In this document: piece by piece, positions 1 through 64,000 of the stretch
How positions within the stretch are numbered: the stretch's first letter is position 1
How the letters are laid out: each line of letters opens with the position of its first letter
DNA from: a virus
Lineage: Duplodnaviria; Caudoviricetes
Strand: one strand, 5' to 3'
Length of the DNA stretch: 64,000 bases
Virus record (IMG/VR): IMGVR_UViG_3300043753_000023
Location: 1-64,000 of that record
The notes under the pieces: generated by a model
Database searches by the model: none
The model's input: only the letters and a program-made list of their open reading frames with translations
Told to the model about the DNA's origin: nothing
Position numbers and translations under genes: made by a program

Positions 1-1
1 G

Positions 2-436
2 CCGCCCAACCTCCGCCGTTTCATCCTGGCCCTCCCCGCCGGCCTCGAGCTCATCAACTCCAACCAGAGCCAGGCGCCCCGACGCCGTGCCCGCATCGTC
101 AAAGCCATCCGCGCCGCCGCCATGGAGGTCTGCATGGAAAACCCCGCCATGTGCGCAGCCCTCACCGCAGCCAACCCGAACCCCGTCCTGCGCCGGGCCC
201 ACATCATCGGTGTCCTCCACCCTCACGACCAGCGCCGCCGCGACCCCGCCAACTGGTACCCGTCCTTCAAGGGCGCTGTCGATGGCCTCGTCGATGCTGG
301 CGTGCTCGAGGACGACGACCACACCCGCGTCATCGGCCCGGACATGCGCATCGGATCTGTCGTCCGCGGTGGTCAACTGGTTCTGCACATCCGCGAGATC
401 GCCGTCGGCGACGTGGTGTACGGCGAGGCGGCGTGA
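2..436 (+). CDS. RusA-like Holliday junction resolvase (5'-truncated by the window edge)
   Basis: Frame open from base 2; motif RRRDPANWYPSFKGAVDGLVDAGVLEDDD resembles the RusA D-x-D-N...K...D...DD acidic pattern of actinophage resolvases. Confidence 0.7.
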   Translation, partial: PPNLRRFILALPAGLELINSNQSQAPRRRARIVKAIRAAAMEVCMENPAMCAALTAANPNPVLRRAHIIGVLHPHDQRRRDPANWYPSFKGAVDGLVDAGVLEDDDHTRVIGPDMRIGSVVRGGQLVLHIREIAVGDVVYGEAA

Positions 437-732
437 TGACCGGCGCCCGACGCGACTTCGTCCTCATCGACACCCGCGCCAGCAACGGGGACTCCCGCGG
501 CCTGTGCACGCTCGACGACACCCAGCTGTGGGACGGCGACACCAAGGCGGACGCCGAAGAGGCTCGCACGACCTGCGGCCGCTGCCCAATCCGTGACGCG
601 TGCCTCACCAATGCGCTCAACGAAGAAGGCGGCATCGTCCACACCGCACGCGGCGGGATCCGAGGCGGCCTCACGACGGCCGAACGTGCAGCACTGTGGC
701 GCAAACTGCACCGGAAGCCGGCTGCCGCATGA
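436..732 (+). CDS. whiB: WhiB-family Fe-S transcription factor
   Basis: Four Cys (LCT...TCGRCP..DACL) and a GIRGG variant of the G(V/I)WGG turn; start overlaps the upstream stop (GTGATG, 433/436). Confidence 0.85.
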   Translation: MTGARRDFVLIDTRASNGDSRGLCTLDDTQLWDGDTKADAEEARTTCGRCPIRDACLTNALNEEGGIVHTARGGIRGGLTTAERAALWRKLHRKPAAA

Positions 733-1325
733 AGAGTCGCCGGATCTGCAGGCTGGAAGGCTGCACCCGAACGGTCCACGGCCACGACCTGTGCAGCCCA
801 CACTACAAGCGCTGGAAGCGCTGGGGGGATCCGTTGATCCGTCGCCCCACAGCGCCAGCCGAGGGTCGCTTCTGGGTCAAGGTCGACAAGGCTGGGCCGG
901 TTCCGGCCCAGGGGGTAGCGTCCGGCCCCTGCTGGCAGTGGATGGCGGGCCGGACAGCCCAGGGCTACGGCGGCTTCCATCCAGCCGACGGCGGGATGGT
1001 CCTAGCGCATCGGTACTCATGGGAACTGCTGCGCGGGCCGATACCTGAGGGTCTCGTCATAGACCACCTGTGCCGGAACCGCAGGTGCGTAAACCCGGAC
1101 CATCTCGAAGTCGTGACTCTCGCAGAGAACACCCGCCGAGGCTTCGGAATCTCCACCTGGAACCGACTCAAGACCGAGTGCCCAGCAGGCCACCTGTACT
1201 CCGCCGAGAACACGTACATCAGCCCCAAGGGCAGCCGAATCTGCCGGGCCTGCGCTCGTGAGCGGGATCGCCAGCCCCACCGAAACTCCACCTACCGACG
1301 CCACAAGCAAAGGAGCGCCGCCTGA
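729..1325 (+). CDS. HNH homing-type endonuclease with flanking zinc-finger motifs
   Basis: CWQW...GYG...[42 protein letters not shown] is an HNH_3-type core; C-terminal CPAGH...CRAC; ATGA overlap with whiB. Confidence 0.9.
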
Positions 1326-1849
1326 TGGCTGGCGAGACCGTAGTCACCCTGGTCGGCAACATGGTCGACGATCCCGAGATTCGCTGGACCCCGTCCGGTG
1401 CTGCCGTCGCCAAGTTTCGCCTCGCCTCCACCCCGCGGACCTACGACAAGACCAAGAACGAGTGGGTCGACGGCGAGGCGCTGTTCCTCACGTGCAACGT
1501 GTGGCGTCAGCCCGCAGAGCACGTCGCCGAGAGCCTCCAGAAGGGCATGCGGGTCATCGTCTACGGCCGGCTCCGGCAGCGCTCGTACGAGACCAAGGAA
1601 GGCGAGAAGCGCACCGTCTTCGAGGTTGAGGTCGAGGAAGTCGGGCCGTCCCTGCGCAGCGCCACCGCGAAGGTCACCAAGGCACAGCGCAGCGGCAACG
1701 GGCAGCAGGGCGGCGGCCAGCGGCAGGCGCAGCAGGGTCCGTGGGGGCAGAACGGGGCTCAGGGCAGCGGCGGCTGGGGTCAGCAGAGCGGGGCACCCGG
1801 CGGTGGCTGGGGTGCATCGCGGGACAGCGGAACCGAGCCCCCGTTCTAG
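1325..1849 (+). CDS. ssb: Single-stranded DNA-binding protein
   Basis: [40 protein letters not shown]-fold N-terminus, G/Q-rich linker, actinobacterial EPPF tail. Confidence 0.97.
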
Positions 1850-1881
1850 ATCAACTCCCCACCTTCGACCAGGAGTCAACC

Positions 1882-2178
1882 ATGACCATCAGCATCGCCG
1901 ACCTCGACAAGGCCGCCGTCCTCGCCGCCCTCTACAACCACGCCCAACAGCAGGGCCGCGGCTACGCCGACCCGCGCGGCTACCAGCAGATGTCCGCCCC
2001 CGAAGCCGCCCAGGTTCTCGCCGCGCGGCCCGATGGCGACATTGACTACCTCTACGGACGGGGCCTCAAGGTCGACCTGTCCGGCGACACGCTCGACCCG
2101 TGGGGTTACGACCGGAACAACGGCGCCGGCGCAGCAGAACGTGCCATCCAGCCGCTTCGAGCGCGCATCACCGCGTAG
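1882..2178 (+). CDS. Conserved hypothetical phage protein
   Basis: AGGAG RBS, strong GC3 bias; LDKAAVLAALYN...DYLYGRGLKVDLSG...YDRNNGAGAA. Confidence 0.7.
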   Translation: MTISIADLDKAAVLAALYNHAQQQGRGYADPRGYQQMSAPEAAQVLAARPDGDIDYLYGRGLKVDLSGDTLDPWGYDRNNGAGAAERAIQPLRARITA

Positions 2179-2253
2179 CACGCCAGCCGCCCGGTCGGAC
2201 CACTCCGCCGGCCGGGCCCTACCCGCCAACTCCCCCTGAAAGAAGCGCCCCGC

Positions 2254-3393
2254 ATGGCACGTGGTCACGGCCGCATCCTCACCAGCGTCTGGGAGGACGG
2301 CGACTTCCTCACCCTGACGCAGGAACAGCAGCGCCTGTACCTGTTCCTCATCTCGCAGCCGAACCTGAACCACGCCGGGCTGCTCCCTCTGACCCTGCGC
2401 CGGTGGTCTCGCAAGGCCGCCGGCCTGACCCTCGATGAACTCGACAAGCACCTTGCCGCACTGGACGACGCCCGGTTCATCGTCGTCGACGACGACACCG
2501 AGGAGCTCCTTGTCCGATCGTTCGTCCGCAACGACGGCGTGTGGAAGCAGCCGAAGGTGATGGGCGCGATGGTGTCCGGCGCAATGGAGATCTCGTCGCG
2601 GCGTCTGCGCCGAGCACTGCTTGGCGAGGTGGGTCGGATCCCGTTGAACGAGCTCAGCGACGAAGCGACAAAGGCCCGCACTGGCGAGGGCCCTTCGATC
2701 CGCCAGCAGGTTGAGGAGCACATCGAAGCCCTTCGCCGGGCCTTCCGGGAGCCCGAGGGAACTCCCCCCGGAAGGGCCACGGCAGGGGCATCTGAAACCC
2801 CCTCAGCAACCCCCTGCGGAACCCCTTCCGCACCCCCCTCCGATGTCCTTGCCGATGGGCCTGCGGAACCCTCTATGCGTGCGGGCGCAGGCGCGCATGG
2901 CGCGCGCGCTCCCCTGCCCCTGCCCCTGCCCCTGTCCCCTGCCCCTATCCCCAGCCCCGTACAAGACGTCGTGGCAACCATCGTGGAAATCCGACCCGCC
3001 GCACCGACCCCCGCTGCCGAGCCTGTTCGGCTCGACGTCGAGCAGGCCTGCACGCTCCTCGCCGACCTGATCGAGGCCAACGGCAGCCGTCGGCCCACCG
3101 TCACCCAGCGGTGGCGCGACGAATGCCGCCGCATGATCGACCTCGACAAGGTCGCCCTTGAGGACGTCCTCGGTGCGATCCGCTGGTCCCAAGCCGACTC
3201 GTTTTGGTGCAGCAACATTCTGTCGATGCCCAAGCTCCGCGAGAAGTACGACCAGTTGCGCCTCCGCGCCCAAGGTCAGCGCGCCACCACGACCAGCCTT
3301 GCCGCCACCGGTACCGACGCCCGCATCGCCGAGCACTACGCCGTCAAAGCGCAGATGGCCGCCCTGTACGACGCCAAGGAGATCGACAAGTGA
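2254..3393 (+). CDS. Phage replication initiator 1 (actinophage Rep-like)
   Basis: N-terminal winged-helix-like MARGHGRILTSVWEDGDF...LYLFLISQP; Pro-rich linker; C-terminal WSQADSFWCSNILSMPKLREKYDQL typical of O-like initiators; follows ssb. Confidence 0.75.
   Translation: MARGHGRILTSVWEDGDFLTLTQEQQRLYLFLISQPNLNHAGLLPLTLRRWSRKAAGLTLDELDKHLAALDDARFIVVDDDTEELLVRSFVRNDGVWKQPKVMGAMVSGAMEISSRRLRRALLGEVGRIPLNELSDEATKARTGEGPSIRQQVEEHIEALRRAFREPEGTPPGRATAGASETPSATPCGTPSAPPSDVLADGPAEPSMRAGAGAHGARAPLPLPLPLSPAPIPSPVQDVVATIVEIRPAAPTPAAEPVRLDVEQACTLLADLIEANGSRRPTVTQRWRDECRRMIDLDKVALEDVLGAIRWSQADSFWCSNILSMPKLREKYDQLRLRAQGQRATTTSLAATGTDARIAEHYAVKAQMAALYDAKEIDK
2794..2841 (+). repeat. Four 12-bp tandem repeats (putative origin iterons) inside rep1
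   Basis: GAAACCCCCTCA, GCAACCCCCTGC, GGAACCCCTTCC, GCACCCCCCTCC at 2794, 2806, 2818, 2830. Confidence 0.55.
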
Positions 3394-4019
3394 ACCCCTT
3401 CGAAGCCGCCGACCTCCTCGCCTACGCCGCCGCCTTCGATAACCGTCACCCGTCCATTGCCGCCAACAAGGCATGGGCCAACGCCCTCGCCGACATCCCT
3501 CTCGACCAGGACGTCTACGACGCCATCGACGCGTACTACTCCGAGCCCACCGAACCCGGGCAGCGCCACTGGCTGATGCCCTACCACGTCCGGTACTACC
3601 GCCAACTCGCCCGCGGGCAGCGCATAGACGCCGCCAATGTGGCCTACGACGGCAACCCTGACGAGACCGGACTCGAATCGGCTCGCAGCCTCCGTGAACT
3701 GATCCGCCGGGCTGGCGACGGTCAACTCGGCGACCGACCCATCCTGCAGGCGATCCCCGATCGACGCCCCGCAGAGCTCACCGCTGGCAGGAGTAGCCGG
3801 CTGCAGGAAGCCATCGCCGCGATCGGCACCCTGCCGCCTCGCATCGTTCCCGGGGTCACCAACCCGCTCGCCGTCGGCTGCCCCCACTGCACCGCAGTCG
3901 CCGGCCGGCCCTGCCACACATCCCACGGCAAGCGCACCATGGTCGACCCGCACTCATCCCGGGTTGAACGCGCCCAACGGGCCGCGGCTGGCCTCGACGA
4001 CAAGGGCGCGGCATCGTGA
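3390..4019 (+). CDS. Initiator-linked protein (helicase-loader-like position) with C-terminal zinc finger
   Basis: GTGA overlap with rep1; VNPFEAADLLAYAAAFDNR N-terminus; CPHC-x6-C-x11-H. Confidence 0.6.
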   Translation: MNPFEAADLLAYAAAFDNRHPSIAANKAWANALADIPLDQDVYDAIDAYYSEPTEPGQRHWLMPYHVRYYRQLARGQRIDAANVAYDGNPDETGLESARSLRELIRRAGDGQLGDRPILQAIPDRRPAELTAGRSSRLQEAIAAIGTLPPRIVPGVTNPLAVGCPHCTAVAGRPCHTSHGKRTMVDPHSSRVERAQRAAAGLDDKGAAS

Positions 4020-4243
4020 CCGACCACGTCTGGCTCCCGTACCTGCGCGGCCAACTCCGCCGCGAGCAGCCACCCGAACTACAGATCGACTGCCCGCACT
4101 GCGGCGCCACGGTCGGACACCCGTGCCACGGGCCATCCGGGCGGGGGCTACACCAGGCGCACGCGTCGCGGCTCGAAGCGGCCGGCGTGCTGCCGAAGGT
4201 CGTGCAGGCGTCACGGCCGGGTGATGGTCATGACCTTCCCTGA
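4016..4243 (+). CDS. Small zinc-finger protein
   Basis: CPHCGATVGHPCHGPSGRGLHQAHASRL; GTGA overlap. Confidence 0.65.
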   Translation: MTDHVWLPYLRGQLRREQPPELQIDCPHCGATVGHPCHGPSGRGLHQAHASRLEAAGVLPKVVQASRPGDGHDLP

Positions 4244-4442
4244 TCCGGTAGCCGACGCGGTGGCCGCGGTTGTCGCTGCGGTGATCGAGGACTATCCGTT
4301 CGCGCTGGCCAGGCGGCAAGGCGAGCTGGTGGTGGAGCAGCTGCGCCGGGACGGCTGGGTGATCTGCGCACCGGAGGCCGAGAGCACCCCGACGGCGACC
4401 AATTCAGCCAAAGGCCTCCGAGGGGCCTCTGAGGCCGCGTGA
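4230..4442 (+). CDS. Hypothetical protein
   Basis: MTFPDPVADAVAA...; coupled to the previous ORF. Confidence 0.5.
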   Translation: MTFPDPVADAVAAVVAAVIEDYPFALARRQGELVVEQLRRDGWVICAPEAESTPTATNSAKGLRGASEAA

Positions 4443-4520
4443 GATCGCGCCTGGCCCTGGACTGCCATCAGGCCATCACGAGCCGCCTACGGCTCCATTA
4501 CTCGAAGATTTGAGGCACAC

Positions 4521-4715
4521 ATGAGCATCATCCACGCCCCCAATGCCATTCCCGCCCCATGGAGGCAGGAACTGACCCCCGAACAGCGGGCCCTCGCCAA
4601 GGAGCTCACCCTTCGCGCCAACCGCCTCCGCGACGGTGTCGCAGCCGGCGGCGACAGCCTGTCGATCCGCGAGGCCCTCAACCTCGCCGCCGTGCAGATG
4701 GGGGTGGCGTTGTGA
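4521..4715 (+). CDS. Hypothetical protein
   Basis: GAGG RBS; 64 aa with coding-like GC3. Confidence 0.55.
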   Translation: MSIIHAPNAIPAPWRQELTPEQRALAKELTLRANRLRDGVAAGGDSLSIREALNLAAVQMGVAL

Positions 4716-5077
4716 GCGGCGGGACGTTTCCGGTCGGCAATCGCGCGCAGACGCAGCTGCCGTCCCGGGCGCAGCTGTTGGTGCTGGTTGCCGCGGTCGA
4801 GGGTCGGGAGTTGACGCCCAGCGAGCCCCGCCTGCTTGGCCAGGGTGTGAAGCGCCTGATGGCACGACTGGACGCCTTGCGGAACGAGCGTGACACCGCG
4901 GTACGAGCCCGCGATGAGGCGCTGCGCCAGGCAGGCTCGCCACTGATGGTGTCGTGCGGCTACTGCAAGGCGCCGGTCGGCAGGCGATGCGTGTCGAAAA
5001 GTGACGGCACGGTCGTGCTGACGCCGCACACGGCCCGTCTGCATGCGCTGAGCCGCCGGCTGGAGGTGGCGTCGTGA
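4712..5077 (+). CDS. Coiled-coil plus zinc-finger protein
   Basis: GTGA overlap; CGYCKAPVGRRCVSKSDGTVVLTPHTARL. Confidence 0.6.
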   Translation: MSGGTFPVGNRAQTQLPSRAQLLVLVAAVEGRELTPSEPRLLGQGVKRLMARLDALRNERDTAVRARDEALRQAGSPLMVSCGYCKAPVGRRCVSKSDGTVVLTPHTARLHALSRRLEVAS

Positions 5078-5562
5078 CTCACAGCGGCGTGCGGCGTGAT
5101 CAGCCGTTGACGGCTCGGGAGATCGAGGTTGTGACCGCGGTTTCCGGTGGGCGCAGCAATCGTGAGGCTGCGGATGTACTTGGCATCGGTGCGGACACGG
5201 TTCGGATTCACCTGGCGCGGATCGGTACGAAGCTCGGCGCGACTGGCCGTACGGAGATCATCGCGGCGGCCGTGCGCAGCGGGCAGGTTCGTTCGGTGTC
5301 GTTGCGCGCGGAGCGGGTGGCCGTGCGGGTGGCATCCCATGGCGGGTTGTCGTTGCGGGAGCGGGCGATTCGGCGGGCGCTGATGGCGTGGGCTGATGAG
5401 TTCGAGGTGCGAGTGACGGTGCGCCAGGTTGAGGCGGCGGTGCCGTTGGTGGAGCGGGCGGTGCGCCGGTTTGAGATGGCGGCTGTGACTGGAGGGCGGA
5501 AGCCGGGTTCGTCGGCGGAGGATGCGCGGTTGATTGCGCGCCGACTGGAGGGCCGACGGTGA
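5074..5562 (+). CDS. LuxR-type HTH regulator
   Basis: PLTAREIEVVTAVSGGRSNREAADVLGIGADTVRIHLARIGTKLGATGRTEII matches the GerE/LuxR HTH. Confidence 0.9.
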   Translation: MTHSGVRRDQPLTAREIEVVTAVSGGRSNREAADVLGIGADTVRIHLARIGTKLGATGRTEIIAAAVRSGQVRSVSLRAERVAVRVASHGGLSLRERAIRRALMAWADEFEVRVTVRQVEAAVPLVERAVRRFEMAAVTGGRKPGSSAEDARLIARRLEGRR

Positions 5563-5623
5563 CCGGGCACGCGAATGCGCCGCTCGGCGGTGGTGCCGGC
5601 GGCTGGCGGGGCGGGGCGGGCTA

Positions 5624-5893
5624 CTACTCGGCCGGCGGGTGCTCGGCGGCGTTCTTGCGGGCGGTTTCGGTGCGCTTGGCGTAGGCCGGGTCGGGCCCGA
5701 TGCCTTCGTCGCGTGCGAGCTTGCGAACGTGGGCGGCGGTCCAGGGCGAGGCTGGGGCGATCTCGCCGCGTTTGACGGTGGAGTCGCGGTAGGCATCGAA
5801 GATGGCCTGCTCGAGGGCGCGCCGGCTCTTCTCGAACTGTTTGGTCGCGGCCTCGATGGCTGCGATGCGTGGGTGCTTCGTCTTGTCGGCCAT
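5624..5893 (-). CDS. Small putative HTH repressor, probably leaderless
   Basis: EIAPASPWTAAHVRKLAR helix-turn-helix-like segment; TACCCT -10 at 5905-5900 lies 6 nt before ATG with no RBS. Confidence 0.55.
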   Translation of the reverse strand: MADKTKHPRIAAIEAATKQFEKSRRALEQAIFDAYRDSTVKRGEIAPASPWTAAHVRKLARDEGIGPDPAYAKRTETARKNAAEHPPAE

Positions 5894-6037
5894 GGTTCAA
5901 GGGTAGCGATGACGTCAAGCGCTGAGAATCAGCGCAACTTTCCATCGCTAGTCCCTTGCGATCATGGACCCGAGGGGGGCAAACTAGAGACACAAAGCAG
6001 CGCTGCAAAGAAGCGCTCAATCTCTGGGGAGGCCACG
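5894..6037. promoter_or_regulatory. Divergent promoter/operator region
   Basis: Palindrome GCGCTGA-GAA-TCAGCGC (5919-5935); inverted pair TAGCGATG (5904-5911)/CATCGCTA (5943-5950); candidate rightward promoter TTGCGA-18-CAAACT (5956-5985). Confidence 0.55.
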
Positions 6038-7654
6038 ATGCTCGCCACCACCCGCACCGCCCGCCGCATCGTCAAGGCCCGCATCCACAATCAGCGCCAG
6101 ACCAGCAAGGCCCTGCGCAGCGGTGGCCCGCTGACCGCGAAGACCGCCCTGATCCAGCGCGGCATGGACGCCGCAACCGCCGAGCGCTTCGCCTCCGCCT
6201 TCTCCGAGGCCGCTGGCCCGGGTGTCGGTCAGGTGACCGTCGTACAGGTCCGCCGCTCCAAGACCACCGGCCAGATCCGCACCTTCAACGTCCCGGCGAA
6301 GACCTTCGCCCCCGCCCAGATCGACGCCGCGCTCGCCGTCTACCGCCCGAAGACCAACAAGGCCGCCGCCGAGCTGTTCGCCCGCCTCGCGCTCGCCGCC
6401 TGACCGCCCTCTCGACCATCAGCCGCCGTATCACCTGTACCAGAGGAGACGCCATGTTCACCCTGCGCTTCGAGACCCTGTCCGGCGCCCCGTTCTACTT
6501 CCCGAACCTCTACCGGGGCGAGGTTGAGCAGAAGGGCGCGATCGCTCTCCGCTTCGGCGCGGTCAACATCGAGGTCGTCAACCTGTACGGCACCGACGTC
6601 ACGTTCGACTTCGCGGTCTTCTGCAACGCCTGACCACCAGAGACCGCCACCGCTGCCTAGGAGCCCTCGTGTCTCACCCCGTCTTCTACACCTCGTTCGC
6701 CGGAACCTCCACGACGATCCTCACCCGCGACATGGAGCTGTCGCAGGACTCGGCCCAGCACTCGATCGGTGCCGCAGCGATCCTCGGCTACTCGACCCTC
6801 TCGCTGCGCGTCGCCGGCCGCGACGGCTCCCGCCGCCTGCTCGTCGCCATCCTGCGGGCCGGCCAGGTCAGCCAGGTCTACGACTTCGCCGACACGTACT
6901 GCGGCAGCGCCCCGCCCGACTTCGCCTGACCGCCACCCAGACCACCCGCCCGCGCACCACGCCCAGGAAGACCCCCGCCATGACCGCCACCGATGTCCCC
7001 CAGCCAACTGTCTACCAGGCGGCGCTCAACGCCGTGCACGAGCACTGCAACCAGTGCGCCAACTGTCGCGAGGCCCGCCGCTACGGAACCTGGCCGACAA
7101 CCGCCTGCAGCATCGGCAAGAAGCTGCGGCGTGACGCGGCCCGCGCCTTCGGCCGCTGATTCCTCTGAGCTCCAGGAGCACCCCGATGCCCGAGATCACC
7201 ACCGAGGCCGACGCCCAGCACGCCGTCTCCATGTCCTACCGCTACTCCGCCAGCGCCTTCGAGCCCATCACCCGCGACGACGGCACGCTGCTCGGCTGGA
7301 CCTTCGCCACCGCCCGCAGCGGCAACTACGGCTGGGTCCTCACCGACGGCCGCGTCAGCCCCGCCACCGAGTGGTTCCGCAGTGACGCCGAGGCCTACGC
7401 CTGCCGTATCGCCGCCTGATCCCCCCGATCTGGCCGGGCTGGCCGTGACGTCACCGACCCGCCCGGCCGCCAACCACCGCACCCCGCCTGAACGGAGACC
7501 CGCCATGGAGACCCTGCCCTTGTTCCCCATCGATGACCTGTACATCGTTCCGACTGTGGTCGAGCCGGAGCCCGAGGATGAGCCCGAGCCCGAGCCGGCC
7601 TGCGCCGTGCTCCCCGGCCAGCTGGACCTGTTCACCGGCGAGGTGGCAGCGTGA
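6038..7654 (+). other. Run of six small hypothetical CDSs
   Basis: 6038-6403, 6454-6633, 6669-6929, 6980-7159, 7186-7419, 7505-7654; each has a GGAG-type RBS and C/G-ending codons. Confidence 0.65.
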
Positions 7655-8790
7655 GGCTGCGCCTCGCTCAGAGGGATCTGGCGGCAGCCGCGAAGTCTGC
7701 GGCCCGCCAGGTCCCGGCGCGGCCGCTGCCGCCGATCCTGGCCGGCGTCCTGCTGGAGGCGGCAGACGACCAGCTGTCCGTGTCGGGCTTCGACTTCGAG
7801 GCCTCGGCGACCGCGATCGTTCCGGCCGACGTGTTGGAGCCGGGCCGGATTGTAGTGCCCGGCAAGCTGCTCGCGGACATCGCCGGGGTGCTGCCGACTG
7901 GTGACGTCGACCTGTTCCTGAACGGCGGCGAGGCGGTCTTCGAGCGCGGCGACGCCAGGTTCACCCTGGCCCTGCTGCCCGTTGGCGAGTATCCGACGCT
8001 GCCGGTGATGCCGCCCGCGTCGGGCACCGTGCCGGGTGATCTGCTCGCTTCTGCGGTCGTACATGCCGCTGGGGCGACCGCGGAATTGAAGGACTCCACC
8101 GGGACACTGTCGGGGATGGCCGGCGTCAACCTGGCTGTCGAGGACGGCTACTTGGTGGTACGGGCAACGGACCGGTACACCGTGGTGGAGCACCACCTGC
8201 CGTGGGATGGCGAGCAGGCGGATGCGGTGACTGTGTCGCCGCGGATCCTGGCCGACGCTGCGCGGGCTACGGCTGGCGGCGACGTGCACCTGTCGCTCGG
8301 CGGCACCCTGCTGGGCGCGGCTGGTGTCGGTTCGTCGGCGGTGGTGCGGACTTTCGCGGATCCGTTTCCGGCAAGGATCTCCGAGGTCTGGCCGAAGGAA
8401 CTGGCGGCCACGCTCGAGATCGACGCCGGGCAGTTGCTGGCCGCAGTGCGCCGGATCGCACTGGTGGCCGAGGGGAGCACGCCGCTGCTGATCGAGGCGA
8501 CAGCGGATTCGCTGGTACTGCAGGCGGCGAATGGCTCGGCGGCACGAGGCCGAGAGCGGATCGACGCGGTGCTGGAAGGCCCGGAGTCGTTCCGGGTCGC
8601 ATTCCAGCCGCGGCGTCTGATGACGGCTCTGGCGCCGCTGTCAGGCCTGCTTCAGGTCGGGCTGACGACGCCGACGCGGCCGGCTGTCTTCCGGTCGGCC
8701 GACGATCCGGACCGGTACCGATGCCTGGTGATGCCGGTGCGGCATGACTGGGTGACCGCCACCCGTCCGCCGGCCCGCGCGGCGGCCTGA
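7651..8790 (+). CDS. dnaN: DNA polymerase III beta sliding clamp homologue
   Basis: 379 aa; RQVPARPLPPILAGVLL...FDFEAS...VVPGKLLADI...EYPTLP...ATDRY...VAFQPRRL...YRCLVMPVR follows the three-domain DnaN pattern. Confidence 0.9.
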   Translation: MRLRLAQRDLAAAAKSAARQVPARPLPPILAGVLLEAADDQLSVSGFDFEASATAIVPADVLEPGRIVVPGKLLADIAGVLPTGDVDLFLNGGEAVFERGDARFTLALLPVGEYPTLPVMPPASGTVPGDLLASAVVHAAGATAELKDSTGTLSGMAGVNLAVEDGYLVVRATDRYTVVEHHLPWDGEQADAVTVSPRILADAARATAGGDVHLSLGGTLLGAAGVGSSAVVRTFADPFPARISEVWPKELAATLEIDAGQLLAAVRRIALVAEGSTPLLIEATADSLVLQAANGSAARGRERIDAVLEGPESFRVAFQPRRLMTALAPLSGLLQVGLTTPTRPAVFRSADDPDRYRCLVMPVRHDWVTATRPPARAAA

Positions 8791-8827
8791 AGCCGCACAT
8801 CCAACCACCACCTGCGAGGAGTTCAGC

Positions 8828-10226
8828 ATGACCCAGCCCGCGCCGATTGAGGCCCGCTGCGACCACTGCAAGCAGACCCGCCCGCTGTTCCTGTACGAGC
8901 CCGACCACAACGTCCACGCGATCCCGGTGGCCTGCGAATGGTGCGAGCGGGGGAAGCAGCCGCTGCTGTGCACCCGCTGCTGGGGCATCGAGCGGGAGCG
9001 GGAGGAGAACACGCCGATGGGATCCGAGGAGGAGGCGGTGACCGCGTTCCTGATGGCCGCCGCCGCGAGCAACGGCCGTCTGATCGCCCGCGCCGAGGCC
9101 GACCAGGCCACGTGCGAGGGAATCGCCGTCGCCACCGCCCAGTCTGAGACCGCCTGAGGAGGCTGCTGATGTCCGACACCACCACCGCCCGCGAAGCCAC
9201 GGTTCACGGCTGTCCGCCAGACGACTCTGCGCTCACTGCTTGTTGTGGCCGTACCGTGTTCGAGCTACCCCGATCCGACCGACTGTCATGCGAGCCGGCC
9301 GAGGTCACATGCCCGGCTGCTCACCGCTGCGACAGCTGTGAGGGCTTCGACCCCGCCAGCTGCCCGTTCAACCGCATCACCATCGCCCCGCCAGCCTGCG
9401 CTTCCTGCCGCCGCCCATTCGACCCGACTGACGACCGCTTTGACGGCCGCGCCCAGCACAGGAACACCCCGTGGTGCCGCGGCTGCGTCGACCGCTGCCA
9501 CGACAGCGAGAACGCCGACCACCGCTGCCGTGTGTGCTTCACCGACCCGTTCACCCAGGAAGGCTGACCATGACCACGACCCAGACGCTGTGTGCCCCTT
9601 GCGGGCAGCCCATCGCCTACATCGACTGCCCGACTGGCGGCTGGTGGGCGCACGACGAACACCCGGCCGATGAGCACGACGCCTTCCCGCCGAACGGCGG
9701 CCACAACGCGGACTGTGCCTACGTCGGTGGGGCCAGCCGCCGCTGCAGCTGCGCCCGCGCCTGCGCTGCCTGCTCCGGCAGCGGCGAGTGCCAGGACTGT
9801 GTCAACGCGGACTCGTTCGCCTGCAACACCTGCCTGTGCACCGGCGAATGCGTCCAGTGCGACGACACCGGCGCCGCCCCGACCACCCAGGAGAGCTGAA
9901 TCATGGGTACCACCGTGAAGCTGCGTCCCGCTGTGCGCCTTCTGCTGGACACCATCAACTTCCGCGCCGACATCGACTACTGCTGGTTGTCCCGTGAGGA
10001 CGTTGGCCGGTACTCGCTGATCGTCCCGGCCATGTACGGGCCGCACGATCACCTCCGGCTGGTGACGGTGGCGACGGTCGAGGAGGCGGTCGCGGCTGGG
10101 CTGGTCGAGTTGGGCGAGCTGGTGCCGATGCCGGTCTACAACTACGGCGGCCGGTACAGGTGGCGGACGATCCAGCAGGGCCAGACTGTTGGCCTGACCG
10201 AGCTCGGGATGGCGGTGGCCCGATGA
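8828..10226 (+). other. Four small ORFs, three of them Cys-rich
   Basis: 8828-9157, 9169-9567, 9570-9899 (multiple CxxC) and 9903-10226; RBS present. Confidence 0.6.
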
Positions 10227-10669
10227 CCGCCGCCCCGCGCCGCATTCAGCGCCGCCGCACCAAGGGCTGGCGCAAGCCCGAGAGCACGGTGATCGTCACC
10301 CGGCCGTCCAGGTTCGGGAACCCGTTCAAGCTCAGCAGTGGCCGGGAGATGGGCTACATCGACGTACGCGAAGCCGCAGTCGAGTTCTACCGCCTGTGGC
10401 TCGCCGGTGACCGGTTCCAGTGGCAGGCCGAAGAGGCCGACTCGCGGCGGGAGCAGATCCTCGCCGGTCTGCCGTCGCTACGCGGCAAGGACCTCGCCTG
10501 CTACTGCCCCGAGGGCGCTGCCTGCCACGCCGACGTGCTGCTCGCGAAGGCCAACCTGCCCGAGGCAGAGCTGGCCGAGTGGATCGCCAAGGTCCGGGCC
10601 CGTGTGGACCGCAACCGCGCCTATCACGGCGAGCCAGCCATCAACTCGACCACAGGGGAACCCCGATGA
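10223..10669 (+). CDS. DUF4326-family protein
   Basis: RIQRRRTKGWRKP...VTRPSRFGNPF...LRGKDLACYC...CHADVLL. Confidence 0.85.
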   Translation: MTAAPRRIQRRRTKGWRKPESTVIVTRPSRFGNPFKLSSGREMGYIDVREAAVEFYRLWLAGDRFQWQAEEADSRREQILAGLPSLRGKDLACYCPEGAACHADVLLAKANLPEAELAEWIAKVRARVDRNRAYHGEPAINSTTGEPR

Positions 10670-11659
10670 CCACCCAGCCGGATCTCGACGCGGCCCGGTT
10701 CGCTGCCGAGATCGCCACCCACCGCGCCAACCAGATCGCCACCGGCCAGCTGGACGACCCGCACGGCGACCGCTCGACCCCCGTGCACATCGACCCGACG
10801 CCCATTTACCGCCGCCGCTGACCCAACCACCTGCCGCCCGGCACCTGTCGGGCGGCTTCCCGAAGGAGAACCATGAACGACCAGACGTCCCGCAAGTTCG
10901 CCGCCAGCCTGATCAACGCAGTGAAGAACAGCACCAACCACTTGTCCGCCCTGTCGGACGGAAGCCCGCGCGACCTGAGTTTCGACCAGGCTATTGCCGT
11001 CAGTCAGGTGACGGCCTTGAACGCGATTGCGGCGTCGCTGCTGGCCGTGGCCGACGCCATCGAGAACGCAAACGGTGCCTCGTGAACGAGCTCGCCCGGT
11101 GGCTGTTCGTGCCGACGTTGCTGCTGGGCACCCTCGGCGTGGTGATCCTGATCTGCCGGATAGCCGACGCCGGGGAGCAGGAGCAGGCGCCACAGTCGGA
11201 TCCTACCGGGACCGAACAGTGGCGGATGGATGCCGAGTTCGCGGGGATCGTGGCGACGAGCCTCGCCGACCTGGAAACGAAGGAGTGAGGGACATGGACG
11301 GCAACAGCGCCGACTTCGATGGCTGCGCCCGGCCCTGTCGCACGGCCGGCATGCACGCCCTCGTGTGGGGTGACTGCGCGCACGCGCCGGAGTCGGCCCG
11401 GCCTGAGCCGCGGGTGACGATTGGCGGCGTCTACACGGCCGCCGACGGCTATCCGTCGATTGGGCTGGAGTCCATCCCAGTCAGCGAGTTGGCGGAGCGG
11501 ATCGAGAAGGCGCTGCGCACGGTGAGCATCGACCTGGGGCCGAATGCGCTCGGCATGTTGGAGCGTGGCGAGCCGGTTGGGCTGTCGGCTGGCGACTACT
11601 GGTTGATGGCGCTGGCGGTCGCGATGGATCTCGCGGGCGGCACCGAGCGGAACGACTAA
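10666..11659 (+). other. Four small hypothetical CDSs
   Basis: 10666-10821, 10873-11085, 11082-11288 (N-terminal TM helix LFVPTLLLGTLGVVILIC), 11294-11659. Confidence 0.55.
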
Positions 11660-11697
11660 CGCCGGTTTCACACACGGTGATGCACAATGATCTCTAC

Positions 11698-11735
11698 ACA
11701 CGAAAGCTCCCAACCGCCCGGCGGGAGCTTCGTGT
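11698..11735 (+). terminator. Intergenic stem-loop
   Basis: ACACGAA(A)GCTCCC...GGGAGCTTCGTGT. Confidence 0.55.
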
Positions 11736-11784
11736 ATGACGGACCTCGTGGGACTGATGTTACCTCTCAACTCTGGAGACGTGC

Positions 11785-11910
11785 ATGCCCGCGGTAGCCG
11801 ACCTCGATGACGAACTCCTCGCTGAGCTCAGTGGCGTGACGCCCGAGCAGTTCGCGCGCGTCCCCGAAGACGTCCGGGATGCCCTTCGTGAGTTCCTCGC
11901 CGCCCCCTGA
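11785..11910 (+). CDS. 41-aa acidic peptide between two hairpins
   Basis: GGAG RBS; MPAVADLDDELLAELSGVTPEQFARVPEDVRDALREFLAAP. Confidence 0.55.
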   Translation: MPAVADLDDELLAELSGVTPEQFARVPEDVRDALREFLAAP

Positions 11911-11917
11911 CAGCAAT

Positions 11918-11950
11918 GCGGGACGCCCTCGCGCAAAGGGGGCGTCCCGC
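11918..11950 (+). terminator. Intergenic stem-loop
   Basis: GCGGGACGCCC-loop-GGGCGTCCCGC perfect 11-bp stem. Confidence 0.6.
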
Positions 11951-12019
11951 TAGACCGTGCCGGCTGCTGGCGCGACGCGTGGTCGACACCGACGGTACTC
12001 CTGTGCGAGGAGATGCGCG

Positions 12020-12745
12020 ATGTACGACCCGCCCGACGACGTTCCGATCCCCGAATGTGTCCTCTGTGCCTGGCAGTTGCATGGCGCCGACTACAGCCGG
12101 CTCACCTGCATCAAGTGCGAGGACCGGCTCTACGCCCAGCTGAACTCCGTCCTCGACCTGTGGGTTCAGCTGCCCTCCTCCGCTTACCGCCGGATCGGCG
12201 CACCCAGCCCGGGCCATGCCGCCGCGGTGCACTCCGGCATGCCCGGCAACGCGGTCGTGCTCTCCCTGACGGCGGGCGGCGACGACACCCCGGCCGGCCG
12301 CCTTCTGGCCGTCGAGGACGACTGGCGGCGCTCCCGCGGCCTGGCGCCGCGGGAGCGGGTTGGCCGACCCGAGGCTGCGCTGCGCACTGCAGTAACGTTC
12401 CTGCGCTCGCACCTAGGCTGGGCGTGCGGCCCGCACCTCAACCCGCGGCGACTGGAGGACGGTTCGCCGCTGCTCCCGGATGTGGAGCTCCTCGCCGCAC
12501 ATCTAGGTAAGACCCACGCGGAACTGCAGGGCGCGATAGCCCAGGCGTCCTCCAGTGAGCCCCGGCCGCGGATGCTCGCGGTGACGTGCGGCGCCGAGTT
12601 CGATGACGGCAGCACGTGCCCGGAGACGATCCGCGTTGGCGCGCGTGACCTTCGGACGAAGTGCCCGGCCTGCCAGGCGGAGTGGACGCGCGAGGTGTAT
12701 TTCCGGATGGCAAATGAGATCGGCTACTTCGAGGAGGCGGCGTGA
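12020..12745 (+). CDS. Multi-zinc-finger phage protein (possible regulator)
   Basis: GAGGAG RBS; CVLC...CIKC at the N-terminus, C...C...CPAC at the C-terminus. Confidence 0.6.
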   Translation: MYDPPDDVPIPECVLCAWQLHGADYSRLTCIKCEDRLYAQLNSVLDLWVQLPSSAYRRIGAPSPGHAAAVHSGMPGNAVVLSLTAGGDDTPAGRLLAVEDDWRRSRGLAPRERVGRPEAALRTAVTFLRSHLGWACGPHLNPRRLEDGSPLLPDVELLAAHLGKTHAELQGAIAQASSSEPRPRMLAVTCGAEFDDGSTCPETIRVGARDLRTKCPACQAEWTREVYFRMANEIGYFEEAA

Positions 12746-13286
12746 CCGGCATTGAGCAGACCGCGGTCTGGCTGGCCGGGTTCTTCCTGGCCGCCCTGAC
12801 GTTCGCGAGCGTGGCGAAGACGCGGGCCGATGCCCGGGTCGCGGTCGCGCGGCTGGAGTTGGAGGCGGTCAAGGCACAGCCGGCCCACCTTGGGGTGCCG
12901 TGCTTCCCGCCGGCGGACTGGACGCCGGACGGTGAACGGTGACCGACTCCAAGTTCTGGTGCCCGCTCAACTGCGGGTGGTTCCTCAGCGGCTGGCTCTC
13001 CGACGCCTCCGCGATAGACCTGTCCGGCCCCAAGGTGCCCGCGTTTCCGTTGCCAGCGTCACCTGCTGGCGTGGACCATTTCGCGTTCAGCGCCCTAACC
13101 CTCGAACTGCAGCGTGCCGAGGCGTCCATTCGGTCGCACCTTGAGTCGCATGCCCTGTCGGAGTGGGTGGAAGCCCTGGCAGGCCTTCGTCGCGAGCGTG
13201 ATGTTGCGCGGGTCGATCGCAACCAACTCGCGGAAGCCGTCCGCTGCGGCCTGGCAGCGGCGGCGAGCATCTTGGAGGCGTCGTGA
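12742..13286 (+). other. Two hypothetical CDSs
   Basis: 12742-12942 (TM helix) and 12939-13286; GTGA overlaps. Confidence 0.55.
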
Positions 13287-13795
13287 TTGAGTCTTTGCCT
13301 CGGCCTGGCGACATAGGCCTGACGTCCGTCCGTGGCCCGGTTGGCCGGCTCATCCAGCTTGGGGAAGCCCTGTGCGGCGATGGCTTCACGCAGTTCGAGC
13401 ATGCCTTCCTGGTGTTGCCGGGCGGGATGTTGATCGAGGCTCAGCCGGGTGGTGCGGTGATCCGGCCGTTGTCCGACTACGACGGGCGGCATGTGGCGTA
13501 TGTGGCACCGGCCGGGATGACGGACGGGCAGCGGGAGGCAGTGTGTGCCGCGGCGCTGAAGTACGTCGGGGTGGGCTACTCGTTCCTTGACTACGCGGCG
13601 ATCGCTGCGCACCGGGTGCACCTGCCCGTGCCGTTCCTGAAGCGATTGGTGGCATCGTCGAAGCACATGCTCTGCTCCCAGCTGGTCGACCAGTCCTTCC
13701 AGGATGGCGGGTGCGCGCTCTTCTCCGACCTTCGCTGGCCGGGTTACGTCGTGCCGGCGGACTTGTGGCTGTCGATGGGCGGTGAGCAGCGGTGA
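13283..13795 (+). CDS. Permuted papain-like (NlpC/P60 superfamily, YiiX/YebB-type) amidase
   Basis: PRPGDIGL...FEHAFLV (His first)...KYVGVGYS...LCSQLV (Cys last). Confidence 0.75.
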   Translation: MIESLPRPGDIGLTSVRGPVGRLIQLGEALCGDGFTQFEHAFLVLPGGMLIEAQPGGAVIRPLSDYDGRHVAYVAPAGMTDGQREAVCAAALKYVGVGYSFLDYAAIAAHRVHLPVPFLKRLVASSKHMLCSQLVDQSFQDGGCALFSDLRWPGYVVPADLWLSMGGEQR

Positions 13796-15321
13796 GCTTC
13801 GACGGCATCGGTCCGCTGCTGAAGTATGACGGCCCGTGGGGGATGGTGAAGTTCGCCGAACTGGGCGGCCATCTCGCGGACCTGCCCGGCCGGGCGGGCT
13901 TCGTGGATGCGCTCGCCCAGGCTGAGAAGGGCGCCCGTGGGCGGCTGTGCGGGTACTCCGCACGGCAGGCGACGGCCCTGGGTGAGGCGGAGGAGGAACC
14001 GGTGATCGGGCTGCCGTCGCCGCCGTGGTGGGACAGTCGACTGGACGCCATCCAGGGCGATGGGCTGCCCGTGGTTGCGTGGCAGCGGTGCGCGGTGACC
14101 GCCTTGATGGATGAGGCGTTGCTGTACGGGGTGTCTTCGCGCTGGCAGGCGTTGCTCGATGAGGGCTGGTCGGGCTGGCTGCCGGAGTTGGAGAGTCGGG
14201 TCCGGCTGGTTCCGGTCCGGGCGACGCGGAGGCTGCGATGATGCGGCGCCGTGTTCCTTGGCGCTGCCGCGTGTTTGGCCACGAGCTGGGGCTCTACGGC
14301 CTCCGAGGCAACTTCGATCTGGTGGGCCAGCCCCGCGACAACGGCATGTTCACGATCGACGCTTGGTGCGGCCGCTGCGGCACGTGGGTGGGCGTGACGT
14401 CCCCGTCGAAGTTCGTCTTCGTGCGGGAGGACAGCGATGGGTGACCACGAGGCGCGCTGCGGCCCTGCCCGCGGCGGCTTCAAGGTCTGCTACTGCCACT
14501 GCGGGGCCTGCCGGGATGGTGGCAGGTGCGTGTGCCCGGGCTGCCGGGCGACGGCGGAGTGCCGCGGGAACCGAGGGCGAGAGGAGGCGAGCCGATGGCA
14601 TTCTGGTTGAAGCGGCCTGGGCAGTCCGCGGACGAGGCGGAGCCGATCGGGGAGACCGACGACTACGAGTACATCAGCGGCTTGAACGCCGGGGTGGACG
14701 AGTGGTCGCTGGCATTGCCGCACCAGTGCGACGCGTGGGAGATCGCGTTCGGGTCACTGGAGGAGACGCTGGCGGAGGCGCGGGAGTTCCGGGCCGGCCT
14801 GGACGAGGCGATCAGGCGGCTGGAGCGGGCGCAGGTTGAGGATGGGAATGAGCCGGCCCGCTATGCGGCTGCGCGGGCTTCTGCGGCCCGGTCGCTGCGG
14901 GCGGTTGAGGCGGAGGCGGCCGGGCTCGGCATCGATCTGGTTGCTGAGCTCGCGCGCTGGCAGGCCAAGCAGTTCGAGGGCTGGTCGCCGTTTGCGGCGA
15001 TGGCTGACCCGGCGTTCCGGCGGCCGTGGTCACCGCCGTCGATTCCGTCCGGCTGCTACGAGGCCTCGTTCGGGTGGGTGCATGTCCAGCCGGCCTGCCG
15101 CTGCGCCAGGGGTCGGCGATCGCATGGCGGCTGGCATGGTGTGCGAGGGTTGCGGCGAGGTGTGCCCGTGGAATCCGTGGGACCGCTGTTCGTGGGGCTG
15201 TTTTGATGAGGATCGCAAGGATCCGGCGGAGCACGCGGCGATGCTTGAGGCTGCGCCGGAAGCCTTCGCGTTCTTCATGGGCATCGGGCCCGGCGAACAG
15301 GTGGGCCGGGCGGTAGGCTGA
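13792..15321 (+). other. Terminal small ORFs of the rightward arm
   Basis: 13792-14241, 14238-14444, 14437-14610 (9 Cys in 57 aa), 14595-15206, 15124-15321. Confidence 0.5.
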
Positions 15322-15377
15322 GCGCTGCGCGCCAACGCACAGGCCCCGGCTTTGTGGGCAACCAATGCAACGGCACG

Positions 15378-15713
15378 TCAGCCCAGATGGGCCAGCTTCT
15401 CGGCGAGTGCCAGCGGCATGCCAGCGTCGGCGGCGGCCTGGTCTGCACGTCGCAGGAGGGCGCGGATGTACTGGTGGTTGTACGCCCCGGGCTCCTTCAG
15501 TTCGGTGTGCATGCGAAGCTGAACGCTGCTGTACAGCTCACCGGCCGCATCGAGGGCGGCGTCCCGCTCGATGTCGGCATTACCTGCTGGAGTGAGGTCG
15601 CCGAGCGCGTCGAAGCATTCGCTGGACGCCGCGTCGATCAGCGCGCGGACGGCCGAGTCGGCGAACCGCGGCGCCGCCACGGCGGCGGTGTAGAGGTTGT
15701 TCGCGATGGTCAC
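15378..15713 (-). CDS. Hypothetical protein, last gene of the leftward arm
   Basis: AGGAGG RBS, GTG start, preceded by a hairpin at about 15757-15782. Confidence 0.65.
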   Translation of the reverse strand: MTIANNLYTAAVAAPRFADSAVRALIDAASSECFDALGDLTPAGNADIERDAALDAAGELYSSVQLRMHTELKEPGAYNHQYIRALLRRADQAAADAGMPLALAEKLAHLG

Positions 15714-16306
15714 GTTGCCTCCTTGGCGCTGTGGTGAGTAGCACGAAGCCCCGCCGTGATCGGAAGGATTCGCGGTGGGGCCTCAGTGTCCCGGCGGTCG
15801 CGCGAGTGGCTGATCGGGCCACGACCCGCCGGGCGTTGAGTGTACGGCGGTTCCTTGATCTTCCGCTGACGGTTTGTCACCGGCTCTGACCAAGAAGCGC
15901 GAGCACCTCAGCGGCCGCCGCGCCCTGCTGGGTCGCGCCTGCCCACACTCGCACGCCGTCGAGCCGGCGGAGCAGTGCAACGACGGTGGCGCAGACGTCC
16001 TCCGGCTTGTGGTCGAGCCACAAGTGGTCGCCTAGGTCGGCGCAGTAGTCGGGGATGTCGGTGGCATCGCAGTTGGCGACGGGGCAGCGCAGGTCGGTCA
16101 TGACTCTCCTTGCCTCGGAGTCGGCCCATGGAGTACGGCCGCGAGGTCGTCGTGGAGGTCGCGGCCGGTGAGCGCCTGGTAGCAGTTGCACCCGCAGTAG
16201 ACGGCGAGCGGCCCGTCGGCCGGACCGGGCACGAACGTCGAACATCGGCCGGCGACCGCGGCGCTCGTGTGGTGGCCGCAGGCGGGACAGGCGGTGATCA
16301 GGTTGG

Positions 16307-17005
16307 TCACTTCCGCTGCCCCTCCTCGTGGCATCCGGCGCAGTCTTCGAGGCCGCAGGCCTGGCAGACGTGCTGGTTGAGTGGGGTGCCGGTGTCGGCG
16401 TGGAGCCGGTAGGTGTCGAGCACCTCGTTCAGCGCCTTCCACTGCTCGGATGACTCCGACTCATACTCGTCGCGCTGGGTCTTGAGCCACTGCTCGAACT
16501 GGTCGCCGCCTTGGGGTCGGCCAGCCGCGCTGCCCACCACGGCGAGGGCGGCGGCCGCGGCCCCGGGGAGGGTGTCGCAGACCGGGGCGCCGTGGCGGCG
16601 GGCGACGTGGATTAGGTAGCGGTTGCGCTCGGGGTTGGGGCAGTTGGGGGGTGCGCCGAGCACGGCGCGGCCGCTGGTGACGTCCAGGCCGAACTCGACG
16701 TTTGTCGTCATGCCGGGCAGCGTCCGCATGTCGCGGGGGATCCAGAACAGGATCGCGCCAGCTGCCGCGCGGGCGGCGGTCTCCCAGTCGACCTGGTCCT
16801 CGTAGCGGGCGGCCCGCTGGCCGCCCCGGGATTCGGGGCTCAGCACGGTGAGCGGCTGCTCGCCGGTCCACTGCTCGGCCAGGGCGGCGACGGCGGCCGG
16901 GCGCCAGGACGGCACGGGGGCGGCCTTGTCCGGGGTGGGCCCGGCCAGGAAGACTGAGGGTCCGGCGGGGATCGGCTCGCGGGCCATGACGAGGTTGACG
17001 GTCAC
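16307..17005 (-). CDS. Nucleoside 2-deoxyribosyltransferase-like protein
   Basis: SVFLAGPTP...SWR...VLSPE...QVDWE...AILFWIPRDMRTLPGMTTNVEFG. Confidence 0.8.
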   Translation of the reverse strand: MTVNLVMAREPIPAGPSVFLAGPTPDKAAPVPSWRPAAVAALAEQWTGEQPLTVLSPESRGGQRAARYEDQVDWETAARAAAGAILFWIPRDMRTLPGMTTNVEFGLDVTSGRAVLGAPPNCPNPERNRYLIHVARRHGAPVCDTLPGAAAAALAVVGSAAGRPQGGDQFEQWLKTQRDEYESESSEQWKALNEVLDTYRLHADTGTPLNQHVCQACGLEDCAGCHEEGQRK

Positions 17006-17379
17006 TTGCTGGCTCCGTTCTGCGCGGCGGCGCGGGCGGCGTGCTGGGGCGTCCAGGGCAGCGGCAGGTTGTCGCCGGCCTCCCTGGGCACCACGTGGAC
17101 GTGCAGGTGGAAGACGGACTGGGTCGCCACGCTGCCCTTGCTGGTGATGAGGTTCGCGGCCGGGTGCTCGGCCATCAGCTCGGCGGCGCGGCGCATCACG
17201 TTGGCGGTGATGTCCGGGTCGGTCCCGGCGTCGGGCACGTGCTGACGCGGGATCACGAGGAGGTGGCCGGGGTGGACGCCGCCGCTGCGGGGCCGGATCG
17301 CGACCGCGTCCGGCCACTGCCGGACGATGTCGGCCGCGGCGTGGCCGGCGGCGATGGCGCAGAAGACGCAGGGCTTCAC
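17002..17379 (-). CDS. HIT-family nucleotide hydrolase
   Basis: CVFCAI N-terminus, GHLLVIPRQH, and the HIT motif QSVFHLHVHVVPR; AAGGAG RBS before GTG 17379. Confidence 0.92.
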   Translation of the reverse strand: MKPCVFCAIAAGHAAADIVRQWPDAVAIRPRSGGVHPGHLLVIPRQHVPDAGTDPDITANVMRRAAELMAEHPAANLITSKGSVATQSVFHLHVHVVPREAGDNLPLPWTPQHAARAAAQNGASK

Positions 17380-20300
17380 GGGACTCCTTGGTTCGGGTCG
17401 GTCGGTGGTGGCCACTCCTCACTCCCATCCGTACTCGTCGCTGACCTTCTCCATCAGCTCCGTGAGTGTGGAGCTGGAGAAGTGCTCTACCGGCTGGCCG
17501 TAGCGCCAGACCTGTTCGTGGAACTGGCCGTTCTCGTACCAGACGCGGCCGTTGAAGTTCCACGCGGCGTGGCGCCCCCAGGCGGGTTCGTTCCGCAGGT
17601 GCTCCTCGAACCCGTCGTCAATGGTGTGGTCGAGGTTGCTCATGCCGAGGTCGGTCTCGGCGTAGCCCTCGGGGGCTGACCTGACGCCGTTGCTCATGGC
17701 TGCTCCTGGTTGCTGGCGGAGCCGTTCTTGATCCGCCGGCCGATGACGACGACTGCCGCGTCGACGGCTTGCGCGCACTCCGCGGCTTCGAAGCGCGGGT
17801 TGTCGCCGGCGTGGCTTTCGCAGCGTTCGGTGATGGTGGTCGCGTTGCCGTCGGCGCGCTGGATGTCGACGGTGATCGTGGTGGTGATCTTCACGGCTGC
17901 TCCCCGTTGCGGTCGGTGGTGGTCAGGTCGAGCCGCAGGCTCGGGCTGATGGCGATCGTGTGGCTCAGTGGGTCGTCGTCCCATTCCAGCTCAACGCCGC
18001 CGTTGGGCATCGGGTAGGCCCGGAGCGGGCCGGCCCAGTCGGTGACGGATTGGGCGATGCGGGCCGCGTGGGCGATGACGCCGGGCCCGGGCGGGACACC
18101 TTCACCGTCGCACCAGCCGGGGGCCAGGTTGCCGAGCTCGTCGAGGCGGTCCCAGATCTCGGGGCGGATGTCGGTCACCACAGTTCCTCGTCGTCCTCAT
18201 TGGGGTCCTTCCCGTCCCACGGCGCGCACTCCTCCTCGGCGAGCACCTTCTCCAGTTCGCGGGTCAGCGCGACGGTGCTCCATGGCTGGTCGGGGTTGTG
18301 CACCCGCCTTACAGCTTCGACGAGTACCTGCTCGGCGACCTCAAGGGCCGCGCTCCAGTGGCGGATGCCGGGCCGGTATTGGGCGATGACAGTCGGTTCG
18401 CCGTCACGGTTCGGGTCGGCGATCGTGAGGGTGGTGCCCTGGGCGCAGCCGATGTCGTGGGACTCGAACTCGAAGGCGAGCCGGCCGCGGTCGGTAGTGA
18501 TCTCGATGAGGTGTCGGACGCGGGAGGTAATGGTCACGGCTGTTCCTTTCCGCTGAAGCCGATCAGTTCGAGCTGCCGCTCTGCCGGGAGTTGGTCGATG
18601 AAGATGGCGTCGCCGAACCGGGCGGTCTTGTCGGCGATGGCTTCGCCCAGGTTGGCGCCGGCGAGGGGCACCCATCGGGCCGTGCACCAGGGGTCGCGGT
18701 CGAAGTAGTGAAGGCGGCCGTGATCGAAGCACCAGGCGTAGGTCTTGGTCACGGCTGCTCCTCGAGGGCGGCTTCGATCAGTTCGCGGATGTCCTCGTCT
18801 TCGGCGGGACCGAGGCCGCCGACCCACACCTCGACGTTCGCGTAGTACTCGCTCACTGCTGCACGTCGCTGTCGACCCATGTGATCGCGGGTTCCTGCCG
18901 GACCACGGTGCGGTCGCGGATGATGTACCGCCACGGCGTGCCGTCAGGGTCTTCGGGGTGGGCTTCGATGGTGCCGCTGAACTCCTTGCCGGGGAACGCG
19001 TCGATCAGCGACTGGAGTTCGGCATGGATGCCGTGGCCGTTGTAGGCGCGGCTACTGAGTGGAACGACCGCATCCCCGGCGATGATGTTCGTAACGACGG
19101 CCTCGGTGGCGGCGAGCTGTAGGGTCTTCAACCCCTGCGGCATGTGGATGCTGACCTGCAGCCAGGTGAGGGGCGGGGTGATGTCGATGCGGCCGGTGAA
19201 GTGGGAGTCGTAGCTCATCAGTTGGTCTCCTGTTCGGGCCTGGGTGCGTCGATGAGGTCGTGGGATTCGATCGGGGTGGTGAGTGCTTCGAGGAGGTCGG
19301 GGTCGGCGTGAACCTCGGCAGTGGTGCGCCACGCGGCGAGGACAGTATCCAGCGCCGCGAGAGTCTCGGCGTCCGTCCTGTGCCTGGTGCCGTCGGCGGT
19401 CTCCGCGATCTCGGCGAGCATCTCGCGGAGCTCGTTGGCCGGCAGGTGGCTGGCCCAGGCGAGCGGGGTCGCGGTCACTGCTTCTCCTCGTTGTTGCAGC
19501 CGATTTGGTGGTCGCCGCCGGTGCCGTCGCACACGAGGCGGGCGTCGCCGCGGCACCACGCCTCGTGGCGCAGCGCTTCGAGCTCTTGGGGGTCGCGGTT
19601 CCTGAGCCGCTCGATCAGGGCATCGGCGTTGGTGGTCACTGCTTCCCGCCCTTCTTCTCGCGGGTCGTGGGGAACGCGATAGCGGCGTTGAGACGCTCTT
19701 CGTCGATGTCGATGAGGCCGAGCTCCAGAAGGTGGAGGAGCCCTTCGCGGAGCTGTTTGCGCGTCACTGTCGCCGGGGTCATGTTGGGCTGCTTGTAGGG
19801 ACCGTCGGGCCCGAACGTCCAGTCGCTGGCGGCGAAGTCGGCGATACGCAGGATCTCGCGGAATGGGCTGCCGTCGGTGTCGTCGACCGGGATGCGGGAC
19901 CACTTGTCGAAGGCTGCGGCGGGCAACGGGGGCTTGGTCACTGCTGCTCCTGTCGGTGGTGGCACATGCCGCGGCAGTGGTCGCATGTGTCGACGAGTTC
20001 GTGGCTCCGGCCGTCGCACGGGCTGCCACACGGGTTCCCGCCGGTACGCCCCCGGGCGAGGGTGACCTCGCGTGGCCGGTAGAGGCCGTTGCCGCCGACT
20101 AGGTAGTAGCCGTTGTCAGTGGCGTACATGCGGACGGAAGCGACCGGAAGGGTTTGCCCCTTATCGGGGCCGTCGACGACGGTCAGCCAGTCACCAGCTA
20201 GGTGCATCACTGCTGCTCCAGTGCATATCCGGTGCGGCGGGGCTTGCTGGCCTTGGTGAACGGGGAGTCGTGGAGCTTCGCGAGGGACACGCTCCGGGTT

Positions 20301-23300
20301 CCGACTTCGCGGCCGTCTTCGGTCAGGGTGACGACGCGGGCGGTGCCCGAGCCATAGAGGCCGCTCCCCCAGGGCGTGACGCCGAGGACCCGGATGCGGG
20401 TGGTTCTGCCCGGCGTGCAGGAGCGGTAGGTCTGGTTGCGCTCGATCATCGTCAGCCCTTCGCTCGTTCGGTCCATGTGGCCTTCACGCCGAGTACCGAC
20501 CACCAGTCGGCGAGCTGCTGGTTGGTGACGGTGCAGGTGTTGAGTTCCCAGCTGATGTGGCCCTGCGGCCGGATCTGCTGGAGCACGTCCTTGAGGGTGG
20601 CTTCGAGTTCTTGGACGCGTTCGGCGTCGGTGGCCATGGCTGCTCCTTGTCAGAGGGGTCGTCCGCCGCAGTCTTGGTAGCCATTGGGGCCGTGGTGCGG
20701 CATGTAGCAGCCGGCATGCGGGTCGTCGCTGTCATAGGAGGCGACGACCCATGCGGTGCCGCTCCAGAAGTACCAGCGGCCGTCATCGGGCGGCATGGAG
20801 CCGTCGTAGCTGGTCACTGCTCGTCCTCCGGGTCTTCCCAGCCCTCAGCGCCGCAGCGTCGGCAGGACCACTGGCGGCCGTCGGGGCCCTCGTAGTCGAT
20901 GACCTCGTCGTGGTCGTAGGTGTCGCCGCAGATCTCTTCGGTGGTGTCCATCAGTCCTCCGGGTAGGCGTGCTCGTACAGGGCCCAGTGGCCGTAGTCGG
21001 GTTCCCACTGCTCGACGTGGATGGCAATGACCCTGGTTGTGTCAGCCTTGGCCTGCTCACGTTCGGCGTTGACCTTGCGGTATGCCTCGGGCTGCGAGCG
21101 GTGTTCGGTGCGGACCTTGCCGCCGTTGTCGCAGGTGAGGACGACGGCCCAGGGCTTCGACTTGCGTGCCATGCTTCAGCCTCCGAGGTTGATCAGCATG
21201 GACGGGAAGGGGCCGCCGGCCTTCAGCGGGTCGATGTAGTCAGCCGCCTCCCCTGCGGTCAGCGGTCCGCGGGTCGGGTCGAGGGAGCGCACGGCGATCG
21301 CGCACCGGATGTCCCTCGCAGCCTCGCTTACTGCCCGCCCGCCGATGGCCTGCTGGTGGCGGAGGAGGACGTCCTCGGCGAAGTGCTGGCGGAGGAACGC
21401 GTCGATCCCGGCGGGGGCGGCGTCGAAGCGGGATGGGGCGGTAGTCACGGCTGGATCTCCTTTGCGGGCGCTTCGAGTTCGGGGATGTACGAGCTGCTGG
21501 GCCCGACATAGTGGACGCAGGGACACTCGACCTGCTCCCACTTGATCGGCACGTCGCCGCCGACGTAGGCGAGGATCTGCCCGTTCACGATGTGGTGGCA
21601 GCCGGCGGCGTCGTGGAACGCGGAGCCGTGCTTGCACTGGCAGATCTCGGCGAGACTGCGACGCTGACGGCGCCCGGTCACGAAGCCGGCGGTGTAGGTG
21701 ACGGCGGCGATCACCGCACCCGCGAACAGCTCAACCATCGGCCTAGCCCTAACCCTTCGTCGGGTAGGTGCCCCACCCGACTCGCGTGGCCTCAGCCGTG
21801 AGCAACTCCCGCCAGCCGTCCGGCGCCGGGCTGTCGGCCCATTCGCCGTCGCCGCGGATCAGCAGCATCGGCTGAATGCCCGGCGAGCCGAAGCGGATGC
21901 CGAGGCTCTCCCCGTCGGCAAGCAGCGTGTCGATGACGGCCGACAGGGCTGCCCGCTTGCTTCCGTCAGCGATGACGTACCGGGTTCGGAGGGTGCCTTC
22001 GGTGGCTACGCGTCCGGCGTCAGGGTCGTCATCCCCGGTCCAGCCGTCGTCGTAGTAGTCGACTTGGCCGGACCAGCCGGGGGCCTCGTTGCCATGGCTG
22101 TCGCGGGCGCCGTCGGGGTTCCAGGTGAGGGTGATGCCGATGGCCCAGTAGTCGGTGGATCGGTTCAGGATCATGGTGCTGCTCCTTGTCGGGTGGCCCG
22201 GCCGGTGGCGTGCCGGCCAGGCGCGGGGGTCAGCGGGGCGGTTCGGGTTCCGTGTTCGGATCGGCGAGGCTGCCAGGCTGGGGGCCGTCGGTGCGGCAGT
22301 GCCCGCACCAGATGCGGCCCCACTGAGGGGACCGGCCGCACGTGCAGTCCGGGTCGCGGGGCGGGGTGCTCACTGCTGCCTCCACAGTTCCCGCAGCGGG
22401 TTGGGCTGCACGGGGATGGTTGCATGGGATGCCCACCATCTCGGCGAGCTGCCGCCGTCTTCGGCGTCGACGAGGTACTCGTAGGAGCCGTCCGGCCACG
22501 GGCCCTTCACCTCACGGATGTTGGCGGTGCCGTCACGGTAGGCGGCGGGCCACTGGTGTCCGTAGTGCCGGACGCGGGTGCCGATCGCAAGCGGGATGGT
22601 GTCGGCCATGGCGCTGCTCCTCAGGCGTTGCGGGTGGTGTCGTCGAGCCGCTGGGCCTCGTAGGCGGCGATGATGGCGGGCAGGGCGATCGCGAACGCGT
22701 TCGTGTCCCAGTAGCCGAAGAAGTAGCCGCCCCGGGAGGCGCAGCTGGCTGGCCACTGGTCGCAGCTGCAGAGGTCTTCGTGGTAGTGGTCGTTGAGGGC
22801 CTTGTTGCCAGCCTCGATGAGCTGGTCGAGGAGTTCGTCGTTCACGTGGCTGCTTCCGTTCATGCGGCGTGGCGGATGATGGTTGGGCCGGCTTCGATGC
22901 TGGCACGGCGTTCCAGTTCCTGCTGCCAGCCTTCGTCGCTGGCACGCTTGACCTTCTCGCGTTCGATGGCGGCGTCGAGTGCGGCCTGGGCTGCCGCGTC
23001 GCGCTTATGGAGCATCTCCGTGCCGATAGCTGCGAGTCGGTCGGCCTGCTCAGCTGCGACGCCCATGACGTCGGCGCTGGTGCAGATACGGGCCCACGCC
23101 TGGCCGAGGCTGTCCACCTCCTTGTAAAGGGCGGTCGCGGTCTTGTTGGCGGCGTTCAGCTGTGTACGGCAGTTGAGCGCGACATGCTGCTCGTCGCCGT
23201 CTTCGGCGGTACGGACGACCCGGTTGATCTCGCGCCGGGTCACCTTGACGATCTCGGCAACCAGCCGGCGGGCCTCGATCATTTGGTCGCTGGTAAGCCA

Positions 23301-24409
23301 GTCCAGGGGGAAGCGGCTGACACGCTGGCTGGTGTAGCAAGTGGTGCGGACATACTGCTCGGCTTTGGCGGCCCACTCGTCGCGGGTGGGCCAGCTGCGC
23401 TGCGCCATGTGCTACTCCTCAGGCCTTGGTCAGGTAGATCGGCTCGCCCCTGACGGCGACGCCAATCGTTCGACCGTCGGTGCTGCCGATCCAGTGGGTG
23501 ACCAGCGTGATCGGTACCTGCTGCTCGGCGAGCCGGAGGCGCGCCCAGATCGGCAGGTCGTCAGGGTGGTTCGGGGTGAGGCTGGTCGTGGTCACGTGCT
23601 GCTCCTTGGGCTAGTTGGCGTCGAGGATCGCTTCGAGGCGGTCGGCGTAGATGGCGGACACGCCGTGCGGGGAGCAGTAGTCGCGCATCTCGTCGGCGAA
23701 CTTGCGGACAGCATCGAGCTTGGCTTCGGCGGCGCGGCGGCGGTCGGCTTCGGCGATCAGGGCCTGAACGAGGCGGTCGCCATCGGCGTCGGCGTTCATG
23801 AGTGCTGCTCCTCGGGGTTGTTGGGGTGGCCCCCGGGCAGCGGCCGCCGAGTCAGTTGGCGACAGGCTCGATCTGGTCCGGGCTCATCCACGCGGACAGC
23901 TGGTCGACGGAGTCGTCGAGCATGACGCCGTATCCGGTGATGGTGGTCGGGTCGTTGTGCGCGTAGTGGACGCAGTTGATCCTGCCGAGCGCGCCGGCAG
24001 GGATGTCGGGCTGCTCGGGTGCCCAGTCGGCGGAGTCGAGGTTGATGAGGGTGCGGACGCGCTGTCCGAGGTCGAGGGTCACGAGAGGCTCCGTTCGGGA
24101 AAGGCCGGGCGGCGGGTGGTCAGACGAGCTGTTCGGGGGCGACACCGAAGAAGCGGTGCGGGAGGTCCTCGCCGGACTCGAACCAGGCGTCGATCGCGTT
24201 CACGTCGCGCTGCTCAAGTTCGTCCATCAGCCAGCCGCGGACCATGGGGACGGAGGGGTCGGTGACGGGCATGCCCTCGGTCATGGCGAAGTCGTAGCAG
24301 AGCTGCTCGGTGGAGCGGGCAGCGATCTGCTTGCGGATGTTGGCCTCGGCGTTCGCGGCGCTCTGCTGGGCGGTCATTGGGTCCTCCGGTCCAGGCTGCT
24401 CAGCGGCAA

Positions 24410-24492
24410 TTTCTGTCATACACATAATGCGCCGCAGCCTGCCCCCTGTCAAGCGAATGCGCAGAGAGCTACCCTTTGCTGTATGACAGAAA
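24410..24492. promoter_or_regulatory. Divergent promoters with a 13-bp inverted operator pair
   Basis: Leftward TTGACA(24452-24447)-17-CATTAT(24429-24424); TTTCTGTCATACA (24410-24422) is the exact reverse complement of TGTATGACAGAAA (24480-24492). Confidence 0.75.
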
Positions 24493-24701
24493 CGGCAGAG
24501 AAGCCCCGGCGCGGCCGGCCCGCCACAGGAAAGAGCCCGATGCAGAGCTTTCGACTCCCCCAGCCGCTCAAGGACGCACTCGATGCCAAAGCCAAGGCCG
24601 AGGAACGCCCCGTCAGCGAAGTCCTGGTCTCACTTGTACGCCGCTACGTGAGCACCCCACCCAGGCCACCGAAGCCCCCCGCCAAGCCCGCCGACCCGTG
24701 A
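24483..24701 (+). CDS. Ribbon-helix-helix (CopG/Arc-like) repressor, probably leaderless
   Basis: RGRPATG..PMQSFRLPQPLKDALDAKAKAEERPVSEVLVSLVRRY; TACCCT -10 (24470-24475) lies 7 nt before ATG with no RBS. Confidence 0.75.
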   Translation: MTETAEKPRRGRPATGKSPMQSFRLPQPLKDALDAKAKAEERPVSEVLVSLVRRYVSTPPRPPKPPAKPADP

Positions 24702-24750
24702 TGTCACCCCTCCCTGCCACACTTCGCCCACCCGACACCGAGGAGCCCGA

Positions 24751-25101
24751 ATGCCCATCCCGATCTTCATCGTTCGATGTGACTACTGCGGGGAGCCCTG
24801 CAAGCGGCAGACCGACGAGCACGGCAACGTGACCTACGTCTGCACCGTCGGCCATGAGCAGGCCGCCGACCTCCCCGCCCCGGCCGGCGAACCCGCGTGG
24901 GGGCCCGGCGATATCGTCCTCGACGCCAAGGGCCGGATCCGGGTGCGCTCACGCAATCCGCTCTGGCCCTGGGGATACCCGGATGAAGGCGAGCGCGGCC
25001 AGGTCCCGTCAGGCTCACTGGCCGACACCGAAGTCGAGCGGCCGTTGGTGCTACTGGTTCGGGATGGTCGGGCGGTCACGAACGTGGTCACCCAGTCGTA
25101 G
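24751..25101 (+). CDS. Hypothetical protein with an N-terminal CxxC motif
   Basis: GAGGAG RBS; CDYC...C.VGH. Confidence 0.6.
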   Translation: MPIPIFIVRCDYCGEPCKRQTDEHGNVTYVCTVGHEQAADLPAPAGEPAWGPGDIVLDAKGRIRVRSRNPLWPWGYPDEGERGQVPSGSLADTEVERPLVLLVRDGRAVTNVVTQS

Positions 25102-25114
25102 TGCGGCACGACAA

Positions 25115-25136
25115 AGCCCCCGCCTCGGCGGGGGCT
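25115..25136. terminator. Hairpin between convergent genes
   Basis: AGCCCCCGCC-TC-GGCGGGGGCT. Confidence 0.7.
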
Positions 25137-25154
25137 GTCTGCTTTCCGCGCTGG

Positions 25155-25433
25155 CTACTCTCCCGGCGGCTCGGCCAGCTTCACTGTGCGCTCACTCCAC
25201 CGGATCCACCCGTGCTCGACCTCGTTGAGGCCCCACGCGCAATGCACGGCCCAGCCACTGTCCCGGGTCTGCCGCCGGGCGGTGATGAGGACGGACTGCC
25301 ACTGGGCGTGCATGCGGACCCAGCCGATCTGCCAGGTGGTTTCCTGCGATTCGGGCAGGGTTTCGGACGGGTCTACCGGGCGCGCATCGGACCAGCCGGG
25401 CCAGCCGGCGGGTAGGTCACGGTCGCGGCTCAA
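25155..25433 (-). CDS. Hypothetical protein
   Basis: TTG start overlapping the upstream TGA; Trp-rich. Confidence 0.55.
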   Translation of the reverse strand: MSRDRDLPAGWPGWSDARPVDPSETLPESQETTWQIGWVRMHAQWQSVLITARRQTRDSGWAVHCAWGLNEVEHGWIRWSERTVKLAEPPGE

Positions 25434-25673
25434 GTGCGACAGGCCTCAACACCAAGACGGCGCCCCGCACTGTCTTCGACCATGGCCTGCCACCGTCGAC
25501 CCGGGCATTCGCCGCGGTGCGCGTCGGCGTAGATGTCGGCCTGCGTGCAGGCGACTTGGAAGATGTCGCGCCGCTCCGGAATGGTCGTGTCCTGCTCGAT
25601 GGTCCCGCTGGCGTCAGGCCCGTCCGCGTCGTGCCAGGTGTGGCCCTGGTCGTCGTTGTACTGGATGCGCCAT
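25430..25673 (-). pseudogene. Frameshifted small gene (or sequencing error)
   Basis: Well-coded frame RIQYNDDQGHTWHD...EACRT* (25669-25430) sits one base out of register with ATG at 25673. Confidence 0.45.
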
Positions 25674-25743
25674 GGCGGTCACGGTAGCCGTCCCGACCGG
25701 GGGCCGGTGCACGCGTCACCCGTGGGGGTGACGACAGGCGCCG

Positions 25744-27257
25744 TTAGCTCTCGTCGAGGAGTTCGCGCGGGTCGTGGCCGAGGTCGGCACCGTCGGCCGA
25801 CAGGCCTGCTGCGATGGCCGCTGTGACAGCGTCGGCGAGGCGCTGCTCGGCTGCTTCGCGGATGTCGTACAGGTCCTTGCGGACCGCGCGCTCCACGTCG
25901 CCGGGGCGGGCCTGGGTGAGGAGGCCCAAGAGGAGCCGATGGTCCCCGCAGGCGAGGGCTGCCTCGATGGGGCGCAGGTGGACGCGGGTCCGCTCGAGGT
26001 CCTCATAGGCGGCGCGTTCACCGCCGGGAAGGCTCGCCACCCATGTGGGCCGGTCAGCCGGGTGGGGCGGGATTGGAGGCAGCCAGTACAGCCACTGGCC
26101 GATCGCATTCGCATTGACACTGATCCACTCTTCGGCGTGCTGCTCGATGACGCCGATCTCATCGGGGGTCAGCCGGCGGGCCGGATTGCCAGCGGAAAGC
26201 AGGTCGTCGGGGTGGCGGTTGCCGTGCTGGGCCATGGGTTCTCCGTGGGTCTTGGGGTTGGTGATTCTGCTGCCTGGCGCTGGTCTTGGCTAGCGTCCCG
26301 CCCCGGAAGGTGTGAGCCTGCCACGGAGCGCCACCGTGCACCCCTAGGCGGCCTCACGGGCTCGGATCGCCCCCTGGGTCCAGCCGAGCCCTGAAAGGCC
26401 GCCAGAGCCCCATCGCGAGCCTTCCCGACGGGCCGTCAGTCGCCCAGCGCCCGCCGCGCCCGCTCTTCCCAGTCCTGTGCCCGCAAATCCAAAGCTGACA
26501 GCGTGTGCGTGAACCGGAAGTCGTCCCAATCGTCCGGCTTGATCTCCAAACCCTGCCCGGACGCCCGCAGCGCCTCCATGCCGAGGTGCCAGTGCTGCGC
26601 CGTGTTGAGGTCGCCCCACGTGCCCCAGTCGTAGTCGCCCTCGTCGTTACGATCCCAGCCGGCCGCCTCCGGGCTGGGGAAGCTGCCGGCCACCGAGTAC
26701 GACATGACGACCGGTTCGTCATCCCGCGACCGCAGGAACGTGATGACGTCACCCCAGCCCATCCCCTCCCACTTTCGCTCGCCGCCCAACGCCGGCTCGA
26801 ACCACAGGCCGTTGCGGTACACGCCGCTGTCCAACCCGGCCTGCATGATGCCAGCGACCCAGGCGCGGTTCGGCCCGTCGACCCAGGCGTGAATCTCACC
26901 CTGGCCAACGATTCGGGCCGCGAGCTTGACCGCGTCGTTGCCGAGTACCGCCGCGGTGTTGAGTGCCAGCGAGAAGGTCGACAGCGGCCGGCCGCGCCAC
27001 TGGATCAAAGGGGTGCGGTCATCGTCGCCAGCAACGCGGAACGCGGTCTCGTAGTAGGCCGTCCAGCGGGGGCTTCCGGCTTCCTCGGCGCCGAGTTTGC
27101 CCGCGGGCAGCAAGGCGCGGAGCCGCTTCGCGGTGTCGTGGTCGTTCACCTTGAGGACGCCGAGCGCAAGGTCGTAGACCAGGCCGCGTAGGTGGGCCTG
27201 CTCGCCGCCCAGGAGCTCGACCTCGCCGGACGGGGAGTGGAAGTAGACGCGGGACAT
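25744..27257 (-). other. Two hypothetical CDSs
   Basis: 25744-26235 and 26436-27257 (MSRVYFHSPSG...); intergenic hairpin at about 26358-26390. Confidence 0.65.
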
Positions 27258-27283
27258 TCTGCTCCTTGGGGGTCGGTGGCAGG

Positions 27284-27814
27284 CTAACGGGCGTTCAGGC
27301 CGAGCAGGAACTCGTGGATCCGCCGGTTGTGCTTCGCGTCCGCGAGTGCGTGATGCTCCCCGCCGCCCTGTTCCGGGAGTTGCGGGTTACCGGCCTGCCA
27401 GCGCAGCGACTCCAGCTCGTGGAACCACGTCGGGATGCCCTCCGGCATGCGGGACCAGTCGTTGTCCCACAGCGAATGCAGCCGGCCGATGTCCTGCCCG
27501 CCGTACCAGCAGTACAGGTGCGCCAGGGCATGGTCTCCGAAGTAGCGGGTCACGTCGGCACAGATCTGCGCGATGGGCTTGACGTCAGGGTGCGCGTAGT
27601 CGAGACAGGCGCCAGCGCCGACCGTTGGCAGGGCGGACCACACATGCTGCCTCAACCAGGGCACGCCCTGGACTACTGCCTGGTTGCAGTTGGCGTTTAC
27701 GGCGTAGTAGTCGCGGCCCTGATCGTCGGTCAGGCCGATGGAGATGAGCCCGCCCAGGGTTGGGACGGCTGGCACGAACTCGGTGTCCAGGTAAACGCGG
27801 CGGGGCTGGGTCAC
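27284..27814 (-). CDS. DEDD 3'-5' exoribonuclease (Rv2179c-like)
   Basis: VYLDTEF...LISIGL...YYAV...WYGGQD...HHALADA. Confidence 0.85.
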   Translation of the reverse strand: MTQPRRVYLDTEFVPAVPTLGGLISIGLTDDQGRDYYAVNANCNQAVVQGVPWLRQHVWSALPTVGAGACLDYAHPDVKPIAQICADVTRYFGDHALAHLYCWYGGQDIGRLHSLWDNDWSRMPEGIPTWFHELESLRWQAGNPQLPEQGGGEHHALADAKHNRRIHEFLLGLNAR

Positions 27815-30800
27815 GGGTGCTCCTCCTTCGAGGGCTGGTAGGGCTGGGCGAGGAGCGTGAGGACGGTGCGGACCCGCTCGTCCCGGCCGCAGGTGCACAT
27901 GCCGGGCCTGACTGGTCTCATCCAGTGGCACAACGAGTCGTGCCCCCAGTTGAGCACCTCGTCGAGCAGGGCCCGCTTCGACGCCACCTCCGCCAGGACA
28001 CGGGCCGGCCTGCCGCAGTCACACGGCGCGTCACCGCACGGGTCGCCGTACAGCACCTTCTCGCACAGCTTCTCGTGGATGGTGGGCGCCACCTCAACAT
28101 CTGCATCGCAGCCGGCGCGCACCAGGTCGGCGAGCTCGGGGATGGTCAGGGCGGTCACAGTCCCTCGATCCTGACCAACTCGGCCTTGTAGTCGCGGACC
28201 GCCAACTCGAGCCTGGCCTTGGCGTCTTCGGGGACGTGGATGGCGATCTCCGTGACGCGGCTGGCGAGGACCTGCGCGGCGACCTGCTCGGCGGCCCGGT
28301 CAGCTTTGTGGATCGTGCACATCTCGGCGAACTCGCCGAACCTGGCATCAAGCGCTTTGTGCTGATCGCGGAGGTCAGCGAGCTCACGCGCAATCCGGTT
28401 CCGCTCGGCGATCAGGCTGTGCTTCTCGTACTCGGTCATCAGAGTCTCCTCAGGCGTAGCCGTAGATGCTGGGTGGCGGGTCGTTGTCGCCGCGGGCCTG
28501 GGCGACAGCGGCGCGGACGGCGGCGATCCCGCCGGATGGGAGGTAGTTCTCCGGCGGGTGGGGGCCAGCGCACGGCTCGTCTGGGCAGCGGCAGCCACCA
28601 CAGGCGTCGCAGGGGTCGGTGCCGCAGCCGAGGCAGACGTAGCGGTGGTCGGTCACGACACACCGCCATTCGGCTTGCCATCCGCCTCGGCTTGGTGGCG
28701 CCAATCGATGACGGCGTTCAACTCGGCGACACACAGAGCGCAGTTGGGCAGTACCAGCTCGTCGTGTCCGTGGGCGTAGTCGGAGCTGACTTGCGCGGCA
28801 GCACGCTCGAAGGAGCCGATCACAGCGCTCCGCCGAGCAGCTCGCCGTCCACCGCCGCGCTCTCCTCCGCTTCGGTGACGGTGAACGGCCCGAGCGGGTC
28901 GATGGCGTGCCGGTGCCCTTCGGCATCCTCGACGATCAGCGTCAGGTGCTCGCCGTTGGCGATCGATCCGCCGACAACAGTCCCGGTGAACGTGACCGTC
29001 ACACGGGTGCCGCGGCGGCCGAACCGGGCCCGCGCCTCGTCGAGCGGGCCGGCGGGTCGCAGCGGCCGCCGCGTGGACGGCAGTACGGTCACGACGGTGC
29101 GGTGCGGACGCAACGCCGCAACCGGTTCCGGGCAGCGGCACTGCTTCTTCGACTCGGGCACCGTGCGGTACGGCTTGCGGCAGCGCCCGCAGCTCCACTC
29201 CAGCGTGACCGCGGTCGTCTCAGTCGCGTTCACCATAGGTCAGCCCTCCACAACGGTCGGAGCGGCAGGGTGGCCGTAGCGGCGGCAGCCGCACACGGTC
29301 GTGCTTGTTGTGCGCAGCGTGCAGATCCCGCCGTGATCCAGGTGGTCGCCGCGCCGGTGCGAGCACTTGTCGCAAGCGTCGTTGGAGAGCGCTGCGACAC
29401 GGATCCTGCTGACGATCACGTGACGCAGGGCCTCACCCCCGAGGCCGTCAGTGGCATCGGCAGCCATGGCAGCGGCATCGAACAGGGCTGTCCGGCGGAC
29501 AGAGGCCAGCTCGGCACGCAGCTTGTCAAGCTCGGGGTGGATGACGGCGAGGACGGCGTTCACGGTCTCGGCGGGCGCCCTCTCGGGGAACACCGGGTCG
29601 AGCGTGGCGAACTGCAGGCCGCGACGGACTGCGGCAACGATCCGGTCGGCAAGCTCGCCGTCGGTGAGCGGCAGGTTCTGGGTGTCGGTCATGATGCCTC
29701 CTTGTGCAGCGGCACGGCCCGGTCCATCCGCCTGCGGTGCTCCGGCAGCCGCTCATCGAATGCGCCGATCACGCACCCTTTGCCACCGATCAGCGAACGG
29801 AGCAGCGACAACTGCGCCAACTTCAGGCCGGTCGCCTGGTCATGCGAGCCCCCCGCGGCCGCCTGCTTTTCGAAGTTGGCAAGCCGGTCGAGGGCGTGCT
29901 GCACCTTGGTGCGAGCCCAGGCGAGGACCTCGGGGTCACGGTCGAAACGGTCATTCATGGCTTCTCCTCAGCCCCGGTAGGCGGTCAGCAGCCACGCCGG
30001 CTGCTCCTGCAGCGGCGTCAGCCCGAGGACAGCGAGCGCGTTGCGAAGTCGCTCGTCCGCCTGGCCGCCGGTCTCTGCAACGAGCATGGCCGGCTCGATC
30101 GGCTCAGCCTCGCCGAGGTAGGCCGCGAACTGCGTGGTGACGAGCATCAGGTCGCCGGCCTCGTAACCAGTCCGGTCCAACCGGACGCCCAACTGGCTCT
30201 TGGCCGCCCTCCGTCGGTCGAAGTACCCCTCGACGGTGTAGTCGGTCTCCGTGAAGCCGACGGAAGCGAGCAGTCGCCGCTCGGCGGCATCGTCGAATTC
30301 GCCTTCGGCCTCGTCATACCAGTCAAGGTTCAGCCCCCACTCGTCGCTGTCCTCGGGATGGACTTCGCGAACGAGCCAGCGCCCGTCGTCGCCTTGGAGC
30401 CGGTAGCCGTAGGACAGCTCGGCTTTGATGGTGATGCCCATAACGGGTTCCTTTCGCGGTGGTTTGTGATCCATTGTCCCCTATTTCGGGGCGCACGGAT
30501 ACCGCCGTGCACGGGGTAAATCCGCTGGTGGCAGCGGCAGTTGAACGCGGCAGGACCGTCAGGCGAGATGGGTGGCCGGCCATGTGGTGGCGCACCTGGT
30601 GCACTCATGGCGTGGCGGGCAGGAAGTCCGGCCACGCCGGCCAGTGAAGGTCCGCAAGTCCGCCGTGGCCGACAGGCGCTGGCAGGCGGGGCAGCGGCTC
30701 GGCTGCGCGGGGAACTCGGCGACCAGGCAGCGGGGCCTGACGTACGTGATCGGACAGGCGCCGGACGTAGTCGGGTCGGCGTTCTCGACGTCCCAGCCGT

Positions 30801-31409
30801 CGGCGTCCCGGACGAACCTGCCCCAGGCCCGCTCGATGTAGCACTCGGGGGCGTCCAGCGGGCCGCGGAGACGACCCCAGGTCCACCGGGTGTAGCGGGC
30901 GACCGCGGCGGCGGTGACACGGTCAAGGTGGTGGCCGAGCAGGAGGAGGCAGTCCTCATCGTCGCTGCTGAAGTCGGCAACCTGAACGCCGAAGATCAGG
31001 TCGAAGTCGGCCGCGGCGAACGCCGGCGGGGCGATGTCGGTGACGGTGGTCATATTGGTGCTCCTCTCACGGGATTGGGGGGGCGTGCCGCGCAGGGACA
31101 GGCGCGCGGCACACCCGCAGGGTCCACCCGGGTAGGCCTGAACAAGGTCCTCGCTATTCAGGCAACAGCGGCCAAGCCTGAATAAGGCGGCCAGCCTTCG
31201 CCCGGCCGATACGGGATCGGACTGCCGGGCCGGCCGCAGCCTTCGGGCCACGAGCCAGCCAACTTCCCGGTCGGGCTCGACCCCTGCAGCGCAACACCCT
31301 GGAGCTCATCCTTCCCCGCTGACCGCTGGCAGCGGCTGCGCAAGAACTCGCGGAGGTCGCCCTCCCTGCGAATCTGGCCGACGTCGTCGATGTCGAAGTC
31401 GCCGGACAC
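27811..31409 (-). other. Run of small hypothetical CDSs
   Basis: 27811-28158, 28155-28439, 28450-28656, 28653-28823, 28820-29236, 29240-29692, 29689-29958, 29968-30441, 30559-31053, 31158-31409. Confidence 0.6.
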
Positions 31410-31410
31410 G

Positions 31411-32805
31411 TCACACGTCCTGCGTCATGTCGACGAAGCGGCAGTAGTGTCCCTGGAAGGCGACGGTGATCGTGCTGGTCGGGCCCGACCGGTTCTTCGC
31501 GACATGGAAGTCGGCTTCGCCGGCGCGCGGGGACTCCTTCTCGTAGGCGTCCTCGCGGTGCAGCAGGATGATGAGGTCACTGTCCTGCTCGATCGCGCCG
31601 GATTCGCGAAGGTCCGAGGGCTGCGGCTTCCGGTCGCTACGCTTCTCCGCCTCACGGTTCAGCTGCGACAGCGCGATCACCGGGATCTCAAGCTCCTTGG
31701 CGAGCAGCTTGATCGATCGGGAGATCTCCGAGACCTCCTGCTGCCGCGACTCGAACCGCTGCGCGCCGCCGAGCTTTAGCAGCTGCAGGTAGTCGATCAC
31801 GATGCCCTTCAGTTCGACCTCGGAGGCCATCTGACGGGCCTTCGTGCGGATCGACGTCATCGTGAGGTCCGGCGAGTCGTCGATGTAAAGCGGCGCCCCA
31901 GTGATCTCGGGGAGGATCTTGGCGACCTGCGCCCAGTCCCAGTCCGTCATGCCACCCTTGGTCTGCATGTGATGCAACGGCACCCTGCCCTCGGCGGAGA
32001 TCAGCCGCTTGATGACCTCAACCCGGGACATCTCCAAGCTGAAGAATGCCATCCCCAGGCCATGCCTGACGGACGCAGACCGGGCGATGTCCAACCCAGC
32101 CGTCGACTTGCCCATGCCGGGCCGGCCCGCGATCGTGATCATCTGACCGGGGTGCATGCCGCCGGTCAGCGCATCCAGGTCCCGGAAGCCCCACGGCACG
32201 CCCATCGGCACAGTGCCGTCGTTGACCGCCTGGATCGCATCCAGGACGTCGTCAGCGGAATCCCGAACCGGCGCCAGCCCTAGCGCCCGCACGCCGACGT
32301 CGCCGCCCGATGAGGCGCCCATGATCTCAGCTTGGATCGCCTGCACTACCTCCTCCGTGTCCCCCTCGGCGGAGAACACCTGCTGCAGGCCGCGGTTCAG
32401 CGCCACGCCGAGCTCCCGCAGCTTCGCCTTCTCCCGCACGATCACCGCGTAATACTCGGCGTTCGCCGACGACGGCGCGGCCTGGACCAGGCCGTGCAGG
32501 TAGGTGGGGCCGCCGCAGCGCACCAGGTCCCCCGACTTCTCCAGCGCCCGGGCAATGGTGATCGGATCCGCCGCGTCGCCGGCGGCATACAGGGCGACGA
32601 TCGCGTCGTGGATCAGACCATGGGCAGGCCGGTAGTACTCGATGCCACGAAGGCCGGCGCCGAGGGCATCATCGATCGCGCGGGGGTTGATGAGCATCGC
32701 GCCGAGGACGGACTGCTCGGCGCGCAGATCCTGCGGCGGGGTCCGGTCCAGGCCGGTGCCGACGTGGACCGGGGTGTCGTCGGGGTCATCGTAGGTGTCG
32801 TTCAT
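31411..32805 (-). CDS. dnaB: Replicative DNA helicase
   Basis: PPQDLRAEQSVLGAML N-domain; Walker A GRPGMGKS; VIDYLQL; SQLNR; SDLRESGAIEQDSD; KNRSGPT. Confidence 0.98.
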   Translation of the reverse strand: MNDTYDDPDDTPVHVGTGLDRTPPQDLRAEQSVLGAMLINPRAIDDALGAGLRGIEYYRPAHGLIHDAIVALYAAGDAADPITIARALEKSGDLVRCGGPTYLHGLVQAAPSSANAEYYAVIVREKAKLRELGVALNRGLQQVFSAEGDTEEVVQAIQAEIMGASSGGDVGVRALGLAPVRDSADDVLDAIQAVNDGTVPMGVPWGFRDLDALTGGMHPGQMITIAGRPGMGKSTAGLDIARSASVRHGLGMAFFSLEMSRVEVIKRLISAEGRVPLHHMQTKGGMTDWDWAQVAKILPEITGAPLYIDDSPDLTMTSIRTKARQMASEVELKGIVIDYLQLLKLGGAQRFESRQQEVSEISRSIKLLAKELEIPVIALSQLNREAEKRSDRKPQPSDLRESGAIEQDSDLIILLHREDAYEKESPRAGEADFHVAKNRSGPTSTITVAFQGHYCRFVDMTQDV

Positions 32806-33752
32806 GCTGCTGCTCCTAGGGTTCGGCGGGCGCGGGCCCGGCCGGTGGGGTGGCAGATCGGGCAGAAGTCGATCGTCTGGTCGGGCAGGGTCACCATGTG
32901 GGTGACGGGGTCACAGTTCGGCTGCCCGCAGCGCTCCTGGGTCTCGTCGGGGATCCGGGGCGGCGGGAGCTTCTTGACGAGCCGGCCCCGGAGGAATCCG
33001 GCAGGGTTGCCGATCGCTGCAGGCAGTCCGTTGGTGAGGGCCGCTTCGAGGCGGTCCGCAGGAACGCGCTCCAGCCAGGTGGCCGCGAGGGGCGCGAGTT
33101 CGACGAGCTCGGTCTCGCCGACAGTGAGCCGTGGGTCTTTGGCGGTGAGCTTGGCCAGGACGAGGTAGCCGGGCGGGGGTTGGTTGTTGCGCGCAGCGCT
33201 CCCCCCGCCCTCCCGCCCATCCTCGGTCGGCGATCCCGCCGGGGCCGGCTGCTCAGCCGCTTCCGGGGAGGAGGGTGGTGGGGAGGAGCAAGAGGGAGGA
33301 GTAGGACCCCCGTTTTTGGGGGGTCTTTCCGCCGATTGCCCCCCGTTCTCGGGGGGCCTTTCGGCCTGATTGGCCCCCGCTGAGAGGGGGTCTTTCTGCT
33401 CCGGCTTGGCTCCGTAGCCACCGAAAGCCCCCCGCTCTAGGGGGGTCTTTCGCCAGTCCTGGATGACGCACGGTACGAACATCGACGCGATGCGGTACCG
33501 AGTGGTCTTGCCGCGGAAGCCGCCCGAGACCGGCTCGATCAGGCCGCGCTTCAGGAGGGCCGAGCGCATCGCCTCCCACTTCTTCGGCGCCATCCGGACC
33601 CGGCGCAGGATCTCCGGGTGTTCGGGGCCGTGCCAGGTCTCCCGGGTCGCATCGTTGGCATCCCGAGCGAGCACAGTGAGGCACCAGCGTTGCGCTGGCG
33701 TCACGTCATCTGGGCACCAGTCCATGACCTCTTCGACCAACTTGATCCCCAT
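32802..33752 (-). CDS. Phage replication initiator 2
   Basis: MGIKLVEEVMDW...RWCLTVLARDAND winged-helix-type N-terminus; iteron-bearing middle; C-terminal AIGNPAGFLRGRL; ATGA overlap with dnaB. Confidence 0.75.
   Translation of the reverse strand: MGIKLVEEVMDWCPDDVTPAQRWCLTVLARDANDATRETWHGPEHPEILRRVRMAPKKWEAMRSALLKRGLIEPVSGGFRGKTTRYRIASMFVPCVIQDWRKTPLERGAFGGYGAKPEQKDPLSAGANQAERPPENGGQSAERPPKNGGPTPPSCSSPPPSSPEAAEQPAPAGSPTEDGREGGGSAARNNQPPPGYLVLAKLTAKDPRLTVGETELVELAPLAATWLERVPADRLEAALTNGLPAAIGNPAGFLRGRLVKKLPPPRIPDETQERCGQPNCDPVTHMVTLPDQTIDFCPICHPTGRARARRTLGAAA
33307..33451. repeat. Four 23-bp iterons (putative origin) inside rep2
   Basis: CCCCCG-N5-RGGGGG-YCTTTC starting at 33307, 33340, 33374, 33429. 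Confidence 0.75.
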
Positions 33753-33888
33753 CAGCTCACCGCCTGGCGGTACTTGGGGGCATCCTCGGTCATGGTGGCT
33801 CCAGCTGGGCATGCCGCGGTATCGCGGCGGGGTGACGTGTGCAGGGGAAGGGGCCGCGCCCGACCAACAGCCGAGCGCGGTAGGGCCG

Positions 33889-34500
33889 TCAGCGGCCGAC
33901 AAGTGCCTGCGGGAACGGCAGGCCAACGCATGCGGCGAGCTGCTCGCCCGTCATGACCCGCCGTCGGATCAGGACCGGCAGCACGGTCATCAGCCGCCCC
34001 CAGACCCGGTCCAGGGCCTCGTCGGCCGCGTCGTGCATCAGCGCGAAGTCGGGGCCGTCATCCGTGCCAAATGCGAACCGGGGCGACGAGTGCTTCAGCA
34101 GCCACGTACGGTCGTTGCAGGCCCCCAGCTCGACGACGGCAGCTCGTTCCCGAGTCCACAGAGTCGCCTCGCGCAGCCACCGGTCCTCTGCTCGCTCGCC
34201 GCCGGCCACACCGACGGCCTGCAGCCAGCCTTCGTTGGCCACCCCGGTCCGCGTTGCGGCAGCATGGCCAGCGCGGTGCCCGTCGAAGACGATGCTGACC
34301 TGAGGAACGTGCAGCCCGGCTTCGAGCCACAGCAGCGCGTGTCCGAGCTCGTGGGCCGCCACCGTGCCGTCGATCTGGCTGCCCGTCAGTCCCATCAGCT
34401 CGCGGGTATTGACGTCGCCAACCCTGAACCGCTCCGGAACCGGATGCCGGGTCGGGTAGGGCTCGCCGAACAACAGCAGGCCATCGTGATGCCAGTTCAC
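33889..34500 (-). CDS. Stand-alone HExxH zinc metalloprotease (M41/FtsH-protease-like)
   Basis: VAAHELGHALL...VAGGERAE resembles the FtsH AYHEAGHA...LGGRAAE motifs; no AAA domain. Confidence 0.65.
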   Translation of the reverse strand: MNWHHDGLLLFGEPYPTRHPVPERFRVGDVNTRELMGLTGSQIDGTVAAHELGHALLWLEAGLHVPQVSIVFDGHRAGHAAATRTGVANEGWLQAVGVAGGERAEDRWLREATLWTRERAAVVELGACNDRTWLLKHSSPRFAFGTDDGPDFALMHDAADEALDRVWGRLMTVLPVLIRRRVMTGEQLAACVGLPFPQALVGR

Positions 34501-35282
34501 CGGGCCTCCCCCACAGGCTCGTCGGTGACGACGTCGAACACGTCGCCGTCCAGCCGGTATTCGACATGCGCGGGCATGCCGGCCTGCGTGGACTCGGACG
34601 CTTCGTGCGCAGCGGCGAGGGACGAACCGCGGTCGTTGGCCGGGTACGTGTTGATGACCATCACTCCCCCGCCCCGGGGTTGAGGGCCCGGGCCAGGAGC
34701 CCGCCGAGGAGGTGCTCCCCAAGCCGGTCGAACCGGGCCCGGGCTGCGGCACGGGCCGACAGGACGTGCTCGACGCTCAGGCGCGGCGGGGTCTTGGTGT
34801 TGCCGATCGCCCTGTTCTCCGTCGGGCGGTGGACTGTGGACGCGCTCATCGGGCCGCCTCCTCGCGGTCGACGTCGACCCAGTTGCCGAGCTGCTCACTG
34901 AGGACCAGCTCCACCGTGCTGCGATTGAGGCGAGTCGGGTCGAATCCGACGATCAGGGTGTCCTGGTCGACCCAGGCGGCCCGCATCCACGGCCCGTCCT
35001 CGGGCAGGGGCACGGCGACGATCCCGACACGCGGCGCCGGGCTGGCAGGGGCGAGGAGGGCGGTCACAGAATCACCGCCGGTGCGGTCGCAAGCTGCTCG
35101 CCGAGGACCAGGATGTGGCCGATCATGCGGCGCACGATCGGCGACGTGGCCGGGTTCGACAGGTACGCCTCGATCGCGTCGAACAGGTTCGGGGCCGCGG
35201 TCAGGACGCGCAGCGCCTCGACGATCGGGCCCTCGGGGGCGGGGGTGCTAGTCGAAGCACGCAGGTAGTCCCTAGACTTCAC
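34497..35282 (-). other. First four small genes of the leftward operon
   Basis: 34497-34664, 34661-34849, 34846-35067, 35064-35282; all coupled by GTGA/ATGA overlaps. Confidence 0.65.
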
Positions 35283-35506
35283 CGTAGAACTTCCTTCCTC
35301 AATGCTCAGAGGGGTGTTCTGGCAGCGGCGAGGTTGCCACCTCTAGCTGCCTCCTGTGGCTGGGCGGTCTCATCCATCGCCCAGCCACCCGTCTATCCGC
35401 AAGCTTCTACGGAGAAGCCCGCGAGACTAGACTCTACCGGTTCTACGTAGAAGTCAAGGTTTTCGCAGAGTTCTCGGATGGGAGCTAGATTGATCTCCGT
35501 AGAAGC
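35277..35506. promoter_or_regulatory. Left promoter/operator cluster of the genetic switch
   Basis: CTTCTACGGAGAAG 35404-35417; TTCTACGTAGAA 35441-35452; TCTCCGTAGAAGC 35494-35506; degenerate copy 35277-35289; leftward TTGACT 35457-35452; repressor promoter TTCGCA-18-TAGATT 35462-35491. Confidence 0.8.
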
Positions 35507-35524
35507 CGGAGCCCGGAGGAAGTT

Positions 35525-36277
35525 ATGGCAGCTCAGAGCGACAAGGAGCGACTGAACCGTCAGATCGCCGACCGCATCCGCGCCCAGATCGAGGACGGCA
35601 CGCTGGCGCCAGGCGCCGAGGCGCCCGGCGAGAACGACATCATGCGGGATTACGACGTTTCCCGAACGACGGCCCGCCTCGCGCTTGGCATCCTGAAGTC
35701 CGAAGGTCTCCTTGAGGCAAGGCAGGGAACGAAGACCCGCGTCAGGGCCTTCACGCCCATTCGGCGTAACGCAACGAAGCGCCTAGCCCAGGAGGTATGG
35801 GGCTCTGGGCGGGCCATCTGGGACATCGACGTCCCGGATCGGAGCCACGCGGTCGACGTCGTGGTTGACGAAGTCGACGGCCCCGCCCGCATCCTTCGCG
35901 CCTTCGGGGCAGCCGAAGGGACCCGCTTCTGCCGACGCAGCCGTCGCTTCGTCATAGACGACAAGCCCATCATGTTGGCCGTCTCACACCTCCTGGCGGA
36001 CATGGTGCGCGGCAGTGCAATCATCCAGGTCAATACCGGTGAAGGTGGCAGCTATGCCCGCCTTGCCGATCTCGGGCACCCTCCCAAGCAGTTCCGCGAA
36101 GAGATCCGCGTTCGGATGCCCAGCCCCGACGAGAAGTCCCAACTGGCACTGAGTGCTGGCACACCCGTGATCTGCATTGCCCGCACCGCGGCAACCACCG
36201 ACGGCGCCGTAGTCGAGGTGAACGAGATGATCCTGGACTCGTCGAGCTACCTGCTCGAATACGACTTTTCGGCCTGA
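35525..36277 (+). CDS. GntR/HutC-family (wHTH + UTRA) repressor, KorSA-like
   Basis: RQIADRIRAQIEDGTLAPG...ENDIMRDYDVSRTTARLALGILKSEGLL wHTH followed by a UTRA-like C-domain. Confidence 0.92.
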   Translation: MAAQSDKERLNRQIADRIRAQIEDGTLAPGAEAPGENDIMRDYDVSRTTARLALGILKSEGLLEARQGTKTRVRAFTPIRRNATKRLAQEVWGSGRAIWDIDVPDRSHAVDVVVDEVDGPARILRAFGAAEGTRFCRRSRRFVIDDKPIMLAVSHLLADMVRGSAIIQVNTGEGGSYARLADLGHPPKQFREEIRVRMPSPDEKSQLALSAGTPVICIARTAATTDGAVVEVNEMILDSSSYLLEYDFSA

Positions 36278-36433
36278 CCCCTCCACCACGAGGCCGCCCC
36301 TGCATCGCCTAGCTGGCAGGACCAGCCGAGCCCTCCCCCAGTCGGGCGGTCTTCCGGACATTTACGCCCGTCGGCGCTGGCCCGGCGGGTAACTTGGCGT
36401 CAGCATCCACACCCGCAAGGAACGGACCCGCCC

Positions 36434-36703
36434 ATGACTGCCCAGCCGATCGAATACAGCTCGCGACCCCCGACGACGATCCGCGAGTTCCGCGGCACCC
36501 TCGCCGGCGAGGACCTCGTCAGTTTCAATACCGAACTGGAAGACGTGAAGCTCGGCGAGGTCTCCGGCTACCTCAAGGGCTGGGCGCAGATCCTGCACCT
36601 GCGCACCGTCCCCGAGATCGGCGAGGCGCTGCGCACTGCCGGCTCTCGGCCGCGCACTCCGATCGAGGAGATCTTCCCCGAGTGGGGGACCGTCAGTGTC
36701 TGA
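36434..36703 (+). CDS. Putative antitoxin
   Basis: 89 aa, overlaps the downstream RelE-like gene by 8 nt; own RBS. Confidence 0.5.
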   Translation: MTAQPIEYSSRPPTTIREFRGTLAGEDLVSFNTELEDVKLGEVSGYLKGWAQILHLRTVPEIGEALRTAGSRPRTPIEEIFPEWGTVSV

Positions 36704-36959
36704 CCGCCTGCCCCTGTCCCTTGAGGACGCGGCCCGTGTTGCGGCGATCGTGATGAGTGCCGAGCAGCGCGCCAAGCTGCTCTACACCCTCCGCTGCATT
36801 GAGCGGGATCCCGAGCTCGGCAAGCCCTACACCGTTGGGAGCGATGTGTCGGGCCGGATCGTTGTTGTCCCCGGCGATGAGGCGGTCCCGGGCATGAACA
36901 TCGGCTACCGGGTCCTGCCCGGCGAGATCATCGTCGTTCACATCATCGCCGGCCCGTAG
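36696..36959 (+). CDS. RelE/ParE-like toxin candidate
   Basis: 87 aa; two helices, then IERDPELGKPY and beta strands MNIGYRV...IIVVHI as in the RelE fold. Confidence 0.55.
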   Translation: MSDRLPLSLEDAARVAAIVMSAEQRAKLLYTLRCIERDPELGKPYTVGSDVSGRIVVVPGDEAVPGMNIGYRVLPGEIIVVHIIAGP

Positions 36960-37011
36960 AAGCTGCGAGCCTCGCGCCGGCCCGTCGGACTCGTTGGCTA
37001 CGATCGTCCAC

Positions 37012-37323
37012 ATGTCCGACTTCGATCTGCCCGCCGACCTGATCCAGCTGCAGCAAGACCTCGATGCCGCCCGCAAGGCCACGGATGACTTCGTCGCCTC
37101 TGTGGAAGCCGAACTCGCTGCCCTCCCCGCGGTCAGCAGCGACGATGGCACGGGGACCGTCCGGCCGGCTTGGTCCGACGAGCAGAACGCCGAGTTGAAT
37201 CGGCTTCGCGCTGCGTACATGGCCGCCGCGAAGGCCAAGTGGGAGCACCCCGCGCTGACTCGGGGAAGCAAGTTCGAAGATGCGCTCAGGGCGGTCGCCC
37301 GAGCCAAGCCTGCCGCAGTCTGA
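37012..37323 (+). CDS. Helical hypothetical protein, probably leaderless
   Basis: TACGAT -10 (36999-37004) lies 7 nt before ATG. Confidence 0.6.
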   Translation: MSDFDLPADLIQLQQDLDAARKATDDFVASVEAELAALPAVSSDDGTGTVRPAWSDEQNAELNRLRAAYMAAAKAKWEHPALTRGSKFEDALRAVARAKPAAV

Positions 37324-37338
37324 CCCCAGACACACCGA

Positions 37339-37367
37339 AGGGCGCCCACCGTTGCGGTGGGCGCCCT
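37339..37367. terminator. Bidirectional terminator hairpin
   Basis: AGGGCGCCCACCG-TTG-CGGTGGGCGCCCT between convergent genes. Confidence 0.8.
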
Positions 37368-37400
37368 CGTCATTCCATGGCCATTACTGGCCCACGGCAT

Positions 37401-37907
37401 CTAACGCGGCTGGTCACCACGCAGCCAGAAGTTTCTGCCGTGGCCTTCCAGTAGGCCCCCATGTTCACTCAGCTTCCAAAATACGGACCTGATCGTTTGG
37501 GGCGACGTTCCGTACCTTTCGGCGAGGACGGTTGCGGCTGGGAGCGTGCGTCCACGGGGAAACTCGCCCCGCAGGATTGCCGCCCGCAAATCAGCTTCTA
37601 TCTGCGGTTTGCGCGGGTCGACGTACTGACTCCCGTCCTCCCGGTAGCGCGATCCTTGGTTTCCGATGTGGGAGCCATCGAACCGTGGCATCTCGTCTAC
37701 GAGTGCCTTGTCCTCGGCTGCCGTTGCAGTGGCCCTATCTGGGAACCACTCGTGGGTCTTGTTGGCGACCAGGTGCCACCAGCCTTGGTAGAGGCGGTGC
37801 GTGGCCCAGCGCTTCTCAAGGTCGTGCGTGATGCCGACGTACAACAGGCGTTCTTCCGCGTCGAAGAACCGGTAGAGGGCTGTAGGCCGGTCGGCGAGGT
37901 TGCCCAT
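37401..37907 (-). CDS. GIY-YIG nuclease fused to a GntR-type wHTH
   Basis: ALYRF...LLYVGITHDLEKRWATH...AE (GIY-YIG core), then IEADLRAAILRGEFPRGRTLPAATVLAERYGTSPQTIRSVF. Confidence 0.8.
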   Translation of the reverse strand: MGNLADRPTALYRFFDAEERLLYVGITHDLEKRWATHRLYQGWWHLVANKTHEWFPDRATATAAEDKALVDEMPRFDGSHIGNQGSRYREDGSQYVDPRKPQIEADLRAAILRGEFPRGRTLPAATVLAERYGTSPQTIRSVFWKLSEHGGLLEGHGRNFWLRGDQPR

Positions 37908-37945
37908 CGTTCGGATGCCTCCTGGGCTGTGCTCACTCAGCGAGC

Positions 37946-38000
37946 TTGACTTCTACGTAGAAGCAGAGTCTACTAGAGAGCAGAGCTTCTACGGAGAAGC
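37946..38000 (+). promoter_or_regulatory. Right promoter with two operators
   Basis: TTGACT 37946-37951; perfect palindrome CTTCTACGTAGAAG 37950-37963; AGCTTCTACGGAGAAGC 37984-38000, identical to 35402-35418. Confidence 0.8.
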
Positions 38001-38035
38001 TTGCTCCGTCCGAACTCCACCTCAGGAACCCACAG

Positions 38036-38269
38036 ATGACTGACACTCTGACTCTGCCACCCCCGACCGATGACCTTCTGCGCGTCTCCGAGGTGGCAGG
38101 CATCCTGCGACTCCACGTCTCATCCGTCTACCGTCTGGTCGACTCCGGGCGCCTCGACGCTCACGCGCTCGGCGACGGGAAGGTCCGCCGCCGCGGCATT
38201 CGCATCTGGCGTTCCTCCGTCGACGCACTGCTGCAGGAGTCCCGCCTGGGACACGAGGCGGCAGCCTGA
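38036..38269 (+). CDS. Excisionase-like / Cro-like HTH protein
   Basis: LLRVSEVAGILRLHVSSVYRLVDSGRLDAHALG; first gene after the right promoter. Confidence 0.8.
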   Translation: MTDTLTLPPPTDDLLRVSEVAGILRLHVSSVYRLVDSGRLDAHALGDGKVRRRGIRIWRSSVDALLQESRLGHEAAA

Positions 38270-40100
38270 TGTCCGCTCAGGACCCCACCCCCGCCGAGGC
38301 CAGCACCGACCCCCTCACCTCCGCGCAGCGCCACTTGGACGTCCTGGTCAACCTGTTCGTCAACGACGGCTCCCTCACTGGCTCGGAGCGCTCCCTCCTC
38401 GTCGGAGACATCAAGGACGCGAAGGCCCACCTCGACGAGTTGAAGAGGGGCCTGCGGTGAGCCGCCCCGACATTTCGGCCAGCTGGTCCGACGAGGACTG
38501 GGCGGACGCCCGCGAGGATCTCGCCCCGTCGTCGGGCAGCGAACCGCCCGTCGGCCAGTACCCGGCCGCCCCGCCCGAGCACTGGACGTGGGCCGACCCC
38601 GACGGCCGGCCCGCAGCCTGGGGGGCGTTCGGTGAGTAGCGAGAAGACCGTCCCCGTGCACCTGGACTGGCTGGAGACGGGATACCCGAACTGGCCCGCC
38701 CCCGAGCCGCAGTCCGAACCGTCCGAGAACGAGACCAGCGAGGAGGAGAAGTGAGCAGCGCCAGCGACTTGGCCAGCCAGTACATCAAGGCGAAGAAGGC
38801 CGGCGACGACGCGACCGTCGACGCGATCATCGACGACGCGATCAACCGGCTCGGCTCCCGTGACATCACGCCCGGGGAGTACAACGCCCTGCTCGTGGCC
38901 GCCATTGCCTTCGAGGACTCGGAGTGAGTACCGCGTGGCCCGAGGGCGTGATCGCCCGCTACCTGACCGTCGGCGGTGCCAACGTCGACATCACCGTTCA
39001 GATCAACCACGACAACATCGCCGACGAAGACGGCCTGAGCCTGGTCGACATCAGCCATCTGGCCACGTGCACCGGCTGTGGCTCGATGGCCAAGGCATAC
39101 AGCGACCGCGGCATCGACGACACCGAGCAGGCCCGTCGCACCGCGATCGACCTGACGTCCCCCAAGGGGCTGGAGATCAAGGAGTGGGCCCAGTCCCACG
39201 CCGAGGAGTGCCGGGCGATGCCCCGGCCCGAGGGGGCGAAGTGAGCGTCTGCCAGGCCTGTGGCCACCCGACCAGCCCGCAGGATCCGCCCGCCCATGTC
39301 GACGGCTTCGTGATCCACGGGAGCCACCTGTCCGACCCGCGGAGTGGCTTCCATGGACGCACCCCCGACATCGAGGAGGAGAAGTGACCGAGACCACGGT
39401 CGATGACCTGCCGGACGACGACACCGACTACCAGGTGGAGATCATGGCGCGGGACATCCTGCACCGCCTCCCCGCGCCGGCCAAGTGACCGCCTACCACG
39501 AGCGGCTGGACGAGGCGCGAGTCCTCTGCTCGACCGTCAATCTCCCGCCGCCGGCCACCCCCGCGGACCCGTCCGTCCCGCTCGCCGCCGACCGAATCCT
39601 GAAGACCCTCGGCTACCACCCCGACAACGCCCGCCCCTGGTGGGACGACTAGTGACCGTCGTCCACGACGGCGAGGAGTACTTCTACCTCAGCCGCGGCG
39701 AACAGCCCGTCACCCACACGGCCGCCATCGTCGGCCGCTTCCACTGCGCCGGCTGCGGCACCACCCAGCAGGGCGCCGAGATGACCGACCTCACGAACCT
39801 CGAATACGCCCGGGACTACGTCCAGACCCGGGCCATGTACGCAGCCCTGCACCACGCCAAAACCTGCAACCGAAGGGAATCCCCATGACCATCTGGCGCG
39901 AAGGCTACGAAGCCGTCCTCGTCGACCCCTCCACCACCGTGATCGTGAACGGCGTCACCGCCGGCACCGTCACCGGCACCACCCAGCAGGACGGGTACTA
40001 CGACGTGCACATTGAGGACGCGGACGGCGTCCGTGCCACGTACCGCAACCTGGAGCTCCGCCGCACCGGCCACAAGTGGAGCGGCATCTGCCATAACTGA
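38269..40100 (+). other. Run of about ten coupled small ORFs
   Basis: 38269-38460, 38457-38639, 38632-38754, 38751-38927, 38924-39244, 39241-39388, 39385-39488, 39485-39652, 39652-39888, 39885-40100. Confidence 0.55.
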
Positions 40101-40201
40101 CTTCGCCCCGGGGCGGCCGCCAGGTCGCCAAACTCATCGGCTGCCCCCGGGCTACATCCGACTAGCAAACCAGGCCAACCCGCCCCACCCAGGAGCCCCC
40201 C

Positions 40202-41563
40202 GTGAACGAGCCCGACCTGTCCGCCGGCTGGCAGCCCATCGGCGACGTCATCGCCGACTCGCGGGCCGCCAGCCAGCGGCCCGAATCGGCCACGGACACG
40301 CGGATCCAGCGCCTCCAAGTCAAGGCAGCCGAGAAGCGCACCGACCGGCACGACGCCGTCAAGACCTGGGCCGAGAAGCGCCAGGTCCGGCGCGACGACC
40401 GTGCCGCCGACCGTGCCGAGCGCCGTCAGGAGAAGGACGAGCGCCGCGCCGATCGGGCTGCCACCCTCGCCCGCACTGGAGCCCGCGCACAGGACGTCCT
40501 GCAGCGGATCATCGTCGTCGGGCCAATCCTTGCCCCGATGGCCGTTGCCTGGACCGGGCAGTCCCGGTTCGCCACACAGATCCTCGGCTGGACGTTCATC
40601 GCGAGCATCCTGTACGCGGCCGCCTACGAGCTCACCACCGTCTACAACGCGTGGCTCTACCACCAGGCCCGCACCGACGGAGACAGCGGCTGGGAGTACC
40701 GGCTCGGCACCTGGATCTTCGCCATCGGCGCTGCGGTCCAACAGTGGTGGCACTACTCAAACCACTGGCACTCGACACCGCGGTCCGTCACCTACTCGAT
40801 CATGTCGATCGTCGGCGTGCTCCTATGGGAGGGCCGGGCCCGTCTCATTCACCGCCGCAAGCTCCGCGCCGACGGCAAGCTCGCGCCGGCCCGCCCCCGG
40901 ATCGGACTGGCCCGCTGGATCCGCTACCCGGTCCGGTCATGGACCGCCTGGTCCCTCATCACCCTCGAAGGCCACCGGACCCTCGATGCGGCGTGGACCG
41001 CCGCCGACGCGCACTTGCGGTCCGAGAGGGACATCCAGGCGGTCCGGGCCTCGGCTCGGCGGTCCGCTCGGGAAGCCCAGCGGACCGAGCGGCTGGACCG
41101 GAAGATGGGCCGGACCGGACCGGAGCAACTGACTGTTCCGGCCCGCACGGACCGCCCCGCGCTCACCGCCGGACCGGACCGGTCCGCCACGGACCAGGCG
41201 CAGGCGGCTGACCGGACCGATGCACCGGACCGCTCCCCTGGAACCGCCAGTGGACCGAACGCCGTGGACCGGTCCACGGCGGCCCGACAGGCGCTGACCA
41301 GCCCGGACCACGGACCGAACGCAGAAAACCAGGCGGACCGCGACAAGCCCTCCCCGGCCAACAGCGGCCCGGACCGGACCGAAGTGGACTTCGCCCTCAA
41401 CGATGTTGAGCGGGAAGCCATCGAGCTCCTGCGGTCCACCAAGCGGTCCATCAGCAAGCGCAACATCGCCGACGCGGTCCGCAACGACTTGGGCCGGTCC
41501 ATCGGATCGGACCGGGCCGCCGAGATTGCCCGCCACTTCCGGACCCTGCGGCCCGCCGCCTAA
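40202..41563 (+). CDS. DUF2637-like (Spd-type) membrane protein with a C-terminal HTH
   Basis: N-terminal coiled coil; about four TM segments (IIVVGPILAPMAVAW...WIFAIGAAVQQWWH...SIVGVLLWE); low-complexity linker; terminal EAIELLRSTKRSISKRNIADAVRNDLGRSIGSDRAAEIARHF. Confidence 0.7.
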   Translation: MNEPDLSAGWQPIGDVIADSRAASQRPESATDTRIQRLQVKAAEKRTDRHDAVKTWAEKRQVRRDDRAADRAERRQEKDERRADRAATLARTGARAQDVLQRIIVVGPILAPMAVAWTGQSRFATQILGWTFIASILYAAAYELTTVYNAWLYHQARTDGDSGWEYRLGTWIFAIGAAVQQWWHYSNHWHSTPRSVTYSIMSIVGVLLWEGRARLIHRRKLRADGKLAPARPRIGLARWIRYPVRSWTAWSLITLEGHRTLDAAWTAADAHLRSERDIQAVRASARRSAREAQRTERLDRKMGRTGPEQLTVPARTDRPALTAGPDRSATDQAQAADRTDAPDRSPGTASGPNAVDRSTAARQALTSPDHGPNAENQADRDKPSPANSGPDRTEVDFALNDVEREAIELLRSTKRSISKRNIADAVRNDLGRSIGSDRAAEIARHFRTLRPAA

Positions 41564-41648
41564 CGGTCCACCACTCCGGTCCGACATCAACTGGACCGGT
41601 CCTCTCCCGCCCACAGAGCAATGCCCCCGGTCCGGTCCGGTCCGGTCC
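40929..41648. repeat. Dense array of GGWCC / CGGWCCG motifs
   Basis: About 40 GGACC/GGTCC copies counted by eye, including tandem (CCGGT)4 at about 41627-41648 beyond the stop codon. Confidence 0.9.
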
Positions 41649-41706
41649 AGTCCGCCCCAGGGCCCCGCCAAATATCAGGCCCCCTCGCCCCGATTGGAGA
41701 CGCACG

Positions 41707-41802
41707 ATGAGCGACTGGATCGCCCTGGCCCTCGCGCAAGCAGCCGTCGCGACCGCCGCAGGCCTCATCGTCCTGTGGCTTCGCAAGAAGGAGACACGGT
41801 GA
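41707..41802 (+). CDS. 31-aa single-TM peptide
   Basis: GGAG RBS; MSDWIALALAQAAVATAAGLIVLWLRKKETR. Confidence 0.6.
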   Translation: MSDWIALALAQAAVATAAGLIVLWLRKKETR

Positions 41803-42518
41803 CCACCAACACCCAAGCCCCGCCCCCGCCGAACTACCCGCCCACCGCCGGAACCACCTGGTGGGGCCCCGCCTCCGGGGTCGTGTTGACACCTGAGCAG
41901 ATCGCCGCTGCCGAGGCCGCCCAGCAGCGCCTCGCCGCCACCCTCACGGCCTCCATGGACCTCCTGAACCGCGCTATCACCGAAACCCCCGAGGAGCGCA
42001 AGCAGCGCCTGCACGATGAGCAGCAGGCCGCCGACAAGGCTCGCCGGGAAGCCGACGACGCCATCCGCGCCAGCCTGGGGGAGACCCCCGAGCAGCGCGC
42101 CGAACGCCACCATGCCGAGGACCGCGCCCGCCGGGAACGCGAACGAATCGAAGACCGCGAGAAGCGGCACAAGACCCAGCGCGCTGCGACGCGACTGTGG
42201 AAGGCCAGCCCCGACCAGCGCGCCCGCCGCTTCCGCCGCTGGTGCACCCTCACCGCCCTCTCTGCCTCCATCGGCTACTCGATCGGCATCGTCCAGTGGG
42301 TCGGCGGCCTTCCCGCCCTGGTTGCCGGGTTTGCACTGATCCCCACGTACGCCTTCGACCTGTACACGCGCAATTGTTCACGCCTCTCCGCCCTAGACGG
42401 TTGGCTCCCCGTTACCGCCGTGATCTTCACCCGCGTACCCGTCGCCTCCGTGCTCGCCTCACTGCTCCACCTCAACCAGCTGCTCGCCGCCAGCGGCCAC
42501 CTTTTCCATCACCACTGA
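41799..42518 (+). CDS. Coiled-coil plus membrane protein (spread-cluster-like)
   Basis: GTGA overlap; charged coiled coil followed by hydrophobic C-terminal segments. Confidence 0.65.
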   Translation: MTTNTQAPPPPNYPPTAGTTWWGPASGVVLTPEQIAAAEAAQQRLAATLTASMDLLNRAITETPEERKQRLHDEQQAADKARREADDAIRASLGETPEQRAERHHAEDRARRERERIEDREKRHKTQRAATRLWKASPDQRARRFRRWCTLTALSASIGYSIGIVQWVGGLPALVAGFALIPTYAFDLYTRNCSRLSALDGWLPVTAVIFTRVPVASVLASLLHLNQLLAASGHLFHHH

Positions 42519-42535
42519 TCAAGGAGTGCAACACC

Positions 42536-42958
42536 ATGTCTGAGCAGTTCGGCGCGTTCGGGTCCGGCGGGGTATGCCTGGTCATCGCGGTGTGGGTGAT
42601 CGTCGGCCATCGGGGCAAGGGCAAGCTTGCCAAGATGCACGAAGATCACCACACCGCATGGTGGATGATCCTCTTCGGGAGCTTCGCCGCCAGTGCCGGC
42701 CAGGCATTCAGCGCGCCGGGCAAGGTGGGGGAGGCGTTCACCCACGTCTTCACCTCCCAGTCCACCGCGTTCGGCGAGGTCGGCGTTGGCGCCGCCGCAG
42801 TGATCCTGACGATCGTCCTGTTCGGTACCAAGCCACGCCCGCTCCTGGACAGCATCCTCGGGGCCACCGTGCCAAGCGTGTACGCCGCCGCTGGCGGCCT
42901 GTGGGCCCTCCCGCTGACCGTGGTGGACTCGGTAGTTAAGTCCCTGGTGGGTGCCTGA
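42536..42958 (+). CDS. Multi-TM membrane protein
   Basis: AAGGAG RBS; 3-4 hydrophobic segments. Confidence 0.7.
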   Translation: MSEQFGAFGSGGVCLVIAVWVIVGHRGKGKLAKMHEDHHTAWWMILFGSFAASAGQAFSAPGKVGEAFTHVFTSQSTAFGEVGVGAAAVILTIVLFGTKPRPLLDSILGATVPSVYAAAGGLWALPLTVVDSVVKSLVGA

Positions 42959-43971
42959 TGGCCAGCCAGTTCGCCGTCGCCCGCGCCGAACACTCCGAGG
43001 CCCTGGCTGCATGGAGGGCCCGCTATGCCAAGGCCCGCGACATTAAGGACCCCCAGCAGCGCGCCGCGGCCCTCGAAGCCCTCATGGGGGAGCGGCCTGC
43101 CCACCCCTACCTCGCAGGCATCTCCCTAGCCGCCCTCTTCCACGGCCACCGAGTCCTCCTGGCCCCCCTTAAGGGCTGGCGTAACGACGCCAAGGCCCAG
43201 CACGCCGAGGCCCTGGAAGCATGGCGGGAGCGCCGCGCTGAAGCCCAGAAAATCAAGGACGCGGACCAGCGCGCCAAGGCCCTGGAAGCACTCAAGGGGG
43301 AGAAGCCCACCAGCCCGATGCTGACCGCCATCGGATGCGTCGTCGTAGGGGCCATCGTCGTGGCCCCGATCGCCCATCGGCACGTAGGCACACTGGGCAC
43401 GCTCCTGACCTGGGGGCTCCCCCTGTGGGTGATCGTTGCCCTGATCGCCGGTCAGAAGGCCGGCGCGCCTAAGACCGCCGACGCCCTCGACCAGGAGGAC
43501 GACGACCAGGCCGGGGAGGATCAGGCCGACCAGGACCCCTGCGAGGAGCTCGAACCGGCCGGCCCGACCCCTGCCGTGGTGCACGCCCTGATGGCCTCCG
43601 CGGCGGCCGCTGGGGCCAACATTCTCCTCACCCGGCTGGCCACCGAACTGGCCGCCTCCCACCCCGACTGGGAACCCTCCACCAAGGCCGTCCGTGCCCT
43701 CCTCTCCGAGGCCGGCATCCCGGTCCGGGCGGGGGTGCGCACCCCAGACGGCAACGGGCCTGGCATCCACCACCAGGACGTGCCGCCGCTTCACTCCCCC
43801 TCCGTCCCCGCCCCTGTTCCCGCCGTTGTTGCCAACGTTGGCGCAGGTCAGAGCGCCAACGCCAACGCCAACAACGCCGAGATCCGGGGTGCTGGGGAGG
43901 GGTGCATCTACGTGGCCGACCCCGACAATCCGGCCCGCACGATCATCATCCAGACCAACGCCGCCGCGTGA
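42958..43971 (+). CDS. Membrane protein with duplicated helical repeat and C-terminal soluble domain
   Basis: Internal repeat HSEALAAWRAR...IKDPQQRAAALEALMGERP / HAEALEAWRER...IKDADQRAKALEALKGEKP; two TM helices. Confidence 0.65.
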   Translation: MASQFAVARAEHSEALAAWRARYAKARDIKDPQQRAAALEALMGERPAHPYLAGISLAALFHGHRVLLAPLKGWRNDAKAQHAEALEAWRERRAEAQKIKDADQRAKALEALKGEKPTSPMLTAIGCVVVGAIVVAPIAHRHVGTLGTLLTWGLPLWVIVALIAGQKAGAPKTADALDQEDDDQAGEDQADQDPCEELEPAGPTPAVVHALMASAAAAGANILLTRLATELAASHPDWEPSTKAVRALLSEAGIPVRAGVRTPDGNGPGIHHQDVPPLHSPSVPAPVPAVVANVGAGQSANANANNAEIRGAGEGCIYVADPDNPARTIIIQTNAAA

Positions 43972-44027
43972 TGCCGAGGCCTGGGCAACCCGTCCAGGCC
44001 GCCCCCTTCCCTATCCAGGAGACCCCC

Positions 44028-44474
44028 ATGGACCGCACCGACCAGAACCTCGACGCCGGCATCGCCGACACCCAGTCCGTCATGGGTCGCCTTGAGCAGA
44101 AGGCCACGATCTTCTCTGCCATCAACACGGCTCTCCTCATCGTTCCCGCAAGTCTCGGCCTGGGATCCTGCCCCACCCCGGTTGTTTTGCTCGCCGGGAT
44201 CAGCATCACGATCGTGGTCGCGGCGCTCACGCAAGGGCTGCTCGCAATCCGGCCCTTCCTTGGCGGCTCCGACAGGTCGTCGTTCCCTTGGTGGGCAGAG
44301 GCGGAACCCGCGGAGCTCGACGCCACACTCGCGATGGATAACCGCAAAGCCCAGCTGGTCAACCTGCCGAAGATCTGCATGGGGAAGATGGTCAAACTGC
44401 AGCGGTGCAGCGACTGGACGATCGCCGCCTTCGTGGCGCTTGCCGTCACTGTGATCGCCCGGGCTGCCCTCTGA
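44028..44474 (+). CDS. Pycsar-effector-like (DUF5706/PycTM-type) membrane protein
   Basis: RLEQKATIFSAI-TM-TM-LLAIRPFL...FPWWA...LPKICMGKMVKL-TM pattern. Confidence 0.65.
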   Translation: MDRTDQNLDAGIADTQSVMGRLEQKATIFSAINTALLIVPASLGLGSCPTPVVLLAGISITIVVAALTQGLLAIRPFLGGSDRSSFPWWAEAEPAELDATLAMDNRKAQLVNLPKICMGKMVKLQRCSDWTIAAFVALAVTVIARAAL

Positions 44475-44617
44475 ACTGCCGCCCAGCGGGCCCCGGCTGG
44501 GCGAGCCGCACCGGGCCCGCGCCCTGGCAGTGACATCGGCCAGTCGAGCAGCAGGACTTGCCAACTCGCTCGCGATCAATAACACTAATCCCAACGGCAT
44601 CACTGTGCCTCGAAACG

Positions 44618-44643
44618 AGCCCCGCCCCCGCTGGCGGGGCTTT
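44618..44643 (+). terminator. Stem-loop with short U tract
   Basis: AGCCCCGCC-CCCGCT-GGCGGGGCT-TT. Confidence 0.6.
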
Positions 44644-44664
44644 CGTGCGTCTAGGGGGTGCATC

Positions 44665-44901
44665 GTGGCCCTCGACCTTCGCCTCCTTCACGCAACCCCG
44701 GACCAGCTCGTCGACGTCTTCGAGACCGCACGCTTCTTCGGGGTAAAGCCCGTGACGATCCGCCAGTGGACACGCCTCGGCTACATCACGCCGATCATCC
44801 GGGGCGAACTCGGACGCAACAAGCGCAGCTTGTACTGGCTGCCCGACCTCGTGGCCTACAAGAAACTCCGCGACGGCAAGCCCGAGGCCGCCGCCGCCTG
44901 A
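44665..44901 (+). CDS. MerR-like HTH protein upstream of the packaging genes
   Basis: LVDVFETARFFGVKPVTIRQWTRLGYITP. Confidence 0.75.
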   Translation: MALDLRLLHATPDQLVDVFETARFFGVKPVTIRQWTRLGYITPIIRGELGRNKRSLYWLPDLVAYKKLRDGKPEAAAA

Positions 44902-45071
44902 AGCTCCCGCCGGCCCGCTTCCCTGCGGGCGTCCTGGCGGGACGGCCCGCGTCGTCCGAGGGTGCGACGCAGGGCCCTGATGGGGGTTCCGGGAGTGCCG
45001 CCAGTCGACGAGCTGACGCCGGCCCCGGAACCCCCACACCCTCCCCAGCTGCCGATCAGGAGGATTCGACG

Positions 45072-45793
45072 GTGAAACGCCTACGCCGAGACCTCTGGTG
45101 GTGGGCCGAGCGGCGAGCTGGACAACTGTGGTCCCAGGCGTGCCGTGACGGCACCTCCTGCTGGCTCGACTGGCTGCCCTCCTACTGCGCCCGCCGCCGG
45201 TACGCCGCCGAACGCGCCCTGCACCCCGAGCTGTTCATGGCGGCCGAGTGACCGACAATCCGTGGCGCGCCCTCGACGACCCCTTCACCGAACCCGACGA
45301 CTGGGCGCCGATCCCCGGCACCTGCTCTCGCTGCGGCCAACCCGCCCACCTCGGCGAGCGGCGCTGGTGGCACCTCGGGGACGTCTGCCCGAGCCGTGGC
45401 AGGCAAGCCGACTTCCTGCCCGACCCGCCAACACCGGCCCCGTGCCCCGACTGCACCACCTGCGACAGTCACGGCGACTGCCCCACCTGCCGCCATCGGT
45501 ATTTCTGACCAGCCCTCATCAAGGAGACGCCCATGTCCAGCATCATCGACGACCTCAAGGCCCGGTTCGCCAAGTTCGGCGCCGAGTTCCACGACGCTCT
45601 CGACAAGCTCCGCGGCGACGAGAAGCAGCTCGCCACCGAGGCCAAGGCCGACGTCACCAAGGTCGAGACTGACGTCCGCCCGGCGATGCAGGAGGCGCAG
45701 GCCGACGCCGAGAAGCTCGCCGGCGAGGCTGTCACCGACATCAAGCAGGCCACCCAGCCGGTCGCCAACCCCGAGCCGCCGACCGCGGCCTGA
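45072..45793 (+). other. Three small CDSs before the terminase
   Basis: 45072-45251, 45248-45508 (CxxC motifs), 45533-45793 (helical). Confidence 0.55.
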
Positions 45794-45832
45794 CCGGACC
45801 CCAGTCCCAGCGCGCGAGATCGGAAGGCGTCC

Positions 45833-46405
45833 ATGGCTAACGGCAACAAGCCGACCTGCGGCGCCAAAACCCGGCAGGAGGGCAGCGCCGAGTTCTGCGG
45901 CCTGCCCGCCGGTTGGGGAAGTGACCATCCTGGGATCGGGCGATGCAAGTTGCACGGCGGCAACACCGGGAAACAGCGCGTCGGCGCCGCCAGGGTCAGG
46001 GCCGAGCAGGAGGTGCAGCAGGTGCTTGCCGAACTCGATGTCCCAGCCGTCGACGACCCGCTCACCGCGCTGTCCCAACTCGCCGGACAGGTGGTCGCCT
46101 GGCAGACCGCCACCGCCACCCTCGTCAACCGGCTCGACGACCAGGTCCGCTACGAAGGTGCTACCGGAGCCGAGCAGCTCCGCGCCGAGGTCGGCCTCTA
46201 CGAGCGCGCCATGGACCGCGCCAACACCGTGCTGTCCACCATCGCCCGCCTCGACATCGACGGACGCCTTGCTCGTATTGAGGAAGCCAAGGCGCAGATC
46301 CTCATGGAAGCCGTGCAAGCTGGCCTCGACGCGATTGGGCTCCCCAGCGAGCAGGCCACCACCGTGAAACAGGTCATGGCGCGGAGGCTGCGGGCCGTGT
46401 CCTGA
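45833..46405 (+). CDS. Terminase small subunit (putative)
   Basis: CGAKTR...C...GIGRCKLHGG motif; immediately upstream of terL. Confidence 0.7.
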   Translation: MANGNKPTCGAKTRQEGSAEFCGLPAGWGSDHPGIGRCKLHGGNTGKQRVGAARVRAEQEVQQVLAELDVPAVDDPLTALSQLAGQVVAWQTATATLVNRLDDQVRYEGATGAEQLRAEVGLYERAMDRANTVLSTIARLDIDGRLARIEEAKAQILMEAVQAGLDAIGLPSEQATTVKQVMARRLRAVS

Positions 46406-46418
46406 AGGCGGTGACGCC

Positions 46419-47996
46419 ATGGCGCGCCGCTCCGCATTCACCGTCCTCGCCGACCAGTTGGAAGACTCCACCGCCAACCAGGCCCGCGCTGCGGACTACG
46501 CTGCCGACCCGGCACTGTGGGCCCGGGAGAAGCTCGGCGAACACTTCTGGTCCAAGCAGGTCGAGATCGCCGACTCGGTCCGCGACAACCGACTGACTGC
46601 CGTGCAGAGTTGCCACGGCGTAGGGAAGTCCTGGACCGCGTCGCGTCTCACCGCCTGGTGGCTGGACATCCACCCGCCCGGCGAAGCCCGCGTCGTTACC
46701 ACCGCCCCCACCGGCGACCAGGTCAAGGCGATCCTCTGGTCTGAGATCAACGCCGCCTTCGCAACAGCGGCAGCCCGCGGCAACCCGCTTCCGGGCCGGA
46801 TCAACGAGACGGACTGGAAGCTCGGCAAGCGGCTGATCGCCTTCGGCCGCAAGCCCAGCGACTACAATCCGCACGCCTTCCAAGGCATCCACGCCAGGTA
46901 CGTCCTTGTAGTGCTCGACGAGGCCTGCGGCATCAACAAGCAGTTCTGGGTGGCCGCCCAAGCGATCGCCACCGGCGAGCACTGCCGGATTCTCGCCATC
47001 GGCAACCCCGACGACCCTGGATCCCAGTTCGCCAAGGTCTGCGCGAACGACCGCTGGAACACCATCCGGATCTCCGCGTTCGACACGCCGAACTTCACAG
47101 GCGAGCCGGTTCCCGATGACCTCAAACCGATGCTCGTCTCGCACGCCTACGAGCACGACATGCGCACCGAGTTCGGCGAGCATGCCCCCACCTACATCTC
47201 CAAGGTGCTCGGCCAGTTCCCCCACGACGCCGACGACGGCGTGGTACGACTCTCCGCCGTCCGCGCCTGCGCGCTACCTCCCTCCACGCCACTGCTCTAT
47301 ACCGACCTGACGCCAGTGCAGTTGGGCGTCGACCTAGGCGCCGGCGGCGACGAAACCGTCATCCGGGAACGCCGCGGCATGCGGGTCGGCCGCGAATGGC
47401 GCAGCCGCGAGAAGGACCCGACCAAGGTTGTCGATGTGATCGTCGCGGCGATCCGCGACTCCAAGGCCACTGTGGTGAAGGTCGACTCCATCGGCATCGG
47501 CTGGGGCATCGTCGGCACGCTGCGGGAACGCCGCGCGAAGGGCGAGCACGACGCCGACATCATCGGCGTCAACGTGAGCGAAGCCAGCACCGAGCCCGAG
47601 AAGTTCGGCCGCCTACGCTCCCAAATCTGGTGGCAAGTTGGCCGGCAACTCTCCGAAGACCGCGGCTGGGACCTGTCCGAGCTTGACGAGGACGACCGGG
47701 AACGCCTGGTGTCCCAACTGACCGCCCCCAAGTACTCGCTGGACGCTGCCGGGCGGATCGTCGTCGAGCCCAAGCCCGAGACGAAGAAGCGCATCGGCCG
47801 CAGCCCCGACAATGCCGACGCCCTGCTCCTCGCGTTTTACGCGGGCTCCGGGTCTGACGCACACGCCTGGATCAACCACTTGCAGCGCAAGGTCGGTGCC
47901 GACGCCGACACGGCACCCGAGGCAACATCCGCTTCGCCGGCCCCCGCCGATGCCCTGGCCGCAGCCCGGCACAACGCCTACCGACAGCAGCGCTAA
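46419..47996 (+). CDS. terL: Terminase large subunit
   Basis: Walker A AVQSCHGVGKSW; Walker B VLVVLDEA; nuclease LGVDLG...D, VDSIGIG, SPDNADA. Confidence 0.95.
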   Translation: MARRSAFTVLADQLEDSTANQARAADYAADPALWAREKLGEHFWSKQVEIADSVRDNRLTAVQSCHGVGKSWTASRLTAWWLDIHPPGEARVVTTAPTGDQVKAILWSEINAAFATAAARGNPLPGRINETDWKLGKRLIAFGRKPSDYNPHAFQGIHARYVLVVLDEACGINKQFWVAAQAIATGEHCRILAIGNPDDPGSQFAKVCANDRWNTIRISAFDTPNFTGEPVPDDLKPMLVSHAYEHDMRTEFGEHAPTYISKVLGQFPHDADDGVVRLSAVRACALPPSTPLLYTDLTPVQLGVDLGAGGDETVIRERRGMRVGREWRSREKDPTKVVDVIVAAIRDSKATVVKVDSIGIGWGIVGTLRERRAKGEHDADIIGVNVSEASTEPEKFGRLRSQIWWQVGRQLSEDRGWDLSELDEDDRERLVSQLTAPKYSLDAAGRIVVEPKPETKKRIGRSPDNADALLLAFYAGSGSDAHAWINHLQRKVGADADTAPEATSASPAPADALAAARHNAYRQQR

Positions 47997-48015
47997 ACGA
48001 CGGGGGGCTGCCGGG

Positions 48016-50286
48016 ATGGTCGACCCCCGCCGCATTGCCAAAACCTACGGGGAGCCCGCCCCCATGGCGGCCGGCGAAGCGGCCGCGCGGATGACGCCGA
48101 CGTCGCCCTTCTCGCCCGGCGCGCCGATCAACCCGTACGACGGCTACTCGCGGACCCCGCGAGTGCAGGAGTACGTGCCCGGTTACAACATCTCGGCGAG
48201 GCCCCGCTCCCATGAGCGGGTGTCGTTCGAGACGCTGCGTGGGCTGGTCAACTCCTACGACGTTGCGCAGATGTGCATCTGGCATCGGATCGACTCGATC
48301 CGGTCGTTGGACTGGTCGCTCGTCGCGGCCCCGCACTTCGACGGGGACGTCACCGATGCAGTCCGGGTCGGCATGGCGGTGCTGTCCAAGCCGGATGGTC
48401 GGACGCCATTCAGCACGTGGCTGTCGTCGTACCTGTACGACATCCTCGCCTATGATGCCGGCGCGCTCTACCGGCTGCGGAATCGTCGCGGAGATGCGAT
48501 CGGGCTGCTGAACGTGGACGGCACCACCATCGCGCCGCTCCTCGACTACTGGGGCCGTCCTCCCGCCGCGGCCGCACCCGGGGAACCCGAGCCGGAAGCC
48601 TTCGTCCAGTACATCAACGGCCTGAGCTGGAACTGGTTGACCCTCAGCGACCTGATCTACCAGCCGTTTCGGAAGAAGAATGACTCCCCGTACGGGCTGT
48701 CTCCGCTTGAGACCATCCTGCTCAATGCCAACACCGACATTCGGTTTCAGGTCTACTTCCTGCAGCGATTCACCGAGGGCAACATCCCGGAGGCCTTCGC
48801 GTCAGCCCCCGAGTCGTGGTCACCCGACCAGATCGAGCAGTGGCAAGGCCTCTGGGACTCGTTCATGTCCGGCGACCAGGCCCAGAAGCACACCATCAAG
48901 TGGCTTCCCAGCGGGTCGACGATCGCATGGTCGAACGAGAAGGACTTCACAGACGCGTTCTCGCTGTTCTTGATGCGCAAGACCGCCGCGGCCTATCACG
49001 TGGTACCGAGTGACTTGGGGTTCACCGAGACCGTCAACCTGTCCTCCTCCGAGAGCCAGGCCGACGTGCAGCACCGCGTCGGCGACCTGCCGCTGATCCG
49101 GCACGTCCAAGGGGTTCTGACCCGCTTTCTGCAGGACGATCTCGGGTTGCCGCTCGAGTTCCTCTGGGACCTGGGCGAAGAGCAGGCCGACCGCCTCCAG
49201 CAGGCTCAGGCTGACCTGATCTATATGAACTCGGGCGTGATCGGGGCCAGCGACATCCGCGAGATGCGCTACGGCCTGGCCGAGCCGGCAGGCGTGCCCG
49301 TGCCGCGGTTCATCTTCACCGAGCGATCCGGTCCGATCCCGCTCGCCAGCCTGTACGCGCTGGCCGGTCAAATCGACTCGGCCTCCGCGGCCCCGCTGCC
49401 GGGCGCCCAGTTGCCGCACGCCGCGTTCACCGCGGCCGAGGGTGTCGTCCCGAACCCGCCCGTCCTGACCGCACCCCTTGCCGAGCAGGAGTACGGGCCG
49501 TCCGCGATCCCGCCCACACCGCAACCCCCGGCCCCCGAGGCCCCGGTCGGCAAGGACGCCGGGGCGCTGACGGCCGGGATCACGACCGCGACTGGGATCA
49601 CCGGGTATGACCTCGTTGGCCGGCGCGAGGACGACGAGGGTGACGAGCCAGAGGCGGACCAGCAGCGGTTGGCCAAAACTGAGCTTGCGGCGTTCCGAAA
49701 GTTCGCCAAAGCCCGCCGCCGCGCCGGACGTTGGCGGGACTTCGAGTTCCGGCATGCCGACCCCGTTGACGCCCGACGGTTCAACCAGGGCGGCCAGCTC
49801 GCGGTCCGCAAGGACGCCGGACAGATTGCGGTTGCCGGGCTTGCCGTGATGGCAGCCGACACCGGCCGCGTCCTCATGCTGCAGCGATGCCTCGGCCCTG
49901 AGGATCCTGCTGGCGGAACCTTCGAATTCCCCGGCGGTCACCTCGAGGATGATGAGACACCGCTGATGGGCGCCTGGCGGGAGTGGGCAGAGGAGACCGG
50001 ATGCGTCCCGCCGCCTGGCGTGCAGACCGGCACGTGGACGAGTCCGGACGGCATCTATCAGGGCATCGTCTGGACTGTCGACTCCGAGGCCTTCGTGCCC
50101 GTACGCGGCGATCGGGAGATTTCCAACCCAGATGACCCGGACGGCGACCAGGTCGAAGCGATCGCCTGGTGGGACCCGGCGCAGCTCGACGACAACCCGG
50201 CAGTACGTCCCGAACTGCTCGCGTCGCTACCCAACGTCCTTGTCGCTCTCGGCCGTGCGCCCGACGACGAGACCCCCAACGCATAG
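48016..50286 (+). CDS. Portal protein with a C-terminal Nudix hydrolase domain
   Basis: Portal-like YGLSPLE, TAAAYHVVPSDLGF, PLIRHVQGVLT; Nudix box G-x5-E-x7-REWAEETG at 49936-50001. Confidence 0.85.
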   Translation: MVDPRRIAKTYGEPAPMAAGEAAARMTPTSPFSPGAPINPYDGYSRTPRVQEYVPGYNISARPRSHERVSFETLRGLVNSYDVAQMCIWHRIDSIRSLDWSLVAAPHFDGDVTDAVRVGMAVLSKPDGRTPFSTWLSSYLYDILAYDAGALYRLRNRRGDAIGLLNVDGTTIAPLLDYWGRPPAAAAPGEPEPEAFVQYINGLSWNWLTLSDLIYQPFRKKNDSPYGLSPLETILLNANTDIRFQVYFLQRFTEGNIPEAFASAPESWSPDQIEQWQGLWDSFMSGDQAQKHTIKWLPSGSTIAWSNEKDFTDAFSLFLMRKTAAAYHVVPSDLGFTETVNLSSSESQADVQHRVGDLPLIRHVQGVLTRFLQDDLGLPLEFLWDLGEEQADRLQQAQADLIYMNSGVIGASDIREMRYGLAEPAGVPVPRFIFTERSGPIPLASLYALAGQIDSASAAPLPGAQLPHAAFTAAEGVVPNPPVLTAPLAEQEYGPSAIPPTPQPPAPEAPVGKDAGALTAGITTATGITGYDLVGRREDDEGDEPEADQQRLAKTELAAFRKFAKARRRAGRWRDFEFRHADPVDARRFNQGGQLAVRKDAGQIAVAGLAVMAADTGRVLMLQRCLGPEDPAGGTFEFPGGHLEDDETPLMGAWREWAEETGCVPPPGVQTGTWTSPDGIYQGIVWTVDSEAFVPVRGDREISNPDDPDGDQVEAIAWWDPAQLDDNPAVRPELLASLPNVLVALGRAPDDETPNA

Positions 50287-50296
50287 GCGGTGTGGC

Positions 50297-50692
50297 ATGC
50301 CTGGGCCAGAGGCCCGCTTCATTCTCGGCTTGGCCTACCAGGCTGGCCGGGACCCACGCATCGCAAAGGGCGCCGACGGGGGGCGCGACTTCTTCACCGC
50401 GGAAGAGCTGGAGAAGGCGTGTTGGTCCTTCCTGCCGGGCGGCGCGGACGTTGGGCTCTTCCACGGCCCTGACGACACGATCGGACACTTCACGGTGACC
50501 GAGTCGTACATCTACCGCGGCCCTGACTGGGGACAGCCCGACGGCACAGTCATCAAGGTCGGCGACTGGCTCATCGGCGGCATCTGCGACGCAGCCTCAT
50601 GGCAGCTCGTCAAGTCCGGGAAAGTCAACGGCTTCAGCCCCCAGGGATTCGCCCGGCGCATCACACCACGAGACGTCAGGAGCGACCCGTGA
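50297..50692 (+). CDS. XkdF-like prohead serine protease domain
   Basis: DFFTAEELEKACWSF...FH...ESY...GDWLIG...WQLVKSGKVNGFSPQG. Confidence 0.8.
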   Translation: MPGPEARFILGLAYQAGRDPRIAKGADGGRDFFTAEELEKACWSFLPGGADVGLFHGPDDTIGHFTVTESYIYRGPDWGQPDGTVIKVGDWLIGGICDAASWQLVKSGKVNGFSPQGFARRITPRDVRSDP

Positions 50693-52335
50693 CCGACCTC
50701 ATCCCCGACGACGACGGCTTCACCGAACTGGTGGACCCCCACGTGCCACGTGTTGACCTCGTCGGCGCCCCCGCGAACGGCGCGCCCGGCTGGCTGCTGA
50801 TGAAACAGGACGCAGGCGCCGGGCTCCTCGATCCCGACTACATCCGCGGCCTGATCGGCAAGTCCGAACCCACCGACAACAGTAGGGAGACGGTGACCAT
50901 GTCCGGCAGCCCCGGCGCAATCGCCCGACTTATTCACGAGGCGAGTCTGCGCCACGAGGCCACCGGGGACGTGACCAAGATGCTCGTCGACGCCGACCCG
51001 GACGACGGAATGGACGCCCTCGACCCGACCGTGCCGCTCGCCGAGCCGGACAGCAATGCACCCGGGTCGCCGACCGAGCCCGGCTCGCCGGCCTGGGAGA
51101 CGGTTGACGCCGCCACCGCTTGCAAGTGGACGGCGATCCTCGCCCGCGCCCGCGCAGCCGTCGAACTCCTCGCGGACCGGGAGATGCTCGAGGCCGCGTC
51201 TGCCGACCCGGACGATGCCGACAACGCCATGGACCTGCAGGACGCGGCCTGCGCCATCGACTACGCCATCAGCATCCTGGCGCCATTCGCCGTCGCCGAG
51301 GAGACCGAAGCAGCCGTCGGCGCCATGGACGTCATGGCCGCGGTCGGCAAGGCGCTCGCCGCCTACGACTCTGCCGGCCTCGACACGATCGAGGCCGCCA
51401 CCGCGATCCGCAAGGCGGGCCGCTCCCTGTCCGCCGCCAACGAGCAGGCCATCCGGGATGCCGTCAGCAGCCTGCAGACGGTCCTGGCATCGCTCCCCGC
51501 CGCGCCGGTGGAGAAGACCGCGAACGAGGAGCAGGACATGCCGAGCCCGACCACCTCCGATGAGGCGACGAGCGATTCCGGGCAGCAGCCCGCGATGGGC
51601 AGCCGGGAGGCGGATCCCAAGCCCGAGGCCGGCGCCCCCGTCGCCGAGGTCGGCAAGGCCGACGGCGAGAAGACCCCGATGGTCGTCGTCTACGACCAGA
51701 AGGGGCGCCTGATCGGCATCGTCGACCCGGCCGACGTCATCCCAGTGGCGAACGCTGAGGCTGACGCCGACGACATGGATTCCGTCGATGGCGACGCCTC
51801 GGACGACGACACCGACGAAGCGTCCGACGACAACCAGACCGCCGACCTGGCGCCGCAGCCCGCGGATCAGGCCGGCACCCCCGCCGACGCCGTCCAGGAC
51901 GACGACACGGTCACCAAGAGCACCACCACCAACGACAGCACCGATCTCTCGGAGATGTTCAAGAGCAGCCTCCTGGCTGCGGTCGAAGACGTCGTGACGA
52001 AGCAGAGCGCCGCCCAGGCAGAGCGCCTCGCCACCATCGGCGATGCGGTCCTGGAAGTTGCGGGCCTCGTCGAGACCCTGAAGGGCCGCATCGGAGTACT
52101 GGAAGAGCAGCCCGCCGAGCCCAAGGTGTTCACCCAGGGAGCCGGGCCCCGCCCGCTGCCTCAGCACCTGCGCGGCCACGACCAGGGCACCACGCCCACA
52201 AACGTCGACCTCACCAAGGCCGCCGAGTTCAAGAAGCAGCTCTACACCGGCGGTGACGCCGGCGCACAGCAGCAGGCCTTCCTCGGCCTGCAGGAGATGG
52301 CCATCGCCCAACTCGCTGCCATGCGCCGCCAGTAG
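50689..52335 (+). CDS. Scaffold / protease C-terminal partner
   Basis: Begins with VDLVGAPANG; acidic low-complexity region; lies between the protease and the capsid gene. Confidence 0.65.
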   Translation: MTDLIPDDDGFTELVDPHVPRVDLVGAPANGAPGWLLMKQDAGAGLLDPDYIRGLIGKSEPTDNSRETVTMSGSPGAIARLIHEASLRHEATGDVTKMLVDADPDDGMDALDPTVPLAEPDSNAPGSPTEPGSPAWETVDAATACKWTAILARARAAVELLADREMLEAASADPDDADNAMDLQDAACAIDYAISILAPFAVAEETEAAVGAMDVMAAVGKALAAYDSAGLDTIEAATAIRKAGRSLSAANEQAIRDAVSSLQTVLASLPAAPVEKTANEEQDMPSPTTSDEATSDSGQQPAMGSREADPKPEAGAPVAEVGKADGEKTPMVVVYDQKGRLIGIVDPADVIPVANAEADADDMDSVDGDASDDDTDEASDDNQTADLAPQPADQAGTPADAVQDDDTVTKSTTTNDSTDLSEMFKSSLLAAVEDVVTKQSAAQAERLATIGDAVLEVAGLVETLKGRIGVLEEQPAEPKVFTQGAGPRPLPQHLRGHDQGTTPTNVDLTKAAEFKKQLYTGGDAGAQQQAFLGLQEMAIAQLAAMRRQ

Positions 52336-52421
52336 ACGGCCCCCAAAGCTCGCACACTCTTCCAACAGCCCCCGAGAGCGCTAAAGCGCCCGGGGGCTTT
52401 CGCATGCCCAGGAGGCACCCC

Positions 52422-53918
52422 GTGAGCAACGCGCTCGACGAAACCACCCAGGAGACGCTCGCCGCCATCGAGAAGGCGCAGACGACGGGCATCACCACCC
52501 AGACCGGCATCACCAACTACGACCTGTCCCCGCTGGTCCAGCTCATCCCCGTAGTGACGCCGTTCCGGGACAAGGTCTCCCGGGAGAAGTCCCCGGCCGG
52601 CGCGAAGTACGCCGTGTGGCGTGCACTGATGAACGCCACCGGCTCCCAGCCGTCCCCGGCGATCCCGCTCGACTACGCGGCGAACGCCGTCGTCTTCCAG
52701 GAGCAGGACTTCCAGGCGACGTACAAGAAGACCGGCTACTTCGGGACCGTCACCCAGGACGCCTACGACCTGGCGGAAGGCTACGCCGACCCCTACGCGG
52801 TCGCGACCTTCCAGACGCTGAACCAGGCCCTCATCGGTGACGACCGCCAGCTCCTCTGCGCGCAGTCGTTCCCGCTCGCCCGGCCCGGGGCACCGACCCT
52901 GACTCAGGTGGCCACCGGCGGCACCATCGGCGCGGCAACCGTGTACGTCGGCGTGGCCGCCCGCACCGGCACCGGCTGGTACTACGGCAACGGCAACTCC
53001 CAGGGCAACTCGGGGAGCACCACGTTCGCCGCCGGGTCGACGAACAGCATCACGGCCACGGTCAGTGCCGTGCGAGGCGCAGTCGCCTACGACTGGTTCC
53101 AGAGCTCGAACGGCACGACCTGGTACTACTACACGACCACCACCACCAACACCGCGTCGATGACCAAGGTCATCTCCGCGAACCAGGCACTCCCCAGCGG
53201 CCCCGGCTACCCCGACCTGGCCAGCTCCTGGCAGGGCACCGCGAACAGCGTGCCGACCTTCAACGCAGCCGCCGACAACAACTCCGGCGTCGCCGCCGAG
53301 TACGACGGCTTCATGGCCTCCCTGTCCGGCGACTACAGCCCGACCGGCCAGTGGGTCCAGGCCGGCACCGGCAATCCCAACCCGTCAGTGTGGCACAGCC
53401 TCGACGGCGCGGGCCTCACCCTGACCGGCGGCAGCATCGCCGAGATCGAGAACTACCTGTTCCTCGCCCTGTGGCAGCAGGTCAAGTGCAGCCCGACCGC
53501 GTTGATGATGAACGCGACCACCGCGCAGGAGATCGCCAACCTCATCCTCGGGTCCTCCTCGGCGACCACGTTCCTCAACACCGACTCCAGCGGCCGTATC
53601 AGCGTCACCGCCGGCGGCCGGGTCGGCGAGCTGATCAACGCCCCCGCCGGCGGCGTGACCGTGCCCATCGAGGTCCACGTCTCCCTGCCGCCCGGCAGCA
53701 TCATCGCCCGCACCGACCGAGTGCCGTTCCCGCAGGCCAACATCTCCAGCGTGCTGGCCTACCGCAACCTGCGCGACATGAGCCAATTCGACTACGGGAT
53801 CTCCCGCGTGGCCAACACTGCAGGTGGGGGCCCTCGCCGCGACTTCGAAATCGACAGCCTCGGCGCGTTCTGTAACCGGGCGCCTGTCGCGATGGGCGTC
53901 CTTTCCAACGTCGCCTGA
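52422..53918 (+). CDS. Major capsid protein with internal beta-rich insertion
   Basis: Follows the scaffold; GGAGG RBS; NYDL...VTPFR capsid-like N-terminus; FN3-like APTLTQVATGGT...YVGVAA insert. Confidence 0.8.
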   Translation: MSNALDETTQETLAAIEKAQTTGITTQTGITNYDLSPLVQLIPVVTPFRDKVSREKSPAGAKYAVWRALMNATGSQPSPAIPLDYAANAVVFQEQDFQATYKKTGYFGTVTQDAYDLAEGYADPYAVATFQTLNQALIGDDRQLLCAQSFPLARPGAPTLTQVATGGTIGAATVYVGVAARTGTGWYYGNGNSQGNSGSTTFAAGSTNSITATVSAVRGAVAYDWFQSSNGTTWYYYTTTTTNTASMTKVISANQALPSGPGYPDLASSWQGTANSVPTFNAAADNNSGVAAEYDGFMASLSGDYSPTGQWVQAGTGNPNPSVWHSLDGAGLTLTGGSIAEIENYLFLALWQQVKCSPTALMMNATTAQEIANLILGSSSATTFLNTDSSGRISVTAGGRVGELINAPAGGVTVPIEVHVSLPPGSIIARTDRVPFPQANISSVLAYRNLRDMSQFDYGISRVANTAGGGPRRDFEIDSLGAFCNRAPVAMGVLSNVA

Positions 53919-54037
53919 GCTGCAGTTTTCGCACCACGCGGCTCGTCAACTGCGCCTTTCGAGGCGGCCCCTGGCAGGAGTCGACGCACTCGGAGCCAAG
54001 GGCCGCCGCCCACCCTTATAACCGAAGGAGAGCACGG

Positions 54038-54388
54038 ATGCTCCTCTACTCCCGTACGGGCGCAACCGCGCTCGATGACCCCGAGTACGGCCGCTTCAAC
54101 CGGCAGGACGACGGCAGTTTCGACCTGCCCGACGACCTCGCCGATCGGCTGTTGCGCTTCCACCACCGCGGACGCCCACTGTGGGAGACCGAGATCGACC
54201 GCGGTCACCGCATCGCATCGGAGGACTTGGAGAAGCGCCGCGATCCGGCGAACCTCCTCGATGCGGTGCAGCAGATCCTCGCCGCTGCGCAGCTCGCCCG
54301 GCAGGCCACCGATCAGGCCGCATCTGACGTGAAGGCGGTCAAGCGCGGACCGCGGCGTTCCGCGCCTTCCGAGGGCGATTCCGAGTAG
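54038..54388 (+). CDS. Virion-associated hypothetical protein
   Basis: Directly follows the capsid gene; AAGGAG RBS. Confidence 0.6.
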   Translation: MLLYSRTGATALDDPEYGRFNRQDDGSFDLPDDLADRLLRFHHRGRPLWETEIDRGHRIASEDLEKRRDPANLLDAVQQILAAAQLARQATDQAASDVKAVKRGPRRSAPSEGDSE

Positions 54389-54412
54389 CACGCCGGCAGC
54401 AGGGGGTACACC

Positions 54413-55336
54413 GTGGCGACTCCCTACATCACTCCGGCCATGCTGGCCTCGCATCCCGCTGGCCTGGCATGGAACACGGTGCCGACACTGACGGCCAACT
54501 CGGCTGAGCAGACGGCGCAGCTTGAGCAGGTGTGCTGGCAGGTCACCAGTGAGGTGGATCGCTACTGTCGGCAGCCGCTGCGAGCCACAGTGAACACCGA
54601 TCAGCTCCAGGGCCCGGGGCTGCCGCGGGTGGCGTCCGATCGGCAGACTCGGATCGGCACGCTGATCACGAAGCGGTGGCCGGTCACCAGCGTGGTGGCG
54701 ATCCAGACGTCGCCGGCGCGGTCGTTTCCGTCCTCTTGGTCAGCGGTTCCTTCGGGCTTGTGGAAGGTCCGCAATCCGGTGATCCTGTCGGCCGCGCCAA
54801 CGCCGTCGACGGGCCCGCAGGGTGGAAATCGCATCGACGTCGCCCCGGGCTACGTAACGTGGGATCACGGCAAAGGCGGCTTGGATGTCATGCTGTCCTA
54901 TATCCACGCGTGGCCGCATGCCGGGCTCACCGCGGTGGCAGCCGCCGGGGCGCAAACCCTGCTGGTGGACGACGTCACGGCGTGGGCTGGTGCGGTGGGG
55001 TTCGTCTATGACGGTGTCTCAACCGAGCTGGTGGAGGTCACTGCCGTGGCCGCCACAACCCCGATCCAGCTACCGGGGGTTGGCGGCCCGGTGCAGGCCG
55101 GCCCGGGAACGCTGACGCTTGCTGGGCCTCTCGGTTTCCAGCATGGCGCCGGCACCGTGGTCTCAGCTCTGCCGCCGGATGCGATCCGCGCCACCGCGCT
55201 GCACGCGGCAGTGATCGCGCTGGAGACGATCGACGCGATCGCCACCCAGTCCATGTCGGGCCAGTTCGCCGGCGGGACCGGCGTGCTGGCGGAGGAGGCC
55301 GAGTTGATCCTCGACGACTACCGCCGGATCGCCTGA
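54413..55336 (+). CDS. Head-to-tail adaptor
   Basis: YIT...SEVDRYCRQPL N-terminus and position. Confidence 0.7.
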   Translation: MATPYITPAMLASHPAGLAWNTVPTLTANSAEQTAQLEQVCWQVTSEVDRYCRQPLRATVNTDQLQGPGLPRVASDRQTRIGTLITKRWPVTSVVAIQTSPARSFPSSWSAVPSGLWKVRNPVILSAAPTPSTGPQGGNRIDVAPGYVTWDHGKGGLDVMLSYIHAWPHAGLTAVAAAGAQTLLVDDVTAWAGAVGFVYDGVSTELVEVTAVAATTPIQLPGVGGPVQAGPGTLTLAGPLGFQHGAGTVVSALPPDAIRATALHAAVIALETIDAIATQSMSGQFAGGTGVLAEEAELILDDYRRIA

Positions 55337-55746
55337 TGGCCCGCAAGCGTGTGGCGCGCGGTGGAAATGGTGGCGCGACTGGCAGTGCCGGCACTCTGAA
55401 GTTCATGAACCGCACGATCACGATCATGCGGGGCCTGCAGGTCAACCTGTACGGGGACCTGTCCGACGTCGGCATCCCACGCTACGTGGGTGTGCAGGCG
55501 GCACTTGCCGAGACCGAGCAGACCTACTTCGATGCGGCATCCCAGCGGAACCAGATCATCAGGTCGATCGAGTGCCACGTGCCGGCCTGGGTCGACATCC
55601 AGACCACCGACACGATCATGGATGAGGCCACCGGCCGCTACTACATGATCGAGGGGGTCCGCGAGCAGCCCGGGATCGGCTACTACCCGGCGCCGAAGAT
55701 TCTCAGCCTGCGGATGCGCTCCGGCGTCAACGTCGACTCCGATTGA
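55336..55746 (+). CDS. Head closure / stopper protein
   Basis: TITIMRG...DIQTTDTI...YYMIEGV and position. Confidence 0.65.
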   Translation: MARKRVARGGNGGATGSAGTLKFMNRTITIMRGLQVNLYGDLSDVGIPRYVGVQAALAETEQTYFDAASQRNQIIRSIECHVPAWVDIQTTDTIMDEATGRYYMIEGVREQPGIGYYPAPKILSLRMRSGVNVDSD

Positions 55747-55756
55747 GGGGGTCCGC

Positions 55757-56137
55757 GTGGCTGATCACGTTGAGGTTGATGACTCCTGGGAGTCTCAAGT
55801 CGCGGCGGCCGTCCAGGTGTTCTTCGAGGACCGCCTCGGCCCTGACATTGCGCGGGACGCGAAGCGCTACTGCCCAGAGAAGACCGGCGCGTTGCAGGAG
55901 AGCATCGAGCACCACCTCGAAGACGGCGACCTGATCGTCTCTGCCACGGGTGGCGCCGATGGCCGTACCTACGCCGCGTACGTGGAACTCGGCACCAGGC
56001 CGCACGAAATCAGGCCGAGCAGCAAGCGGGCCTTGCACTGGCCTGGCGCCGCACACCCGGTCGCTGTAGTCCATCACCCGGGCACTCGGCCCCAAGCTTT
56101 CCTTCGGCCAGCACTGTTCACTGAGCGTAGCGAGTAG
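55757..56137 (+). CDS. HK97 gp10-like neck protein
   Basis: IARDAKRYCPEKTGALQESI...YAAYVELGT...HPGTRPQAFLRPA. Confidence 0.85.
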   Translation: MADHVEVDDSWESQVAAAVQVFFEDRLGPDIARDAKRYCPEKTGALQESIEHHLEDGDLIVSATGGADGRTYAAYVELGTRPHEIRPSSKRALHWPGAAHPVAVVHHPGTRPQAFLRPALFTERSE

Positions 56138-56152
56138 TTGAGGGGGTGACCA

Positions 56153-56650
56153 ATGTCCGCTCCCTTGCCGCTGCTGCCAAACGACGAACTCGTGGCCACG
56201 GCATGGATCGCGTCGATCCCGAGCTTGAGCACGGCTATGGTCGGCACCCAGCTGCCACCCGACGTCGACCCGGACGGCTCAGCCGCCCCGTGGATCGCCA
56301 CCGGCTACATCACCGTCGCGGTGGTCGGCGGCAGCCCGGATCCGCTGCTTCCCATCAACAGGCCGGTGCTGCAGGTGGATTGCTGGGCCACCGTGCCCGG
56401 CTCCAACAAGCCGCCCTGGCAGAAGGCGGCGGCCCTTGCCTCCACGATCCGCTACGCGACGTGGGACCGGATCCGCATCGCGCGTCCGCTCGTCGCTGCG
56501 GTCAACGGTGTCGAGTACCCACTCGCAGTCGTCCAATCCGCTTACCTTGCAACCGCGTTCAGGCGGCTGTACGACGACGAAGGCGACTATGCCCACTACC
56601 AGGCAGACCTGGCCCTGTCCTGGATCGCCCCGAACGACCGTCTCGACTGA
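56153..56650 (+). CDS. Tail terminator
   Basis: LQVDCWA...A..LA pattern and position. Confidence 0.75.
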   Translation: MSAPLPLLPNDELVATAWIASIPSLSTAMVGTQLPPDVDPDGSAAPWIATGYITVAVVGGSPDPLLPINRPVLQVDCWATVPGSNKPPWQKAAALASTIRYATWDRIRIARPLVAAVNGVEYPLAVVQSAYLATAFRRLYDDEGDYAHYQADLALSWIAPNDRLD

Positions 56651-56661
56651 GCGAGGAAACG

Positions 56662-57203
56662 ATGCCCACCGTCCACGTGACCCTCTTCGAGGATCCGATC
56701 GACGTCCCCGAGGACGAGGTCCCGGTGCTGCGCTCCCAGGGGATCCTCGTCGAGGATGCCCCGCCCGCGCCGCCGGCTGCCGAGCCTGAGGCGCCCACCG
56801 AACCCGCCGCCCCCGCGGCCACCCGGAAGGCATCTTCATGAGTCTGCTCACGCTCACCCCGACCCAGCTGCCGCGCACTGGCGCGACCGCCCCGCTCAAC
56901 CTCACCAGCCTGATGGCGGCCGGCGTGATCGGCGCCAACACGGGCGTCACCTGGGCCAACACCGGCCGCGAGTTCCTGGTCGTCAACGTCGCGACGGGCG
57001 GCACCACCGCGGTCGTGCAGATCGGCACCACCATCGAGGGTCAGGCCGTTACCCCGATCACGCTGACGCTCACCGCGTCCGCGATCAACATGATCGGGCC
57101 GTTTCCGATGGACGAGACGCTCGCCGGCCAGATGACCGTGACCTTCGGAACCCCCGCGAACGTCTCCGGCATCGCCATGCCGCAGTACGTCGGCGTCATC
57201 TGA
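56662..57203 (+). other. Two small virion-region CDSs
   Basis: 56662-56841 and 56838-57203 (beta-rich: NTGREFLVV...IGPFP). Confidence 0.6.
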
Positions 57204-57224
57204 CGCACCACGCAACCGACTTGC

Positions 57225-57251
57225 AGGGCCCGCCACCAGCGGGCCCTTTTT
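57225..57251 (+). terminator. Intrinsic terminator-like hairpin
   Basis: AGGGCCCGC-CACCA-GCGGGCCCT followed by a T tract. Confidence 0.7.
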
Positions 57252-57288
57252 CATGCCCGCGCCCGGCCACGGCGCCTGAATCAAGGGG

Positions 57289-57888
57289 ATGATTCCCATC
57301 GCCGTCACTCCCGCAAATCTCATACTCGGGCCGGCGCGTCTCTACGTGGCGCCGTTCGGCAGCACCGAACCCGCCGACTCGGCTGTCACCCCGAACGGGC
57401 CGACGAACCCGCCGTCCGCTCCGTGGACTGACGTCGGCGGCACTGACGGCGGCGTGACGCTGGAGATCGACAACACGTACCAAGATCTTCAGGTCGACCA
57501 GTTGACCATGATGGTGGGCTCGCGATTGACCGAGATGAAGATGACGGTCACTGCGAAGCTCTCCGAGATGACGTTGAGCAACCTCAACGCGGCGCTCAAC
57601 AACATCGCGACGGTGTCCGCCCAGGCCGGCTACACCACGATGGACATCCCAGTCGGTTCAACGTCGACGCAGCCCAGCTACGCGGCGCTGATCATTGACG
57701 GGTGGGCGCCGACTCTGCCGACGGGCGCCCCAGCTCTGCGGCGAGTGATCGTTCGCAAGGTGCTGTCCCAGGTCAAGGCCTCGTTGACCTACGACAAGAA
57801 GACGCAGCAGGGCTTGGCCTGCACCTTCACCGCGTACTACGTCAGCGGCAGCGTCAACCCCATCCACATCGTCGACCAGACGGCCTAA
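57289..57888 (+). CDS. Major tail (tube) protein
   Basis: NLILGPARLYVAP...WTDVGGTDGGVTL...EMTLSNL. Confidence 0.88.
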   Translation: MIPIAVTPANLILGPARLYVAPFGSTEPADSAVTPNGPTNPPSAPWTDVGGTDGGVTLEIDNTYQDLQVDQLTMMVGSRLTEMKMTVTAKLSEMTLSNLNAALNNIATVSAQAGYTTMDIPVGSTSTQPSYAALIIDGWAPTLPTGAPALRRVIVRKVLSQVKASLTYDKKTQQGLACTFTAYYVSGSVNPIHIVDQTA

Positions 57889-57959
57889 CCAACTGCCAGC
57901 GCCCCCGCTCGGCGTCAGCAGCAGCCGCTCTTCAACTACCAGCCCTCAGGTGGGAAATC

Positions 57960-58361
57960 ATGGCAGCAACCATCAAGGCGTCGTCGAAGGCGACCTCCAA
58001 GCGTCCAATCAAGCCGCCGGCGCCTGTGGTCGTCGAGGAGTCGTCGACCGGCGCCGGCTTCGAGCCGCTCCGCCTGACCAGCAGCAACGAGCCCGCGCAG
58101 CGCGTCCCGCTGTTCTACATCAATGACGTCGAGTACTCGGTCAGCGCACGGCCCGGCGTCAACGTCGCCCTCAAGTACATCCACCTGTTTCGCACCGAGG
58201 GGGACACCGTGGCCACCGCCTACCTCCTCGACCGGCTACTCGGCAGCGAGGGCTACCAGGCGCTGATGAACTACGACGACCTGACCGTGGAGCAGTTCGC
58301 TCGGATCTGCGAGATCGCCACGCAGCTGACCCTAGGGGCACTCGAGGCCCCAAAAGCGTAG
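57960..58361 (+). CDS. Tail assembly chaperone (G)
   Basis: Between the tail tube and tape measure genes; ends with slippery C CCA AAA at 58349-58355. Confidence 0.75.
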   Translation: MAATIKASSKATSKRPIKPPAPVVVEESSTGAGFEPLRLTSSNEPAQRVPLFYINDVEYSVSARPGVNVALKYIHLFRTEGDTVATAYLLDRLLGSEGYQALMNYDDLTVEQFARICEIATQLTLGALEAPKA

Positions 58362-58669
58362 TTGACCGCGTCGTCCAACTCGCCTGGATTCTCGACCACT
58401 TGGACGACATTGCCTCCGACTTGTCGGTCTTCCATCGCATCGACGACCCGTCGACGTTGGACGGGCCGCGGTTCTTCAGGCTGGCGTGGCGGCTGGCTGC
58501 CTACCAGGGCGTGATGCAGGCCCGCGTCACCGCGGAGCAGCAGGCTTCCGAGCCGCAACAGCGGCCGTTCGAGTACGGGGCCCCCGACATCAACCCGGGT
58601 ACCCAGGCGACCCTTCAGGCCGACGCGGCGTTCGCGGGTGTGTTCTCCTTCGGCGGTTCGACTGCCTGA
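58349..58669 (+). CDS. Tail assembly chaperone GT extension (-1 frameshift)
   Basis: The -1 frame from 58349 is open to 58669 (KSVVDRVVQLAWILDHLDDIASDLSVFH...). Confidence 0.7.
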   Translation, partial: PKSVVDRVVQLAWILDHLDDIASDLSVFHRIDDPSTLDGPRFFRLAWRLAAYQGVMQARVTAEQQASEPQQRPFEYGAPDINPGTQATLQADAAFAGVFSFGGSTA

Positions 58670-58693
58670 CCTTCTGACGCCAAGGGGGTCGGC

Positions 58694-61600
58694 ATGGCCG
58701 AGGGCTTCCGGATCGCTACGGCGTTTGTGCAGGTCAGTCCCGACACTGAGGGCTTCCGCGAGGAACTGCAGGCCAAGCTCGACGAGTCCGCCGCTGGCAC
58801 ACGGACCAGGGTGAGGGTCGGCCTCGACACGACCGACCTGGACGCTGGCGCCGACAGGGCCCGCGCCAGGGTCGACGAACTCGGCTCCCGCACCGCGCGC
58901 CCAACCGTCCGCCTTGAGGACGGGGAAGCAGCCGCGAAGATCGATGCGATCCGGGAGCGGCTGGGCACCCTGTCGGCCTCCAACCCGTCACCGCGGGTCC
59001 GGGCCGACATCTCGGACGCCGAGGCGAAGGTCCAGGCGATCGAGGCGCGGATCGGCCGCCTGAACTCGGTCGTGGCGCGGCCTGCGGTCACCCCGCAGAT
59101 GATGGCGGCGCAGGCCCAGATCGACCGCCTCACAGCCCGGCTGGAGGAGTTGGGGCAGAAGAAGGCATCCCCGAGGGTCACTGCGGATACTGCGGCAGCG
59201 CAGGCCCGCATCGACGTTCTCCGGGCACGATTGAACGACCTGCAGGCCAAGGACGTCCAGATCCGGGTCAAGGCCGGCGCGGACCTTGTGCGCGCCGAAG
59301 CCGACCTGGACCGGGTGGCGGCCAAGTTGAGCGACGCCGGACGCAAGGACGCCAAGCCGAAGCTGAGCCTGAACGATTCCGACTTCCAGTCGAAGCTGAG
59401 CTCGGCCCTGTCACGGCTGCGAGAGTTCGGCGCGGAATCTGCGAAGGTCGGCGCCATCGCGGTCGGCGTCGGCAGCCTCCTGCCAGCCGTAGGTGGGGCT
59501 GCCATCGGCGGCGGCCTCCTTGCCGGCGTCGGGGCGCTGGGTCTCGGCGGGATCAGTAAGGCCGTCAGCGACGCGCACCAGGCGAGCCTGAATGTCGGGA
59601 TCACGCCACAGCAGCAGGCCGCTACCGCATTCAGCAACGCGGTGGCCGTGCAGCAGGGGCAGGACCAGATCGGTCAGGCCCGTCGGCAGGCCGCGCAGGA
59701 TGCCATCACGAGCGCCAACTCGATCCAGCAGGCGCAAACGAACCTGGCCTCGGTCGAGCGAAATGCCGCCCAGCAGCAGGTGCAGGCCCTGCAGTCCGTC
59801 AAGCAGGCCGAGCAGGGCGTTGAGGAGGCCAACTACAGCTTGAGTGAGGCGCAGTACAACCTCACGCAGGCATGGGAGGCAGCGCGGGAGCAAGTCCGGC
59901 AGCTGGACGACCAGCTCGCTGACTCGAAGCTCAACGTGCAGCAGGCCGAGCTGGCGATCCAACAGGCCGAATACCAGCAGCGGCTGGTCAACCAGAACGC
60001 CTACTCCACCTCCCTGGATAGGCAGCAGGCGGCCCTCGCCGTTGCTCAGGCGCAGCAGCGACTGACCGACGCCCAGGACCAGCAGACCTCGTCTGCCTAC
60101 GCGGCGAACTTGGCTCACCAGCAGGGCGTTGCCGGGTCGCAGCAGGTCGTCCAGGCCCAGCAGGCCGTTACGGCGGCCCAGTACGGGCAGGCGGACGCGC
60201 ACGCGCAGCTGTCGGATGCGCAGGCGCAGGCAACGCTCGGCCAGCTCAACAATGCGGACCAGCTGAAGGCCGCGCAGATGCAGTTGGCCGCCGCATCGGA
60301 GCAGGCCGCCTATCAGCGGCAGCAGGATGCCCACAGCATCGCAGTTGCCGAGCGGAACCTGACAGACACGATCCGGGAACAGCAGCTGCAGCTCGCGGCG
60401 ACGCAGTCCACCGAGAACCAGGCCGCGAACCAGTTCGCCCGCGACATGGGTCGGTTGACGCCGGCGGCCCAGCAGGTCGTACAACAGATCCTCGGCATGA
60501 AGGGCTCCTTCAAGCAGTTGACGGACACCGCGCAGACGGCGATCGCCCCTGGGGTGACGGAGTTTCTGCGCGGGCTCCAGTCGATGCTGCCAAGCATCCT
60601 GCCAGCAGTGTCCCAGGTGGGCGGCCTGCTCTCCGGCATGTTCAGCGGCCTGGGCAAAGCAATGCAGTCGAGCGGGGCGAAGGACGTCCTCCAGGGCCTG
60701 GTCGACAACGGCCTGCAGATTGCCAAGACCCTGGGGCCGGCACTGGGTGGGATCGCGGGGGCGCTGGCGAACATCGGGTCGCAGAAGGGTGCCGCCGACG
60801 GGCTGTCGTCTCTGATCGGCGGGCTTGGTGCTGGGCTAACGAACCTGGTCAATGGATTGTCGCCGTTCGTTGGCGCACTAAGCGGCCTGCTGCAGCCGCT
60901 CGGGCAGGCCCTGGCTCCGCTGGGCGGTGCGATCGGAACGCTTGTCGGGCATTTGGCGGAATCGCTCGCGCCAGTTCTAGAGAAACTAATTCCACCGGCC
61001 TCGAAATTCATCTCAGAATTGGCTCAAGGCCTGGCTCCTATTCTAGATTCGCTAGGGCCATTGCTACAGCCCGTAGTTGAAGCTTTGTCTGCGATCTTCT
61101 CGGCATTCGGCCCTTTGCTGCCCGTCATAGGTTCATTGATAGGTCAGTTGGCGAAATCTTTGGCCCCAATTCTGCAGGCTTTGGTTCCAATTATCCAGTC
61201 GGTCGCAGATATGCTGGCAAAAGAGTTGCAAAAGGGCCTGACCGAAATGCTGCAAGCCCTACTGCCACTATTCCCCCCCCTGGCTCAGTTGATCGTTTCC
61301 TTGACGCCGATCATCGATGTCGTGGTCAAGCTGGCAGGGTTCATCTTGGACTTGGCCCTCAAGATCCAGGTGCCGCTGACCCAGGCAATCGTGTGGATCA
61401 TCACGAAGTTCGCCGACCTAGCCTCCCACTGGCAAGGCGCGGTGCACGACATCGAGGCCGGTGCCGACTGGCTGTGGCACCACGTCTTCGAGCCGCTCTG
61501 GTCAGGCCTGTCGCAGGGAGCCGACCAGTTCGTCTCGGATTTCGGGAAGGCCTGGTCCGGTCTTCAGGACGTTTTCAAACTGCCCGTCAACTTCCTGATC

Positions 61601-62812
61601 GAGAGCGTCTACACGGACGGCATCGAAGCTTTGTGGAATGGCGTCGTCAACGCTATCGGGCAGAAGAGCATTGCTCTGCCCGACATTAAGAAGCTGGCCA
61701 CCGGTGGTGTGCTGCCCGGGTACGCACCGGGCCAGGACACCATCCCGGCAATGCTCTCCCCCGGCGAGGGCGTGCTCGTGCCGGAGGCCGTCCGGGCATT
61801 GGGGCCGGAGACCGTGTTGGCGTTGAACGCGGCCTACGGCGGCGGCCGGGTCTCGACTCCTGGCCACTTCAGCGGTGGCGGGATCAGCGGCTTCCTCGGA
61901 TCCGTCGTGAACGACATCTCCGGCGCGATCACCAAGGGCACGGACGTCGCAAAGATCATCGCGGCCGTCACGACCGGCGACACTTCCGGCCTGAACGACG
62001 CGCTCGGCAAGTTCATCGACACGAAGGGCGCCGCCGGGAACTACGCCAAACTGATGCTGGGCATCCCGACCGCGCTGGTGCACGATGCGGTCGGGGCGAT
62101 CGGCAGCATGTTCGGCGGGGGTGGCGGCAGCAACGGCAAGCTGCCGACTGGCAGTTCCAGCGCAGTCGGCGATCTGCCGGCCAACTGGCAGACGATCGCG
62201 TCCTTCCTGGCAGGGCACGGCTTCAGTCAGTACGCCGCGGCCGGCGTGGCGGGCAACATCATGGCGGAGAGCGGCGGGGATCCCGAGATCCTTGAGGCTG
62301 GGGGTGGTGGCGGTGGCGGTCTGATCCAGTGGACGCCGTACCCGCGCAGCTACATCACTGGTGACTACCAGTCGGACCTGATGACGCAGCTGAACGCCAT
62401 CCTGTCGTGGGGTGGTGGCCCGGCGCAGGTCAACCGGGCCACCTCGCCGAGCAGTGCCGCGGAGATCTACCAGGATCTATACGAACGCCCGGCAAGCCTG
62501 ACGGCATCCCTGCCGCAGCGCATGTCCTCGGCTAACGCGGTGGCCAAGGGCATGAACTGGGCTTTCGATGAGGGCGGTCTCGCCAGCGGCATCGGATCGC
62601 TGCCGAAGTACACGCCTCGCCCGGAGAGGGTGCTGTCCCCGCGGCAGACCCAGGCATTCGAGCGACTTGTTGCTGTCCTTGACCGCCAGTCTGCGACCGA
62701 CGGCAGCTCGGCGGCGGGCAAGCAGGTCGTGATCCACTTCCACGGCACACAGCACCCGACGCCCGAGCAGATGGCCGCGATCAAGCGGGAGATGGCACTT
62801 GCGCTCGGCTAG
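58694..62812 (+). CDS. Tape measure protein with C-terminal tail-lysozyme domain
   Basis: 1372 aa, A/Q-rich helical; FRIATAFVQVSP start; FLAGHGFSQYAAAGVAGNIMAESG...GLIQWT lysozyme motif. Confidence 0.93.
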   Translation: MAEGFRIATAFVQVSPDTEGFREELQAKLDESAAGTRTRVRVGLDTTDLDAGADRARARVDELGSRTARPTVRLEDGEAAAKIDAIRERLGTLSASNPSPRVRADISDAEAKVQAIEARIGRLNSVVARPAVTPQMMAAQAQIDRLTARLEELGQKKASPRVTADTAAAQARIDVLRARLNDLQAKDVQIRVKAGADLVRAEADLDRVAAKLSDAGRKDAKPKLSLNDSDFQSKLSSALSRLREFGAESAKVGAIAVGVGSLLPAVGGAAIGGGLLAGVGALGLGGISKAVSDAHQASLNVGITPQQQAATAFSNAVAVQQGQDQIGQARRQAAQDAITSANSIQQAQTNLASVERNAAQQQVQALQSVKQAEQGVEEANYSLSEAQYNLTQAWEAAREQVRQLDDQLADSKLNVQQAELAIQQAEYQQRLVNQNAYSTSLDRQQAALAVAQAQQRLTDAQDQQTSSAYAANLAHQQGVAGSQQVVQAQQAVTAAQYGQADAHAQLSDAQAQATLGQLNNADQLKAAQMQLAAASEQAAYQRQQDAHSIAVAERNLTDTIREQQLQLAATQSTENQAANQFARDMGRLTPAAQQVVQQILGMKGSFKQLTDTAQTAIAPGVTEFLRGLQSMLPSILPAVSQVGGLLSGMFSGLGKAMQSSGAKDVLQGLVDNGLQIAKTLGPALGGIAGALANIGSQKGAADGLSSLIGGLGAGLTNLVNGLSPFVGALSGLLQPLGQALAPLGGAIGTLVGHLAESLAPVLEKLIPPASKFISELAQGLAPILDSLGPLLQPVVEALSAIFSAFGPLLPVIGSLIGQLAKSLAPILQALVPIIQSVADMLAKELQKGLTEMLQALLPLFPPLAQLIVSLTPIIDVVVKLAGFILDLALKIQVPLTQAIVWIITKFADLASHWQGAVHDIEAGADWLWHHVFEPLWSGLSQGADQFVSDFGKAWSGLQDVFKLPVNFLIESVYTDGIEALWNGVVNAIGQKSIALPDIKKLATGGVLPGYAPGQDTIPAMLSPGEGVLVPEAVRALGPETVLALNAAYGGGRVSTPGHFSGGGISGFLGSVVNDISGAITKGTDVAKIIAAVTTGDTSGLNDALGKFIDTKGAAGNYAKLMLGIPTALVHDAVGAIGSMFGGGGGSNGKLPTGSSSAVGDLPANWQTIASFLAGHGFSQYAAAGVAGNIMAESGGDPEILEAGGGGGGGLIQWTPYPRSYITGDYQSDLMTQLNAILSWGGGPAQVNRATSPSSAAEIYQDLYERPASLTASLPQRMSSANAVAKGMNWAFDEGGLASGIGSLPKYTPRPERVLSPRQTQAFERLVAVLDRQSATDGSSAAGKQVVIHFHGTQHPTPEQMAAIKREMALALG

Positions 62813-62829
62813 GCGCAAGGCAGGTCCAG

Positions 62830-63552
62830 TCAGTTGCCGAGCTTCTGCTGTGCCTTCGCCAGCGCCTTGGCGTGCAGGGCGAAGGCCAGTTGCGAGCTAC
62901 CGCTGCCGATCTGCATCTGGTCGAAGGTCAGGATCGCCGACGGCAGCAGGTCGAGCACGATGTAGCCGTTCACCTGCACGCCCTGCACAGAGCCGTCCAT
63001 GCGATCCTCGATCGTGTTGGCGCCGCTCGCCTGCATGGGCGTCAAGGTGAAGGCGACCTTCGCGCCGCCGCTCGCCATTGTGATGTGCCCGCAGCTGTCG
63101 AATGCCGCCTTCGCCGAGTCGTAGGCCGACTGCAGCACGGAGGTCGTTCCGGCGGTGAGTTCGAGGCCGACGAACGGGCCTTCGGCGCCGCCCTGGTAGT
63201 TACCGCTGACGTGGTTGGCACTGCCCGGCGGTTCGTTGAGGAGGTCCGCGAGGGGCTTGCAGCCGCTGGCCGCACCGCCGGAACTGCCGTCATCCGGGGC
63301 CGCGGTGAAGTTGGGGCCGAGTTCGGCGGCCGTGAGGAGAGCGCTCCGCAGCGTCGCAAGGCTGGGCAGCGCCGCGGCCGGGCTGGGGCTGGAGCTTGGT
63401 GAACTGCTGTGGCCAGCAGTTGTCGGCTTGGCCGCTGCAGGAACGGTCATGGTGGCGGCCACGCCCGGCGACGGTGCGGCGGCCGGCTTGGCGCTGCTGC
63501 TGCATGCGGCGGCGAGTAGGACGACGGTGGCAGCTGGAACAAGGCGGCGCAT
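62830..63552 (-). CDS. Lipoprotein moron
   Basis: Signal peptide with lipobox LLAAAC; Pro/Ala/Ser linker; antisense to the tail operon; AGGAGAG RBS. Confidence 0.8.
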   Translation of the reverse strand: MRRLVPAATVVLLAAACSSSAKPAAAPSPGVAATMTVPAAAKPTTAGHSSSPSSSPSPAAALPSLATLRSALLTAAELGPNFTAAPDDGSSGGAASGCKPLADLLNEPPGSANHVSGNYQGGAEGPFVGLELTAGTTSVLQSAYDSAKAAFDSCGHITMASGGAKVAFTLTPMQASGANTIEDRMDGSVQGVQVNGYIVLDLLPSAILTFDQMQIGSGSSQLAFALHAKALAKAQQKLGN

Positions 63553-63651
63553 GGGTCTCTCCTATATAGGTGGCGGGCGCCGCCAGTGTGGCAGTCGCAT
63601 GGTCAGCAGCAGGCGCGAGTTACCGGGCCGTGATCACGGGGGTGATGCCTG

Positions 63652-64000
63652 GTGAGTGGCGCTATCGCTGGACAGCCATGGGCGTTCGGCTTGGAATTCC
63701 TCTCGGAGACCACTGGTCTCCCCGCCGACCCCACCTCCGTCCAGTTGGATGTGACCTACGGCCAGCAGGTCGGCATCGTCCCGGATGTGGCCGGCCCCTA
63801 TACGTACCAGGGCGCGTCCGCTCCCGTGTCGGGGCAGGTGTGGCGCACTGGGGTCGGGCAGTACGCCTGCTTCTGGAACATTCCCGCCGGCACGCCGCAG
63901 GGCGTATACGTCGCCAACTGGACCTGCAGCTATGGCGGCCACGCCTTCCTCGGCACCGAGAACGTCACCGTCGCCGGTGGCGTTCCGATCCCCGTGCCCG
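63652..64000 (+). CDS. Tail-region protein (3'-truncated by the window edge)
   Basis: GTG start, open to the end: MSGAIAGQPWAFGLEF...GVGQYACFWNIPAGTPQGVYVANW, Ig-like beta pattern. Confidence 0.6.
   Translation, partial: MSGAIAGQPWAFGLEFLSETTGLPADPTSVQLDVTYGQQVGIVPDVAGPYTYQGASAPVSGQVWRTGVGQYACFWNIPAGTPQGVYVANWTCSYGGHAFLGTENVTVAGGVPIPVP

What the first reader, a model, noticed from the sequence alone, without database searches (positions are those of the whole stretch)
40202..41660. Membrane-HTH gene carrying about 40 GGWCC motifs in its own 3' end: candidate self-contained DNA-to-membrane tether or centromere
Seen: about 40 GGACC/GGTCC copies (many CGGWCCG) between 40929 and 41648; a rough expectation at 70% GC is about 3. 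They fall in different reading frames (cgg acc = RT, gac cgg = DR, gga ccg = GP) and continue past the stop codon as (CCGGT)4, so selection looks DNA-level. Orientation is polarised: mostly GGACC at 41080-41380 and mostly GGTCC at 41430-41650. The protein has about four TM helices plus a terminal HTH. Established: Streptomyces TraB binds arrays of short TRS repeats at clt, and a pIJ101 Spd-family protein binds a short palindromic motif. Inference: this protein binds the array in its own gene and anchors the replicon to the membrane, for segregation or spreading along hyphae.
Basis: partly seen in the sequence, partly recalled or inferred. Interest (0 to 1): 0.85.

Follow-up and report, generated by a model that had tools for sequence, protein, structure and literature searches.

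The report
Membrane protein gene carrying own docking sites
A temperate Streptomyces-type phage has a membrane protein with a small DNA-binding tail, and about 40 copies of the DNA word YGGACCG are written into the end of that protein's own gene; relatives on plasmids and phages change the word whenever the tail changes, so the gene most likely holds the sites by which the protein ties its own DNA to the cell membrane.

Summary
There are 41 GGACC/GGTCC copies at 40930-41648 (54 per kb), against 2.7 per kb in the rest of the 90.5-kb phage genome. It is the only such cluster, and the extended word is YGGACCG.

The signal is at the DNA level:
- With the amino-acid sequence fixed, codon resampling gives 13.9 +/- 3.0 copies against 37 observed in the gene.
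- The rare GGA glycine codon is used 38% of the time here against 4% elsewhere in the phage.
- The word falls in every reading frame and on both strands.
- Eight copies lie beyond the stop codon.

The gene encodes a DUF2637 protein with four membrane helices, a roughly 100-residue disordered linker and a confidently predicted C-terminal three-helix bundle.

About 80 homologous loci on Streptomyces and Kitasatospora plasmids, integrated elements and phages carry an array at the same place. The word matches the tail type one-to-one in 73 intact loci (GGACC, GAACC or GAGAC), and switches occur many times on the membrane-domain tree. The word does not follow the neighbouring TraB pump's recognition helix. 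This phage has no TraB, no ParB, and an integrase.

Best reading (about 0.6): the protein's own tail reads the array and forms a multivalent tether between DNA and membrane. Binding itself is untested. The scan reached the same conclusion earlier on another genome (e1-5887835). I found no description in the papers searched.

The parts
40202..41563 (+). Gene for a 453-aa DUF2637 membrane protein with a C-terminal three-helix tail. It starts at GTG, with AGGAG 6 nt upstream at 40191-40195.
   Evidence: ORF and translation. GC3 is 0.88. Pfam PF10935 scores 24.8 bits against a cut-off of 22.8. It matches phrog_10376. 130 homologues were found.
40298..40513 (+). N-terminal charged long helix (aa 33-104) that runs straight into the first membrane helix. 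It is probably a cytoplasmic coiled coil.
   Evidence: The AlphaFold2 model has a single helix over residues 33-128 with pLDDT 78-95. The coiled-coil reading and the topology are inferences.
40514..40870 (+). Four-helix membrane domain (aa 105-223), the DUF2637 core and the most conserved part of the family.
   Evidence: Predicted helices 33-128, 132-158, 164-185 and 193-223. Invariant columns in alignments A1 and A2.
40907..41107 (+). Basic cytoplasmic helices after the membrane domain (aa 236-302). The array begins here.
   Evidence: Predicted helices 236-241, 243-256 and 261-302. First motif copies at 40930-41095. In this conserved stretch, type-A genes spell PVRSWTAWS with GGTCC/GGACC codons.
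41108..41401 (+). Disordered linker (aa 303-400), rich in GP, DR and RT. This is the densest part of the array and is mostly GGACC.
   Evidence: pLDDT is below 50. Length and sequence vary between homologues, but GPDR(T/S) words recur. It holds 17 GGACC and 2 GGTCC.
41402..41548 (+). C-terminal three-helix bundle (aa 401-449), the presumed helix-turn-helix. The putative recognition helix is SDRAAEIARHFRTL.
   Evidence: pLDDT is about 96 in the full model and 90 in the domain model. The fold resembles DNA-binding three-helix domains only weakly, at Z 4-5.
40930..41648 (.). Array of 41 GGWCC cores (consensus YGGACCG) on both strands, with irregular spacing. A 5-bp step is the commonest gap.
41564..41660 (.). 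Non-coding tail of the array: 8 copies after the stop codon, including (CCGGT)4 at 41627-41648.
   Evidence: No terminator-like site was found there on the + strand.
35525..36277 (+). GntR/UTRA regulator of the TraR/KorA kind. It is the only other gene of this region shared with the plasmid modules that carry homologues of the DUF2637 gene, and it may regulate this region.
   Evidence: Pfam GntR and UTRA. It is 48% identical to regulators upstream of the homologues in loci L015 and L061. A GntR/UTRA gene holds the same position in L097, L099 and L100. The regulatory link is an inference.

Best explanation
The gene 40202-41563 encodes an integral membrane protein. It has a cytoplasmic N-terminal helix, four membrane helices of the DUF2637 type, a flexible linker of about 100 residues and a C-terminal helix-turn-helix. 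About 41 copies of the 7-bp word YGGACCG are overprinted on the 3' half of the gene and on the 100 bp after it.

Proposed mechanism:
- The helix-turn-helix binds one short asymmetric word as a single domain.
- Many membrane-held copies on long linkers engage the dense array at once. This gives a high-avidity attachment of this one locus, and so of the phage DNA, to the cytoplasmic membrane.

In plasmids and integrated elements the same cassette sits at the head of the TraB/Spd transfer-and-spread operon. The likely job there is to bring the element's own DNA to the membrane or septal DNA-transfer site. In this phage the cassette has been kept without any pump. It would then position or hand over phage DNA in the hyphae, possibly to a host or co-resident translocase.

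Shown:
- the array exists and is unique in the genome;
- it is under DNA-level selection;
- it is conserved in place across homologues;
- word and tail type change together;
- the word is independent of TraB.

Inferred:
- the tail binds the word;
- the topology places the tail in the cytoplasm;
- the protein is multivalent;
- the physiological role.
For: 1. DNA-level selection.
- Codon resampling gives z of about 7.6-7.9 in this gene and z of 4.5-13.7 in 15 homologues.
- GGA makes up 38% of Gly codons here against 4% in the phage.
- The word occurs in all frames and on both strands, and 8 copies lie past the stop.

2. Same place in relatives. Arrays run from just after the membrane domain to a little past the stop codon in loci L004-L100.

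3. Specificity classes.
- Tail type A ([ST]I[AG][ST][DE]RA) goes with GGACC in 46 loci.
- Type B (K[TS]TA[HY][HK]RL) goes with GAACC in 20 loci.
- Type C ([KR]S[TS]A[AG]KRL) goes with GAGAC in 7 loci.
- There is no exception among intact tails.
- The membrane-domain tree needs about 10 class switches, and starred branches force at least 3-5 per class (quick tree).

4. Nearest case of a switch. L099 has a membrane domain grouping next to this phage's (its protein P0022 is 69% identical), but it has a type-B tail and 38 GAACC copies.

- L099 and L100 have TraB proteins 62% identical, with the same winged-helix recognition stretch ARKTVEN, yet carry GAACC and GGACC arrays.
- Elements that share GGACC have unrelated TraB C-termini.
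- This phage has no TraB, TraA-like or other partner gene.

6. Structure. The tail is a confident three-helix bundle. The type-B tail gives sub-threshold TetR_N, IclR and MarR helix-turn-helix hits.

7. Lead within one fold. A 124-aa ORF after the L099 gene has a type-A-like fold with SNQR in place of [ST]DR, and it sits in the GAACC array.

8. Precedent. SpdB2 of pSVH1 has the same architecture, is oligomeric and binds dsDNA, and its homologues on actinophages were proposed to help phage DNA spread (PMC4447253).
Against: - No binding experiment exists.
- The array and the tail-coding DNA are physically the same segment, so any recombination carries both together. The one-to-one match is therefore expected in part from linkage alone.
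- Fold matches of the tail are generic: Z 4-5 to DNA-binding domains, and the best match (Z 6.7) is a ribosomal stalk dimerisation domain.
- Homology to the studied SpdB of pIJ101 could not be shown, and pIJ101 spdB carries no array.
- Hiyaa-type phage homologues have the tail fold but only a weak array, if any.
- In L099 two different tail folds lie within one GAACC array, so which one reads it is open.
- The phage integrates, so a tether is not needed for inheritance.
Confidence: 0.6

Rival explanations
1. The array is a clt-type transfer site read by a TraB/FtsK-type translocase supplied in trans by a co-resident plasmid, an integrated element or the host. The phage DNA would then be pumped between hyphal compartments. 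The membrane protein would be only an accessory.
For: - In plasmids, integrated elements and Hiyaa-like phages the homologous gene lies 2-4 genes upstream of a TraB/FtsK-like gene.
- Known clt loci are clusters of short repeats read by TraB's winged helix (PMC4447253, PMC3583192).
- The same CGGACCG word is shared by many unrelated Streptomyces plasmids, so a pump supplied in trans is conceivable.
Against: - There is no translocase gene anywhere in the phage.
- The word does not follow TraB's recognition helix.
- Known clt loci have 3-9 direct repeats in 50-175 bp (PMC3583192). This array has 41 copies in both orientations over 720 bp.
Confidence: 0.12
2. The words are read by some other factor. 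This could be a conserved host nucleoid or segregation protein, or another phage protein. The match with the tail type would then reflect only physical linkage.
For: - The tail-coding DNA and the array overlap, so they are co-inherited.
- The GGACC word is kept across tails only about 40% identical to each other.
- For sps, a conserved host partner was proposed (PMC4170104).
Against: - At least three different words occur within single host genera (Streptomyces, Kitasatospora), each tied to one tail type. A conserved host reader cannot explain this.
- No other gene accompanies the cassette into this phage apart from the GntR regulator.
Confidence: 0.12
3. The array is a set of replication-origin iterons placed inside a gene, as the lambda origin lies inside gene O. 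The membrane protein would act as an origin-binding factor.
For: A DnaB helicase gene lies 5-8 kb upstream on the opposite strand in the phage, in the prophage L096 and in the plasmid L094.
Against: - There is no A+T-rich unwinding stretch; the region is 72% G+C.
- The GC skew shows no turning point at the array.
- In plasmids the gene belongs to the tra/spd operon.
Confidence: 0.04
4. There is no cis function. The words would be a by-product of a repeated GPDRT-like peptide, or of pentanucleotide slippage.
For: - (GGACC)n encodes GPDRT in every frame, and the linker is rich in these residues.
- With the amino-acid sequence fixed, resampling still gives 13.9 copies, about four times background.
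- A (CCGGT)4 tandem lies after the stop.
Against: - The codon-level excess is z 7.6-7.9, and the rare GGA codon is used.
- Copies also lie inside the conserved folded tail and the conserved post-membrane helices, on both strands, and in non-coding DNA.
- About 80 loci keep the array, with three different words.
Confidence: 0.03

Closest known systems
SpdB2 of Streptomyces venezuelae plasmid pSVH1, and SpdB of pIJ101 (spread proteins)
   Same: - The architecture matches: an N-terminal coiled-coil region, four membrane helices and a cytoplasmic C-terminal domain.
- SpdB2 is oligomeric, binds dsDNA and is needed for spread within the mycelium.
- Homologues on actinophages were proposed to help phage DNA spread (PMC4447253).
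- Pfam 38.1 names a C-terminal 'HTH_SpdB_C' domain. Some Atlas clusters combine it with DUF2637 (a lead only).
   Different: - SpdB2's DNA binding was reported as non-specific.
- No array is known in its gene, and pIJ101 spdB has none.
- Profile comparison with pIJ101 SpdB shows no significant similarity.
- This phage has no traB or other spd genes.
clt loci with TraB recognition repeats (pSVH1 8-bp TRS, pJV1, pWTY27, pIJ101)
   Same: Both are clusters of a short word that mark one place on a Streptomyces mobile element for a membrane-bound DNA-handling protein, often overlapping the end of a gene (PMC3583192, PMC4447253).
   Different: - clt has 3-9 direct repeats in 50-175 bp, read by the translocase's winged helix.
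- Here there are 41 copies on both strands over 720 bp.
- The word follows the DUF2637 tail rather than TraB.
- No translocase is present.
SpdA2 / sps of pIJ101 (Thoma et al. 2014, PMC4170104)
   Same: A Streptomyces plasmid DNA-binding protein whose specific sites lie inside its own coding sequence. The sites could be removed by synonymous changes, and they affect segregational stability.
   Different: - SpdA proteins are small (117-163 aa) and have an N-terminal DNA-binding region.
- sps is a 12-bp palindrome present 1-3 times and is nearly the same on all plasmids.
- The sps palindrome is absent from this genome, and the proteins are unrelated.
Partition sites inside partition genes, and lambda ori inside gene O (from my own knowledge, not checked here)
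   Same: Binding sites for a protein are embedded in that protein's own gene, which keeps reader and site linked.
   Different: - Those have a few long sites and soluble readers.
- Here there are dozens of 7-bp words and a membrane-anchored reader.
- This phage has no ParB_N domain.
phi29 p16.7 (from my own knowledge, not checked here)
   Same: A phage membrane protein with a C-terminal DNA-binding domain that holds phage DNA at the membrane.
   Different: p16.7 binds DNA without sequence specificity and has a single membrane helix. No site array is involved.

Membership tests
DUF2637 (Pfam PF10935) | Match to the family profile above the curated cut-off | tested here: met
   24.8 bits against a cut-off of 22.8, residues 110-255. 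Homologues are named 'DUF2637 domain-containing protein' by NCBI.
SpdB/SpdB2 spread proteins | Integral membrane protein with four membrane helices, an N-terminal coiled coil and a cytoplasmic C-terminal domain | tested here: met
   The AlphaFold2 model has a long helix at 33-128, helices 132-158, 164-185 and 193-223, and then cytoplasmic parts. These features of SpdB2 are taken from PMC4447253.
SpdB/SpdB2 spread proteins | Sequence homology to a studied member (pIJ101 SpdB; Pfam SpdB_N / HTH_SpdB_C) | tested here: inconclusive
   hhalign probability is below 1%. The local Pfam copy lacks PF27079 and PF27080. The Atlas lists neighbouring clusters with HTH_SpdB_C at scores 0.84-0.87, which is a lead only. 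pSVH1 SpdB2 itself could not be fetched.
SpdB/SpdB2 spread proteins | Encoded in a tra/spd operon beside traB | tested here: not met
   No FtsK/TraB or other partner gene is present in the 90.5-kb phage. The feature is met in homologous loci on plasmids and integrated elements.
SpdB/SpdB2 spread proteins | Required for intramycelial spreading; forms pores; binds dsDNA | not testable with these tools
   This needs genetics and biochemistry.
[quoted passage not shown] | Cluster of short repeats on the element | tested here: met
   41 copies of a 5-7-bp word. The cluster is far larger than described clt loci and has both orientations (PMC3583192).
[quoted passage not shown] | Read by the element's TraB/Tra translocase winged helix | tested here: not met
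   There is no translocase in this genome. In relatives the word does not follow TraB's recognition helix.
[quoted passage not shown] | Needed in cis for conjugal transfer | not testable with these tools
   This needs mating assays.
SpdA / sps | Small SpdA protein and the 12-bp palindrome CGTCACGTGACG in or beside its gene | tested here: not met
   The palindrome is absent from the whole genome. The protein here is 453 aa and membrane-bound. SpdA features are taken from PMC4170104.
ParABS-type centromere | ParB-family reader encoded on the replicon | tested here: not met
   There is no ParB_N match. The phage carries a large serine recombinase instead.

The most novel reading that the evidence does not exclude
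DUF2637-HTH genes are modular 'self-addressed' cassettes.
- Each is a membrane anchor plus an exchangeable DNA-reading tail.
- The tail's recognition word is overprinted 30-70 times on the cassette's own coding sequence.
- Reader and address therefore always travel together among plasmids, integrated elements and phages.

In this phage the cassette would work without any conjugative pump. It would tether or route phage DNA at hyphal membranes or cross-walls. That would be a particle-independent way of placing phage DNA in a mycelium, or a way of taking over a resident element's transfer machinery.
Probability: 0.3. Interest if true: 0.85.

Novelty: new variant of a known kind. Interest (0 to 1): 0.7.

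Why it matters
How Streptomyces plasmids, and possibly phages, move and place double-stranded DNA inside a compartmented mycelium is still poorly understood. TraB and its clt site explain entry into the recipient. The role of the Spd membrane proteins in spreading is unclear, and their DNA binding was thought to be non-specific.

This finding suggests that a large family of Spd-like membrane proteins are sequence-specific readers. Their sites, and at least three specificities (GGACC, GAACC, GAGAC), can be read straight from the sequence.

That makes the question testable with simple tools: gel shifts, ChIP, synonymous recoding and tail swaps. The result would be a natural, orthogonal set of short-word DNA-to-membrane tethers.

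It is also a striking case of dense overprinting of a DNA code on a protein code. The protein's linker sequence appears to be shaped largely by its own binding sites.

The phage copy lacks any pump, so it isolates the tether from the transfer machinery.

Tried and rejected
- Near-identical phage genomes: no match by megablast in the phage collection.
- SpdA/sps as the family: rejected. SpdA is a small soluble protein with a 12-bp palindrome that is absent here.
- Homology to pIJ101 SpdB: not significant. pIJ101 spdB has no word array.
- pSVH1 record: not found under the accession I tried.
- Fold search with the whole model: nothing at E <= 0.001.
- Fold search with the tail model: only generic three-helix matches. 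Foldseek E was at least 0.2. VIA Z was 4-5 for ArgR, Fur, MYB and FtsK-gamma, and 6.7 for ribosomal P1.
- Pfam on the isolated tails: no match for types A and C. Type B gave only sub-threshold helix-turn-helix hits.
- Homodimer prediction of residues 30-305: no verdict, score 0.01. This says nothing either way.
- Helical phasing of sites: none found. Only the 5-bp step stands out. The orientation split in the pooled part of that script was wrongly computed and is not used.
- GC skew as an origin marker: it follows the transcription direction only.
- Promoter and terminator scan: nothing useful.
- Longer repeats: only the short word recurs.
- Restriction-site reading (GGWCC is the AvaII-type site and CGGWCCG the RsrII-type site, from my own knowledge): rejected, because sister classes use the non-palindromic words GAACC and GAGAC.
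- Secondary clusters of the word elsewhere in the phage: none.
- Downstream partner genes of relatives (TraA-like, the 661-aa to 796-aa proteins, small ORFs): no homologue in this phage.
- P0017 could not be located on a contig.
- Literature searches for DUF2637, GGACC repeats and SpdB2 in phages: no description of such arrays.
Full report
**What the window is.**
- The window is the first 64 kb of a 90,496-bp virus record with 127-bp terminal repeats.
- It is about 69% G+C.
- It carries a terminase, a portal, a tape measure protein, a DnaB helicase and a DNA polymerase III beta clamp.
- Outside the window it carries a large serine recombinase.
- It has no tyrosine integrase and no ParB.
- It is therefore an integrating temperate tailed phage of a Streptomyces-like host.

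**The observation.**
- I count 41 GGACC/GGTCC between 40930 and 41648, which is 54 per kb. The rest of the whole genome has 2.7 per kb.
- Aligning the copies gives the 7-bp word YGGACCG.
- Outside the array the 7-mer is not enriched and forms no second cluster.
- Copies fall in all three reading frames and on both strands.
- Eight copies lie after the stop codon, including (CCGGT)4.
- The orientation bias is real: the linker part has 17 GGACC and 2 GGTCC, and the end has 3 and 11.
- Homologues do not share this polarity. I read it as a coding constraint. GGACC spells G-P, D-R and R-T, which suit a disordered linker. GGTCC spells R-S and V-R, which occur in the folded tail.

**Is it just amino-acid composition?**
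- Partly, but not entirely.
- With the protein sequence fixed and codons drawn from the phage's own usage, the gene would hold 13.9 +/- 3.0 copies (maximum 24 in 2000). It holds 37.
- A synonymous shuffle within the gene gives 18.0 +/- 2.9.
- Shuffling codon order in the C-terminal part gives 5.6 against 33 observed.
- GGA makes up 38% of glycine codons here against 4% in other phage genes.
- The protein sequence itself also looks shaped by the word.

**The protein.**
- It is 453 aa with a good ribosome-binding site.
- Pfam places residues 110-255 in DUF2637.
- The AlphaFold2 model built on 66 homologues shows, in order:
  - a long N-terminal helix running into the first of four membrane helices;
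  - basic helices up to residue 302;
  - a disordered stretch at 303-400;
  - a three-helix bundle at 401-449 with pLDDT about 96.
- The bundle modelled alone has pLDDT 90.
- Its structural neighbours are generic. Winged-helix and helix-turn-helix DNA-binding domains score Z 4-5 (ArgR, Fur, MYB, transposase HTH, FtsK gamma). A ribosomal stalk domain scores Z 6.7.
- The fold is compatible with DNA binding but does not prove it.
- With four membrane helices and basic residues after the fourth, both ends should be cytoplasmic. This is an inference.

**Relatives.**
- The protein has over a hundred homologues.
- They occur on 72 plasmid records, mostly large linear Streptomyces plasmids.
- They also occur in chromosomal integrated elements and prophages and in Hiyaa-like Streptomyces phages.
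- In plasmids and integrated elements the usual gene order is as follows:
  - a GntR/UTRA repressor gene;
  - several small genes;
  - the DUF2637 gene;
  - small genes;
  - a gene for a protein of about 700 aa;
  - a gene for a protein of about 124 aa;
  - a TraB/FtsK-like translocase gene.
- This phage shares only the GntR regulator (35525-36277, 48% identical) and the DUF2637 gene.
- No homologue of the translocase or of any other partner exists anywhere in its 90.5 kb.

**The array is a family trait and comes in several 'languages'.**
- In about 80 fetched loci, an array starts just after the membrane domain and ends a little after the stop codon.
- A de novo k-mer search shows three strong words: CGGACCG, CGAACCG/GCGAACC and CGAGACC. 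Each has 20-60 copies.
- All pass codon resampling (z 4.5-13.7) and occur in several frames and on both strands.
- The word matches the type of C-terminal tail without exception in 73 intact loci: 46 type A with GGACC, 20 type B with GAACC and 7 type C with GAGAC.
- Three GGACC loci have frameshifted tails.
- Ten Hiyaa-type tails (…IATKRA…) have no strong array. Pooled, they show only a two-fold excess of GATC, which is a weak lead.
- On a tree of the membrane domain the classes are interleaved and about ten switches are needed. This was a quick tree, and starred branches force at least 3-5 switches per class.
- The 3' cassette (linker, tail and array) therefore moves between membrane-domain lineages.

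**Who reads the array?**
- The nearest switch is L099, from a Kitasatospora chromosome. Its membrane domain groups next to this phage's, and its protein P0022 is 69% identical. Its tail is type B and it has 38 GAACC copies.
- Its neighbour in the tree, L100, has a type-A tail and GGACC.
- The two elements' TraB proteins are 62% identical and share the winged-helix recognition stretch ARKTVEN.
- Their DUF2637 proteins are 64% identical up to about residue 293 and unrelated after that.
- Conversely, elements that share the GGACC word have unrelated TraB C-termini.
- The word therefore follows the DUF2637 tail, not TraB.
- Together with the absence of any pump in this phage, this argues against the clt reading.
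- A caveat applies. The tail-coding DNA and the array are the same piece of DNA, so linkage alone gives some of this match.
- Two points go beyond linkage:
  - In the conserved post-membrane helices, type-A genes spell the same residues with GGTCC/GGACC codons. L099 does not, and it has GCGAACC instead.
  - A 124-aa ORF after the L099 gene has a type-A-like fold in which [ST]DR has become SNQR, and it lies in the GAACC array. This is one case, so it is only a lead.

**Comparison with what is known.**
- TraB reads 8-bp repeats at clt. Described clt loci hold 3-9 repeats in 50-175 bp (PMC4447253, PMC3583192).
- SpdA2 of pIJ101 binds a 12-bp palindrome inside its own gene and affects stability (PMC4170104). 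It is a small, unrelated, soluble protein, and its palindrome is absent here.
- SpdB2 of pSVH1 has the same architecture as this protein. It is oligomeric, forms pores and binds dsDNA, reportedly without specificity. Its phage homologues were proposed to help phage DNA spread (PMC4447253).
- I could not show sequence homology to pIJ101 SpdB, and pIJ101 spdB has no array.
- The Atlas lists neighbouring clusters that combine DUF2637 with Pfam's 'HTH_SpdB_C' (a lead only).
- I therefore file the protein as a DUF2637 member that works like an Spd-type spread protein. Its added feature is a sequence-specific tail whose sites are overprinted on its own gene.

**Earlier notes of this scan.**
- Other agents saw the same kind of array on other genomes. 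One reached the same conclusion for a CGGWCCG array on a plasmid-phage (e1-5887835). Another did so for GAACC arrays (e1-5680211).
- One note read a GGWCC array beside traB as a possible clt (e1-3410941).
- My tests here were made independently on this window and on loci I fetched.
- The main addition here is that the phage has no pump, plus the TraB dissociation test.

**Verdict.**
A self-read array tethering DNA to the membrane is the best reading (about 0.6).
- A centromere role is unlikely in an integrating phage.
- The physiological role (spread, positioning or hand-over to a translocase) remains open.
- I found no description of such arrays in the papers searched.
- I rate it a new variant of a known kind, with interest 0.7.

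Noticed in passing
window 47812-50286: The portal protein ORF carries a C-terminal NUDIX hydrolase domain (residues 677-799, E 5e-15). The listed ORF start overlaps the terminase gene by about 185 nt, so the true start is probably later.
   Followed up: no
window 58694-62812: The 1372-aa tape measure protein has an embedded phage tail lysozyme domain (PF18013, residues 1164-1285).
   Followed up: no
window 7651-8790 and 31411-32805: The phage encodes its own DNA polymerase III beta clamp and a DnaB-type replicative helicase. A DnaB gene lies in the same relative position, 5-8 kb upstream on the opposite strand, in prophage L096 and linear plasmid L094.
   Followed up: partly
G000 C1 about 81.7-82.0 kb (outside the window; locus L101): A large serine recombinase lies in a 546-aa open frame on the - strand. 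No tyrosine integrase or ParB is present, so the phage is probably integrating.
   Followed up: partly
L001-L003, L012 (Streptomyces phages Galactica, Hiyaa, Keanu): The Hiyaa-like phages have a DUF2637 homologue with the same tail fold (…IATKRA…) but no strong array, and a FtsK-like translocase 2-3 genes downstream. Within the gene, GACCCCGG(A) occurs 4-6 times and resembles the pSVH1 TraB word GACCCGGA. GATC is about two-fold enriched across such tails.
   Followed up: partly
L099:9290-9664: A 124-aa ORF overlaps the stop of the Kitasatospora DUF2637 gene. It ends in a type-A-like three-helix tail with SNQR in place of [ST]DR, and it lies inside the GAACC array. It looks like the remnant of a cassette replacement and is a natural recognition-helix variant.
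   Followed up: partly
L039, L047, L049: Three plasmid-type homologues keep the GGACC array, but their tails read out of frame. They are either frameshifted pseudogenes or assembly errors.
   Followed up: no
window 43902-44474 and 44530-44901: A 190-aa ORF has a weak sub-threshold match to the Pycsar effector membrane domain (PycTM, E 0.0017). A 123-aa MerR/excisionase-like helix-turn-helix ORF lies between the finding and the terminase genes.
   Followed up: no
window 61001-62000: There is a local drop in G+C to 60% inside the tape measure gene region, against about 69% elsewhere.
   Followed up: no
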